Source: Strigamia acuminata (lineage: Eukaryota). From it: a DNA stretch of 64,000 nucleotides. Both the position numbers and the translations under genes were made by a program. The DNA lies in the NCBI GenBank assembly GCA_949358305.1, contig OX442314.1, positions 7,316,001 to 7,380,000 on the forward strand, in the 5' to 3' direction. The notes beneath the pieces are model-generated. The model was not told the origin of the DNA. It saw only the letters and a list, made by a program, of their open reading frames with translations, and searched no databases. This document shows, piece after piece, positions 1-64,000 of this stretch (position 1 is its first letter; every line of letters starts with the position of its first letter).

Positions 1-602
1 TTCCCAATACAAAACTTGTACCCGGTCCAGCCCTGGGAATGCAAGACACTCCAGCTACATAGCAACTGGAATTAGAAAATCGTCTGTGCAGAATGGGATG
101 TGCAGTAAGAATTTAATTGTTAACACTTTGAATGTCACACCGTCACTGTGATGTGTGGTTATAAATATGGCCGAGGCTATTTCCCCAAACGTGTGGGGAA
201 ATAACATGTACCTTATTTCCCCATACATGTGGGGAAATAGTCAGCCCTCACTGGCCAGGCTGTTTCCCCACACAATCTGATTGTGATCTGATTGTGTAAA
301 CTGGAACCTCATTCTACGCTGGCAAGTGAAATTGTGAGTAATTTAATATTTTGCCACTAGGTGATAATACTTGTATAATACTTGCATAGCAGACAAGGGT
401 ATGCAAGTAACTTATTATCACCTGTTGATGTCTGATGTTTAACCTAGAGGCAAAACACGAAAGTACTCGCAATCTCAATTGCCACCCTAGAGTGAGGATC
501 CAATTTTTTTGAACACGACTGTACCTTTTCACGCCACCACAAAAGCAGGTAAAAAGATCATAACATCTACATTTATTCTATTCAATAATCAAATTGTTTA
601 TA

Positions 603-850
603 CCCTATTTTAGCGATTGAGAGTAGCCCTCGAATTGTAGCCGCCCTCAAATTGTAGCCGCCCTCGAATAGTAGCCGCTCTCGAATAGTATTATTTAACC
701 TCACGGACGATAAACGTACGCTTCGTTTGTGACGTTCAGACTTCGTTTGTTACATTAAACAAATGTAACAAATGAAAAACGGAAATTGCAATTGCTGACA
801 AAAATAGCAGTTTTTAATAAGAGCCGCGACTATTCATCAACAAAATACAC
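603..850. mobile_element. Tc1/mariner-pogo-type MITE upstream of the ENaC ATG (also 37269-37482 and about 49664-49878)
   Basis: Copy 3 shows TA|CCGTATTTT...AAAATACGG|TA. The empty site is seen upstream of copy 2 (about 30215). Confidence 0.65.
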
Positions 851-3329
851 TAATCATCAATTGTCATTACAGAATAAACCTTGGATTTAAATAAGATACA
901 ATGCGGAATAATAATTTGGTGAGGAGACTACGTCCTGCAATCCATCGATTGTTGAAGGATGATGCAAATACACTTCGATGCAACTTAGTTGGTTTGGATG
1001 ATTTCATTAACAGAGGAAAATATTGGACAAAGCGACACACCATTTGGCTACTTTTATTCTCATTTTGCATGTGCATGCTCACTTTATCAGATTTACGATA
1101 GGATAATGCATAACTTAAATTATCCTTCGGCTGTTGATGTAACGAATAGGTCGGAAGAGGTCGTTCTACCAAATTTGTTGATATGTAATAGCAATACAAA
1201 AGAAATGTCGAGACTTTGGAATAAATCTAACTCAAAATCCCAACCATCGCGTTTCGACTGCATTAACATGGTAAAAGCACTGATGGAAATCCCAACTTAC
1301 AGTCTAGAGGAAATTTGGGAAGCGAGTAATTTGACGAAAGAAGTAGTGAGCGTAAAAATAAAAGTGAAAAGATGGAATAAAGTAATTTTTACTGAGTTGA
1401 AGAAAAAATATTTAAATCTCTTTATTTTGCATAGGGATATTCTAATTCAAACAAAACATTTGTTCTGACAGAAATGATCAATTATCTGGCAATATGCTCA
1501 TCAATTCAATTTCGTAAGTATAATCAAAATTTACCACCATCAACTTCAATGGACTTTATTATTTATTGATATATAGCTAAGGCATCTAGCGAATCATTTG
1601 TCGGAAAAGTCGTAACAGCTAAAATAAAAACAAATTATGATGACATATGCCCTGCTCCGATATACAATGTAATTTTAATAAATTGCAAAAATAATTGTAG
1701 TCTACTTTTCTTTCTTCTGCCTTTAGCTTGGTCTTCATTTCTACGATTTTGGAAAATATTTTGGGATGGGACAACAATATGCCGGTGGAACAACAAAAGT
1801 TTATTTGAGTTATAACAAAGTAAAATTTTATCAAACAACGAAAGTTCCTATGCATCACCTTATTTTATTCAAAAATTTTAGTTTATTTTTCTGAATTCAC
1901 CAATAAATGAATGCTCCGGTGAAGACGAATACAAAGAATGTTATCTGAGGTGTTTATTGAAGAAATTTAAGAAGTTAACATGCAGGTAAAAAATCAAAAT
2001 AGTCAACAGACATAGTTACCATTTCCTACATCATTTCCGTTCGTTCCCTACGTTATTTCCGTTTTCTACGTGATTTCCATTTTCTACGTAATTTCCGTTT
2101 CCTACGTCATTTCCTAACCCTACATCATTTCCGCTCCTCATGACATTCCGGTTCAATTGCTGCAGCCCGCTTAGGGGAGAGAAAGATATAGTTCTACATA
2201 AAAATATAATGATTACAAGTTTTCCATCAAAGATTTCCCTTCATGAAGATCGATTTGCCGCTTTGCAAATGTTCAAAGGACATACAGATGCATTACGATG
2301 CTGCCAAGCAGTTGATTCAAACCACAAATCCCATTACTGTTTGTCTCTGTCGACGTCCATGTCATCAAATAACCTTTACACCTTCTACTGAAATAGGCAC
2401 CGGAGATGATAAAAGTACAGTATCTGTATCTCTAGCAATTGCTAATGAGAAAATTAGCGTGTATGAAGAACGATACACGTACGACGCAATTGCTCTTCTG
2501 TCAGATTTAGAAGGCAATCTGGGCCTGTTCCTAGGTATCTCTGTAATATCATTACCTGATATCATTTGGTATTTACATTATGTTGCAACAAATATTCACC
2601 GAAAGACATTTGTCGATAAGATTCGTCCTCTGTACGAGACATGCAAGAAGAAAGTCATTGCAAGCAAAGCGAAAACCACAACAAATAGAGTCTTAAAAAG
2701 GTTTAAGTTTGCGCTAGTATTTGTGACTGCGGGATTCACTTTATATTGGTTGCAAATTCGTATCAACTACTACATTGATGAACCGGTAACAACAATGGTT
2801 AAAATAGTTCAACGTCGCTACACCGAATATCAGTCATTCACGATCTGTGGTGAAAATCAAAATGATGCCATGGACGAAACCAGATCACACTTACTGAAAC
2901 ACACTAACAAAACCTGCAATGAGATATCGCCCTGGCAATTATTCAATCATGAATTGTCACTGGTCGAAATCTGGGAAACACTCAATGTTCATGACACAAT
3001 TGATATTGATAATGAGGTATGTCTGTACTAGTAGTATGTTATATTCCAAAAACAAATGCAGCAATGAAAATTATTGTTTTTGTAGGCGTTATATGGATAT
3101 AAAATTAAATTAAATATATCAAAGCATCCTATTCCACTTCCTTTTGGTAATTGTTCGCGAGTTAACACAGGTAATTGTAATGTGCTTTTGCGTTCAATTT
3201 ATGTGTTAGTTTTTATTATTGTCACTCTTTACCACCCAGCTTCACTCTAAGTTTTTATTATGGCATTTATTAAATTAACAGCATTACCATATTTTATGGA
3301 TTCTAAGATGCACTTTTATTCCCATACTA

Positions 3330-3406
3330 CCGGGTGGCCCACATAAAAGCGGCCCGAAAATGTGTGTATGTAATATTATGGGGCCGCTTTTATGTGGGCC
3401 ACCCGG
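3330..3406. mobile_element. 77-bp mini-MITE, Tc1/mariner type
   Basis: Perfect 26-bp TIRs CCGGGTGGCCCACATAAAAGCGGCCC and a TA duplication. The empty site ACTAGCTG is at about 40013. Confidence 0.8.
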
Positions 3407-3439
3407 TAGCTGTGACCGGCCATCCGTTGCTGTGGCTCA

Positions 3440-3951
3440 TAAATAAATCTCGTGGAAATAAATCCCGTGGAAATAAATCCCGTGGAAATAAATCCCATGG
3501 AAATAAATCCCGTGGAAATAAATCCCGTGGAAATAAATCCCGTGGAAATAAATCCCGTGGAAATAAATCCCGTGGAAATAAATCCCGTGGAAATAAATCC
3601 CGTGGAAATAAATCCCGTGGAAATAAATCCCGTGGAAATAAATCCCGTGGAAATAAATCCCGTGGAAATAAATCCCGTGGAAATAAATCCCGTGGAAATA
3701 AATCCCGTGGAAATAAATCCCGTGGAAATAAATCCCGTGGAAATAAATCCCGTGGAAATAAATCCCCTGGAAATAAATCCCGTGGAAATAAATCCCGTGG
3801 AAATAAATCCCGTGGAAATAAATCCCGTGGAAATAAATCCCCTGGAAATAAATTCCGTGGAAATAAATCCCGTGGAAATAAAACCCATGGAAATAAATCC
3901 CGTGGAAATAAATCCCGTGGAAATAGATCCCGTGGAAATAAATCCCGTGGA
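3440..3951. repeat. 15-bp minisatellite (GTGGAAATAAATCCC) x about 34
   Basis: Directly visible. About 8 units at 40048-40168 and about 4 at 53159-53221. Confidence 0.97.
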
Positions 3952-4395
3952 ATCTTGTGTTGTATTTACGCCCAATAGAAGTTGCTGATTTTCCAAAAAA
4001 GCATGTTTTTACCTGTCACAGGTGTGATATCCATATGAAAACCATATAACAACAGTCCCCTATTCAAATGCAATGTTGTGTCAAAATTTCAAAGCAATCG
4101 GTGAAGAACTTTCGGAGATTTGAGGTCAGTAACAGACAAACATACATTTTTATCTATATAGAATACAGTAAACACCTGTAAAAGCTGGGTGCGTCTTATA
4201 ATCGGTGATATCTTAGAACGAAAAAATGTTAACATGCAGTTTGCAATATGCAAAACGCCCAAAATCTACCTCATATACAGTGTTAGAAAAAGGTTTGAGA
4301 CCACTCCAAGTTTCTTGGTTGTAAGTCAAATTTTGACTTACGTGATAATAATACATGATAATAAAGTATTGTATAAAATTATCTGACAATAGCTC

Positions 4396-6262
4396 TGTAG
4401 ATTCCAAGCATTCAGTTGCACTGCAAAACATTTTGGATTTCCAAAAAAAAAGTCATTGGAAAGCAAAAGGTGAAATTGGATAAATTCCAGTTTGGAAATA
4501 TAATGGAAAGAAAATGAGAAATATTTTTTAGAAAGTTGAATTTCTGTAAATTTTCAACACTGAAAGATAATGTTGCAAGTTTTTGTTAAATGTATGAAAT
4601 ACTAATGTAAACTAGGTTTGGTAATTTAAATTTCTTTACTTTTCAACACTGAAAAATTTTGACCGTTTGGCCACCCTAGTGACCTACGTCACTCCACACA
4701 CCCAAGTCGTCCCCCTCACGGAGGAGTGAACCGGCGTAGCATGGGAGGAGAGAGCTGAGTGGTGTGATGAGAGAGAGACGTTGCTGAGAGAGCCGAGAGT
4801 GAGGGCGTGCCAAGGGAGGGCTGACACGGTCCGAGCACCAGCAGAGACAACTGCTGACTCTGTTCCTCTCACCATTCACCACTGTGACGCTCAGTAGCAG
4901 GAAGATGTGCCTGCTGCAGCCTCTTTGACTGTAGGTAGAACAGACAGATTTTCAAGTAAAAATTTATCGCCATATTTCTTTTTTAGGCGACCATGTAATT
5001 TTGTACTGTTAGTTCTAACGCTTTAATATCATTCAATGCGTCCCCGTGCAGATACGTGAGCAAGTGTAGCAATTTATTTATATTGTCCAGCTGCTCGTCA
5101 TCTCCATATTGCACGCTAAATGTTTTCCAGAACCCACTACAATCCTCTGGCCACCTACCATCAAATTTTGGCACTTCCAACAGCTTCCTTTTTATTGAAT
5201 TATTAGCTGCTGGTATTATGGCCAGGTTTAATTGTTGCGGCAAATTTAGAGCCACAATGGGTTGAATTGGATAATTTTGAGTGTCATACGATACAATGCG
5301 GCTCTTGTTGTTGCAGCGCAGTCTTCAATGGCGTCGAGCTCGTTGCTTACTTCATCTACCTCAAGATCGTTTTTGGCCAAGTCCATAGCCAAATTACAAG
5401 CCTTTGTTACACGAATCACTTTTCCCGCCAATTGGTCTGTCCAGATGCCGAGTATTTCCTTGGTCACTACTGGCACATCAGCAAAGGCGGTTGTGATGGT
5501 AGCCATCAACGTTTCAGCGGCCTATATGGCTGTGGTCAAGGCCCTTCTTTTCAACTTGAATTTTGGAGGCATATTCACTTGTAATGGTTATTTCTTGGGA
5601 TACTCCCGGGTTTCGGCACCAAAATGTAGATTCCAAGCATTCAGTTGGTATTATTAAAAGTCTCTGGCTTCTTTGAAAATGGAAATGTGAATTTGAAGAA
5701 AATTGAAGCATGCTACCACCATGAAGTTTGTACATTCACTGGGGTTAAACTTTATTGTCTCTAAAAATATACACAAGAAAAGCTCCTATTGGAGCGGATG
5801 TACATCATTTTAGCGATTTCATTTTAGCGATTTCATTTTAGCGACACACCATTTTAGCGAACATGTCATTTTAGCAACACAAAAACCTAGGTTTAATTCC
5901 TAAGAAGGGCCAACAAGGGGGGGCGCAGCCCCCCCTTGACCCCCCGCAAACCCAACCTTACTGGTTTTTTGATAAAAACCACTTTTTTGAGCCGGCTTGG
6001 CACTAAAACCTAGGTTTTTGTGTCGCTAAAATGACATGTTCGCTAATACGGGACTTTTTTTGGTAAAAATCGCTAAAATGAGAGTCGCTAAAATGACTAT
6101 AACCGATTGGAGCAACACTAATCCGTTAATTGGCTTCAGCTGCATTCCAAAGTGGGGAGCTGAAGCAGAGTTGACAGTTGAGTGACAACAAATCTAACCC
6201 AATTACTTAAAAAAAATAAACTAAGGTTAATGACACTAAATATTGTAATGCCAGTTTTCACA
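4396..6262 (-). mobile_element. Degenerate, internally deleted BEL/Pao LTR retrotransposon
   Basis: Flanks AGCTC/AGATC (5-bp TSD, 1 mismatch), with an empty site in copy 3. LTR end TGTAGATTCCAAGCATTCAGTTG occurs at 4396 and 5625. PBS at 5604-5621 is complementary to the tRNA-Phe 3' end. Frameshifted gag (about 5572-4983) has the BEL-type VPKFDG...FW..F...NKL..L..YL.GDA motif. Confidence 0.75.
5795..6105. mobile_element. MITE with ATTTTAGCGA subterminal repeats and 7-bp TSD (family also at about 46341-46595 and 58800-60694)
   Basis: Ends CGGATGTA...TATAACCG with TSD ATTGGAG on both sides; inserted in the BEL LTR. Confidence 0.8.
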
Positions 6263-6816
6263 AGATCAAATCAAATTAAAGAAAAAAAAATTGTTCAAAA
6301 AATGCCATTTATGGTGGAAAAAGGTTCGAGACCAATTGCAAGAGCTGATATTTCATTCAAGGCAATTTTACCCCAAATCATCATTGCTGATCCAACAACA
6401 CTGAACTGGCCAAAAAAATGAAGAGAATAAATTTATTTTAGATGGACCTGATGGTCTTCAAGACTGTTTGTATGATTTTCATCAATCACCAAATCTATTT
6501 TTTGCTGGTAGGTGATTAATGACTTAGGGTGAAATTGCCTTGAATGAAACATCAACTCCTGCATATATGTTTCACAAAACACTGCATATGTTTCAGAAAA
6601 CTCTCCATATGTTGTTAAAGTATTAATGTTTTAAAAATTCTTTCTATGAAGTCATGCATCTGAAGTTTTCATCCTGACCTTTCAAATATTTTTCAGAAAA
6701 ATCAAAGGACCTAAATTCTTACCTTTTAATTACATTACATAATGAATTTCCTCACAAACCATGTCACCAGGATCTGAAGGTAATAATTATTTATTATTTA
6801 TTGCATTCAACACTCC

Positions 6817-9800
6817 TGCTGTGTTCGGACTTCACTGCATGTTTTGTGTAGTGACGTTATCTTTGCCTCAGGCGCTGTACCCCCAGCGCCACCTTGTAGC
6901 TTGACCCCGAATAAACTTCACTTGTTAGTTCTTAGCCTAATATGACTGACCTTTCATTTCAACCATCCTCAACATAATTTGTTATTAGTAAGATATATAC
7001 TAAATGGCGACGAGATAAGGATCCGAAATCCACGTTCAACTAATGAATCCAGTAGCGACGCAAGTTTTTTCGTGTTTTTCGAACTTTTTGAGCGCTTTTT
7101 CGGCCCGTTGCTGACCACGCCGTCTCGACGTTAGGCCTACGTTCTATTGTCTCGTTTTCCTCGCGTTTTCGTACTCAACGCCGACTTTTGCCATCAATAT
7201 GTCAGCTCTAAAAGGGACGCCGCGGGAATACGATCCAACAGAGGATTGGGGCCTATATTGCAAGCGTATGACAAGTATTTTTGCTTGCAATAAGATCGTC
7301 GATGACCAGGAGAAGGTCCATACGCTCTTGTCGTACGTCGGCATGCCAACCTTCAAGCAGCTGGACACGCTCGCGGCGCCGAAGGAAGCTGCTGAATTGA
7401 AGTACGCGGATCTAGTGGCTTTGATGCAAAAAAATGCACGCGCGAAGCCGCTCGTGCTGGGAGAAATTCGCCGTTTTCACCGCCGTGATCGACTGCCGAA
7501 TGAAACCGTGCTGGAGTATTCTCTCGCTCTTCAGGACCTGGCCCAAAACTGTGAGTTCGCCAATAAAACCAACGAATTAAGAAATCGCTTTCTTTGTGGC
7601 CTCCAGAATGAGCAAGTGCAACAGGCGCTCACGTTAAAAAAAGATTTGACGTTCGACGACGCAGTCGAGTTCGCTGCCGCTGCTGAAGTGTCGCAAAAGG
7701 AATTTTCGACGATCGCGACGCAGAATGCATCGGCGCTGCCGGTGCACAAACTCCACCACGACTCCAAACCACGTCACGATGCGTCAAGGGGTAGAAAACG
7801 CTCCTCGAGGGGCACTACCTCGTTTCAACCAGGCCGCCAACCATCCAACTCGAAAGGAAATGTGTCGGCGTGTTCTGCTTGCGGCAGTAAGTCGCACACG
7901 CGTGAAGCGTGCCACTTTCGCGATGCCACGTGCCACGGATGCGGAAAAACTGGCCACATCAAACCAGTTTGCCGGTCGGTCTTGAAGTCACCAGCTCCAG
8001 TCCATGCAGTCGAGATGCCACAACAGCTCACGTACTACGCTGTCGAGCCGGATTTGACGACGACCGTCAACGCGATTGGCATTAAAGCCACACAACCAAT
8101 TATTTTGGCCATTAAAATTGCTAATGTCAATCTCCTAATGGAAATGGACACGGGAGCAGGCGCTACATTTATAAATCTCGAAACTTATACTAAATATTTT
8201 TCAAATTTTCCATTGCAGCCCCTTCCGGTCCAGATGAACACGTACGGCGGCACAACACTCCGAATGGAAGGGGTTTGCGAAGTTCCGGTTCGTCATCGTG
8301 ATCGCGATTTTCGTTTGCCGTTGTGTGTGGCGACTCACGGCCCCATTCCACTTCTTGGCCGCGACTGGCTCGAAGCATTTGGTTTGCTGTCGAAAACTGG
8401 CGACCTGGTGGGCGCGGAAGTATTTTCGTTGTCCACATCAACGCCATCGCCCGAGAAACTCGATACACCGTCGTCCAACAGATTGGACGAGATTTTGGCA
8501 CGCCATGCCGACGTTTTCCGAGACGAAATAGGCTGTTATAATGTCCACAAGGTCCACATCGACATCGATCCGACTGTTCAGCCGATTTTCCTGAAAAATT
8601 ATCCGGTTCCGCTCGCAATGAAGCCACGACTGGAGGAGGAGCTGCGCCGACTGCAATCCTTGGGTATCATTACACCTGTCGCCTCTTCCAAGTGGGCGAC
8701 ACCAATTATGCATGTCCTAAAATCAGATGGCACACTTAAGATAGCGGGATGCTATAATAGGACCATAAATAAAGCGGTTCTCCCCAACTCTTATCCTTTG
8801 CCTCTCTTCGACGATGTCGCAGCAAAGTTGTCAGGCGGTGAGACATATTCCATTTTGGATATGAATTCCGCCTACAATCAGCTCGAATTAGATCAGGAGA
8901 GCAAAGAAGTGTGTACAATTAATACCCACTTGGGTCTATTTACAGTGAACCGGCTCTTCTATGGAATTTCCAGCGCGCCAGCCATTTTCCAACGCGAGAT
9001 GGACAAATTAACAGCCAAAGTCGAGAGTACACAGCCGTTCATTGACGATTCGGCCGTGACTGGTGCCACAAACGCAGCCCACTTATGCAACCTGGATCAA
9101 CTATTGGGTGCATTTAATAAGGCGAATTTAACTTTGAATAGGAAAAAGTGCAAGTTTTTGCGTTTGTGCGTGCAATTTTTAGGGCTGAACATTTCCAAGC
9201 AAGGAATCACGCCCATCGACTCTAAGCTGGCTCCACTTCGCAACGCCATGCAGCCCAACGATGTGTTATCATTGAAATCGTTTCTGGGGCTCATAAACTA
9301 CTATGGCAGATTTATTAACAATTTATCTACATTATTAGAGCCGCTTTACCGCCTGACGCGCGACGACACTCCGTGGACTTGGGGACCTGAACAGCACAAG
9401 GCCTGGACCAAGGTGAAGGCTGCAGTGACTGTTGATTCGGCGTTGGCGCACTACGACGCGAAGAAGCAACTTTATTTGACCGTTGACGCCTCGCCTGTCG
9501 GTGTGGGCGCCTTTATTTCCCACGTAGAAAATGGAATCCATCGCCCAATTGCCTTTGCCAGTTCCCTCTTGTCCAGCGCGCAGAAAAATTATGCGCAAAT
9601 CGACCGCGAAGGACTCGCGATCGTTTATGGCGTCCGCCGCTTCCACCACCACCTGTTTGGAAGAAAGTTTATTTTGCGAACTGACCATAAACCGCTCGTG
9701 GCAATTTTTGGAGAGAAGAAAGGATGCAATCAAATTGTCGCCGCTCGCCTGCACCGGTGGGCAATTTTCCTAAGCGCCTATGATTATGCTATCGAGCATG

Positions 9801-11543
9801 TGCCTGCTGTCGACAACCAAATTGCAGACGGATTGTCTCGCAATCCTCAACCCGTAGTCGACGGTCGAGAAGACCTCGACATGCATGTTAACGAAATTTT
9901 TTCCGTTTCTCTCTCTCAGTTTCCGGTATCGCAGGCAGCTTTACGTGCAGCATACGACGCAGACGCCCAATTGCAAGCAGTTCTGCAGTGCATCCAAGAC
10001 GAATGGAAATCGAAGACACCTGACCTAATAAATTTTTATAAGCACAGGTCCGCCTTTTCCACACATGGATCATTCTTGTTCTTGTCGGAGCGTTTGGTCG
10101 TGCCAGAGCAGCTTCGCCGGGCAGTCCTGACGGAGTTGCACGCAGGACATTTTGGAATCGTGCGCACCAAGTCACTCGCTCGTTCAACAGTTTGGTGGCC
10201 GTCAATCGACCGTGACATTGAGTCGATGGTCCGTTCGTGCGACGTGTGCCAGCGCGCACTTCCGGATCCCCCTAAGACGTCCGACTTGCGTTGGCCCATT
10301 CCCGACGAAATTTGGGGGCGAATCCACCTCGATTTCGCCGGCCCCTTTCATGGCAAAATGTTCCTGTTGGCTGTGGATGCGCGCACCAAGTGGTGCGAAG
10401 TTCGTATGATGACCGCCACTACCTCGAAAGCAACAATTGCGGTTTTAAAATGTTGGTTTAAACGTCACGGCTTGCCGATCCACGTTCATTCCGACAATGG
10501 GCCGCAATTCACTTCAGCGGAATTTGTTGACTTCCTGTCACGGAACGGCATCCGACAAACTCGTTCACCGCCTTTCCACCCAGCTACCAACGGAGCAGTG
10601 GAAGGCTTCGTGAAGACATTTAAAAATCAAGTCGGGAAATTTCTAAATTTGAATTTGAGCATTTCAGAAGCCGTTGACCAATTTTTGATTGCCTATCGCT
10701 CGACGCCGCACGTTTCTACACGGACTACGCCGTCCGAGGCATTTCTACAACGAACTGTTCGAACTAGATTACATTTGTTGAACCCCCGCTTAATGCCGGA
10801 GCCAACAACTGTGGAAACGCGCCGTTCCTTCGAGCCTGGGGAATTGGTGTTCGCGCGCGACTATTCGCACGCCGCGAGATGGGTTCCTGGAATAATATCG
10901 CAGAAGACATCGTCCACCACGTACGATGTGGCCGTCGGAAATGCCATAATTTGGAACCGACATGCGGACCAGCTCCGAAGACGCCAGACTTTGCACGCCC
11001 AAACTCCGGAGGGGGGAGGGAATCGCGGACATTTTCCTTTGATAATAGACGACTCAAACCTCGGTAACACACCGCCAGTTGTACAACCGCAAGTCCTAGT
11101 TGCTCCTCCCAATTCACCCAATCTCCCAAACGTTCGTAATGCTTCTCCAGCTCCTACACCTCCTCCTGTTCCCGTCAATACTCCTGTTGTGCCGTACCGC
11201 CATCCCCAGCGTATTCGCAACCCGACACAATTTTACGGATATAATAACAGTGATTAAGTGTATTTGTTTTTATTAATCGAATTGGTACATTGTCTATCGT
11301 GAATGAATTCTATTATTGTATTTGTGATTTGATTAATGTGCCATTAATGGGGAATGATGCTGTGTTCGGACTTCACTGCATGTTTTGTGTAGTGACGTTA
11401 TCTTTGCCTCAGGCGCTGTACCCCCAGCGCCACCTTGTAGCTTGACCCCGAATAAACTTCACTTGTTAGTTCTTAGCCTAATATGACTGACCTTTCATTT
11501 CAACCATCCTCAACATAATTTGTTATTAGTAAGATATATACTA
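6817..11543 (+). mobile_element. Full-length Ty3/Gypsy LTR retrotransposon, Mag-like, in intron 8 of ENaC copy 1
   Basis: 186-bp LTRs at 6817-7002 and 11358-11543 read as identical. TSD ACTCC, with the empty site in copies 3/4. PBS TGGCGACGAG at 7005-7014; purine tract before the 3' LTR. Confidence 0.95.
7199..11257 (+). CDS. Single-ORF Gag-Pol polyprotein, 1352 aa
   Basis: Two CCHC knuckles, protease MDTGAG, RT FIDD, RNase H VDASPVGVGA, integrase HHCC and D..D(SDNG)..E. Confidence 0.95.
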   Translation: MSALKGTPREYDPTEDWGLYCKRMTSIFACNKIVDDQEKVHTLLSYVGMPTFKQLDTLAAPKEAAELKYADLVALMQKNARAKPLVLGEIRRFHRRDRLPNETVLEYSLALQDLAQNCEFANKTNELRNRFLCGLQNEQVQQALTLKKDLTFDDAVEFAAAAEVSQKEFSTIATQNASALPVHKLHHDSKPRHDASRGRKRSSRGTTSFQPGRQPSNSKGNVSACSACGSKSHTREACHFRDATCHGCGKTGHIKPVCRSVLKSPAPVHAVEMPQQLTYYAVEPDLTTTVNAIGIKATQPIILAIKIANVNLLMEMDTGAGATFINLETYTKYFSNFPLQPLPVQMNTYGGTTLRMEGVCEVPVRHRDRDFRLPLCVATHGPIPLLGRDWLEAFGLLSKTGDLVGAEVFSLSTSTPSPEKLDTPSSNRLDEILARHADVFRDEIGCYNVHKVHIDIDPTVQPIFLKNYPVPLAMKPRLEEELRRLQSLGIITPVASSKWATPIMHVLKSDGTLKIAGCYNRTINKAVLPNSYPLPLFDDVAAKLSGGETYSILDMNSAYNQLELDQESKEVCTINTHLGLFTVNRLFYGISSAPAIFQREMDKLTAKVESTQPFIDDSAVTGATNAAHLCNLDQLLGAFNKANLTLNRKKCKFLRLCVQFLGLNISKQGITPIDSKLAPLRNAMQPNDVLSLKSFLGLINYYGRFINNLSTLLEPLYRLTRDDTPWTWGPEQHKAWTKVKAAVTVDSALAHYDAKKQLYLTVDASPVGVGAFISHVENGIHRPIAFASSLLSSAQKNYAQIDREGLAIVYGVRRFHHHLFGRKFILRTDHKPLVAIFGEKKGCNQIVAARLHRWAIFLSAYDYAIEHVPAVDNQIADGLSRNPQPVVDGREDLDMHVNEIFSVSLSQFPVSQAALRAAYDADAQLQAVLQCIQDEWKSKTPDLINFYKHRSAFSTHGSFLFLSERLVVPEQLRRAVLTELHAGHFGIVRTKSLARSTVWWPSIDRDIESMVRSCDVCQRALPDPPKTSDLRWPIPDEIWGRIHLDFAGPFHGKMFLLAVDARTKWCEVRMMTATTSKATIAVLKCWFKRHGLPIHVHSDNGPQFTSAEFVDFLSRNGIRQTRSPPFHPATNGAVEGFVKTFKNQVGKFLNLNLSISEAVDQFLIAYRSTPHVSTRTTPSEAFLQRTVRTRLHLLNPRLMPEPTTVETRRSFEPGELVFARDYSHAARWVPGIISQKTSSTTYDVAVGNAIIWNRHADQLRRRQTLHAQTPEGGGNRGHFPLIIDDSNLGNTPPVVQPQVLVAPPNSPNLPNVRNASPAPTPPPVPVNTPVVPYRHPQRIRNPTQFYGYNNSD

Positions 11544-12789
11544 ACTCCAATGGAGTAATTGTATGCAAAGATTAGTCAAAGAACATTTTGTCAATTATGG
11601 ATAAATACTATACACATCATTGTGCATAATAATAATATTTAGTTTTTCCTAAATAATCTGGATGAAGAGGTTAACATTTTGGCACCTTTGACTTTAACGT
11701 ATGATTGGTGGAATTTAGTAACACTTCGAGCACTTAAGGCAATAAATAAAACAAATAATACTTACATGCTTTTATTTTGACTTATTTTGATTTTATGAAA
11801 TAGACTATACGAAGAAATACAAAGAAAAATCCATGTGAGCAAAACAAAAGTTCTTATCTCAAGTGTAAAAATGCTTGCATCCAAAACAATTTGTTTCAAA
11901 CTGTTAACTGCAGGTAAGCTAATCCAGACACATCTCAATTACGATTTTATTCTGTTTGCAACACAGTTGTTCAAAAAACACCTAGCCATTTCAGTTCAGT
12001 TACATGCTACAGTTGTTTGTAAATGTTTCAGATTACCTTATTTCTGGAAGCCGGACTTGCCAGTTTGTAACACAACAACAGAAATTACAACCACTCATTT
12101 AATGTATTTAAAGAATTTTGACTCAAATCACAAACAATGCAAATGTAGACTGCCTTGCGAAAATACTTTTCACAAATTTGTTTTGCATGGGAACGAAAAT
12201 AAATTATTGCCTTTTTCTGCCACATTAATACATATTGAATTCTCTGATACTTTCTTAGAGAGTATAGAAGAGCAACAGGCGTATCCACTATCTCAATTGT
12301 TAAGCGATGTCGGTAGCATCATAGGATTGGGTTTAGGAATGTCTTTGCTGTCTTTCTACATTTGCGTTTTAAACACTTATACTTGGTGTAAGAATAAGAG
12401 CTTTTTGATGTGGTTCCAAAAGAAGAAATAAAATATGAAATTGTTAAAGCTATCTATGCGCAACAACAATTTAAATCTTTTTCAAATGTTAGTTCTAAGC
12501 TTAAGTGTATTGCTAATCGTTTACAGTTGTTCATTTCAAAGCTAGTTTATAATGCCACAAAATTAAATTGTTGCACTAATTTTTGCACAAAACGTCTGTT
12601 CACAATGCAGCGAAATATTGTTGTTACTCAGAGCTCTACTGCATATTAATGTTAAAGTTGCTTAGCAACGTTCTTAACATGCAATAAGAACTTGTTCAAA
12701 AATTTTTACAACGTTACGGTGTAGTAAAGTTTGCTACTTTTGCACTTCAAAATAAACTCTCTACAATCATTGAGTTTTCACATCAGAAT

Positions 12790-12950
12790 TGAGGTAAATA
12801 TAAGTATACATTGTTGGAGAGTATAGAAGAGCAACAAGTTTATCCAATGTCTCAATTGTTACGCGATGTCGGCGGTATTGTAAGATTATGTTTGGAATGT
12901 CATTACTGTCTCTCTATATCTGCATTTTAAACAGTTGTAATTGGTATAAG
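12790..12950 (+). pseudogene. Degenerate duplicate of the terminal (TM2) ENaC exon; second example at about 55327-55485
   Basis: Translates LESIEEQQVYPMSQLLRDVGGIV, then a frameshift, then GMSLLSLYICILN. Confidence 0.8.
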
Positions 12951-14124
12951 ATGCAATTAAATATAACTATGTTAAAAGTATCCACATGTCACATATTAGT
13001 CCTAAGTTTAAAGAGGGATAGGCTGGCTCCTATATTTTTAAGATATAAAATGCACAGTAGTTTTTAAAAGTTACATTTGTCACAAAGTTTATTACTTCAT
13101 TTGCTGCGATCCGGGTTTTTATCCACTTAATTTCTAATAAATTAAGCAGAAACCGCAGGTGAATGCTATAAAAGACTTACAATCGGCGGCCTTAAACTTG
13201 TCTAGGGTTAAGTTTATTAAGTAGGAAAATAAAGACACAATTTTTATGATAAAAATCACACAAATTCTTTATTAAGTTAAATACAATGAAATATAAAATA
13301 TATTGACTAGTTGAAATAGGAAGAGCGACAAGTCGCGTAACAATTTGAGCGGAAAACAATGGAAGGGCTTGCAACGACTGTTGCAAGCTACAAAGCGCTA
13401 AAATGGCGCTTAAACAACACACAGTTGTTAGGCGAAGGCGAATTGTCTTCGTTCTCTGAACTCACGAACGATGGTCGAAGACGATGGTTCTCGTGGGCTC
13501 CTTCTACGGCTCGTGCGACGGCTCGGCGGCGGTGGTTGACGGCTGTAGGCGTCTGGTCCAGGTACGATGGCGATGGTTGCCGTTCGCGCGGCAACGATGG
13601 CGATGGTTCACTTGGATCAGGAAACTTCTTCTTCTCGTTTGCTGGAATTAGCTTCGGCTAATTCAAGCAGGATAGCTGGCTTTGTAATTCGTTACAAAGC
13701 AAGCTGGTGAAACTTGGAATACACGGTCCACTATCAATACGTATTGTCGGAGCAGATATCGCAGTGATGTTGTGGGTTGTGTATTTTTGTCAAGAGTCCC
13801 GATTTGAGCCAAGACGCGAGCCCAGCACGCTTCAATATTGCGCAGAAAACCTGCGCACTTAGCTCAAGTGGGTGCAACTAGTGGTTATTACACCATATTG
13901 CACCATAACGGCTAATAACCGTTTTCACCCCGGACAACCTGGGGTGATATGTGCCTAGAGAGGATTTCTCCCCTCGGTCACATGATCTGACTTGGCGTGT
14001 GCCACAGTCAAATTAATTAGAAGACAATTAATTTTATCTTCTAAGTTGGTGAAATATTTTGAGATCACCACACATCCCCCCATTTAAGACGAATCTTACA
14101 TGGAGAGAAAATGAACGAACCAAT

Positions 14125-17100
14125 TTATGATTCGTCCATGTTCTGAGTTCGCTCAGGCGTCAACGGGCGCATCATATCCGTGGTGTCGTCCCTCGGGTTG
14201 GACCGCTCGTTAACCGTACACAGGTCGCGACCTGCGTTTGGTCCGGAGACCATTCCAGGGTTGACATGAAGCCAAACCTGGATGATTCTCGCCGAGTTTG
14301 CTCGGTTGAAAAATCCTAGCGCCGCAAACTCTATGGGATCCTCTGGCGCCAATCGTGCTCTCAGGAGTCGATCGTGGAGCACTGATGGTGGGCTTAACAC
14401 CCGGATGTGGTCCTCGAGCCACATAAACACCTGCCTCGACAACTTGTGGTTGTTGCTAAGCAGTGTTCGCGTATCCGGCGTCAAATAGAAGTGCGGATAC
14501 AGGCGCATCAGGGTCTTGAAAGCCGACTCTTTTTTCAGCGGCTTGACCTTCGTCTCCGGCTTGGCTGGCGGCGGCGGCGGACGTGAGTCTTCCGTCGTGG
14601 CATCGTCAAAATGGCTCGGCGAGCCCAAGAAAACCAACGCGGGTGCGGAGGTTGACGAGGGTGTGACGCCTCGCCCCTGCGCTCGACCCACACCGGGGAG
14701 CTGACGGGTTTCGACTTCCCGTTGAACTCCGGCAGGAGTTGGAGAACTTCTCGGGTTCTCTTGCCAAAACGAGCATCCAGCGCCTTCTTGGGCCGACTGA
14801 AAAACAGCCAGTGACGCAGCTGCTGTGGCGCTTGTAACTGGAAGCGGTGGTCTTCCGGCTATTCGCGCCGTGGCCTTCGCAAAGGACCACTCGGTTCGCA
14901 ACCGAACGGCGGCCTCTTCTTCGGTCTCACCGTTTGCTACGACTTGCTTTATTAGCTCGGCTAAGATCGTAGGCGGGTCGAGCCTGAGGTGGTACCACAG
15001 CTCGACTTTCTTCTCCGACAGGCCCATCGGCGCGGTCCAAAGGTACGTAATGGCCGCTAACGCCTGTCCTGGCGAAGGAAGAACACCAGGGTACAACACC
15101 CTAGTCATCCCCGGAATTAGCTGACGCTGAAAATCCATCAGGCGGGGATCATCAATGGTATTGATGTCGGAGACTTCTAGCCTTTCAGCTAGTCTCTGCC
15201 AGTCCTTCTGTGACTCGGCGATCTGGGCGCTTTGGTATGCGTCCAGCTTCTGGAGCACTTCCTGCTGCGCTCTAATGGGTTGCTGCTCGTAGCAGGTCCA
15301 TTGTGGGCCGAACGACTCACTGAAAAATGGCCGGAGTTGCAGGTTGCTAACTCCAGCCGGCAAGCGGGAAACATATCCTTGTTCGGGCAAGCGGCTAGCG
15401 TGTCCAGGTACAGGCACACTACAGTCGGGAGAAATATCACCGACGACACGTCTCATGGCGTATGGAGTAGCCGGGTTGTCCACTTTGAACGTGGAGGCGG
15501 TTCGGCTACTTCGGGCGGACTTAATTGTGGAGTCCGATTCGAAACTCAGCGAAGACGACGAGCCAAACGACTCTGGTGTCCGTCCTCGTCGCGACTGCGG
15601 GCGTGACGGCTGCACGTCAGTCGAATACGGGCGCGATCGCCTCTGTCGCTCCTCTCGATCGCGGCTTGATTCGCGGAACATTGGTCTGACTGGAACCGGC
15701 GGAGGGAGTTGCCCCACCCTCAAATCCTCGTCTTGCGGCGGAGGATTGATGGCCGCTGGGGCCGGAATTTCATCTTCTCGATAAAAAGGGAGAGCGCAAC
15801 GCGCTTGCTCATCTGCCTCGTGAGCCAGTTGTCGATTTTCGTCGACGCGAAGCTGCGCTGCGGCAGCTCGGAGTGCTTTTGACGGGAAGAATCCCGGAAA
15901 ATCGTTGAAACACCCGGCGAGCGCCAACTGGTGGAGCTCGGTTTGTGTGACGGGAAATTGCGGGTTCCCGTCACGAACGGACTTGCGGTACCGTTGCACG
16001 ACTTCGCGTTGAGTCGTTTTGAGGTTCTTCCTCAATTGGGTGAGAGCACCGTAATTAATTCCGGTACTCTTTAGCGCTCTTCTGCGCTCGTGACGCTCTC
16101 GTGGCGTCACTGGCCACTGGTTGTGCAGCAACTCTGCTGCAAGCGGTCCTGGGGGGCTCTCGTCGAGCGTCCACTCGATTTCGTCAACTCCGTGGACGTG
16201 AAGGCGCTCGATGAACCGGCCTCTTGCTCCGAATCCTTGCAGCGCTGATCTGCTGAAGTCGTGGCGCAACTTCCACCACGTGTTGTTTGCCGTCTTCAGT
16301 CTTCTGATTTTTTCGGGCAACGCCGCTCGAAAAATCAGCGGGTGCTGAGTCGGCACATGATCGGGAAGCGCGAATGGCGTTTCTCGATCTCTCTCGATCT
16401 ATATTCGAAGAAAAATAAATAAATTAGTTTATTTAAAATAAACAAATAATTTCTTATTTGAAATATTTTTTAAGCTTAGCGCTTGTGGCTGTGAGTCACT
16501 AACAAGGGGAGAGCACCAATAAGCTATCACAGATTGTTATAATATTAAACAAGAAGGATTGTTATATCATGCTGAATGAGACCCTAAAATAATTTTATTC
16601 CATAGACAGCCAACAATGCAAACAATGAGCTCAAAGTTGGCACTATTTTGTCTGTGTATACATCAAATCTGAGCAATCAGGCCTAGTGTATGAATACTGT
16701 AAACAACAGTTGCTAGGTAAAAAATAGTCCCAAGATCCAAGTTCAATTTTATCATTTGAGATTCAATGATGTCATTTCCTCTTTTGATATCACATGACAT
16801 ATGACATCAGAACTTTGTTCAACAACATGACTGTCTTCATGAAGACAATAATAGTTTGTAGTGGTGGTCCAGTGGTTCAGGCAATGGACTAGGAATCTTT
16901 CCACACAGGTTCAAATCCTGGTGTGTGTGAAAATTTTTTACTTTTACTTTTTATTTTTTTTTAGCAGTAATTTTAATGTTTGTAATTTTATGTTTGTTTT
17001 TAGAAAACTTTAATTAATTAATTTTAATTTTTTAACAAACATAAAATTACAAACATTAAAATTACTGCTAAAAAAAAATAAAAAATAAAAGTAAAAAATT

Positions 17101-17786
17101 TTCACACACACCAGGATTTGAACCTGTGTGGAAAGATTCCTAGTCCATTGCCTGAACCACTGGACCACCACTACAAACTATTATTGTCTTCATGAAGACA
17201 GTCATGTTGTTGAACAAAGTTGTGATGTCATATGTCATGTGATATCAAAAGAGGAAATGACATCATTGAATCTCAAATGATAAAATTGAACTTGGATCTT
17301 GGGACTATTTTTTACCTAGCAACTGTTGTTTACAGTATTCATACACTAGGCCTGATTGCTCAGATTTGATGTATACACAGACAAAATAGTGCCAACTTTG
17401 AGCTCATTGTTTGCATTGTTGGCTGTCTATGGAATAAAATTATTTTAGGGTCTCATTCAGCATGATATAACAATCCTTCTTGTTTAATATTATAACAATC
17501 TGTGATAGCTTATTGGTGCTCTCCCCTTGTAAGGGATGTTGGTTGTCATGGCAACTCCCTTCGCACATGCTTGAAGCACGTGACTTTTATAGCCGCCATT
17601 TTTATTTTTTAGCGGCTTGTGTTTGAAGTCAGGAAAAGTGAATTTTCTCAATTTTTCTGACTGAAACACCAAGTGAAAATTATTTTACTAATTTACCCTT
17701 TCTTGTAACGATAACTGGGCATCGTTATTGGCTCCTTCCATCGGTATTTCCTCGTCCGCATGGAGGTTGACTTCGTCGTCTGCCAT
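14125..17786 (-). CDS. Spliced ORF3 of the Gypsy element, about 787 aa, function unknown (exons 17786-17697 and 16398-14125)
   Basis: The 743-aa ORF has no ATG start. Acceptor TTTTTCTTCGAATATAG lies 14 in-frame codons upstream. A 30-codon ATG exon (MADDEVNLHADEE...) ends AGG|GTAAAT; both ends are phase 0. Confidence 0.7.
16502..17530. repeat. Near-perfect inverted repeat: 497-bp arms, 35-nt loop (foldback/MITE-like)
   Basis: 16502-16998 is the reverse complement of 17034-17530, with two mismatches noticed. Possible TAA duplication at 16500-16502 and 17530-17532. Confidence 0.95.
16858..16940 (+). ncRNA. tRNA-derived Pol III promoter-like unit (mirror copy at about 17092-17174, minus strand)
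   Basis: A-box TGGTCCAGTGG (16865), B-box GGTTCAAATCC (16908) and a downstream T6. The cloverleaf is poor, so it is not called a tRNA. Confidence 0.55.
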
Positions 17787-18008
17787 TCGTTTTCTTTTTC
17801 GCGTCGGAAAAGAAATTCTTTCGGCTAGAAAGAATTAATAAACTATATTAAATATATTTATCGAATTTTTCTTTCAGAAAAATAACTTACAGTTTGCTGA
17901 ATCAAGAAAAACTGTCGTGCGGTATCGGAGTTGATGCATCCACTTCAAAACTTATCGGAAAAGTGGCTAAGTTCGTTGATTGGAGCAACGAACTTGTTTC
18001 GGTGACAC

Positions 18009-18077
18009 CGAATGACGTCACAAGTTATAACGCATTGTGAACGTTGTCATTCGAGTATTTACTACGAATGACGTCAC
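18009..18077. promoter_or_regulatory. Two CRE/ATF palindromes (TGACGTCA) in a 13-bp direct repeat; candidate internal promoter for ORF3
   Basis: CGAATGACGTCAC at 18009 and 18065, between the pol stop and the ORF3 leader exons. Confidence 0.4.
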
Positions 18078-18128
18078 GAGATTGCTCTCTCGGATCTTTC
18101 GGGTAAACCCAAAAGGTGAAAGTCAACG

Positions 18129-21100
18129 CTATGTCTTGACTCGCGGAACGCGAGATCTCAAGTTGTACTTTGACTTTCGCGAAGTACAATCCAACTTGTT
18201 TAGATTGTCATCAGCATCGTCTCCAATGTCAGATGAGTTATTTTCTTCATTGTTTGAAATTTTCTCTTTTTCTAAAAACATTTCCTTTTCTAGATTTTCA
18301 TCAAGAGAAACATTTTCAAGTCGCTTGTTTATTTCATCGACTTCGTTATTTTTGAGTTTCGATTTTTCACTCGATTCCGTGTTTTCGACAGGAATTTTGG
18401 ATAATTCAACATCATCCAAGGTATTAACAATATTTTTTGTTTTTTGACCCACTTCCTCCCCTTCCAGCCAAATTTCTTGGTTGAAAACGGGAAAGTACGG
18501 CATTAATTCAGTGCCGTGAACAGCTGGATAAATTTTATTATCACTCAGCCGTCGAAGTTGAAAGGCGCCTCCTTGTAATCTTTTGACAATTACATAAGGC
18601 CCATTCCTTTTTGGTGAAATGCCTGCTGCTATTCCTTTAGCGGCATTTGAGAGAATATGAGACTCTCGCCAGACTAAATCATTTTGTCTGAAGTTGTCGA
18701 ATTTCTTATCTGATTTTTCAGCTTCGACACGGCGTCTCAAATCTAAGACGTGAGACATCATATGCTGATACGTCTCTGCAATTATTGTTTCTAATTTCTG
18801 AACATATAAATGCGGATTTTTTGGGTCAATGACTAAAATTCCTTCCGGAATTCTTGGATCCCAAGAAATTCTTAATTCTCGGAAAAAATTTAAGAAAGCA
18901 GGAGAATAATCTCTGCCTCTTGTTACAGTTGTTCTCAAACTGAATGCAAATTCGCGTAGATACTCATCCCATTGGTCATGAATATCTAAATAAATCGAAA
19001 CTAAATATTTAATATCTCGATTGGTTCTCTCCACAGGATTGCTTTGTGGATGATAAATCGATGTCGGTGTTCGCGACATGTCGAATTTTTTGCAAAATTC
19101 TTTATAGACCTGTGATCGAAATTGTGGTCCATTATCACTTATGATTTGTCTCGGAAATCCGAAAGTCATCGATAAGTGATAAATTGTGTTGGCAACTTTT
19201 ATTGCCGTTGGATTACACATTGGAAATAATTCGGGCCAATGTGTAGCGACATCTACGATGACGCAAATGTGGGTATTGTTTCTTCTGGTTCTTGGTTTGG
19301 GACCAGACAAATCCACACTGAGGCAGTCGAATGGTCCAAATGGTCCAATTTGAGCGCCTTCAATTTCGGTCTTTGATCTCGGCTTGCAGGCCTGACATCC
19401 TTGACAATGTTGAATAAAACGTGTAATATCACGTTTCATACCTTTCCAGGTATAAACTCTTCGAGTTCTGTACATTGTCCTCGCAATGCCTGGGTGGCCG
19501 GACAGTGGATGTCCGTGCATCAACCATATGATTTTATAAATCAATTTCTTTGGCACAACAACTTTAAGCGCCCTACCATCCTCTCCTAATTCATCGGTAG
19601 AGGTAGGATGATAATGGAGTAACATATCTTCTTCAATGAGATAAGTACTCGCGTGTCTTTCAAAATTTCTTCTTTGAAGACGAGTTACTATGTAACTTGG
19701 ATATTGCTTGTTTAACAAGTAATTGCGAATATGTTGGCAAAATTTGTCTGCTTTTTGCGCCGCAATAATGTCATCTCTCGTTGGAGGATCACATTCTAAT
19801 TGCTTCGCAATTTTAGCCGCAAATGCTTTTATTAAAACATTTGTTGTTGGCAGCTCGAATTTTTTAGCCATCATGGCTCTTAATTCGACGTCAGGGGTTC
19901 CTGACGGATCATGCATTTTAATACAAAAATTAATTAATGCTTGATCGTCTTCATTAACTATTATTGACTTGGGTAATTCGTTCAATTTTCCCATTTGCCA
20001 ACTTCGGCAAGGAGATGGACAATATGATAATAAATCATCATTATCGCCATCGTCTTCTGGTTCGTCAGGTGCGCTAACAGGTGCACGTGACAATGCGTCT
20101 GCTATTACATTCAGCGGACCTTTGACGTATTGTATTTCGAACGAATACGCCATCAGCTCCATTTGCCAACGAGCTAATCTGCCCGACGGGTCAGATAACG
20201 ACATCAACCACTTAAGCGCTTGGTGATCCGTTTGTACAGTGAATGTAGTGTACTCTAAGTATGGGCGAAATTTGCGCAATCCCCATACTACTGCGAGACA
20301 TTCCAATTCTGTCACAGTATAATTTTTCTCTGCGGGCTGCAAGCTTCTGCTTGCATACACGCATGGCATTTCGACTTCTTGGCCATCCACATTTTTCTTT
20401 TGTGTAAGGGCTGCACCCAACCCTTGTTTACTGGCGTCAGTATGAACAATAAATGGCATGTACAAGTCAGGCATCTTCATTGTTTCAGCATTCGTAAGCA
20501 AGTCTTTTATTGCGTCGAATGCTGCTTGATGATGCAGTTCCCAATCGAACTCCGCATCTTTCTTCAAGAGTGGCCTTAGTGGTTCTGCCACTGTGGCCAT
20601 ATTCTTGATTAGGCGGTGAAAGAAATTCACCATGCCTAGAAATCTTTGTAATTCCTTAAGATTGGTAGGAGCAGGAAATTGCGTAATTGCAGCGACTTTT
20701 TTAGGGTCTACTGCAAGTCCTTCTACTCCTACTTTGTAGCCTAGAAAAATTAATTCCTTTCTACACAGATGCGTCTTGCCAGGGTGCGCATGTAAATTAG
20801 CTTCTGCCAATTTTTTAAACACTATATCTAAATGTTTAATGTGTTCTTCGAACGATTTGGATACAACAATTATGTCATCCAAATATGCCCATGCAAATTT
20901 TCTGTAAACGTTACCCAAAACTTTTTCCATCAATTCTTGGAAGGTAGTTGGTGCGTTTACTAATCCGAAAGGCATGACTAAAAACATTAGTCTTCCCATT
21001 GGGCTCCAGAAGGCAGTTTTTTCTCTGTCTTCAGGTCGCAATTCTATCTGCCAATATCCCTTGGTCAGATCTATAGTACTGACCCATTCGAATTCTCCGA

Positions 21101-22388
21101 TTTCTCGCAGAATTTCCTCAATTGTTGGCATTTGAGGTGGGTTGTACTTAGTATGTGTATTGATGGGGCGGAAATCAATGCACAAGCGTGGGTCGTTTCC
21201 TGGTCGCATGACTAGGACTGGCCGCATTCCGTAATCGCCTTCAGCTTTGACGACTACGCCTTTGTCAATCATGTCTTGACAAAGTTGTCTGATTATTTCC
21301 CTTTTTTGAGGGTTTATGCTCTTAAAGGGGGCACGGATGGGTTTCTCCGTGTCAAGCTCAATTTTGTGCTTAACCAGGTGTGTTTTACCTGGATCTTTAG
21401 AAATAATCCTTTTATGTTTGGATAACATCTTTTCTAATAATTTGGATTGCTCCAAATTTAAGTTAGCTTCTTCGACTAACTTTTGGATGAAATTCTCTTC
21501 ATCAATTTTGCCTTGAGTTACACTTGCAGCATAAGCTTTTGCAAAGGTCATAAATGAGGAATCGGGTTCCTCCACTTTCTCCAAATAACGTTCCAGCAAC
21601 GCTTGTGGAATGTAGGGTAAATCTGCATCCACAGGTTGCGTGAAATTCCAAGACATCGTCTGTGGATTAGGTTGGATTTTTAATTTATTCATAAAATCGC
21701 AACCCAATAGTACCATTGGATACTTATTTGGTATTACGATGAACGGATGACGTAATGTGCCATGTGTCCATCGAAATGAAAGATGGATGGTTCCATCTGG
21801 AGTGACTTCTTCACTAGCCGTCGTAACTCTGACACCAGGTCCGATAGGTCGTAGATATTTTTCTAGACCTAATTGATTAATAACTGAAGTGGCTAGGAAG
21901 CTCTTATTTGCTCCTGAGTCCAACATACCAGTTATTACACCTTTTAACGTTTCTAACTTTAACGTTGGAAGGTCATGGCTGTTTGGTATTCCAGCCACTT
22001 TGCACTCAAACTTGCGCAATTTATGATGAACTGTAATTGGAGGCTCCAAAGGCAGTTCGTCTAATAACTCATTGGTATCAAGAGTTGTAGCTGCAAATAA
22101 CTTAATGCACTCCTCAATTCCGGGTGTCTCTGGAACTGAGCTTGGTCTATCGTCTTTAACTTCGACTTTATCTTGAATATTGGAAGTGTCTTCTTCAGTC
22201 GGGGTTTCGCCGACAATCTCCTTTTTTACATCAAGAGATCCTTTTTCTTTTAGTTCTGTTTGACGAATTAATTCATCAATAACTTCTCCAACATCTTCCA
22301 TTATCTTCAGATTTTCATTCTCTGATTCCGATTTCGGAGGTGACGCAGCGTCCACTAGACCTGATGGATCTGCGTCTACAAGTTTTTT
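18129..22388 (-). CDS. Pol (PR-RT-RNaseH-IN), expressed by -1 frameshift from gag
   Basis: LDSGA protease, YLDD RT, TDASKQGLGA RNase H, HHCC and DDE integrase, GPY motif. The frame is open up to the slippery site. Confidence 0.93.
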   Translation of the reverse strand, partial: KKLVDADPSGLVDAASPPKSESENENLKIMEDVGEVIDELIRQTELKEKGSLDVKKEIVGETPTEEDTSNIQDKVEVKDDRPSSVPETPGIEECIKLFAATTLDTNELLDELPLEPPITVHHKLRKFECKVAGIPNSHDLPTLKLETLKGVITGMLDSGANKSFLATSVINQLGLEKYLRPIGPGVRVTTASEEVTPDGTIHLSFRWTHGTLRHPFIVIPNKYPMVLLGCDFMNKLKIQPNPQTMSWNFTQPVDADLPYIPQALLERYLEKVEEPDSSFMTFAKAYAASVTQGKIDEENFIQKLVEEANLNLEQSKLLEKMLSKHKRIISKDPGKTHLVKHKIELDTEKPIRAPFKSINPQKREIIRQLCQDMIDKGVVVKAEGDYGMRPVLVMRPGNDPRLCIDFRPINTHTKYNPPQMPTIEEILREIGEFEWVSTIDLTKGYWQIELRPEDREKTAFWSPMGRLMFLVMPFGLVNAPTTFQELMEKVLGNVYRKFAWAYLDDIIVVSKSFEEHIKHLDIVFKKLAEANLHAHPGKTHLCRKELIFLGYKVGVEGLAVDPKKVAAITQFPAPTNLKELQRFLGMVNFFHRLIKNMATVAEPLRPLLKKDAEFDWELHHQAAFDAIKDLLTNAETMKMPDLYMPFIVHTDASKQGLGAALTQKKNVDGQEVEMPCVYASRSLQPAEKNYTVTELECLAVVWGLRKFRPYLEYTTFTVQTDHQALKWLMSLSDPSGRLARWQMELMAYSFEIQYVKGPLNVIADALSRAPVSAPDEPEDDGDNDDLLSYCPSPCRSWQMGKLNELPKSIIVNEDDQALINFCIKMHDPSGTPDVELRAMMAKKFELPTTNVLIKAFAAKIAKQLECDPPTRDDIIAAQKADKFCQHIRNYLLNKQYPSYIVTRLQRRNFERHASTYLIEEDMLLHYHPTSTDELGEDGRALKVVVPKKLIYKIIWLMHGHPLSGHPGIARTMYRTRRVYTWKGMKRDITRFIQHCQGCQACKPRSKTEIEGAQIGPFGPFDCLSVDLSGPKPRTRRNNTHICVIVDVATHWPELFPMCNPTAIKVANTIYHLSMTFGFPRQIISDNGPQFRSQVYKEFCKKFDMSRTPTSIYHPQSNPVERTNRDIKYLVSIYLDIHDQWDEYLREFAFSLRTTVTRGRDYSPAFLNFFRELRISWDPRIPEGILVIDPKNPHLYVQKLETIIAETYQHMMSHVLDLRRRVEAEKSDKKFDNFRQNDLVWRESHILSNAAKGIAAGISPKRNGPYVIVKRLQGGAFQLRRLSDNKIYPAVHGTELMPYFPVFNQEIWLEGEEVGQKTKNIVNTLDDVELSKIPVENTESSEKSKLKNNEVDEINKRLENVSLDENLEKEMFLEKEKISNNEENNSSDIGDDADDNLNKLDCTSRKSKYNLRSRVPRVKT
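22342..22388 (-). promoter_or_regulatory. Programmed -1 ribosomal frameshift signal
   Basis: A AAA AAC (22388-22382) in the gag frame, a 5-nt spacer, then stem GACGCAG...CTGCGTC with inner TCCA/TGGA pairing. Pol is in the -1 frame. Confidence 0.85.
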
Positions 22389-25300
22389 CGAAACATGTCA
22401 GTTATGATCTTGACTGCTTTTTCAAACTCAGCTGTTGACACTGGTTTGTCCTTTTTAGAGGATGGGCAGTCTTTTTGCCAATGCCCTAATTTTTTGCATA
22501 AATTGCATGGATCAGTGGCAGGCGATTTCTTTTTCGTTGCTGCTGGTGAGGCAGAACGAGAACGAGCGTCAGACCGGCGCTCTGGCGACACCGCAGGTGA
22601 CTTTGAATTCCTTTCTGTATTCACCTTTGATGCGTCAAATGAAACATTTTTTGATTTCATTTTTGGCTTCCATTTGCCTGCAACGGGGTTATTTTTTGCT
22701 AACAACGCCGCTGCTTTGGCCAATAAAGCCAACGTCTCATCTCCTGCTTCCTCCTCCTCTTCAGCTTCTTCAGCTTCAGACGACGGAGTTTCAGCTCCAG
22801 TTATATTTGCATGTAACTTAGGAACTGAATGAGGATTTTTGACGTCCTTTTTGGAAGATTCTTTTTTCGAACTCTTCCCTTCCACCTCGTCTAGAAAGTC
22901 TTCGTAACTAGGTGGCTGCAACAATTTCAAACCATTAAAGGTTTCATTGTTTTGCTCAGCGAGTCTTTTCTCTCGCTTTAAGTACGCTGACCTTTCGGCT
23001 TCTGTAAGGTAAGCTTTGTACTTTTCGTCAATGCGCAATTGATTGACCTCCATGAACTCATTTAACTCGGAGAATTTCCCCGGGTCGGGAGCGTCCGACA
23101 TCATCAGAATATTTTTACTATATTCTGTGAGACCAGCTCTGAACTGATCATCTGCTGTTGCATCAGTAACAGCATGTGGCATTCTGCCAAGCAGATTCTC
23201 TGCTCTTAGCATGTACGAATGTAAGCTTTCGCCTTTTCGTTGCTTAAGACATCGCCAGAGCGTCTTGATGTCTTCGCTCGATTCACCAAATTTAAACATA
23301 AATTGTTTAACGAAGTCATCCCACTTCGTGAAGTCTTTCCTGCGAAACCACTCCTTGACACCGCCAACTAGTATTCTTGGTACTAGATGGGCCAATGCAC
23401 CTTCACAGCCAAAACTGTGAACTTTGCCTAGTTCGAATATTTCCAGCAAGAGGTTTGACCCTGCTTGCCAACTTCCATTATAGGCATGTGGGATAACTCG
23501 ATCCCATCTAATGAACTTTTCATCTGTTGTTTGATGAGTCCATTTATCAGAAGTAAATTCACTTATTTTTTGCAAAATAATTTTATCCCTTCTGCTTTTT
23601 CGCTGTTGTTGAGCATTTTGCCTCAACAACTGGTCAATCTCATCTTTCGTGTAGAAATCGGGTCTTTGGGTTCTACTACGTGTTCTGTGACGAGATCGCC
23701 CTCTCACACTGGGACGTGAGGAATCTGTATCTGACGCAGATTCATGATTCGGATTTGGCGGCGGATCAGGGTCCGGAGGATCGTCGCCATCTGGCGGACG
23801 ACGGTCTCCATTTGGTGGTCCCCTTCCATTTCGATTGCCATTCGAATTATGGTCACGTGAGTGGCCACCTCCATGTCCATCTGAACTGTCTCCACCTGGT
23901 GGGTCACCACCTGGTGGATTTCCACGGTATCTCGGCCCATCACGGATGTCGTTATGACAATCTCGTTTTGGTGAACCTTCTCGCGGATTATCGTGTGACC
24001 GTCCACGATCGTGTGGTTTCTCACGTTCTTTATTCTTTCTCTCTAGCAATCCGATTAATCGGTCACTATTGCTAAAGAATCGATCCGAATCTTGTGGAAC
24101 TTTTGGGGAATGATATTCGGTCGGGTCTGGTTGTCGCTTTCTCTTTTTGCGACTGTGATGACTATTACGGCTTCCACGACTACTGCGTGAGTCATCACTG
24201 TCAGTCCAACTTGATTGTCGACTGACTTTTGGTTTAGCTGATGTTAAATCAATCAACTCAGGTGATTTGGAAGCACCTTTTTGCAAAACTGGGGCTGGCT
24301 TTGCAAAATTATCTTCGCCACAAACGTCTTGTACCTTTTGTACGACTACTGCAAAGTTCTCTTGTACCGTCAATAGATCTGCGCGAAGAATTTCGTTTTC
24401 ACGAGCTTGCGCAGCTAAGTCGGCACGTAATAACTGCTCTGCAGTACTTTGACTTTTGGCGGCTTGACCAGCATCAATTACTGACTGCTGTCGAGCGAGA
24501 AATACTTCGTTTTCTCGTTGTGCTAATCTCTTAGCTCTTGCTGCTTGTTCTGCAGCATAATTCTCGTAATTTCGAGAAGTGGAGGGGATTGCTTCCCTCG
24601 CTCGAACTGGGGCGGTTAGTTCGGCTGTCATTAAATTTGTGTTGGCTTCTCGCAAATTTGCGTTGGCCAATCTCAAATTTTCATTAGCAATTTCTAAATC
24701 TTTTTGTGCTTGATTTAGTTGCTCGAGCCTTTGTTGTTGCTCTTCGTCAGTAATTAGCCAGGAAGCTTTTTCCTGCTCTAATTGCAACAACTTAACATGG
24801 TCATTTGCACGTTGTTGTTTTAGTTCGGCATTTTGCTGCTGCATTTCTGCATGCATTCGCTCGAACTCTGCTTGCAAGCTTGTTCTGACGATTTCAACGT
24901 CTTTTTGGCTTTGTTTGCGAACCATAGCTTTGTGGATTTGTTCCACAGTCATTTCGCTAGTGACTTTTACTCCCTCGAGCCTAGCTTGCTCACGGAGTGC
25001 GTCCATCATGGTTACACGCACGGGAGAATGAGAAACTTCCATATTGGAGTTCTCCGAATCTTGCTGTGCTGCACCTTGAACCGGTGATGAATTCAGCGAG
25101 TGCTCTGCACTTGATGATTGAATTCGTAAATTCAAATCATCGTTTTGCGACTTGGAACGGCCACTTCCAGTTGGATTATTTAAGTCCAACTGGCCGCTGG
25201 GCGGGGATGGCTGTTGTCGCTCCAATGCTTGCGTGAATTCATTCACGATTAACTGTGCCGAGTTACAGTTAGCTGTTTGATCCATGGCTTCAAACAATTC

Positions 25301-25399
25301 TTGTGACTCAGTCACTTCTTGATCCACGACTGGTAGATCGATCGCCACTCGTCTCTTCGCCGGCCTTCCTCTCGGTCTCTTCTCTGAAGGAGTCGCCAT
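22376..25399 (-). CDS. Gag, 1007 aa, with long coiled-coil/disordered N-terminus
   Basis: Capsid-like EWF...W..F...F..KF and LKQRKGESL..Y motifs; C-terminal CNLCKKLGHWQKDC knuckle. Confidence 0.9.
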   Translation of the reverse strand: MATPSEKRPRGRPAKRRVAIDLPVVDQEVTESQELFEAMDQTANCNSAQLIVNEFTQALERQQPSPPSGQLDLNNPTGSGRSKSQNDDLNLRIQSSSAEHSLNSSPVQGAAQQDSENSNMEVSHSPVRVTMMDALREQARLEGVKVTSEMTVEQIHKAMVRKQSQKDVEIVRTSLQAEFERMHAEMQQQNAELKQQRANDHVKLLQLEQEKASWLITDEEQQQRLEQLNQAQKDLEIANENLRLANANLREANTNLMTAELTAPVRAREAIPSTSRNYENYAAEQAARAKRLAQRENEVFLARQQSVIDAGQAAKSQSTAEQLLRADLAAQARENEILRADLLTVQENFAVVVQKVQDVCGEDNFAKPAPVLQKGASKSPELIDLTSAKPKVSRQSSWTDSDDSRSSRGSRNSHHSRKKRKRQPDPTEYHSPKVPQDSDRFFSNSDRLIGLLERKNKEREKPHDRGRSHDNPREGSPKRDCHNDIRDGPRYRGNPPGGDPPGGDSSDGHGGGHSRDHNSNGNRNGRGPPNGDRRPPDGDDPPDPDPPPNPNHESASDTDSSRPSVRGRSRHRTRSRTQRPDFYTKDEIDQLLRQNAQQQRKSRRDKIILQKISEFTSDKWTHQTTDEKFIRWDRVIPHAYNGSWQAGSNLLLEIFELGKVHSFGCEGALAHLVPRILVGGVKEWFRRKDFTKWDDFVKQFMFKFGESSEDIKTLWRCLKQRKGESLHSYMLRAENLLGRMPHAVTDATADDQFRAGLTEYSKNILMMSDAPDPGKFSELNEFMEVNQLRIDEKYKAYLTEAERSAYLKREKRLAEQNNETFNGLKLLQPPSYEDFLDEVEGKSSKKESSKKDVKNPHSVPKLHANITGAETPSSEAEEAEEEEEAGDETLALLAKAAALLAKNNPVAGKWKPKMKSKNVSFDASKVNTERNSKSPAVSPERRSDARSRSASPAATKKKSPATDPCNLCKKLGHWQKDCPSSKKDKPVSTAEFEKAVKIITDMFRKNL

Positions 25400-26481
25400 T
25401 TTTCAATGAGGATTTAGAAAGGATAGAGAAGAAAGATAAGCAAGATAAAAATGGCGGGTAAATTTTAACTAACAAAGTTATACAATGACTATCCCGGACG
25501 GGCCCCCACGTGCTGCGATCCGGGTTTTTATCCACTTAATTTCTAATAAATTAAGCAGAAACCGCAGGTGAATGCTATAAAAGACTTACAATCGGCGGCC
25601 TTAAACTTGTCTAGGGTTAAGTTTATTAAGTAGGAAAATAAAGACACAATTTTTATGATAAAAATCACACAAATTCTTTATTAAGTTAAATACAATGAAA
25701 TATAAAATATATTGACTAGTTGAAATAGGAAGAGCGACAAGTCGCGTAACAATTTGAGCGGAAAACAATGGAAGGGCTTGCAACGACTGTTGCAAGCTAC
25801 AAAGCGCTAAAATGGCGCTTAAACAACACACAGTTGTTAGGCGAAGGCGAATTGTCTTCGTTCTCTGAACTCACGAACGATGGTCGAAGACGATGGTTCT
25901 CGTGGGCTCCTTCTACGGCTCGTGCGACGGCTCGGCGGCGGTGGTTGACGGCTGTAGGCGTCTGGTCCAGGTACGATGGCGATGGTTGCCGTTCGCGCGG
26001 CAACGATGGCGATGGTTCACTTGGATCAGGAAACTTCTTCTTCTCGTTTGCTGGAATTAGCTTCGGCTAATTCAAGCAGGATAGCTGGCTTTGTAATTCG
26101 TTACAAAGCAAGCTGGTGAAACTTGGAATACACGGTCCACTATCAATACGTATTGTCGGAGCAGATATCGCAGTGATGTTGTGGGTTGTGTATTTTTGTC
26201 AAGAGTCCCGATTTGAGCCAAGACGCGAGCCCAGCACGCTTCAATATTGCGCAGAAAACCTGCGCACTTAGCTCAAATGGGTGCAACTAGTGGTTATTAC
26301 ACCATATTGCACCATAACGGCTAATAACCGTTTTCACCCCGGACAACCTGGGGTGATATGTGCCTAGAGAGGATTTCTCCCCTCGGTCACATGATCTGAC
26401 TTGGCGTGTGCCACAGTCAAATTAATTAGAAGACAATTAATTTTATCTTCTAAGTTGGTGAAATATTTTGAGATCACCACA

Positions 26482-27498
26482 CATCCCCCCATTTAAGACG
26501 AATCTTACATGGAGAGAAAATGAACGAACCAATTTATGATTCGTCCATGTTCTGAGTTCGCTCAGGCGTCAACGGGCGCATCATATCCGTGGTGTCGTCC
26601 CTCGGGTTGGACCGCTCGTTAACCGTACACAGGTCGCGACCTGCGTTTGGTCCGGAGACCATTCCAGGGTTGACATGAAGCCAAACCTGGATGATTCTCG
26701 CCGAGTTCGCTCGGTTGAAAAATCCTAGCGCCGCAAACTCTATGGGATCCTCTGGCGCCAATCGTGCTCTCAGGAGTCGATCGTGGAGCACTGATGGTGG
26801 GCTTAACACCCGGATGTGGTCCTCGAGCCACATAAACACCTGCCTCGACAACTTGTGGTTGTTGCTAAGCAGTGTTCGCGTATCCGGCGTCAAATAGAAG
26901 TGCGGATACAGGCGCATCAGGGTCTTGAAAGCCGACTCTTTTTTCAGCGGCTTGACCTTCGTCTCCGGCTTGGCTGGCGGCGGCGGCGGACGTGAGTCTT
27001 CCGTCGTGGCATCGTCAAAATGGCTCGGCGAGCCCAAGAAAACCAACGCGGGTGCGGAGGTTGACGAGGGTGTGACGCCTCGCCCCTGCGCTCGACCCAC
27101 ACCGGGGAGCTGACGGGTTTCGACTTCCCGTTGAACTCCGGCAGGAGTTGGAGAACTTCTCGGGTTCTCTTGCCAAAACGAGCATCCAGCGCCTTCTTGG
27201 GCCGACTGAAAAACAGCCAGTGACGCAGCTGCTGTGGCGCTTGTAACTGGAAGCGGTGGTCTTCCGGCTATTCGCGCCGTGGCCTTCGCAAAGGACCACT
27301 CGGTTCGCAACCGAACGGCGGCCTCTTCTTCGGTCTCACCGTTTGCTACGACTTGCTTTATTAGCTCGGCTAAGATCGTAGGCGGGTCGAGCCTGAGGTG
27401 GTACCACAGCTCGACTTTCTTCTCCGACAGGCCCATCGGCGCGGTCCAAAGGTACGTAATGGCCGCTAACGCCTGTCCTGGCGAAGGAAGAACACCAG
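26482..27498 (-). mobile_element. 3' end of a second, tandem copy of the same Gypsy element, sharing the 25511-26481 LTR and truncated
   Basis: Essentially identical to 14073-15089 (PPT and last about 320 codons of ORF3). Confidence 0.9.
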
Positions 27499-27700
27499 TC
27501 GAACGAGTCGAACGAAGGGTACGAAAACGGCACGAAACCCAGCGCCGCCGATCTGAAACCGCTGTGCTGTGTTTGCGGCTGTTTGGGTCCGCTGCGCCGC
27601 TCTAAGTGTCACGTCAAACAATATTGTTCGTTGGGGCATCACAAGATCGATTGGAAAGCCGCGCACAATAAGGAATGCAAATGTTTGGTCAAAATAGATG
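27499..27700 (+). pseudogene. PDCD2: PDCD2 exon-1 fragment (MYND finger)
   Basis: Matches 43587-43782 (LCCVCGCLGPLR.SKCHVKQYCSLGH.KIDWK..H). The splice donor is mutated (GT to AT). Confidence 0.85.
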
Positions 27701-27992
27701 AAATTGAATTTTTTTATCGGCTGATATTGAATTTGTTTTTAATTTTTAATTTTTTTTTTTGGGTTTGGATTTGATTTATGGATTTTTTGGATTTTTTAGG
27801 TTTTTATTTGATGTATTTGTCGGTGTTTTGGGTTGTTTGGGTTTTTGATGGGTTTGTTTATCGATTTTATGGGTTTTTATGGTTTTCACGGTTTGGTTTT
27901 ATTGATTTTGTGAGTTTTTGTGTTTTTGATGAATTTTTAACTATTTGATCAGTTTTTTGTGTTTACATTAATGTTTTTAATGAGTTTTTGTG

Positions 27993-28440
27993 TTTTAAAT
28001 GAGATATTTTTTCTTTTAAATGAGATATTTTTTCTTTTAAATGAGATATTTTTTCTTTTAAATGAGATATTTTTTCTTTTAAATGAGATATTTTTTCTTT
28101 TAAATGAGATATTTTTTCTTTTAAATGAGATATTTTTTCTTTTAAATGAGATATTTTTTCTTTTAAATGAGATATTTTTTCTTTTAAATGAGATATTTTT
28201 TCTTTTAAATGAGATATTTTTTCTTTTAAATGAGATATTTTTTCTTTTAAATGAGATATTTTTTCTTTTAAATGAGATATTTTTTCTTTTAAATGAGATA
28301 TTTTTTCTTTTAAATGAGATATTTTTTCTTTTAAATGAGATATTTTTTCTTTTAAATGAGATATTTTTTCTTTTAAATGAGATATTTTTTCTTTTAAATG
28401 AGATATTTTTTCTTTTAAAAGAGATATTTTTTGTTTTAAA
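27993..28440. repeat. 21-bp minisatellite (TTTAAATGAGATATTTTTTCT) x about 21
   Basis: Directly visible. Confidence 0.97.
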
Positions 28441-28847
28441 TGTTTTTTTATCGATTTTTTTGGTTTTTTTTATCAACTATAATCGATGTTTTTGGGTTTT
28501 TAATTGATTTTTTGGATTCTTAATCGTTTTTTTTTTGCGTTTTATAGTATATATGGGTTCTTGATCGTTTATTGGGTTTTAATCGATTTTTTGAGTTTTT
28601 AATCGATTTTTTGGGTTTATAGTCGATTTATTTGGGTTTTTAATCCATTTTTTGGGTTTATAGTCGATTTATTTGGGTTTTTAATCCATTTTTTGGGTTG
28701 TTAATCCATTTTATCGTATTTTTTTTAGTTTTAAAGGAATTTTTTTATTAATTTTATGTTTTTTTTTTAGTTTTAAATTATTTTTAAAATCGATTTTATT
28801 GGTTGTTTTATACAATACTTTTAATTAATTTCTGCAATGATTGATTA

Positions 28848-29549
28848 CAGTGTAGGCTGCGTAGCCCGGACATAGGACGGGATCCAGAAACTTGTCCGGT
28901 CAGGGCAATGTCCTTTCTGTAGGGCGTATAGACTCTCTGGTCCGGACAAATGCCACATGTCCGGACTAGAGAGTGTGACTGGATATGGATTTACCCGCGC
29001 AGTATGGGGATTTACAGCACGGGAGTGATGCATACATCACGTAAACGAGACAGAGACTCCAGATTGTTGGGTTTTGGCCTTTAATCTGTTGTCTAGGGGT
29101 AGGGGTCTCCCATCTCACTGTGTGGAGTGCTGTTAGGCACGCTACACTGGCAACCGTCTCGTCGCACACAGGGCTTAACTCCCATGTTCGACGTGGTCGG
29201 TTACCTCAGACGAAACATTCTGCCGTAACTTTAACGCAAATTTCCTTTTTCCAACCTTTTCCAACCCTTGTGAACATGCAATAAATTAATTTTGTATTTA
29301 AATTTTAGTGTTCTTAATTTTTTTTCCTAATTTGTTTCATTAGAAAATCGGCATTTTTGGTTTTTGTCCGGACTTTACAGCGATTTTTTCCTATACGGGA
29401 CGCATTGCTTTGTCCGGGATCCGGAAGGGGGAGCTGTCCAGACCAAAGAACAAATTTAGCATTGCTCCTGATTGGTTGGGTCCGGCAAACTTGTCCGGAC
29501 CACACAGCTGTCCGGACGGTGCTATGTCCGGTCCACGCAGCCTACACTT
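28848..29549. mobile_element. hAT-like MITE
   Basis: TIR AGTGTAGGCTGCGT / ACGCAGCCTACACT and many internal TCCGGAC motifs. No clear TSD. Confidence 0.6.
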
Positions 29550-30742
29550 TGGCAGTTTGGCAATTTGGCAGTTTCACTACTAAGCAACAAGCAACAGCTT
29601 TTCATTAATAGCCGAGAGCACTGACGAGAATAAAACAAACACATTGACATTACTACATAATATTACACATTACACACAAATATCAAAAAGACATTTGGAG
29701 TCACAACAAAAAGAGACATAAAAGAACGTAAAAAAGACAAAAAGAGACATAAAAGAGACATAAAAGAACGTAAAAAAGACAAAGATGTCGTAAATATGAT
29801 ATGACAATGTTATAAAAATGACATAACGATGTCATTAAAATGACCAAAATGACAATTCATCCTGCAAAGGGACAGTAGTGGTAGAAACTGTTTGTTTACA
29901 CTCAACTCAAATGTACTGTACACACACTGCCATTAAACCGGAAAAAAATGTGTGATGTAGATAACGATTTGACCAGAGAGCATACAGGTCAGGTTGGTAA
30001 ACAAAGTGTCAAAATGAAAAACAAGTACAACAACTAAACAAAGAATTTTGAAAATCAATAGCAGTTCTACGTGAAACAAGAATTTACAGTCAATTCTGAA
30101 CTCACAGCACGGAGAGACGCCGAATAACAAGCAGGTATGTACCTTTTCACACCACCAAAAGCAAGTAAAAAGATCATAACATCTACACTTATTTCATTCA
30201 ATAATTAAATTGTTCATAATCATCAATTGTCATTACAGAAAAAACCTTGGATTTAAATACGAATAAGATACAATGCAAAATAATAATTTGGCGAGGCGAC
30301 TACGTCCTGCAATTCACCGATTATTAAAGGATGATGCAAATAAACTGAGATGCAACATAATTGGCTTTGATGACTTTGTCAATAGCAAACATCGTGGGGA
30401 TAAGCGTCATGTGTTTTGGCTTCTTTTATTTTTATTTTGCACATGCATGTTCGCTTATCAGACTTACGATAGGATAATGCATTACTTAAGTTATCCCACG
30501 GTTGTTGACGTAACGAGCAGCTCTGAAGATGTAATTTTACCAAAATTGATGATCTGCAGTGGCAATACTAAAGAAATGGTCAGACTTTGGAATAAAAATC
30601 AAGAAAAACTTCAATTAAAAACCAAGACATGCTTTAACTCGTTGCAAACATTAATGGCAATCCCAACTTATACCATAGAAGAACTTTGGAAAGCGACTAA
30701 TTTGACGAAAGAAGTAGTGAGCGTAAAAATAAAAGTAAAAAA

Positions 30743-31805
30743 TGCGACGATCCGGGTTTTTACTTAATAAATCGGAGAGACTTATAAAGCAATCGTCGTA
30801 GAGATGCCGTACAGGACTTCTACTCTGTGGCCAAATGTTTGTCTAGGGGAATGATTTTACACAGAGTAAAGGAAAAATTAGATAGTTTTAATCGTTCAAA
30901 ATACAAAGGAGGTATTATTTAAAATGTTTGGGGTCGATCTGGCTTCTTCTTCAAATGTACACTCACAGTTGACCGTTGGCTCCAAGATGGCGTCGATGGC
31001 GTCGTGTGAGCGCGGGATTTTAGCGGAGTAAACTCAACGCTAAAATACCTTGCTGAATATACTAAAATCCTCGTGGAGCACGCTCGACACGAGAATACGT
31101 CTTGCACACAGCGGTTCGATTATTACGGAGCAAGCTCGACGTAACAATCGGTCTTTACACAAATCGCTTTGTGGAGTTAAACTCGACACAAAGCCTTCAA
31201 ACTAACAGAGTAAACTCGATGTTAGTTTCACACAGAAATGGCTTAAATTACGCGTAGTAATTCAAGCTAGAAAGTTGCTATTCCGTACAGTGGGTACAGA
31301 CCAGCGATGAAACTCAATTCGTCCAAGAATCACAGATCACACTTTGCAGTTTTGGCAGAAGTTTGACACGGTTGTGAACAGTTTGGAGGTAGAATCAAGA
31401 GTGCGGGAAGAGTGGGCCAAAACCGTTTGGCTCGCTCCTAAATCTGCTCAGAAAAGCTGCGCAGATGACGAGTTGCACAACGATCACACACGGCCGCCTT
31501 CGGGTCGTGTGCAACAATTGAGCCGGGCACGCGCGAGGGGAAGGGATGCTCCGCCCAGGCACACGCCTAGCAGCATCATCAAAGCAATGCACGCTGCAGC
31601 GCGATTGGTTGACGCTGTTGCTGGGCCAAAACTTGCTGCAAAACACAATATTATTTGGGTAATATTGTGTCTTGTTTTATATTTTATTAATGTATGTTTT
31701 ATTTCAATTTACATTAAAACAAAACATATAAGCTTGTTGAATATGTTTATAAGACAATTTGGAAATATGGTGCGCACTCAAATAGGAATATTTGAGGTCA
31801 CCACA
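30743..31805 (-). mobile_element. Solo LTR related to the 13102 element
   Basis: Termini TGCGACGATCCGGG...GAGGTCACCACA with a poly-A target duplication; lies in intron 1 of copy 2. Confidence 0.8.
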
Positions 31806-32493
31806 AAAAATAATAATAAAGAAAGTGTATTTTTAAATGTATTAAGATTGCGTTATTTAAACCCTTGATTTCATGCAGAGATATTCAAATTTAAACAAAA
31901 CGGCTGTTTTGACAGAAACGGACAATTTTTTTGGAATATGCCCAACATTTCAATTTAGTAATTATAAACAAATATTTAGCACTATCTATTTCAATATGCT
32001 TTATCATTTATTGACATAGCTAAAGCTTCTAGTGACTCATTTGTTGGAGAACTGATAGTAAAAATAGAAAAGAATTATGATTACGTATGCCTTGCCGAGC
32101 CATACAGAGTAAATTTAATAAATTAAAATTATGATTTGTATTACTCCGTAATTTTTTTCTTTTTACACTTAGTTTTTCCTTATGTTCTATGATTTTGGGA
32201 GACAATATGATGTAGCACATCAATATATTGGTACAACAACAACAATTTATTTCAGTTATAACAAAGTAAACTTTTATTTGAGAATGAAAAATTACTTCAC
32301 AGAATCTAATTTTATTTTAACTTTTTAGTTCATATTTCTTAATTCACGTATAAATTCATGTTCCAGAGAGAAGGAATATAAAGAATGCTATCGGAGTTGC
32401 CTATTAAACAAGTTTAAAAACGATCTGACATGCAGGTAGGAAAAGAATGTTTTTACAATAAAAAAAAATCTAATCATTAAAAATCTTCTTTAA

Positions 32494-32895
32494 CCTTCCC
32501 ATAGCCAAGCCTAGTTTCCACCATTGCTAGCTAAGGTCGGTCAAATCGGCCTTCTTTTAAAATGCTTCTGCGCATGTGCAGAATCACATTTTTCCTGGTG
32601 CAATCGCATTTTTCCTGGTAAAAGCACATGTTTTAGGACTAATTTTAATACGCCACCTAGTGCAAACAGATGGCAAAGCAGTGTACGGCGCTCCCATTAA
32701 GGGTGTTTTATGTTATAAATATTAAATTATCTTAATAATAATTGAAAAACTATTTGTATTTAGACATTATAAAATAAGAAAAAAAAGTTTTTGAGGAATA
32801 CAAGTTAACCTCATTAATTAATTATCAGAAAAAAAAGAATTACAGTGATTTTTCCACTTCTGTAATTTTTTTGACCTACCATGGCTATGGGAAGG
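32494..32895. mobile_element. piggyBac-like MITE
   Basis: TTAA|CCTTCCCATAGCCA...TGGCTATGGGAAGG|TTAA. Confidence 0.85.
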
Positions 32896-34297
32896 TTAAA
32901 GATTTCCCTTCATGAAAATTGATTTACCACTTTGCAAATGTTCAAACAATACAAACGAAAAATACAGTGCTGTAAAGAAACTGATTGAAACCATAAACCC
33001 AAGTTCTGATTGTCAATGTAGCATTCCATGTCAACAAATAACTATTACACCATCCATTGATACAGGAATAGGAGATGATGACAAAACCTTATCTGTATCT
33101 TTAGTAATATCTGATGACAAAATTAGTGTGTATGAAGAACGATACATCTACAACGTTATTGCTCTACTGTCAGATTTAGGAGGCAATCTGGGCCTGTTTC
33201 TTGGCCTATCATTAATTTCATTACCTGAAATTACTTGGTATTTATATTATGTTGCAACAAACATTCACCCAAAAACTCCCGCCATTAGGTTTCGCCATCT
33301 ATATGAGATATGCAAGAAGAAAGTCAATGCAAGCAAAGAGGAAACCTTGACAACTGGAGTCTTAGATAAGCTTAAGTTTGTGCTGGTATTTCTGACAGCA
33401 GGATTCACTTTGTATTGCCTGCACATTCGTTTCAATTACTACATTGATGAACCGGTAACAAAAACGGTTAGAATAGTTGAACGTCAATACACCGAGTTTC
33501 AGTCAATCACGATCTGTGGTGAAAAACAAAATAATGACATGGATGAAGCCAGATTACATTTACTGAAACATGCTAACAAAACCTGCAATAAAATATCACC
33601 ATGGCAATTGTATGGCAAAAACTTGTCACTAAACAAAATCTGGAAAATACTTAATGTCCATGACAACATTGATATTAAGAATGAGGTATGTCGCATGCTA
33701 TATGCTGTATATTGTATGTTACATTTTTTTCAAAAACAACTACAACCATGAAAATTATTATTTTTGTAGAAACATTTGGGATACAAAACAGCGCTAAACA
33801 TATCAATGAATCCTATGCCACTTCCTTTTGGTAATTGTTCTCAAATAAATACAGGTATTAGTTTACAGATTTTGTTTCTTTAAGTTGATGCTTCATATTA
33901 CCAAACTTCTAAAATCTGAATTTTTGATGGTTTATTTTATTATTAAAAATAAAAATCAAAAACCTGATGCATTAAAAAATTGATTCTGATTCCAATGTTT
34001 TTCAGAAAAATCAGTCGACCTATTTGCTCAACTTTGCATTACATTAAACAATTTAATTCCTTCAAAACAATGTGACCAGCATCTAAAGGTATACCATAAC
34101 ATCATTTAATATTTAGTAGGAACTTCATTTATTTATACACTATTTTCCCTTATTTTTACACTAAAAGAAACTAAATTTTACACGACCCCACTTTCTTTTT
34201 TTTACCTATCCTAAACTAACCTAACCTAAACCAGTCCTTGATGTGTATGAATTTTTTAGTGTAGAAATAAGAAAAAACAGTGTTGGTATTCAGAAAT

Positions 34298-34380
34298 TTA
34301 GTGTAAAAGTCAGGAATTTAGTGTAAAAGTCAGGAATTTAGTGTAAAAGTCAGGAATTTAGTGTAAAAGTCAGGAATTTT
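34298..34380. repeat. 20-bp tandem repeat x4 inside an imperfect inverted-repeat element (about 34125-34420)
   Basis: AATTTAGTGTAAAAGTCAGG repeats. Confidence 0.7.
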
Positions 34381-36736
34381 TAGTCTAAAAAATAAGGAAA
34401 AATAGTGTAAAAATAATTGAATCTCATTTTTTAGAAGGGACTCAAGTTTCATCTATAATATATTACTTTCTTAACCCTTGGAGGCGAAAGGCTATATGCA
34501 TTTAGAGACAAGCAGTTTCTTGAAAAGGAAATATTTTCCATATTCATTTTTTTTGCTGAATTTTTTTTTACTGTGTGACGGGAAAACCTAGCACCTAACA
34601 TAAAAGTGTAATTTCTCCTGTTGACAATCATTTAAGTTGTGTCTGTAGTTATATACAGGGTGTCCCAAAAGTCTTAACCCCCCCCCCCCCCTAAATATTT
34701 CGTGAGCAATTGCATGTAGGCCAACTTTGATCGGGACAGAATATAACACAAGCGTGTTCAATTTCCTGATAAAAACCATTAAATTGTGTGTACCGGTTAT
34801 AAACTATTAAATGAGTAAATAAACCATTAGACAAAACAGCTAACGTATAATTACAAGCAGTAAATAACTGTCAGACTCGAGACCAGCTACAAAATCGTTT
34901 CCGGTATTTCTACGAAAACTATAAGCTGCGGAGAAATATTAGACATTATAACGACTTAGGCATCAGAGGCGATAGTTAATATTCTATCCAGACTACGTCA
35001 CTCAGTTTGGCAACAGCTAAAGTCTGCTTCGGTGTAACGTCGCGGACCGATATTTTTGTTCCAAAGTGTCGCAGAGCAGTATCACATTCAGTTTTGGTGA
35101 AATTTTGATGGACTAGGTAATATTTATTTAAAACAAAAGTAATTTTTATGCACTTCAGATTGCATGAGATTAAATGGGGTTTTTCATGTTCATAATTAAC
35201 AATTACGCACTTTGTGGACCATGTTGCTGGATTCTGAATTTACCTAATGGTAACTGCATTCGCCGCTAGATGGCTTTAACTGGCGGGAAAAATTCGTAAC
35301 GATCGATAATACGCGTGTAATATCGATTAACTAGCAAAAAAATACGAGAAACTATTAACTGAAAGTTCACGTTTCAAAGTCATTTCACCTTTTGATCAAA
35401 AACACAAAAACGTGTTTACACAAATTTAATTGAAAACTTATTTCCACCAGCTTACGAGTAATTGAAAACTTATTTCCACCAGCTTACGAGTAATTGAAAA
35501 CTTGTTTACACAAATTTAATAGAAAACTTGCTTACATCAATTTAATTGAAAACTTGTTTACACCAGTTTAATTGAAAACGAAAATGTAATTTAGAGAATT
35601 GCCATTAATTTCAGAGTGAATTATAATTTACCGGTAATAAGCAATTGAAAAGAAATGAAAGCATTTTATAGTTCCGAAATAATAACCCAACTTGCAGTTG
35701 TTGTTTCCATTTTATACATCTTTAACATTCATGTATTAAAAACGTCATTTAGAAGTTCTGTTTACGAGTTACTAATAATTATAATTAGAAAATTGTATTG
35801 CAGACAAGGGTATACAAGTATTATCACCTGTTGATGTCTGGTGTTTAACCTAGTGGCAAAACACAAAATTACTCACAATTTCAATTGCTAGCATAGAGTG
35901 AGGGTCCAGTTTTTTTGAACACGACTGTACATTTAATGTTACTCTAAAATAAAAAGTAATTTTCATTTTAAAAATGAAGTTTTATGCTTTTTTTATTTTA
36001 AAATGCATGTCTGTTAAGTTGATTGCTTGCTTTGTCAGGACAAAAAATCTATTGCTATGTCTGTACTTCTATTTATATCTGTATATCTGTATAATGCAAT
36101 TCTGGTGTTTTGGGTCTTTTTTTATGTATCACTACACTAGTGAAATGGCTCGGCCAATGGGAGCCAAGATTCCAGGGCTCCTCTTGAGTGTGGAAAGAGT
36201 ATACAGCAAAATGTTATGTGTTATCCAACCACGCCACTCATGAGGCTGTAGTAACACTATCACAATACAAAACAATGGTCAAGAATGACCAATGGAGTGC
36301 ACAGTGCTGGACTGGCCCGGCGGGTTTCCGGGAATTTCCCGGTGGCCTGTGGCGGGCCCACCGTGGCCTTTCCCTGGTTTACCGTAGCCTGTCCCTATGG
36401 TCCGATCCATCCATATTTCCCAATACTAAACTTGTACCCGGTCCAGCCCTGGGAATGCAAGACACTCCAGCTAAATAACAACTGGAATTAGAAAATCGTC
36501 TGTGCAGAATGGAATGTGCAGTACGAATTTAATTGTTAACACTTTGAATGTCACACCGTCACTGTGATGTGTGGTTATAAATATGGCCGAGGCTCTTTCC
36601 CCGAACGTGTGGGGAAATAACATGTACCTTATTTCCCCATACATGTGGGGAAATAGTCGGCCCTAACTGGCCAGGCTGTTTCCCCACACAATCTGATTGT
36701 GATCTGATTGTGTACGGTATGGGGAAATAACATGTA

Positions 36737-37189
36737 CAGTCGTGTTCATCAAAACTGGACCCTCATTCTATGCTGGCAAGTGAAATTGTGAGTAATTTTA
36801 TATTTTGCCACTAGGTGAAACACAAGACATCAACTGGTGATAATACTTGTATAATACTTGCATAGCAGACAAGGGTATGCAAGTAACTTATTATCACCTG
36901 TTGATGTCTGATGTTTAACCTAGAGGCAAAACACGAAAGTACTGTGAGTCTATTACAATCCGACTAAGGTTAAAGCAAAGGTAAGACTGAACTTTATTCG
37001 CAAATACAAAATGGCGTACAATGGGATTTACGGTAGCCAATCCGTAAACCCCTTACAAGACCGGGACGCCCCCTTACGGTAGAGGGTGGACTCGGGACAA
37101 GGGATGGGATCCGGTGTCCGGTAGTCACAAGTACTTGCAATCTCAATTGCCAGCCTAGAGTAAGGGTCAAATTTTTTTTAACACGACTG
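36737..37189. mobile_element. Tc1-like MITE (partial relatives ending at about 520, 35928 and 49585)
   Basis: TA|CAGTCGTGTT...AACACGACTG|TA. Confidence 0.7.
36943..37129 (-). mobile_element. 187-bp solo LTR
   Basis: TGTGA...TCACA with TSD AGTAC and AATAAA on the minus strand. The empty site is at about 462 and 49526. Confidence 0.8.
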
Positions 37190-37532
37190 TACCTTTTCAC
37201 ACCACCAAAAGCAGGTAAAAAGATGATAACATCTACACTTATTCTATTCAATAATTAAATTGTTTATACCGTATTTTACCGATTAAGAGTCGCTTTCAAA
37301 TTGTAGCCGCCCTCGAATAGTAGTATTCAACCTCACGAACGATAAACGTACGCTTCGTTTGTGACATTCAGACTTCGTTTGTTACATTAAACAAATGTAA
37401 CAAATGAAAAACGGAAATTGTAAGTGATGACAAAAATGGCAGTTTTGAATAAGAGCCGCGGCTATTAATCAACAAAATACGGTAATCATCAATTGTCATT
37501 CCAGAATAAACCTTGGATTTAAGTAAGATACA

Positions 37533-40500
37533 ATGCGGAATAATAATTTGGTGAGGAGACTACGTCCTGCAATTCATCAATTGTTGAAGGATGATGCAAA
37601 TACATTTCGATGCAACTTAGTTGGTTTGGATGATTTCATTAACAGCAGAAAACATTGGACAAAGCGTCACACCTGTTGGCTACTTTTATTCTCATTTTGC
37701 ATGTGCATGCTCACTTATCAGACTTACGATAGAATAATGCATTATTTAAGTTATCCTACGGCTGTTGATGTAACGAGTAGATCGGAAGAGGTCGTTCTAC
37801 CAAATTTGTTGATATGTAATAGCAATACAAAAGAAATGTCGAGACTTTGGAATAAAACTAACTCAAAATCCAAACCATCACGCTTCGACTGCTTGAAGAT
37901 GGTAAATACACTGATGGGAAACCCAACTTCCAGTCTAGAGGAAATTTGGGAAGCGAGTAATTTGACGAAAGAAGTAGTGAGCGTAAAAATAAAAGTAATA
38001 AAGATGGAATAAAGTACGGAGTAATTTTTAATAAGTTAAAAAAAATTTATTTGAATTTGTTTATTTTGTATAGGGATATTCTAATTCAAACAAAACATTT
38101 GTTCTGACCGAAATGATCAATCATTATGGAATATGCTCATCAATTCAATTTCGTAAGTATAATCAAAATTTACCACCATCAATTTGAATGCACTTTATTA
38201 TTTATTGATATATAGCTAAGGCATCTAGCGAATCATTTGTTGGACAAGTCGTAACAGTTACAATAGCAAGTTATGATGGCATATGCCCTTCAGCACCATA
38301 CTTGGTAATTTTAATTAATTGCAAAAATAATTGTAGTCTACTTTTCTTTCCTTTGCCCTTAGCTTGGTCTTCATTTCTTCGATTTTGGAAAACATTTCGG
38401 GATGGGAATACAATATGCCGGTGGAACATCAAAAGTTTATTTGAGCTATAACAAAGTAAAATTTTATCAAACAACGAAAATTCCTATGCTTTACCTTATT
38501 TTATTCAAACATTTTAGTTCATTTTTCTGAATTCACCAATAAATGAATGCTCCGGTGAAGACGAATACAGAGAATGTTATCGGAGGTGTCTATTGAAGAA
38601 ATTTAAGACGTTAAGATGCAGGTAAGAAATCAAAACAGTCAACAGACAGCGTGGCTGCACATGTTAAATCACATTGTTTGTTTGTTGTTTGTTTGAGTTA
38701 CCATTTCCTACGTCAGTTCCGTTCGTTTCCTGCTTGATTTCCGTTCGATCCCTACGTTTTTTCCGTTTTCTACGTGATTTTCGTTTTCTACGTGATTTTC
38801 GTTTTGTACGTAATCTCCGTTCCTCATGACATTCTGGTCCAATTGTTGCAGCCCGCTTAGTGGAGAGAACGATGTAGTTTCACATAAAAATATAATGATT
38901 ACAAATTTTCCAATAAAGATTTCCCTTCATGAAGATCGATTTGCCGCTTTGCAAATGTTTAAAGGACATACAGATGCATCTTTTTGCTGCAATGCAGTTG
39001 ATTCAAACTACAAATCCCATTACTGTTTGTCTCTGTCGACGTCCATGTCATCAAATAACTTTTACACCTTCCACTGAAATTAGCGCAGAAGATGATAAAA
39101 GTACAGTATCTGTATCTCTAGCAATTGCTAATGACAAAATTAGCGTGTATGAAGAACGATACACGTACGACGCAATTGCTCTTCTGTCAGATGTAGGAGG
39201 CAATCTGGGCCTGTTCCTAGGTATCTCTGTAATATCATTACCTGATATCATTTGGTATTTATATTATGTTGCAACAAATATTCACCGAAAGACATCCGTT
39301 GATAAGATTCGCCCTCTGTACGAGATATGCAAGAAGAAAGTCACTGCAAACAAAGAGAAAACCATAACAAATGGAGTCTTAGAAAGGTTTAAGTTTGCGC
39401 TAGTATTTGTGACTGTGGGATTCACTTTATATTGGTTGCAAATTCGTATCGACTACTATATTGATGAACCGGTAACAACAATGGTTAGAATAGTTCAACG
39501 TCGTTACACCAAATTTCCGTCAGTCACCCTCTGTGCTGAAAATCAAAATAATGCCATGGACGAAACCAGATCACACTTCCTGAAACACACTAACAAAACC
39601 TGCAATGAGATATCGCCTTGGCAATTGTTCAATCACGAATTGTCACTGGTCGAAATCTGGGAAACACTCAATGTCCATGACGCAATTGATATTGAGAATG
39701 AGGTATGTCTGTACTAGTAGTATGTTATATTCCCAAAACAAACCCATCAATGAAAATTATTGTTTTTGAAGGTGTTATATGGATATAAAATTAAATTAAA
39801 TATATCAACGCATACTATTCCACTTCCTTTTGGTAATTGTTCACGAGTTAACACAGGTACTTGTAATTGTAATGTGCTTTTGCGTTCAATTTATGTGTTA
39901 GTTTTTATTATTGTCACTTTTTACCACCCAGCTTCACCCTGAGTTTTTATTATGGCATTTATTAACAGCATTACCGTATTTCATCAATTCTTAGATGCAC
40001 TTTTATTACCATACTAGCTGTGCCCGGCCATGCGTTGCTGTGGCTCATAAATAAATCCCGTGGAAATAAATCCCGTGGGAATAAATCCCGTGGAAATAAA
40101 TCCCGTGGAAATAAATCCCGTGGAAATAAATCCCGTGGAAATAAATCCCGTGGAAATAAATCCTGTAGAATTGTGTGTTGTATTTACGCCCAATAGATGG
40201 CGCTGTTTTTTCAAAAATGCATGTTTTTACCTGTCACAGGTGTGACATCTATATAAAAACCATATAACAGCAGTCGCCTATTTGAATGCAAAAATAGCTC
40301 AAATCAAATTAAAGAAATAAAAAAATTGTTCAAAAAATTCCATTTATGCTGGCAAAAAGTTTGAGACCAAATGCAAGGGAATCTTACCCCAAATCATCAT
40401 TGCTGATCCAACAACAAGTAACTGGCCAAAAAAGTGAAGAGAATAAATTTAATTTGGATGGACCTGATGGTGTTCAACACTATTTGTATGATTTACATCG

Positions 40501-41756
40501 ATCACCAAATCTATTTTTTGCTGGTAGGTGATTCATGACTTGGGGTGAAATTGCCTTGAATGAAACATCAACTCCTGCATTTGTTTCACAAAATTCTGCA
40601 TATTTTTCACAAAACTCTGCATATGTTGTTGAATTATTAGTCTTTTAAAAATTCTTTCTACGAACTCATGCATCCGAACTTTTTATCCTGACCTTTCCAA
40701 TACTTTTCAGAAAAATCAAAGGACCTAAATTCTTACCTTTTAATTACATTAACTAATGAATTTCCTCACAAACCATGTGACCAGGATCTAAAGGTAATAT
40801 TTATTTATTATTTATTGCATTCAACACTCCAATGGCGTTATTAAATGCAAAGATTAGTCAAAGAACATTTTGTCAATTATGGATAAATACTTGACACATA
40901 ATTGTGAATAATAATAATATTTAGTTTTTCATAAATAATCTGGATGAAGACGTTAACATTTTGGCACCTTTGACTTTAAAGTATGATTGGTGGAACTTAG
41001 TAACTCTTCGAGTACTTAAGGCAATAAATTAAACAAACAATACTTACATGCTTTTATTTTAACTTATTTTGATTTTAATGAATTAGACTATACAAAGAAA
41101 TACAAAGTACAATCCATGTGAGCAGAACAAAAGTTCTTATCTCAAGTGTAAAAATGCTTGCATCCAAAACAATTTGTTTCAAACTGTTAACTGCAGGTAA
41201 GCCAATCCAGACACTTCACTTTTTACACATATCAATTACGATTTTATCCTGGTTGCAACACATACTGTAACTGTATATACGCATACACCAGTTGTTCAAA
41301 AAATACCTAGGCGGTGCAGTTAAGTTACATGCTACAATTGTTTTCAAATGTTTCAGATTACCTTATTTCTGGAAGCCGGACTTACCAGTTTGTAACACAA
41401 CAACAGAAATTACTACCGCTCATTTAACATATTTAAAAAATTTTGACTCAAATCAAAAACAATGCAAATGTAGACTGCCTTGCAAAAATACTTTTCACAA
41501 ATTTGTTTTGCATGGGAATGAGAATAAATTATTGCCTTTTTCTGCCACATTAATAGCTATTGAATTCTCTGATACTTTCTTAGAGAGTATAGAAGAGCAA
41601 CAGGCATATCCGACATCTCAATTGCTAAGCGATGTCGGTAGCATCATAGGATTAGGTTTAGGAATGTCTTTGCTGTCTTTCTATGTTTGCATTTTAAACA
41701 CTTATACTTGGTGTAAGAATAAAAGGTTTTCGATGTGGTTCCAAAAGAAGAAATAA
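37533..41756 (+). CDS. Intact tandem two-subunit DEG/ENaC (pickpocket/ASIC-like) channel, 11 exons, about 794 aa
   Basis: Exons 37533-37994, 38074-38152, 38216-38304, 38363-38455, 38518-38621, 38919-39702, 39772-39856, 40711-40793, 40925-41020, 41087-41196 and 41357-41756 sum to 2385 nt and read open. TM1, PxxxxC, GxC, Cys-rich and TM2 motifs each occur twice. Confidence 0.85.
40330..40530 (+). mobile_element. Tc3/Tc1 transposase relic in ENaC intron 7 (also about 6300-6510 and 53690-53900)
   Basis: Translates KFNLDGPDGVQHY, resembling the Tc3 FNLDGPDG motif. Confidence 0.6.
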
Positions 41757-43244
41757 AATATACGCAAGACAATTTTATAACATTTTACACAGTAGTTTTT
41801 AAAGTTTACTTCATTTATAAAAAAAAAAATAAAAGTTATTTATCTTTATGGAACTATCCTTAAAATTATGTTCACGTGTGAACTGTTTTGATCTTTCCTG
41901 GTCATAAAATATTACTTCAATAAGCTATCCACATAAAATATTTTAAATCTCTCTTGCATCACAAATTGAAAAAAGGTCTATATTTAATGAACACGAATTG
42001 TTAGTTTGACATGCACTAGAAAGAGTCATTATTTTAAAAGTTAGCGGAATGGTTCCTGGTCTATCATCACCAGTGTGATCTTTTGTGTTCTCCAATCAAC
42101 TCCCTAAAATATTATAAATAGTACTTTTAAATGTATTAAAGCACATGTTTTGTGACGTAGACATCGTATTTGAATGCACGAGCACTTCAATCGTTCTTTT
42201 TGCGCTCGCAACATTATAGTTAGTTGGTGAACTTGAGGCGGATTAACACACCCCGTAATTGACTGTAGCTTTGCTCTATGTAGATGTTTATCAAATGTTC
42301 AAAGTTGTATTTTAACCTTCTGGTGTACCTCGTTTAAAATGATTTGTTTTTAGAATAGTTATTAAAATGCACGCTGTACTTTCAAATGGCAAAATAAAAA
42401 AGTAGTTTAAAAACATTAATAGTTCATTCAATGTATCACATGACAGAAACAATACGGTTTCATGCACAGGTGACAGGTCCTTCTAAATATTTTATCCTTT
42501 GCCACAGAGTCAAACATACACACAAGCCAAATAACTTATAACGTGTTTCGGTTTTGGTCCAGTGTTCACTGTTCAGTATGTGTGCTGGATGTGCATACAC
42601 ACACTTTCTCTAATCAAATTTTCTAAAAAAAAGCATTAAATTTCTTATTTTAAAAAAAAATTGGATTGGATTGGATTCGATTCGATTCTAATTATTATTA
42701 ATTATTAATTAATTTATTACATTTCGTGCGACGCTTTTCATTTTTGAAAAATTTAATAAACAACTTGTCTTATCGTCGAATGGCTAATCCAGTCAAATAA
42801 TTCAATTCAATCGCAATGTCCGGCTCGTTCATCGGTTGTCGTTCCTCCATTACTGCATGGGCCAGATCCGGTCGAATGGTCGTTTGGTCCCAAACGCTCG
42901 TATGATTTTATACAGCGTCACTACCGATTGCTTGCGATCATCACAATTTTCCTGCGCGCAATTATCAGGTTAAGTTAGGTTAGGTTATTTGTAGGAGGAA
43001 GTTAATATTAAAATTTGAAATCACAAACCTCCTGGCATGCAATACACACAAATGAGCGCGAAAGGCATTGATCGCTTACAATGTCTGGTGCAGCGGCGGC
43101 GATCGGTCGTGTCGCTGTTGCATTTTTACACTTTAAATGGGCGCCTATCGACGTCAGAGCAGCAATAGCTCAGCCCCTTCGATTTAATGAAGTGACGTAA
43201 TTTTGCCCTAGCGGCCAAATCTAACAACTCGTTCAACCTTGATA

Positions 43245-44748
43245 ATGTCTGCCTCCGCTCAACCAAACAACGTGGAATTAGGATTCGCCGAAGAATGCGT
43301 TTCATGGAAGTTAACGAGCAAGTATTTCCCTAGCAAAATAGGCGGCAAACTCGTCTGGCTCGACCTGAAAAATCTCCCGTCAATCAAGCAGCTATCGTGT
43401 CCGAAATGCGAAAATCCGTGCGTTTTCCTGCTCCAAATCTACGCGCCCGTGGACGAGCACGACGAGTGCTACCACAGGTCCGTTTTGTTGTTCGTTTGCA
43501 AGAACGCAAACTGCTCCAAAAAGAACACGAACGAGAACATTTTAGTGTTCCGATGTCAACTGGCGAGGGTGAATGATTTTTTCGATAACGAGCCGTACGA
43601 AGAGGACGAAAACGACCCGACACCCAGCGCCGCCGATCTGAAACCGCTGTGCTGTGTTTGCGGCTGTCTGGGCCCGCTGCGCTGCTCCAAGTGTCACGTC
43701 AAACAATATTGTTCGTTGGGGCACCAGAAGATCGATTGGAAGGCCGGGCACAATAAGGAATGCAAATGTTTGGTCAAAAAAGGTGAAATTGAATTTTTTT
43801 TTTCGGCTGAAATTGAATTTTTTTTTTTTCGGCTGAAATTGATTTTTTTTAATTTTTTAATTTTTTTTTGGGTTTGGGTTTTATTTATCGATTTTTTGGG
43901 TTTTTATTTGATGTATTTATGGTTGTTTTGTGTTTTTTGGGTTTTTGATGGATTTATTTATCGATTTTTTTTGGGTTTTTATGATTTTATTTTATCGATT
44001 TTGTGAGTTTTTGTGTTTTTGATGAATTTTTAACGATTTTATCAGATTTTTGTGTTCAAATTAATGTTTTTAATGAATTTTTAACGATTTTATCAGATTT
44101 TTGTGTTTAAATTAATGTTTTTCATGAATTTTTAACGATTTTATCAGATTTTTGTGTTTAAATTAATGTTTTTAATGAATTTTTAACGATTTTATCAGAT
44201 TTTTGTGTTTAAATTAATGTTTTTCATGAATTTTTAACGATTTTATCAGATTTTTGTGTTTAAATTAATGTTTTTCATGAATTTTTAACGATTTTATCAG
44301 ATTTTTGTGTTTAAATTAATGTTTTTGATGAGTTTTGTGTGTTAAATGAGATTTTTATTGATTTTTTTGTGTTTTAAAGAAATTTTTTTTATTAATTTTA
44401 TGTTTTTTTGTGTTTAAATGATTTTTTAAAACCGATTTTATTGGTTGTTTTATACAATACTTTATCGATTTTCTTTTTCTTTTTCCTTTCATTTTTAAAT
44501 CAATTTCTGCATCGATTAATTAATTCTTTAGTGTATTTTTAAGATTGCGCCATCATGGTCGAATCGACCGGTTGGAAGGATTTTTTGCTGCCCGAGTACG
44601 AGATCGTGATGGAGGAAGAACCGAAAGCCGGCGACAGGCCGAAGAAATCGGAAGACGACGTTTTGAACGAGTACAAAACGTTTTTGGTGTCGGAAAAAGC
44701 GCAGTCGATGCTGCCCGAGAGCAGCGACAGCAACCACGTGCAACAAAT
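43245..44748 (+). CDS. PDCD2: PDCD2/Zfrp8 (MYND finger), exons 43245-43782 and 44544-44748; later exons not found, probably a partial duplicate
   Basis: VELGFAE...FPSKIGGK..WL, FLLQIYAP, HRS..LF.C, MYND finger and FLLPEYEIV.E.E motifs. The phase-1 splice joins in frame. Confidence 0.88.
44020..44330. repeat. 51-bp tandem repeat x about 6 in the PDCD2 intron
   Basis: GAATTTTTAACGATTTTATCAGATTTTTGTGTTTAAATTAATGTTTTT.AT units. Confidence 0.9.
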
Positions 44749-45583
44749 GTAAATGGGTTGAGTTTATCTTGATAGATTGTTTCAATTTGATTTAATCAAT
44801 TAATCCGCTGTAAATTCAAATATTTACACAAATTTACAATACGAACCCCCAGTTTTTCACCATTGATTTCTCCGTGCGCGTGACATTGGTTTTAAGATTC
44901 GCAAAGTCGATTTTCATTAATTTTGAGCAAAAACTGTTATATTTACTGACTTTCTAACTTTTTGGATTCGAGCAATAAAAACATGTCTTTTTGAAGTCAG
45001 AACAAGTTTATTGTAACTTTTTGGGGTTTACATATCAATATTCAAGGGAACAAAGGAGAATTTAGCATAATTTATGACACTTTTCGCCGACTTCCTGTTG
45101 CGCGTCATTCGTTATCATTCAAAACTCCTGCTGAAAGTTGGCTTCTCCGCACGTCAACATCTCATTCCGCTCGAAATCGTATGTCTCCGCTTATAACTAA
45201 AATGCCAGTTTTTAAAATTGGCTCGCACTTAACCAAACTCTATGAATAAAATACAAACTGGAAAGGCCCAAATAATGTTGACATACACACATGTTCGATA
45301 TAACTGTAGCCACTACGCCTGGTGGTAGTTTGGTACACACGCTTCGATCGGTTCTCCACTCTCCACATCAATTCATGCACAGTTGGTCAAGGCTAAATGT
45401 TAGATTGCTTATTAAAAAAAATTTAAAATGAAATTACAACTATTTTGGGTTTGGGTCAGATCGGACCCTGTTTTTGTCTTCTGTTTGTCATCACACATTG
45501 TGGAGACAAATTAGAAAATAAAACTTAATTTCCAATACAATGTCTGAGTAATTATTTGAGTAATTATTACCTTAGTAAAAATA

Positions 45584-45760
45584 GCTGCGATCCGGGTCTT
45601 GCAATCAATAAATACACTAACAATTAATGCAAACGCAGGTTGAATGCCGTTTATAGGACTTATATCTTATATCACATGTGATCTTAATTTAATCTGCTCA
45701 TTCATGCGTGCATTTAATTTTTACATGTTATTTCTACATTTTATTAATTTTTTTGACACT
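45584..45760 (-). mobile_element. Degenerate LTR fragment of the 13102 family
   Basis: GCTGCGATCCGGG...CGCAGGTTGAATGC...GACTTA matches the LTR end. Confidence 0.55.
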
Positions 45761-46879
45761 TTGACACTTTTGACACGCGACTCAATATCCGTTGAGTACG
45801 GCACGAAGTCCCAAACAAAAGCGTACAAATTTCAATCCTTTTTTCATAATTTCTTAACAAAATTTAATAAATTTATCAGAAATTCACAAAATGGCAAAAT
45901 GGTATTTTGCGTCGTCAAATATGCTGACACAAAAAATGTCAATAGAAATTTTCAACAACATGTTTGGAGAAGAAACGTGCACAACATAGTAATTAAACAT
46001 CATATTTCATCTGACAAATGTCTTTCAAAAAACTTTTAATGATAGGTTTTCTGACATTCAACTAGTGATTACCGGTAGTTGAAACCACCTTTTCAATGAC
46101 TCGTGCCATAGTGATAATTTATTCAAGCTGTCATTAATTTTAATATATTCTCCCAACAGACAACATCAATATAATGCATTGCTGTGGTAAGACGAAACAG
46201 ATCGAGTACTACGGATCCACGAAATACAACTTGGAAACTGTAAGTACAGAAAGCCAATGAAAAAAACTGACATTTTAAAAATTCCATCAAAATATTGATA
46301 ATAAGCTTAGAATTAATCGTTTAAGTCCTGTCAGCCCGGTTGGTTATAGTCATTTTAGCAACGATCATTTTAGCGATTTTTACCAAAAAAGTCCCATTTT
46401 AGCGAACATGTCATTTTAGCGACACAAAAACCTAGGTTTTAGCGACGAGCAGGCTCAAAAAAGTGGTTTTCATCAAAAAACCAGTAAGGTTAGGTTCGCG
46501 GGGGGTCAAGGGGGGGCTGTGCCCCCCCTTGTTAGCCCTTCTTAGGAATTAAACGTAGGTTTTTGTGTCGCTAAAATGACATGTTTGCTAAAATGCCGTG
46601 AAGTCAACCCTATTCCTCGGCCCGCCCGGACATCCAACCAGACGTTGCCTCCAGTTATTTTACGTGTATTAGAACCCAGACTTTTTGTTAACAAACAATA
46701 ATAATCATTGATATTGTTTTTTAAGTTATTCACATGTATTTTCACTTAGCGCGCACGTAGTTTAGCTTATTTGGTAGGTTAGATTTATCTCTAGAAAGAT
46801 CAAAAGGTAGAATCGTCACAATGCGCATAAAACCACATGGAACATTTCCACTTATTACAAATTAACTAATGTTTTGTGT

Positions 46880-49010
46880 TTTGTATTTGTCACGGTCCTA
46901 GGCCTGGCCCTTGACCCTCACCTGACCTTCGCTTTGCATATTCTGAACCTAACTAGATTCCTATCCAGGACTGTATTCATCGTCACTCGCATCCGTAAGG
47001 TCCTGTCCATGCGCGAATTGACGTCTTATGTTAAATCCAAGGTCCACCCCGCTATCACCTATGCTGTTGCGATCCTCCGGGCTTTCCACTCTAAAACAAA
47101 TACTTACCTTGTTAAGAGTGGTTCGCAAGTGAGATGCCGTTTATAGGCCTTATACTCGGTTGCCTGTGTGGTGTCTAGGGGTAATTTTATGAAAGGAAAA
47201 CGACAGTTTGGATTGAATAAAATACAAAAATGTTTTATTTGAACGGAAATTTACAAATATAATTATGAGAAATATAATTATTAAATTTACTAAGAAGTTA
47301 TGAATTTAGCGGTTGAAATTAGGGAGAGAAAAAGAGAAGAGGAATGAGAAATGAGTCAAGCAAAACGGTTACGCTCACTTGAAACAAAGGAAAAAGGCGC
47401 CAACAACGACGGTTGATCGTTGGGCGCGAGTGTTTGGCGCGCAACAAACGGCAGCTTGTTGCGCTCGGAAAATGGCGAGTCGGACTCGCCTGAGAAATAT
47501 TATTTCTCAATGAAAACGATGACTTTCTATTTGTAAGCTCCGGAGTAAAGCTCGCAGGTGGCTTACGAATATCGGCGATGGTTCTCTACGAGAGATTTGC
47601 CGTTGACGACGACGATGAGAGTACCAGAGTAAACTCGATGGCGCTCTCACAATAATCAAACAACGAGCAGGAACAAATTTCCTTCGCTCGTTCGATGGCG
47701 ATGAACAGTGAACTCCGGAGTAAAGCTCGCAGGTGGTTCACTGTCTTCTCACGATGGTTGACGGCGACGGGTTGCTCGATCGACGGAGGCGAATCACGGA
47801 ACAAGTCAACGCTACTCGACGGCGGCGGGTGAGCGGAGTTTCTCGGGCGTTACCCGAAATTCGATGCCTGTGCGCAAATGTGGCTGGTTCCACCGAAATC
47901 TATTCAGTGGAAACAGCAATGTCTCTCAACTCACCAAAACGTGTAAACCCGGTCAGCACTTGGAATCCTTGTGTTTGAAGTTCTTCAGTGATGATCATTT
48001 GGGTTGTTTGTTGTTTGTGTGTTGTGTCAAGAGTGGGTCAAACCGCCAAAATTTGGGGTTTTATGCACTCTCGAAATCTGCGCACGAAATATGTGCAGAT
48101 TACTAATTTTGGCACAACAAAGGATTTTGTTGCGCCAAAAGCCGTTATTATTGCACCATAACCGTTGGCTATGGGAAGGGTGGCGTGTGCCAAGCACGCT
48201 TCGAATATGCGCAGCGGATGCTGCGCAGACGTCTTAATTTAGTGAGACAAAGGATTTTGCCTCACTAAGCGGTTAATTAACGCCTCACCCCACACAATAT
48301 TGGGGTGAACCGTGCTAGGGGAGGATTTTCTCCCCTAATTATGTAATCGTTTGGCGTGTGCCAAACATAAATATTACCAAAATAAAATGTAAATGCAACT
48401 TCTTTCGTGGTGACTCTTTTTATTAAATAAAACACATTAAAAATTGAATAAAAGCGGCTCAGGGTCACCACAATGCTTCCTCCATCTGGAACTCAACTCC
48501 CCGCCGTTTCTTGATCCCCCTCTACCGCATCCTCCGCGCCTCATATAAAATCCCACCTAGATCCCGTCTCACTCCTTACTGCAACACCCATAAACTCCTG
48601 ACCCTCTCTAACCTGTTGCGGCTGAATGACTTATCGTCCCTCGCCGATGCTATCAGGGACTCCGGACACCCCGCCCACTTCATCGCACAATTCTACTCTT
48701 CAGACACCGCCACCAGGATCACCCGCCGTCACTCATTCAAGATCACTACCCGCGTCTCCATTTACCGATCTAGAACTTTCCCTTATCGATGTACTAAGAT
48801 GTGGAATAATCTTCCGATGGACATCCGTGCTGCCGTGCTCGATTGCGCAGCCTTCAATTGTTGCTTCCACTGCCGCCACTTCCATCGCCGCTTAAGAAAT
48901 TTTTTCTTGAACACTCAATGTAACAACTAAACAACCGCTACCAACCAGCACCACATTGTAACTACTCCCCAGAAGTGCTTGAAATAAAATAATAATAATA
49001 ATAATAATTA
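46880..49010 (+). mobile_element. 5'-truncated LINE (CR1/L2-like RT C-terminus) split by a solo LTR
   Basis: LG..LD..LTF..HI, HPAITYA|SSIW (frame restored when the LTR is removed), FPYR..KMWNNLP..IR and an (AAT)n tail. Confidence 0.8.
47065..48472 (-). mobile_element. 1408-bp solo LTR related to the 13102 element
   Basis: TGTTGCGATCC...GGTCACCACA with 4-bp TSD ATGC and shared internal motifs. Confidence 0.88.
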
Positions 49011-49928
49011 TATTGTATTGGTCTGTGGTCTGCGCCCCTCCCTTCACTGCTTGTAAGTTATTATATTTTGCTTTTCACCTAACTGTTACATCATTTCCAT
49101 CACTTATTGACATTTCCGGTTTCGAGTCTCAGCTGCACCAGAAATGCATTAGACGTTCAGACATTGTAATCGACTACTTATTGTAAGGAAATTCTTTGCT
49201 TTCCTGACAAAGCAACCAACGAACTAAACAAGAATGCTTGAGAGAGAATGCTTGAGAGAGTTGGATGAGGTATCGCAGACGGCTATAAATCTTGTAGTGA
49301 GTTAGAGTATAGAAGCGGGAATAGTTTTAAATTTCATCGTCATTTCACCTTCATTATATGCACGCAAGTGAAATTGTGAGTAATTTAATATTTTGCCACG
49401 AGGAGAAACACCAGAGATCAACAGGTGATAATACTTGTATAATACTTGCATAGCAGACAAGGGTGTGCAAGTAACTTATTATCACCTGTTGATGTCTGAT
49501 GTTTAACCTAGAGGCAAAACACAAAAGTACTCGCCATCTCAATTGCCAGCCTAGAGTGAGGGTACAATTTTTTTGAACACGACTATACCTTTTCACACCA
49601 CCAAAAGCAGGTAAAAAGATCATAACATCTACACTTATTCTATTCAATAATTAAATTGTTTATACCGTATTTTACCGATTAACAGTAGTCCTTGAATTGT
49701 AGACACTCTCAAATAGTAGTATTTAACCTCACGAACGATAAACGTACGCTTCTTTTGTGATGTTCAGACTTCGTTTGTTACATTAAACAAATGTAACAAA
49801 TAAAAAACCGAAATTGTAAATGCTGACAAAAATGGCAGTTTTGAATAAGAGCCGCGGCAATTAATCGACAAAATATGGTAATCATCAATTGTCATTCCAG
49901 AATAAACCTTGGATTTAAATAAGATACA

Positions 49929-52900
49929 ATGCGGAATAATAATTTGGTGAGGAGACTACGTCCTGCAATTCATCGATTGTTGAAGGATGATGCAAATACA
50001 CTTCGATGCAACTTAGTTGGTTTGGATGATTTCATAAACAGTAGAAAACATTGGACAATGCGTCACACCTTTTGGCTACTTTTATTCTCATTTTGCACGT
50101 GCATGCTCACTTATCAGACGTACGATAGAATAATGCATTACTTAAGTTATCCTACGACTGTTGATGTAACGAGTAGATCGGAAGAGGTTGTTTTACCAAG
50201 TTTGATGATATGTAGTCGTAATACGAAAGAAATAGCCAGACTTTGGAATAAAACTAACGCAAAATCCCAACCTTCACGTGTCGACTGCGCGAGCATGGTA
50301 AATGAACTGATGAAAATCCCAACTTACAATCTAGAGGAAATTTGGGAAGCGACTAATTTAACGAAAGCAGTAGTGAGCTTAAAAATAAAAGTAAAAAGAT
50401 GGAATAAAGTAATTTTTAATGAGCTAAAAACAATTAGTTCAATCTTTTTATTTTGCATAGGGATATTCTAATACAAACAAAACAATTGTTCTGGGAGAAA
50501 TGATCAATCCACTTGGAATATGCTCATCCATTCAATTTGGTAAGTATAATAAAAAATTTACTACTATCAACTTCAATACATTTTATTATTTATTGATACG
50601 TAGCTAAGGCATCTAGCGAATCTTTTGTTGGACAAGTCATAACAGTTAAAATAGCAAGTTATGAGGACATATGCCCTTCAGCACCATACTGGGTAATTTT
50701 AATTAATTGAAAAATAATTGTTGTCTACTTTTCTTTCCTTTACCCTTAGCTTAATCTTCATTAGGCGCATTCGAAAAGTCATTAAAACGAGTGTAAACGT
50801 GTTTACACTCGTTTCCACACGACATTTACACGAATTAATTCGTGTAAATGTCGTGTAAACTGGTTAAACGGAAACGGCCTGTACGCCACGTTTCCGTTTA
50901 AAATCTCCGTGCAACGAGTTTTCTCGTTGAAATCGGGTCTTGCTGGCAGCCATCTTGGATTTTCGTTAGATCGGTTGGAACGATGTCGATCGCAAGAACA
51001 ATTTTTTAGCAGGTATTAGCCGCATTCTTGCGATCGAATGCGGCCGATGTTCGACCGCATTTGTACGATCGAATACGGCCGACGTTCGACCGACGTTCGG
51101 CCGCATTTGTACAATCGAATGCGGCCGACGTTTGTGCGATCTGATGCGGCCGGTGTTCGGCCGCATTTGTGCGATTGAGGCGGATGTTCAGCCGATTCCC
51201 GTTCGGAATTAAATATTAATAATACAAATAATTAAAATAAATTTACATTTTATAATCATGTTTTTATAATCTCCTGTTTTTTTTTTTAGAGTAAACAACA
51301 ACAATAATGACTATGGTTATTATTTGGACTAATTTAATATTTACACTTGAATTTACACTACTGAATTTTACACAGAAATTTATTTTGAAACTCGAAAATT
51401 GGGTCGTTTAACTTGAAATTTACACTACCAGTTGCACTGGTCGTTTAGTGCAAATTACTTTTCGAATGCGCCTATTCTTACGATTTTGGAAAATGTTTCG
51501 GGGTGGGACAACTATATGCCGGTGAAACAAAAGAAGTTTATTTAAGTTACAACAAAGTAAAATTTTATCAAAGAACGAAAATTCCTATGCATCACCTTAT
51601 TCTATTCAAAAATTTTAGTTCATTTTTCTGAATTCACCAATAAATGAATGCTCCGGCGAAGATGAATACAGAGAATGTTATCGGAGGTGTCTAATGAAGA
51701 AATTTAAGAAGCTACCATGCAGGTAAGAAATCGAAATAATTGCAAAGGGGCAGAGTCCCTACTATGCCAAACGTACAACTACGTGCAGAGATGAAGAAAT
51801 GTTTGTGTTGTGTGTTTAGATGAGGTTGTGGGAGTTGTGAGTGTGATTTCTGGTTTTGTTGTTGTTTGTATTTGCTGTGAGTATTGGTTTGTGATGAGAG
51901 AAGTAAGAAATGTGTCGCGGAGATTCCAAATACCAAAACGTTTTCTTGTTATTACGCGCATTTTGAGTTCTTAAACGCGTATCAACACAATACGCGTTTA
52001 TATTGGGTTGTCAACAGACAGCTGTGGCTGCTTGTGTCACATTGTTTGTTTGAGTTTTCATTCCCAACGTCATTTCCATTCCTGTGTCATTCCTGTCCAA
52101 TTGTTGCAGCCCGCTTATTTGTTAGTGCAGAGAAAGATGTAGTTCTACATCAAAAAATAATGATTACAAATCTTCTATTAAAGATTTCCTTTTATGAAGA
52201 TCGATTTACCACTTTGCAAATGTTCGAAGGACATATACATGCATTATCGTGCTGCAAAGCAGTTGATTGAGATCACAAATCCCATTACTGTGTGTATGAA
52301 GAACGATACACGTACGACGCAATTGCTCTTCTGTCAGATTTAGGAGGCAATCTAGGCTTATTTTTCGGCCTAGCGTTAATTTCGTTACCTGAACTCACTT
52401 GGTATTTACATTATGTTGCAACAAACATTCACCGAAAAACATCCGTCAATAAGATTCGTCTTCTGTACGAGATATGCAAGAAGAAAGTCGTTAAGAATAA
52501 AGAGCAAACCACGACATGTGGTGTCTTAAAAATACTTGCGCTAGTATTTGTAACTGCGGGATTCACTTTATATTGCTTGCAAATTCGTATCAACTACTAC
52601 TTCGATGAACCAGTAACAACAATGGTTAGAATAGTTCAACGTCGCTACACCAAATTTCCCTCATTCACAGTCTGTGGTGAAAACCAAAATGATGATATGG
52701 ACGAAGCCAGATCATATTTACTGAAACACACCAACAAAACTTGCAATGAAATATGGCCCTGGCAATTGTTCAGCAACGAATAGTCACTGGAAGAAATCTG
52801 GGAAACACTCAATGTCCATGATACTATTGATATTGAGAATGAGGTATTCTAGTATTTTATATTAACCAAAAACAAATGACAATGAATGAAAATTATTGTT

Positions 52901-55107
52901 TTTGTAGTTGTTATATGGATATAAAATTAAATTAAATATATCAAAGCATACTATTCCACTTCCTGTTGGTAATTGTTCACGAATTAACACAGGTAATTGT
53001 AATGTCCTTTTGCGTTCAATTTAAGTGTTAGTTTTTAATATTGTCACTCTTTACCACCCAGCTTCATCCTGAGTTTTGATTATGGCATTTATTAACAGCA
53101 TTACCGTATTTTATTGTTTCTAAGATGCACTTTTATTCCCATACGTTGCTGTGGCTCATAAATAAATCTCGTGGAAATAAATCCCGTGGAAATAAATCCC
53201 GTGGAAATAAATCCCGTGGAATCTTGTGTTGTATTTACGCCCAATAGATGGCGCTGTTTTTCCAAAAAAGCGCGTTTTTACCTGTCACAGGTGTGACATC
53301 CATATAAAAACCGTGTAACAACAGTCCCCTATTCAAACGCAATGTTGTGTCAAAATTTTAAAGCAATCGGTGAAGAACGTTCGGAGATTTGGGGTCAGTA
53401 ACGAACGAACATACATTTTTGTTTATATAGAACACAGTAAACACCTTTAAAAGCAGGGTGTGTCTTATAATCTGTGATATCTTAGGACGAAAAAATGTTT
53501 TCATGTACTTATCAATGCGCAAAAGGCCCAAAATCTACCTCGTATACAGTGCTGGAAAAAGGTTGGAGACCACTCCAACTTTCTTGGTTGTAAGTCAAAT
53601 TTTGACTTACATGATAGTAAGGTATTGTATAAAATTATATGACAATAGTTCAAATTAAATTAAAGAAATAAAAAAAATGTTTACAAAATGCCATTTATGC
53701 TGGAAAAAAGTTTGAGACCAAATGCAAGAGCTGATATTTCATTCAAGGCAATTTTACCCCAAATCATCATTGCTGATCCAACAACACGTAACTGGCCAAA
53801 AAAATAAAGAGAATAAATTTATTTTGGATGGACCTGATGGTGTTCAACACTATTTGTATGATTTTCATCAATCACCAAATCTATTTTTTGCTGATAGGTA
53901 ATTAATGACTTGGAGTGAAATTGCCTTGAATGAAACATCAACTCCTGCATTTATTTCACAAAACTCTGCATATGTTGTTTAATTATTAGTCTTTTAAAAA
54001 TTCCTTCTACAAACTCATGCGTCTGAAGTTTTTATCCTGACCTTTCCAATACTTTTTAGAAAAATCAAAGGACCTAAATTCTTACCTTTTAATTACATTA
54101 ACCAATGAATTTCCTCACAAACCATGTGACCAGGATCTGAAGGTAATATTTATTTATGGAGTATTATTTATTGCAGTCAACACTCCAATGGAGTAATTGA
54201 ATGCAGCAAAGATTAGTCAAAGAACATTTTGTCAATTATGAATAAATACTAGACACATCATTGTGAATAATAATAATATTTAGATTTTCCTAAATAATCT
54301 GGATGAAGACGTTAACATTTTGGCACCTTTGACTTTACAGTATAATTGGTGGAACTTAGTAACACTTCGAGCACTTAAGGCAATAAATTAAACAAACAAT
54401 ACTTAGATGCTTTTATTTTAACTTATTTTGATTTTATGAAATAGACTATACAAAGAAATACAAAGCACAATCCATGTGAGCAGAACAAAAGTTCTTATCT
54501 CAAGTGTAAAAATGCTTGCATCCAAAACAATCTGTTTCAAACTGTTAACTGCAGGTAAGCTCATCCAGACACTTCACTTTTCACACATCTCAATTCCGAT
54601 TTTATCCTGTTTAAAACACATACTGTATATACGCATACACCAGTTGTTCAAAATCACCTAGCCCTTTCAGTTCAGTTACATGCTACAGTTGTTTGTAAAT
54701 GTTTCAGATTACCTTATTTCTAGAAGCCGGACTTGCCAGTTTGTAACACAACAGCAGAAATTACTACCGCTCATTTAACATATTTAAAGAATTTTGACTC
54801 AAATCAAAAACAATGCAAATGTAGACTGCCTTGCGAAAATACTTTTCACAAATTTGTTTTGCATGGCAATGAGAATAAATTAGTGGATTTTACTTTCACA
54901 ATAATAGCTATTGAATTCTCTGATAATTTCTTCGAGAGTATAGAAGAGCAAGAGGCATATCCGACATCTCAATTGCTAAGCGATGTCGGTAGCATCGTAG
55001 GATTAGGTTTAGGAATGTCTTTGCTGTCTTTCTACATTTGCATTTTAAACACTTATACTTGGTGTAAGAATAAGAGCTTTTCTATGTGGTTCCAAAAGAA
55101 GAAATAA
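49929..55107 (+). pseudogene. Two-subunit DEG/ENaC-like gene, copy 4, pseudogene
   Basis: MITE in exon 4, a deletion of about 118 bp in exon 6 (about 52291), and premature TAG stops at 52781 and 54721. Confidence 0.88.
50763..51473. mobile_element. PIF/Harbinger-like MITE in exon 4 of copy 4
   Basis: 17-bp TIR AGGCGCATTCGAAAAGT. Removing it with one 3-bp ATT duplicate restores the exon length. Confidence 0.75.
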
Positions 55108-56023
55108 AATATGCGCAAGACAATTTTAAAACATTTTATGTTAGTTCAAAATTTATGTGTATTGATAATCGTTTACACTTGTTAATTTAAAGGCTATAAG
55201 AATAAGAGCTTGTTTATAAATTTTTGCAACGTTTAGGTGTAGTAAAGTTTGCTACTTTTGCACTTCAAAATCAACTCTCTACTCTCATTAATGAGTTTTC
55301 ACATCAGAATTGAAACAATATAAGTATGGAATTCCCTGATACATTGTTGGAGAATATAGAAAAGCAACAAGCTTACACAATATCTCAATTGTTAAGCGAT
55401 GTCGGCAGTATTGTAGGATTAAGTTTGGAATGTCATTACTGTCTCTCTATATCTGCATTTTAAACAGTTATAATTGGTGTAAGAAGCAATACAATATCCA
55501 CATGTCACATATTAGTCCTAAGTTTAAAGAAGGATAATAGTCAGGGTCCCATATTTTTAAGATATAAAATGCACAGTAGTTTTAAAAAGTTACATTTGTC
55601 ATAAAGTTTACTTCATTTATTATATAAAAAAAAATTAAAGTAATTTATCTTTATGGAAATACTCTTAAAATCATGTGCACTTTTGAACTGTTTTGATCTT
55701 TCCTGGCCATAAAATATTACTTCAATAAACTATTCACATAAAATATTTTAAATCTCTCTTGCATGACAAATTTAAAAAAGGTCTATATTTAATGAACACG
55801 AATTGTTAGTTTGACATGCACTAGAAAGAGTCATTATTTTAAAAGTTAGTGGAATGGTTCCTGGTCTATCAGCACCAGTGTGATCTTTTGTGTTCACCAT
55901 TCAATTCCCTAAAATTTTATAAATGGTACTTATAAATGTATTAAAACACATGTTTTGTGACGTAGACATCGTATTCGAATGCACGAAAACTTCAATCGGT
56001 CTTTTAACGCTCGAAACATTATA

Positions 56024-56081
56024 GTTAGTTAGTTACAGTTATAGTTATAGTTATAGTTATAGTTATAGTTACAGTTATAGT
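56024..56081. repeat. (AGTTAT)n microsatellite
   Basis: Directly visible. Confidence 0.85.
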
Positions 56082-57083
56082 TTTTAACCTCCTGGTGTAC
56101 CACATTTAAAATAATTTTGTGTTAGAATAGTTATTAAAATGTACACTGTTCTTTCAAATGGCAAAATAAAAAAATAATTTAAAAACATTAATAGTTCATT
56201 CAATGTACCGAATGACAGAAACAATAAGGTTTTATGCACAGGTGACAAGTACATTTTTTCCTTTGCCACAGAGTCAAACATCTATTCTGTGATTACACAC
56301 AAGCCAAATGTAACGTGTTTCGGTATCCCTAATTTCCCTTGGACTGTTCAGTATGTGTACTGGATTTGCATACACACACTTTCTCTAATCAAATTTTCTA
56401 AACAAAGCATTAAACTTCTTATTTAAAAAAAATTTGGATTGGATTGGATTGGATTCGATTTTAATTATTATTAATTATTAATTTATTCATTACATTTCGT
56501 GCACACCTTTCTGTTTTGAAAAATTTAATCAACAAGTTTGTCCTACCGTTGAATGGCTAATCCAGTCAAATAATTCAATTCAATCGCAATGTTCGGCTTG
56601 TTCGTCGGTCGTCGTTCCGCCATTACTGCATGGGCCAGATCCGGTCGAATGGTCGTTTGGTCCCGAACGCTCATATGATTTTATACAGCGTCACTACTGA
56701 TCGCCGCCACTGCACCAGTCATTGCTTGCGATCATCACAATTTTCCTGCGCGCAATTATCAGGTCAGATTATGTTAGGTTAGGCTAGGTTATTTGTAGGA
56801 GATTGTTAATATTAAAATTTGAAATCACAAACCTCCTGGCATGCAAGACACATAAATGAGCGCGAAAAGGCATTGATCGCTTACAATGTCTGGTGCAGCG
56901 GCAGCGATCGGTAATGGGCAGATGATCGAAGTGTCAAGAAAGGTGTGTAGAAAACAATATATGCTTCCAGTACGCGTGACAGACCAACATACGCAATAAA
57001 CAATTTAATTTCAGAAACAAGTATTCATTAAACGAAATACAGTTCTGTTCATATACACAATTTTTACTGCAAATATATTTAAT

Positions 57084-60000
57084 TCAATTTTTATTGCGCA
57101 AACACGACCTCTTCACTATCTCGTCAACAACTTCTGGTTCGGCCAAAGTCGTTATATCGCCGAAATCCTCCGTTTTTCCGGATGCGACACTTTTCAAAAC
57201 CCGACGCAAGATTTTCCCGGATCTGGTTTTAGGAAGCGCCTGACATATCTTTAAGAAACAAAAACGTATTAATTTCTTAATTTCTTAAATTTAATTTTAA
57301 TTCATTCAATTTCTACTTGAATTAACTCCGGGGCCGCATACGACGCGATGCTCGTTCGCACATATTTCCGCAGTTCCTGTTTCAGGTTTTCCGAATTCTC
57401 AGTCGTATCATCTTTCAACACCACGAAAGCGTAAACGCCCTCTCCCGTCAATTCGTGCGGAAAACCGACCACGGCCGATTCCGCCACGTTCGGGTGTCGA
57501 TTCTAAACCAAACTCGATTACTTCCACCCGGAAGTTCCCGCAAGCGGAAACAACAAAACTAAACTCACGAGTGCAGCTTCAACTTCCGCCGTGTCCAACC
57601 GATGACCGGTCACATTAATAACGTCGTCAATACGACCGGTTATTTGGTAAAATCCTTCATTATCTCTCATTGCACTATCGCCCGTTAGATACACTCCTAG
57701 TGTCGAAATTTGACATTACAAACATAAATCAGTAATTAATTTCAATCTATAACAGACCTGGATACGGCTTGAAGTAAGTCTCAACGAATCGCTTGTGGTC
57801 TCCATAAACAGTCTGTGCTAGACCGGGCCAAGGACTACGGAGACAGAGGGCGCCTTTGACGTCATTACCAGTTACAATTTTACCCTAAAAAATTTAATTG
57901 ATTACGTTTTGTGATTTTATTTCGGAAAAATGTCAGCAAATATTAAACCTGTCTATTGATCAGTGCTGGATCGATCCCGAACATTGGTCGCATCGGTTTC
58001 CCGCCGACAATTTTGTCACCAGGCGCCGATGGCCTGGGTGCCAAAGCCACACCACCGGTTTCTTTAATAAAAAAAAAAATTACTTATATTTTTCCTGCCA
58101 ATGATGTGTAAAGACTCGTGCGGCTGCCAAGGGCCTTTGAGCCTGTGTTTTCTCGAATAAATGTAGCTACAGCTCTGCTAAAGGGTCCATATACCCAACT
58201 CTTCTTACGGGTCCAGGGGCGGATCTAGCTTTTCGGGGGCCCGGGGCTTGAGGTTTTTTCGGGGCCCTTTATCAAAATTTTTAATAGCGACCTTTCTTCG
58301 TTTTTGTTTTTTAGCAACCATTTTTTTTTTAGTACATGGCCCTGTGTCTTGGGGGCCCCCTAGAATTTGGGGGCCCAGGGCTCAAGCCCCATTAGCCCCT
58401 ATGTATATCGACCCCTGTATTGGTTCCATCGAGTTAGGCCATGGACAATGAAAACAAATTTGAAATTACACAATGTCATGGGCCATCGGTAAATTCCCGG
58501 TATCCTGCCGGGCCAGTCCAGCACTGGTGCGAGTGTTCGAACTGATGTCGCGTGGTCATGTTGCATTGGGCGCACCAGACAAGATAGAGAAATAACTCAA
58601 AGGACCACACTATGATTAATAATGACTTTATTCTTTACAGGTTGTCAGATAACCATGGCAGTCACTTACCATGTTTACATGTACCCAGTTATCTGGATAA
58701 GTAAAAATGCAAATTTTACTTTACCGGAAAACTGATCAAGTGATCATGTAAACGAAACAGTTTTCCAGAAAAGACAGACTTATATTCAGATAACTCAATC
58801 GGTTATAGTCATTTTAGCGACGCTCATTTTAGCAATTTTTACAAAAAAGTCCCATTTTAGCGACGCAACATTTTAGCGATTGCTACGTTTTAGCGACGGG
58901 ACACGATTTACCGCGACAAGCCGGCTCAAAAAAGTGGTTTGCTTCAAAAAACCAGTAAGGTTAGGTTCTTAGGAATTAAACCTAAACTATATGGTTAGGT
59001 TAATATTAGTGTTAGTATTAAGGTGCGCGCCATAAGTATAGAATAATCAGTTTTTTTGTAATATTTTTTTTCCCGCTTCATCTGGAATCATACCCATTTT
59101 TTTATACATGTATGTAGTCATTAGAATTCGTTTAAAATTAACACATTTATAATTTTTATGGAAAAATAAATTTGGCAGTGATTTTACACAAAAATGGGGG
59201 TGACATAAGTATAGAATATTTTAGGTTTGATGCAAAAAAATGGATAAAATTAATATCACATAACATGCCTTTGTCTGATTAGTTAATCAGTGAATATGTC
59301 ATCAATTTTCTGCCATTTTTGAATTGTATTACTTGCTATTTTCTTATTTTGAAGCAATCCCTTGTACAAAACTTGCAACCACGGTGGAAATCGCTGAAGT
59401 AAAGCGATTAAAGGCACTGGGGCTTGCCAAACAACAAATTGATAGAATATTAGGAAGAAATTGAAAGAAATTAGTCAATTGCATCAAAAATTCTAACAAA
59501 AACATGAAATCCAAATGTTAAAGCAGACAGGAAAGACCAAAAGTGACCATGCAGTGAGCATTGTCTAGCTGAAACACCCATTTATTGTCTTAATTTTCCA
59601 TCCAAATGGCAATAAATGCATGTTCAACACTTCCTTATACTTCTGTGAATCTTTCCATCCTTTTATTATTATGATGTTTGCCTGTAATTTTTGCCCGAAT
59701 GTCACCCAAACCATCACATGATTCTGCCCACTGAGAAAACTTCTCTTCTCTCCTTAAATCTTGCCACTTATTACACTAACCATCCAGACCATCTAAGTTG
59801 AACTGTATTTTGTCTGTAAAAAGCACTCAGTTTCATGATTTGGTCCAGGGCAGCTTGGTATTAGTCTAATCAGAGCACTTCAATTTAAGGGGTTCAGTTA
59901 ACCACAGTTGTACAGCTATTTTTTGATAACAAAGGTGATCACAATTGTTTAGTCTGCTCTGAATTGTTTGTAAAGACACAATTACATCTGCATGTGTGCA

Positions 60001-63000
60001 AATTTCATTTGCAGACAACAGCAAAGTCAGTGCCAGGCACAAAATATTCCTGTGAACTTGCTGCATGGTCACTTTTGGTCCTCCCCGTCTTGCTTCCATA
60101 TTTGATTTTCATCTTTGGGTTAGGACTTTTGACATAATTGATTAATTTCTTCCTGATCTTCTATGGATCTGCTGTTTGGAGAGCCCCAGTGACTTTAATT
60201 GCCATATTTCAGCGATTTCTACAATGGTTACAAGTTTTGCACAAGGGATTGCTTCAAAATAAGAAAATAGCAAGTAATACAATTCCAAAATGGCAGAAAA
60301 TTGGTGACATATTCACTGATTAACTAATCAGACAAAGGCATGTTATGTGATATTAATTTTATCCATTTTTTTGCATCAAACCTAAAATATTCTATACTTA
60401 TGTCACCCCCATTTTTGTGTAAAATTACTGCCAAATTTATTTTTCCATAAAAATTATAAATGTGTTAATTCTAAACGAATTCTAATGACAACATACATGT
60501 ATAAAAAAATTGGTATGATTCCAGATGAAGCGGGAAAAAAAATATTACAAAAAAACTGATTATTCTATACTTATGGCGCGCACCTTAGTGCCGTTTTAGC
60601 AACCATCACTTTAGCGAACATGTCATTTTAGCGATTTTTGTGTCGCTAAAATGGTGTGTTGCTAAAATGAAATCGCTAAAATGAAGTACATCCGACTAAA
60701 TTCCATTAGTGCGAGGTAGATTTTGTGCATTTAAAACTGCCTGTAAACACCCGTGCATGCAAAAATTAAAAACTCCGATCGGAATATCGTCGAATCGTCA
60801 TAATAACCATACTCTGTAGGTTAGACCCACATACCTATTACCTACGCTTAGTACCGAAAACAATGTGAAATGAGCTAAAACACGATTTCGGGGCCAGGAT
60901 TTGATTTGTTCAAGGGCTGGAATAGATAGACCACGTTTTGTTGTCCCAGATAATCAAAATGCATTGTGGATAATTCACATGTGGCGTCATGTTTACTAAA
61001 TATCTAGGGACAAGTAAACGCAAATGCTACTTCCGGTTGCCAATGCTCCTCGTCACCTGTATTTCCGGAACTGCAGCTACACCTGGACACAAGCAGCTGC
61101 GAGGGTGCACGATGTCCAGGGTAGTGATCGCTGGGTAGCAGCCAGTTATAACCGTTTACATCAATATTTTACTGCCACAATTTTATTGGTTCATTTTACC
61201 AGTTTGCCACCAGGTGTCCACTAAGTCTATTTTCCCATCACCAACGACCGAATGGAACCATTTCCATGCGTCTAGATTGAGCGGTTCACCAACTAAACTC
61301 AAAAAAAGATTTAAAATTAATTCTCCAGTATCAATTAAATTCTATCCACCCAGAGAATCCACAAATTCTCATTGGCTGGCTGCTTTGCCAGTGTGTTAAC
61401 ACAAAGGAAATGATCAAGTGATCTTCTCAGCCAATCACAACAAAGAAAGAAAATGAGATCGTCTAAAGGTGGAAACAAAAGGAAGCGGGTAAAATTCCAA
61501 AGCATGCTAGGACATGTTTATTCTAGTGACCCACGGAGCGTTTTGCGGCGCGAATCGCGTCGCCAAGCAATTCTGACGTCATGAAAAATGACGTCAGATC
61601 CGCTTTTCATCGCATTGCGAGGCCATCGCCGCGCGATTTTGATAGTACATGCGCCATGTACTTTAAAGAGGGAGTCATTTACAAGCTCACTTGACCCGCT
61701 TTTGGCTTACCGACTTAACTGGCAAACCCAAGCTAGCTAGGTAGCTAGCTAGAAATTACCGTCAAAATCGCCTCAAAGATTTTTCCTCACCTTCTGATTG
61801 GCTGTCAAAGTCACATGACCAAAACACCAGCAAGCTTGAAGCTGGTAAATCAAACTCAGTTTGATCGGAGCGGGTGAGTACAAGCTCACTTCAAAACAAA
61901 GCTTTGAATAAAAACGTAAGCTTGTGTTTGCTCAAGCGGGCGAGTTTTTAGCCGCTTTTTCAAGTAAACGCAAGCTTTGGAATTGTACCCGCTCCCTTGT
62001 GTTTCCACCTAAAGAAGTAAATTGTTTGTTGGAGCGTTTTATTCAAACAAGATTTTTTTCTGATCAATGAGAATTAGTGGATTCTCCGGTTGGATATTCC
62101 TCACCCGAAGCTAAAATGCGTAATGAAGATCGGTCGTATTTTTTAACCCAGCTGTCGCCATGTTTGATTAACATGCGAATAGCGGTAGGAGCGCCGTAGA
62201 AATGAGTTAACTTTAGACGTTGAACAGTTTCCCAATAGCGACCTATTAGTAATCTAATTCAATGTGATACAAATTACAACTTGATAATTATTTGCACCTG
62301 GATCTGGATACAAAGGAGTGCTTTCAAACAACAATGTGGTGCCACCATTACAGAGCGGCCCATATATGACATAAGAGTGCCCTGTAATCCAACCAATGTC
62401 TGCAACACAACCAAAAATGTCTCCTTCTCGAAAATCAAACACATGCTAAATAAATAAGTTTAAATTAATCATTATTAATTCATTATTCAAAACTGACATT
62501 AACTCACTTTGTGACTGACAGCAGCATACAACAGATATCCAGCTTGGCTGTGAAGCAACCCTTTTGGCTTTCCTGTACTACCTGATGTGTAGAGCATGAA
62601 GAGGGGGTCATTAGCTGCCATTCTCGCAGGCGTGTATGTGAGAGGAACATCAAGCATTTCCTGTGTAACAGAAATTGACATTAAGTGCGTTCTATTTCAA
62701 ATCAAAAAACTGTTTCTCTCAATTGTCTCGATTTTCTCAGACACCAGGTACTTTTCCCTTATAAAAACCCCGTTAAGCCTATAAGTATAGTGGAAAACTT
62801 ATAACTCTACCGGAGCTTACACTACAACTGAAAATAGCGTAGCCAATACTATAACTATAACTTCAAAATTTTAACCGGAACCCACTTTTACCTTACACTA
62901 AATATAATATAAAAAATGTCATAATTGTAAGAAAAAAGTACCTGCCGTAAACTGTGTAATTGGTGAATATCGTACGGCAATCATTGCGGTGTTTGACGGA

Positions 63001-63583
63001 TGCGGCATTGCGTTATACCGCACTCATTGCGGTGTTTGGTGAAGACCGTACCGCACTCAAGAGAAAAAATTACCGCACAAACCTACTGTTCACCACCAAG
63101 ATGCCCAAAAAACCCTTCTGCTGTACCGCATCGTATACTTACACTTTGTAAGCAGCGGTCTCTAGGACCCATTGGTACTTTGGCACTCGTCCGTCGTGCC
63201 ACTAGAACGGTTTGTAGATCAGGACATAGTTTCACGGCTTCGTCAACTGTCGATTTCAGGTCTATTATTTTTCCAGCTCGCACAGCTTGATTCGTAGTTA
63301 TAAGAATCTTGGCACTGGCTTAAAAATGATCAAACATTTTAAATTGATTTTTGATTACAATTTTTTTTAAAACCTATACATACCGTCATTTACTCTTGAT
63401 GCTATCGCTTCAGCGCTGAATCCGGCAAATATGACATTATGAATTGCGCCAATTTTGGCACAAGCCAAGATGGCGGCCACAGCAATTGGTGTTGTTGGCA
63501 TGTATATGGCCACTGGGTCGCCCATTATCACACCATGATTTCTTAGTACATTTGCCACTTGGTTGGTTAAATGCAAAAGCTGC
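57084..63583 (-). CDS. ACSS1: Acetyl-CoA synthetase, ACSS1-like; 3' exons only, gene begins beyond the window end
   Basis: Exons 63583-63384, 63318-63143, 62660-62508, 62445-62298, 62242-62105, 61292-61200, 58061-57949, 57884-57758, 57696-57569, 57502-57317 and 57248-57084. Motifs [40 protein letters not shown] (ACSS1-type) and LPKTRSGK. Confidence 0.92.
58214..58416. mobile_element. Small hAT-like MITE
   Basis: CAGGGGCGGATCTA...TATATCGACCCCTG with GGGCCC repeats; TSD unclear. Confidence 0.5.
58800..60694. mobile_element. ATTTTAGCGA-family MITE hosting a nested Tc3-like element
   Basis: CGGTTATAG...TACATCCG with TSD ACTCAAT/ACTAAAT. Confidence 0.75.
59021..60585 (-). mobile_element. Degenerate Tc3/Tc1-like transposon with very long TIRs
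   Basis: TA duplication; about 360 bp of near-perfect TIR, decaying out to about 530 bp. Minus-strand remnants GPKVT and FNLDGLDG. Confidence 0.8.
61342..62096. mobile_element. Nested MITEs in an ACSS intron (inner element about 61468-62009)
   Basis: Outer inverted repeat GAGAATCCAC.AATTCTCATTG; inner TIR GGTGGAAACA..AGG.AGCGGGTA. Confidence 0.65.
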
Positions 63584-64000
63584 CTGATAATAATAATATT
63601 TTAAATAAATTTACTCCAGAAATGTCATAATACAGTCTTAATGGTCGTAAATTATTCACTCCCCATCATTGACTTATTTTGCCCCCATTACTCCTAACTC
63701 TAAACTGTATACTACCAGTAGGAGAAGTAGTTTTTATTTTTATTTATTTTAGTCATTAATATGACCATTTAAATTGATATAATTTTGATTGTTTTTTATT
63801 ATAAAATATCTTTTCCATTTATAAAATAAAATTGTATGCACTTTTTAATTTAAAAATCTTGTTTGTTCTGTTTATTGGTTGTTTTGTCAGGAAAGCAAAC
63901 AATTTCCTAACAATAAGTAATCGATTACAATGTCTGTACATTGTAATGTAATTCTGGCGGTTGGGTCTATTTTTTGGATCACTACACCAGTAAAATGGCT

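What the first reader, a model, noticed from the sequence alone, without database searches (positions are those of the whole stretch)
37533..41756. Natural head-to-tail fusion of two DEG/ENaC subunits in one 4-TM polypeptide
Seen: a roughly 794-aa spliced ORF with TM1-ectodomain-TM2 twice. The first TM2 (YEERYTYDAIALLSDVGGNLGLFLGISVIS) and the second TM1 (FALVFVTVGFTLYWLQIRIDYYIDEPVTT) lie in the same exon (38919-39702), joined by a basic linker of about 45 aa with no stop or intron. So this is not two genes merged by prediction, and all four paralogues share the layout. Established: DEG/ENaC/ASIC subunits have two TMs and form trimers. Inference: a covalent heterodimer cannot fill a three-fold pore alone. 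It needs a monomeric partner (2+1), cross-linking of channels (3 chains giving 2 pores), linker cleavage, or a different stoichiometry.
Basis: partly seen in the sequence, partly recalled or inferred. Interest (0 to 1): 0.9.

Follow-up and report, generated by a model that had tools for sequence, protein, structure and literature searches.

The report
Two ENaC subunits in one chain
This gene, likely from a centipede, carries two complete DEG/ENaC sodium-channel subunits head to tail in one unbroken reading frame, so a channel that is normally built from three separate subunits would come two-thirds pre-assembled and likely takes its third subunit from another gene.

Summary
Confirmed at the DNA level. 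An 11-exon model (794 aa, no internal stop) holds two full DEG/ENaC domains and four hydrophobic segments. The first TM2, a ~40-aa basic linker and the second TM1 lie in one exon. The five introns of each half match in place and phase, so two six-exon neighbours were joined.

It is not a one-off. At least 18 named Strigamia maritima models carry the same junction, some at only ~20-25% identity to each other. First and second units form two separate clades, which points to one old fusion and a large radiation. The closest solved relatives are the centipede antennal channels BRTNaC1 and PDPNaC1, single-unit subunits of trimeric channels. Separate three-unit chains exist in decapod crustaceans.

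Correction: only this copy of the four in the window is intact.

Not shown: any transcript, the stoichiometry or the stimulus. Best guess: a pre-joined two-thirds of a trimer completed by a single-unit partner (~0.45). My paper searches found no natural DEG/ENaC concatemer.

The parts
37533..37994 (+). Exon 1: ATG, cytoplasmic N-terminus, TM1 of unit 1 (about 37671-37730), start of ectodomain 1
38074..38152 (+). Exon 2 (unit 1 ectodomain; counterpart of exon 7)
38216..38304 (+). Exon 3 (counterpart of exon 8)
38363..38455 (+). Exon 4 (counterpart of exon 9)
38518..38621 (+). Exon 5, Cys-rich thumb start (counterpart of exon 10)
38919..39702 (+). Exon 6, the fusion exon: thumb and TM2 of unit 1, linker, TM1 and finger start of unit 2
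39175..39267 (+). TM2 of unit 1 (aa about 362-392), canonical D-x-GG-NLG and G-x-S motifs
39268..39390 (+). Basic linker (aa about 393-433), 11 K/R and 4 D/E, no Met, no stop; predicted cytoplasmic
39391..39450 (+). TM1 of unit 2 (third TM of the chain)
39772..39856 (+). Exon 7
40711..40793 (+). Exon 8
40925..41020 (+). Exon 9, GC splice donor (also in copies A and D)
41087..41196 (+). Exon 10
41357..41756 (+). Exon 11: thumb and TM2 of unit 2 (about 41619-41702; D-x-GS instead of D-x-GG, G-x-S kept), stop
901..12431 (+). Paralogue A: all 11 exons and splice sites, +1 frameshift in exon 1, LTR element in intron 8
30273..34088 (+). Paralogue B: exons 1-8 open (63% aa identity to C), exons 9-11 absent
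49929..55107 (+). Paralogue D: pseudogene (about 710-bp insertion in exon 4, 118-nt deletion in exon 6, two stops)

Best explanation
The gene holds two complete DEG/ENaC subunits in one reading frame, which likely form one four-helix chain that would fill two neighbouring seats of a trimeric cation channel, with the third seat likely taken by a single-unit subunit from another gene. SHOWN: two full domains, a one-exon junction, matching introns in both halves, purifying selection, and a family of such genes whose first and second units form separate clades with different TM2 signatures. INFERRED: two tandem six-exon genes fused once in a centipede ancestor, after which the pair was copied and diversified as one module. 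INFERRED: the channel is a heterotrimer with a fixed order and an asymmetric pore. INFERRED by kinship to BRTNaC1 and PDPNaC1 and by birth-and-death expansion: it serves as a sensory receptor for protons, heat or chemicals. SPECULATIVE: a broadly expressed BRTNaC1-like monomer is the shared third subunit and the fused pairs are the variable part.
For: Gene model and two domains. All 5 of 5 intron pairs match in phase and lie within 0-1 residue. dN/dS between C and B is 0.46 (bootstrap 0.36-0.58) over 593 codons, 0.60 in the linker and 0.54 in the unit-2 part. 18 named S. maritima models carry the junction. First units (12 rows) and second units (10 rows) are each one clade, SH-aLRT 95/97 and 90/98 in two trees, with no single-unit row inside either. 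An AlphaFold model of S. maritima T1JD34 gives two whole subunit folds (43-376, 422-785), pTM 0.61, best match BRTNaC1 Z 20.6, rmsd 4.5 over 330 residues. The Gly of the G-x-S position is kept in 12 of 12 first and 8 of 8 second TM2s. Precedents: engineered ASIC1a concatemers are functional (PMC8871370), and a beta-gamma ENaC dimer lacking its third subunit has been solved and proposed as an assembly intermediate (bioRxiv 2024.05.28.595834). BRTNaC1 is expressed across many antennal neuron clusters (PMC12714832). A single-unit ENaC region occurs in S. maritima model T1J5P9. Weak support only: two first units plus one second unit of T1JD34 scored 0.34 against a best control of 0.00 (runs agree in at least 68% of contacts, partner pLDDT at least 59). 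The mark was reached by 51 of 78 solved and 2 of 108 mismatched pairs, but at 0.60 or under by only 5 of 78 solved pairs and by all 4 mismatches that passed. It may reflect likeness to solved trimers.
Against: No partner was identified or tested. Nothing here distinguishes a foreign third subunit from one supplied by a second fused chain, and the arrangement (1+1+2) fits the latter equally. Both folds used a relative that is only about 22% identical in exon 6, not this protein. The second TM2 lost the GG motif in 7 of 8 family members, which could mean a reduced pore role. Three of four copies in the window are broken or truncated. The S. maritima records are automatic gene models.
Confidence: 0.45

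Rival explanations
1. The fused chain is self-sufficient and still trimeric. A second chain lends one unit to close the pore and its other unit dangles or seeds a second pore, so three chains give two linked pores (1+1+2 and 1+2+2) or channel clusters.
For: The 1+1+2 arrangement got weak support (0.34 vs control 0.00). The TM2-to-next-unit spacing is long enough and loosely kept, at 103 to about 130 residues. The ENaC beta-gamma dimer was seen as a dimer of dimers, with a neighbour's gamma subunit partly filling the empty seat.
Against: It needs two different pores or exposed dangling units. Fixed specialisation of first and second units across the family is more simply explained by fixed seats.
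Confidence: 0.25
2. Two fused chains form a four-unit pore with two-fold symmetry, departing from the trimer rule, as two-pore channels do in the voltage-gated family (recalled).
For: A two-unit chain closes a four-fold ring without partners. One paper argues for homotetrameric ASIC1a at the cell surface (PMC4529235; search listing and start of abstract only).
Against: The BRTNaC1 and PDPNaC1 entries hold three chains each, and PDPNaC1 is stated to be a homotrimer. Each unit keeps the standard fold. Separate three-unit chains in decapods suggest the trimer rule holds.
Confidence: 0.07
3. The fusion is only a way of co-expressing two subunits. The chain is cut in the linker, or transcripts are split, and the free units assemble as ordinary heterotrimers.
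For: The linker is variable in sequence (15 of the 21 listed linker variants change the residue) and the T1JD34 linker has low pLDDT.
Against: No Met between aa 302 and 463, no polyadenylation hexamer in exon 6, and no R-x-K/R-R site. The linker is predicted to be cytoplasmic, out of reach of secretory-pathway proteases. The spacing is conserved across the family.
Confidence: 0.12
4. The product is not a working channel of its own: unit 2 is a pore-dead tether or regulator, or the family is a decaying by-product of tandem duplication.
For: 3 of 4 window copies are broken or truncated. dN/dS of 0.46 is fairly relaxed. The second TM2 is degenerate.
Against: dN/dS is below 1 with an interval that excludes 1. 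The frame and both folds are kept across about 20-25% identity. The second TM2 keeps the G-x-S glycine in 8 of 8. Pseudogenes in clusters are also seen in the expanded mite ENaCs (PMC5203786).
Confidence: 0.11

Closest known systems
BRTNaC1 (Scolopendra subspinipes mutilans heat- and proton-gated DEG/ENaC; PDB 8YMR/8YMW; PMC9974506)
   Same: Best solved relative by sequence (E 1e-12 for exon 6; E 8e-7 for exon 11; family profile E 4e-43) and by fold (Z 20.6). It lies in the same clade as both units (support 91 and 98; P0044 taken as BRTNaC1 from its length, matched range and D217/E218).
   Different: Single-unit 431-aa subunit with three chains per entry. The protein here has two units in one chain, about 20% identity. 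Its proton-sensing residues were not traced here.
PDPNaC1 (centipede antennal proton-gated channel; PDB 9JF7; PMC12714832)
   Same: Second-best solved relative. Lacks a canonical HG motif, as both units here do. The glycine four residues before the G-x-S glycine (Gly378 in the paper) is present in both units of this gene.
   Different: Homotrimer of single-unit subunits; nine-exon gene.
Human ENaC beta-gamma dimer and heterotrimers (PDB 9BTU; bioRxiv 2024.05.28.595834)
   Same: A two-subunit module proposed to await a third subunit.
   Different: Non-covalent, from separate genes, and only a proposed intermediate.
Engineered ASIC1a concatemers (PMC8871370)
   Same: Head-to-tail joined subunits that form working trimers.
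   Different: Artificial, three identical units. The natural gene has two divergent units (25% identity).
Internally repeated channels of other families (Nav/Cav four-repeat, TPC two-repeat, K2P) - recalled, no call
   Same: Subunit fusion that fixes order and lets repeats specialise.
   Different: There the repeat number divides the four-fold symmetry. Two does not divide three.

Membership tests
DEG/ENaC (Pfam ASC PF00858) | ASC domain above the curated cut-off | tested here: met
   45.7, 77 and 44.7 bits against cut-off 23.6 for exon 1, 6 and 11 ORFs. Two full domains with an own profile.
DEG/ENaC (Pfam ASC PF00858) | Each unit: TM1, Cys-rich ectodomain, TM2, with the subunit fold | tested here: met
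   Four hydropathy peaks and Cys clusters in this protein. Fold shown on relative T1JD34, both halves.
DEG/ENaC (Pfam ASC PF00858) | G-x-S motif in TM2 | tested here: met
   GIS in unit 1 and GMS in unit 2.
DEG/ENaC (Pfam ASC PF00858) | Pre-TM1 His-Gly motif (common, not universal) | tested here: not met
   No HG before either TM1 in the translation. PDPNaC1 also lacks it, and only 43% of insect PPKs have the full motif, so this is not exclusionary.
DEG/ENaC (Pfam ASC PF00858) | One subunit (two TMs) per polypeptide | tested here: not met
   Two units and four TMs per reading frame. Each unit is a family member; the chain architecture is the departure.
DEG/ENaC (Pfam ASC PF00858) | Trimeric assembly | tested here: inconclusive
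   Weak support only: 0.34 vs control 0.00, on a relative's separated units.
DEG/ENaC (Pfam ASC PF00858) | Cation conduction and amiloride block | not testable with these tools
   Needs electrophysiology.
BRTNaC1-like centipede clade | Groups with BRTNaC1 in a tree | tested here: met
   Clade of 46 rows at support 91 and of 41 rows at 98; quick trees, SH-aLRT only; not an orthologue call.
BRTNaC1-like centipede clade | Heat or proton gating through D217/E218 equivalents | not tested
   The region is too divergent; no residue mapping was done.

The most novel reading that the evidence does not exclude
Arthropods have repeatedly turned DEG/ENaC trimers into covalently concatenated channels. Centipedes did it with a large, old family of two-unit receptors that pair with a shared single-unit co-subunit, a combinatorial sensory code. 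Decapod crustaceans did it with three-unit chains that form a whole pseudo-trimeric pore from one polypeptide, the DEG/ENaC counterpart of four-repeat Nav/Cav channels.
Probability: 0.35. Interest if true: 0.9.

Novelty: new variant of a known kind. Interest (0 to 1): 0.78.

Why it matters
DEG/ENaC subunits are described as two-helix chains that form trimers. A natural, selected, expanded family of two-unit chains breaks that rule and poses a symmetry mismatch (two into three) that must be solved by a partner, by cross-linked pores or by another stoichiometry. Each outcome is informative and directly testable. It also gives a natural tool for seat-specific roles in heterotrimers. It points to an unexplored sensory receptor family in centipedes, related to the heat and acid sensors of the antenna; S. 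maritima has no known light-sensing proteins (PMC9974506) and no odorant receptors (PMC5203786). Annotation pipelines may be splitting or discarding such multi-unit genes as merges.

Tried and rejected
No RNA holder was listed. The two runs found are contigs that cover introns too, so they read as DNA and say nothing on expression. Many different contigs lie on the junction (up to 22-23 at one place), a hint of many paralogues, but summed depth is no copy number.

None of the 40 listed variants across TM2-linker-TM3 makes a stop. 115 more were not shown and only 17 of 333 possible linker changes give stops, so this is weak.

The idea that the linker is recognisably the old N-terminus of unit 2 was tested and not supported (861 of 2000 shuffles scored as high).

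A third unit in the flanks was sought in six frames: only partial TM2 repeats behind copies A and D. A shared origin with the crustacean three-unit chains was considered because their last TM2 is also degenerate. The trees place those units outside the centipede clade (long branches, no AU test).

The AlphaFold model of the Penaeus three-unit protein failed (pLDDT 35.6, pTM 0.24) and was not used. A word-index search with the family alignment returned only its first sequence. The careful tree did not finish; both trees are quick trees.

Atlas searches gave only single-unit ASC clusters. No genome is held for this window. Earlier scan notes held nothing on fused subunits.

Full report
Observation. 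The stretch is an AT-rich eukaryotic gene. Eleven exons between 37533 and 41756 splice with nine GT-AG introns and one GC-AG intron to 794 codons and a stop. The same exon ends and splice dinucleotides are found in copy A (11 of 11 exons), in D (all but the start of exon 4) and in B (exons 1-8). Pfam ASC hits the three large exon frames above cut-off, twice in exon 6. A profile from 56 single-unit rows finds two whole domains, aa 40-422 and 427-794 (E 1e-62, 1e-58), and hydropathy gives four peaks of 1.9-2.1 against 1.25 for the next. The halves are 25% identical (E 4e-16). The first TM2, the basic linker and the second TM1 sit in exon 6 with no stop, no Met from aa 302 to 463 and no AATAAA/ATTAAA. 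This is not a prediction merge.

Origin. Introns 1-5 and 6-10 have the same phases (0,1,0,0,2) and fall within 0-1 residue of each other in the alignment. Two six-exon genes were therefore joined, last exon to first exon, with loss of the stop and the spacer (inference). The linker could not be shown to resemble an N-terminus.

The four copies. C (this finding) is intact. A has one extra base in exon 1 (real or an assembly error, not decided) and an LTR element in intron 8. B is open for 594 codons but has no exons 9-11. D is a pseudogene. Between C and B, dN/dS is 0.46 (95% bootstrap 0.36-0.58; 593 codons): 0.27 in the first TM2, 0.60 in the 37-codon linker, 0.54 in the unit-2 part. C against A (exons 2-11) gives 0.52. 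This is birth and death under purifying selection.

Relatives. The best hit to exon 6 is Strigamia maritima T1JEH2, 53% over 99% of the query, so the window is likely from a centipede related to it (inference). A full HMMER search gave 389 representatives, of which the best 150 were listed. Of 30 looked up, 21 are S. maritima models. With T1JEH2, 18 named models of this family carry TM2 followed by a new TM1 region, and some pairs are only about 20-25% identical. The distance from the TM2 aspartate to the next unit's Pro-Cys motif was 103-125 residues in 21 of 23 rows. Two rows gave none, and in P0012 and P0034 the pattern caught an earlier proline, so their true value is about 130. In a tree of 102 unit rows, the 12 first units and 10 second units are each one clade (95, 97), with none of the other rows inside. 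A 55-row mixture-model tree agrees (90, 98). Both are quick trees, hits with stretches too short or without the post-TM1 motif were left out, and P0015, P0019 and P0022 were not looked up by name. First units keep D-x-GG in 12 of 12; second units in 1 of 8 that have a TM2; the G-x-S glycine is kept in all 20. One old fusion followed by seat-specific divergence and expansion is the simplest reading.

Structure and closest known. The solved relatives nearest in sequence are the centipede channels BRTNaC1 and PDPNaC1. An AlphaFold model of the complete two-unit S. maritima T1JD34 (pLDDT 65.6, pTM 0.61, 18-row alignment) holds two whole subunit folds, best matched by BRTNaC1 (Foldseek E 2e-18; Z 20.6). 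The window's own spliced protein was not folded. BRTNaC1 is a heat-activated, proton-dependent antennal cation channel (PMC9974506: abstract, introduction and first results section read). PDPNaC1 is a proton-gated homotrimer without an HG motif, restricted to one neuron cluster while BRTNaC1 is widespread (PMC12714832: sections 7 and 10 and passages; appendix not read). A complex of two first units and one second unit of T1JD34 gave weak support: 0.34, best control 0.00, contact agreement at least 68%, partner pLDDT at least 59. Passes this low came from 5 of 78 solved pairs and all 4 passing mismatches, and likeness to solved trimers may explain it.

Mechanism. Each unit looks like a normal subunit, and the family's solved members are trimers, so the chain most likely fills two adjacent seats. 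Joined ASIC1a subunits work when engineered (PMC8871370, passages), and a beta-gamma ENaC dimer without its third subunit has been solved (bioRxiv 2024.05.28.595834, passages). I put completion by a single-unit partner at 0.45, self-completion with dangling units or linked pores at 0.25, cleavage or split transcripts at 0.12, a non-channel role at 0.11 and a four-unit pore at 0.07. That the two units are made as one chain I put near 0.9. A sensory role is inferred from kinship and from the expansion pattern, which resembles that of mite ENaCs (PMC5203786, passages). No transcript, partner, ligand or current is shown.

Other concatemers. The same search turned up separate multi-unit DEG/ENaCs. 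(1) S. maritima T1IU28, T1IZL2 and T1ITG7 have two to three or more near-alike units in a different clade. (2) Penaeus vannamei XP_069977668 and its cluster, whose other members lie on Logan contigs of 3.4-4.0 kb, have three TM2 segments: a full unit, a miniature middle unit and a full unit. So do P0033, P0111, P0122, P0160 and P0161, which are unnamed and placed with it by alignment, and Halocaridina KAK7028032 has three larger units. The middle unit scores weakly against the profile, and the fold attempt failed. (3) Polypedilum KAG5672929 has three pickpocket units in a gene model that may be a merge.

Novelty. Ten full-text searches found no description of a natural fused or concatenated DEG/ENaC. 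The S. maritima genome paper has no ENaC term in its main text (PMC4244043, term search; supplements not read). The insect PPK survey notes 46 of 578 proteins with three to five predicted TMs, with no mention of fusion (PMC8438182, passages). The decapod chemoreceptor survey mentions ENaCs only briefly (PMC7067487, passages). Vizueta et al. 2020, which covers S. maritima PPK-like genes, was not available and may bear on this, as may subscription papers. The sequences sit in UniRef as uncharacterised proteins. Verdict: real, a new architectural variant of a known channel family, interest 0.78.

Noticed in passing
P0060/P0153 (Penaeus vannamei XP_069977668 cluster), P0160, P0161, P0033, P0043, P0111, P0122, P0072: About 1000-aa proteins with three DEG/ENaC units in one chain (full, miniature, full; three larger units in Halocaridina), several on 3-4.5 kb contigs: candidate natural single-chain pseudo-trimers. 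Deserves its own study.
   Followed up: partly
P0006, P0007, P0008, P0017 (S. maritima T1IU28, T1IZL2, T1ITG7; P0017 not looked up): A second Strigamia-type concatemer family with near-alike units, three or more in two models, in a clade that also holds single-unit rows.
   Followed up: partly
P0042 (Polypedilum vanderplanki KAG5672929): Three pickpocket units in one 1460-aa gene model with short joins; real fusion or annotation merge not tested.
   Followed up: no
window 6817-11544: LTR retrotransposon in intron 8 of copy A: identical LTRs of about 186 bp, 5-bp target duplication, open 1380-codon gag-pol-like frame (7115-11257); recent insertion.
   Followed up: partly
window 13102-27498: Minus-strand LTR element with 1988-bp repeats (99.9% identical), gag-like (22376-25402) and pol-like (18129-22397) frames, and an unexplained 757-codon frame (14125-16398) that runs into the repeat.
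   Followed up: no
window 43248-43766 and 27502-27681: Intronless frame with a MYND finger, PDCD2-like by recalled domain layout, downstream of copy C, and a 3' fragment of it after the element at 27498: the ENaC copies were duplicated with their neighbours.
   Followed up: partly
window 50763-51474: About 710-bp insertion with terminal inverted repeats and TA ends (MITE-like) in exon 4 of copy D.
   Followed up: partly
window 12727-12950 and 55278-55489: Degenerate partial repeats of the last exon's TM2 region behind copies A and D.
   Followed up: partly
window 40049-40170 and 3441-3952: 15-bp tandem repeat arrays inside an inserted element in intron 7 of copies C and A.
   Followed up: no
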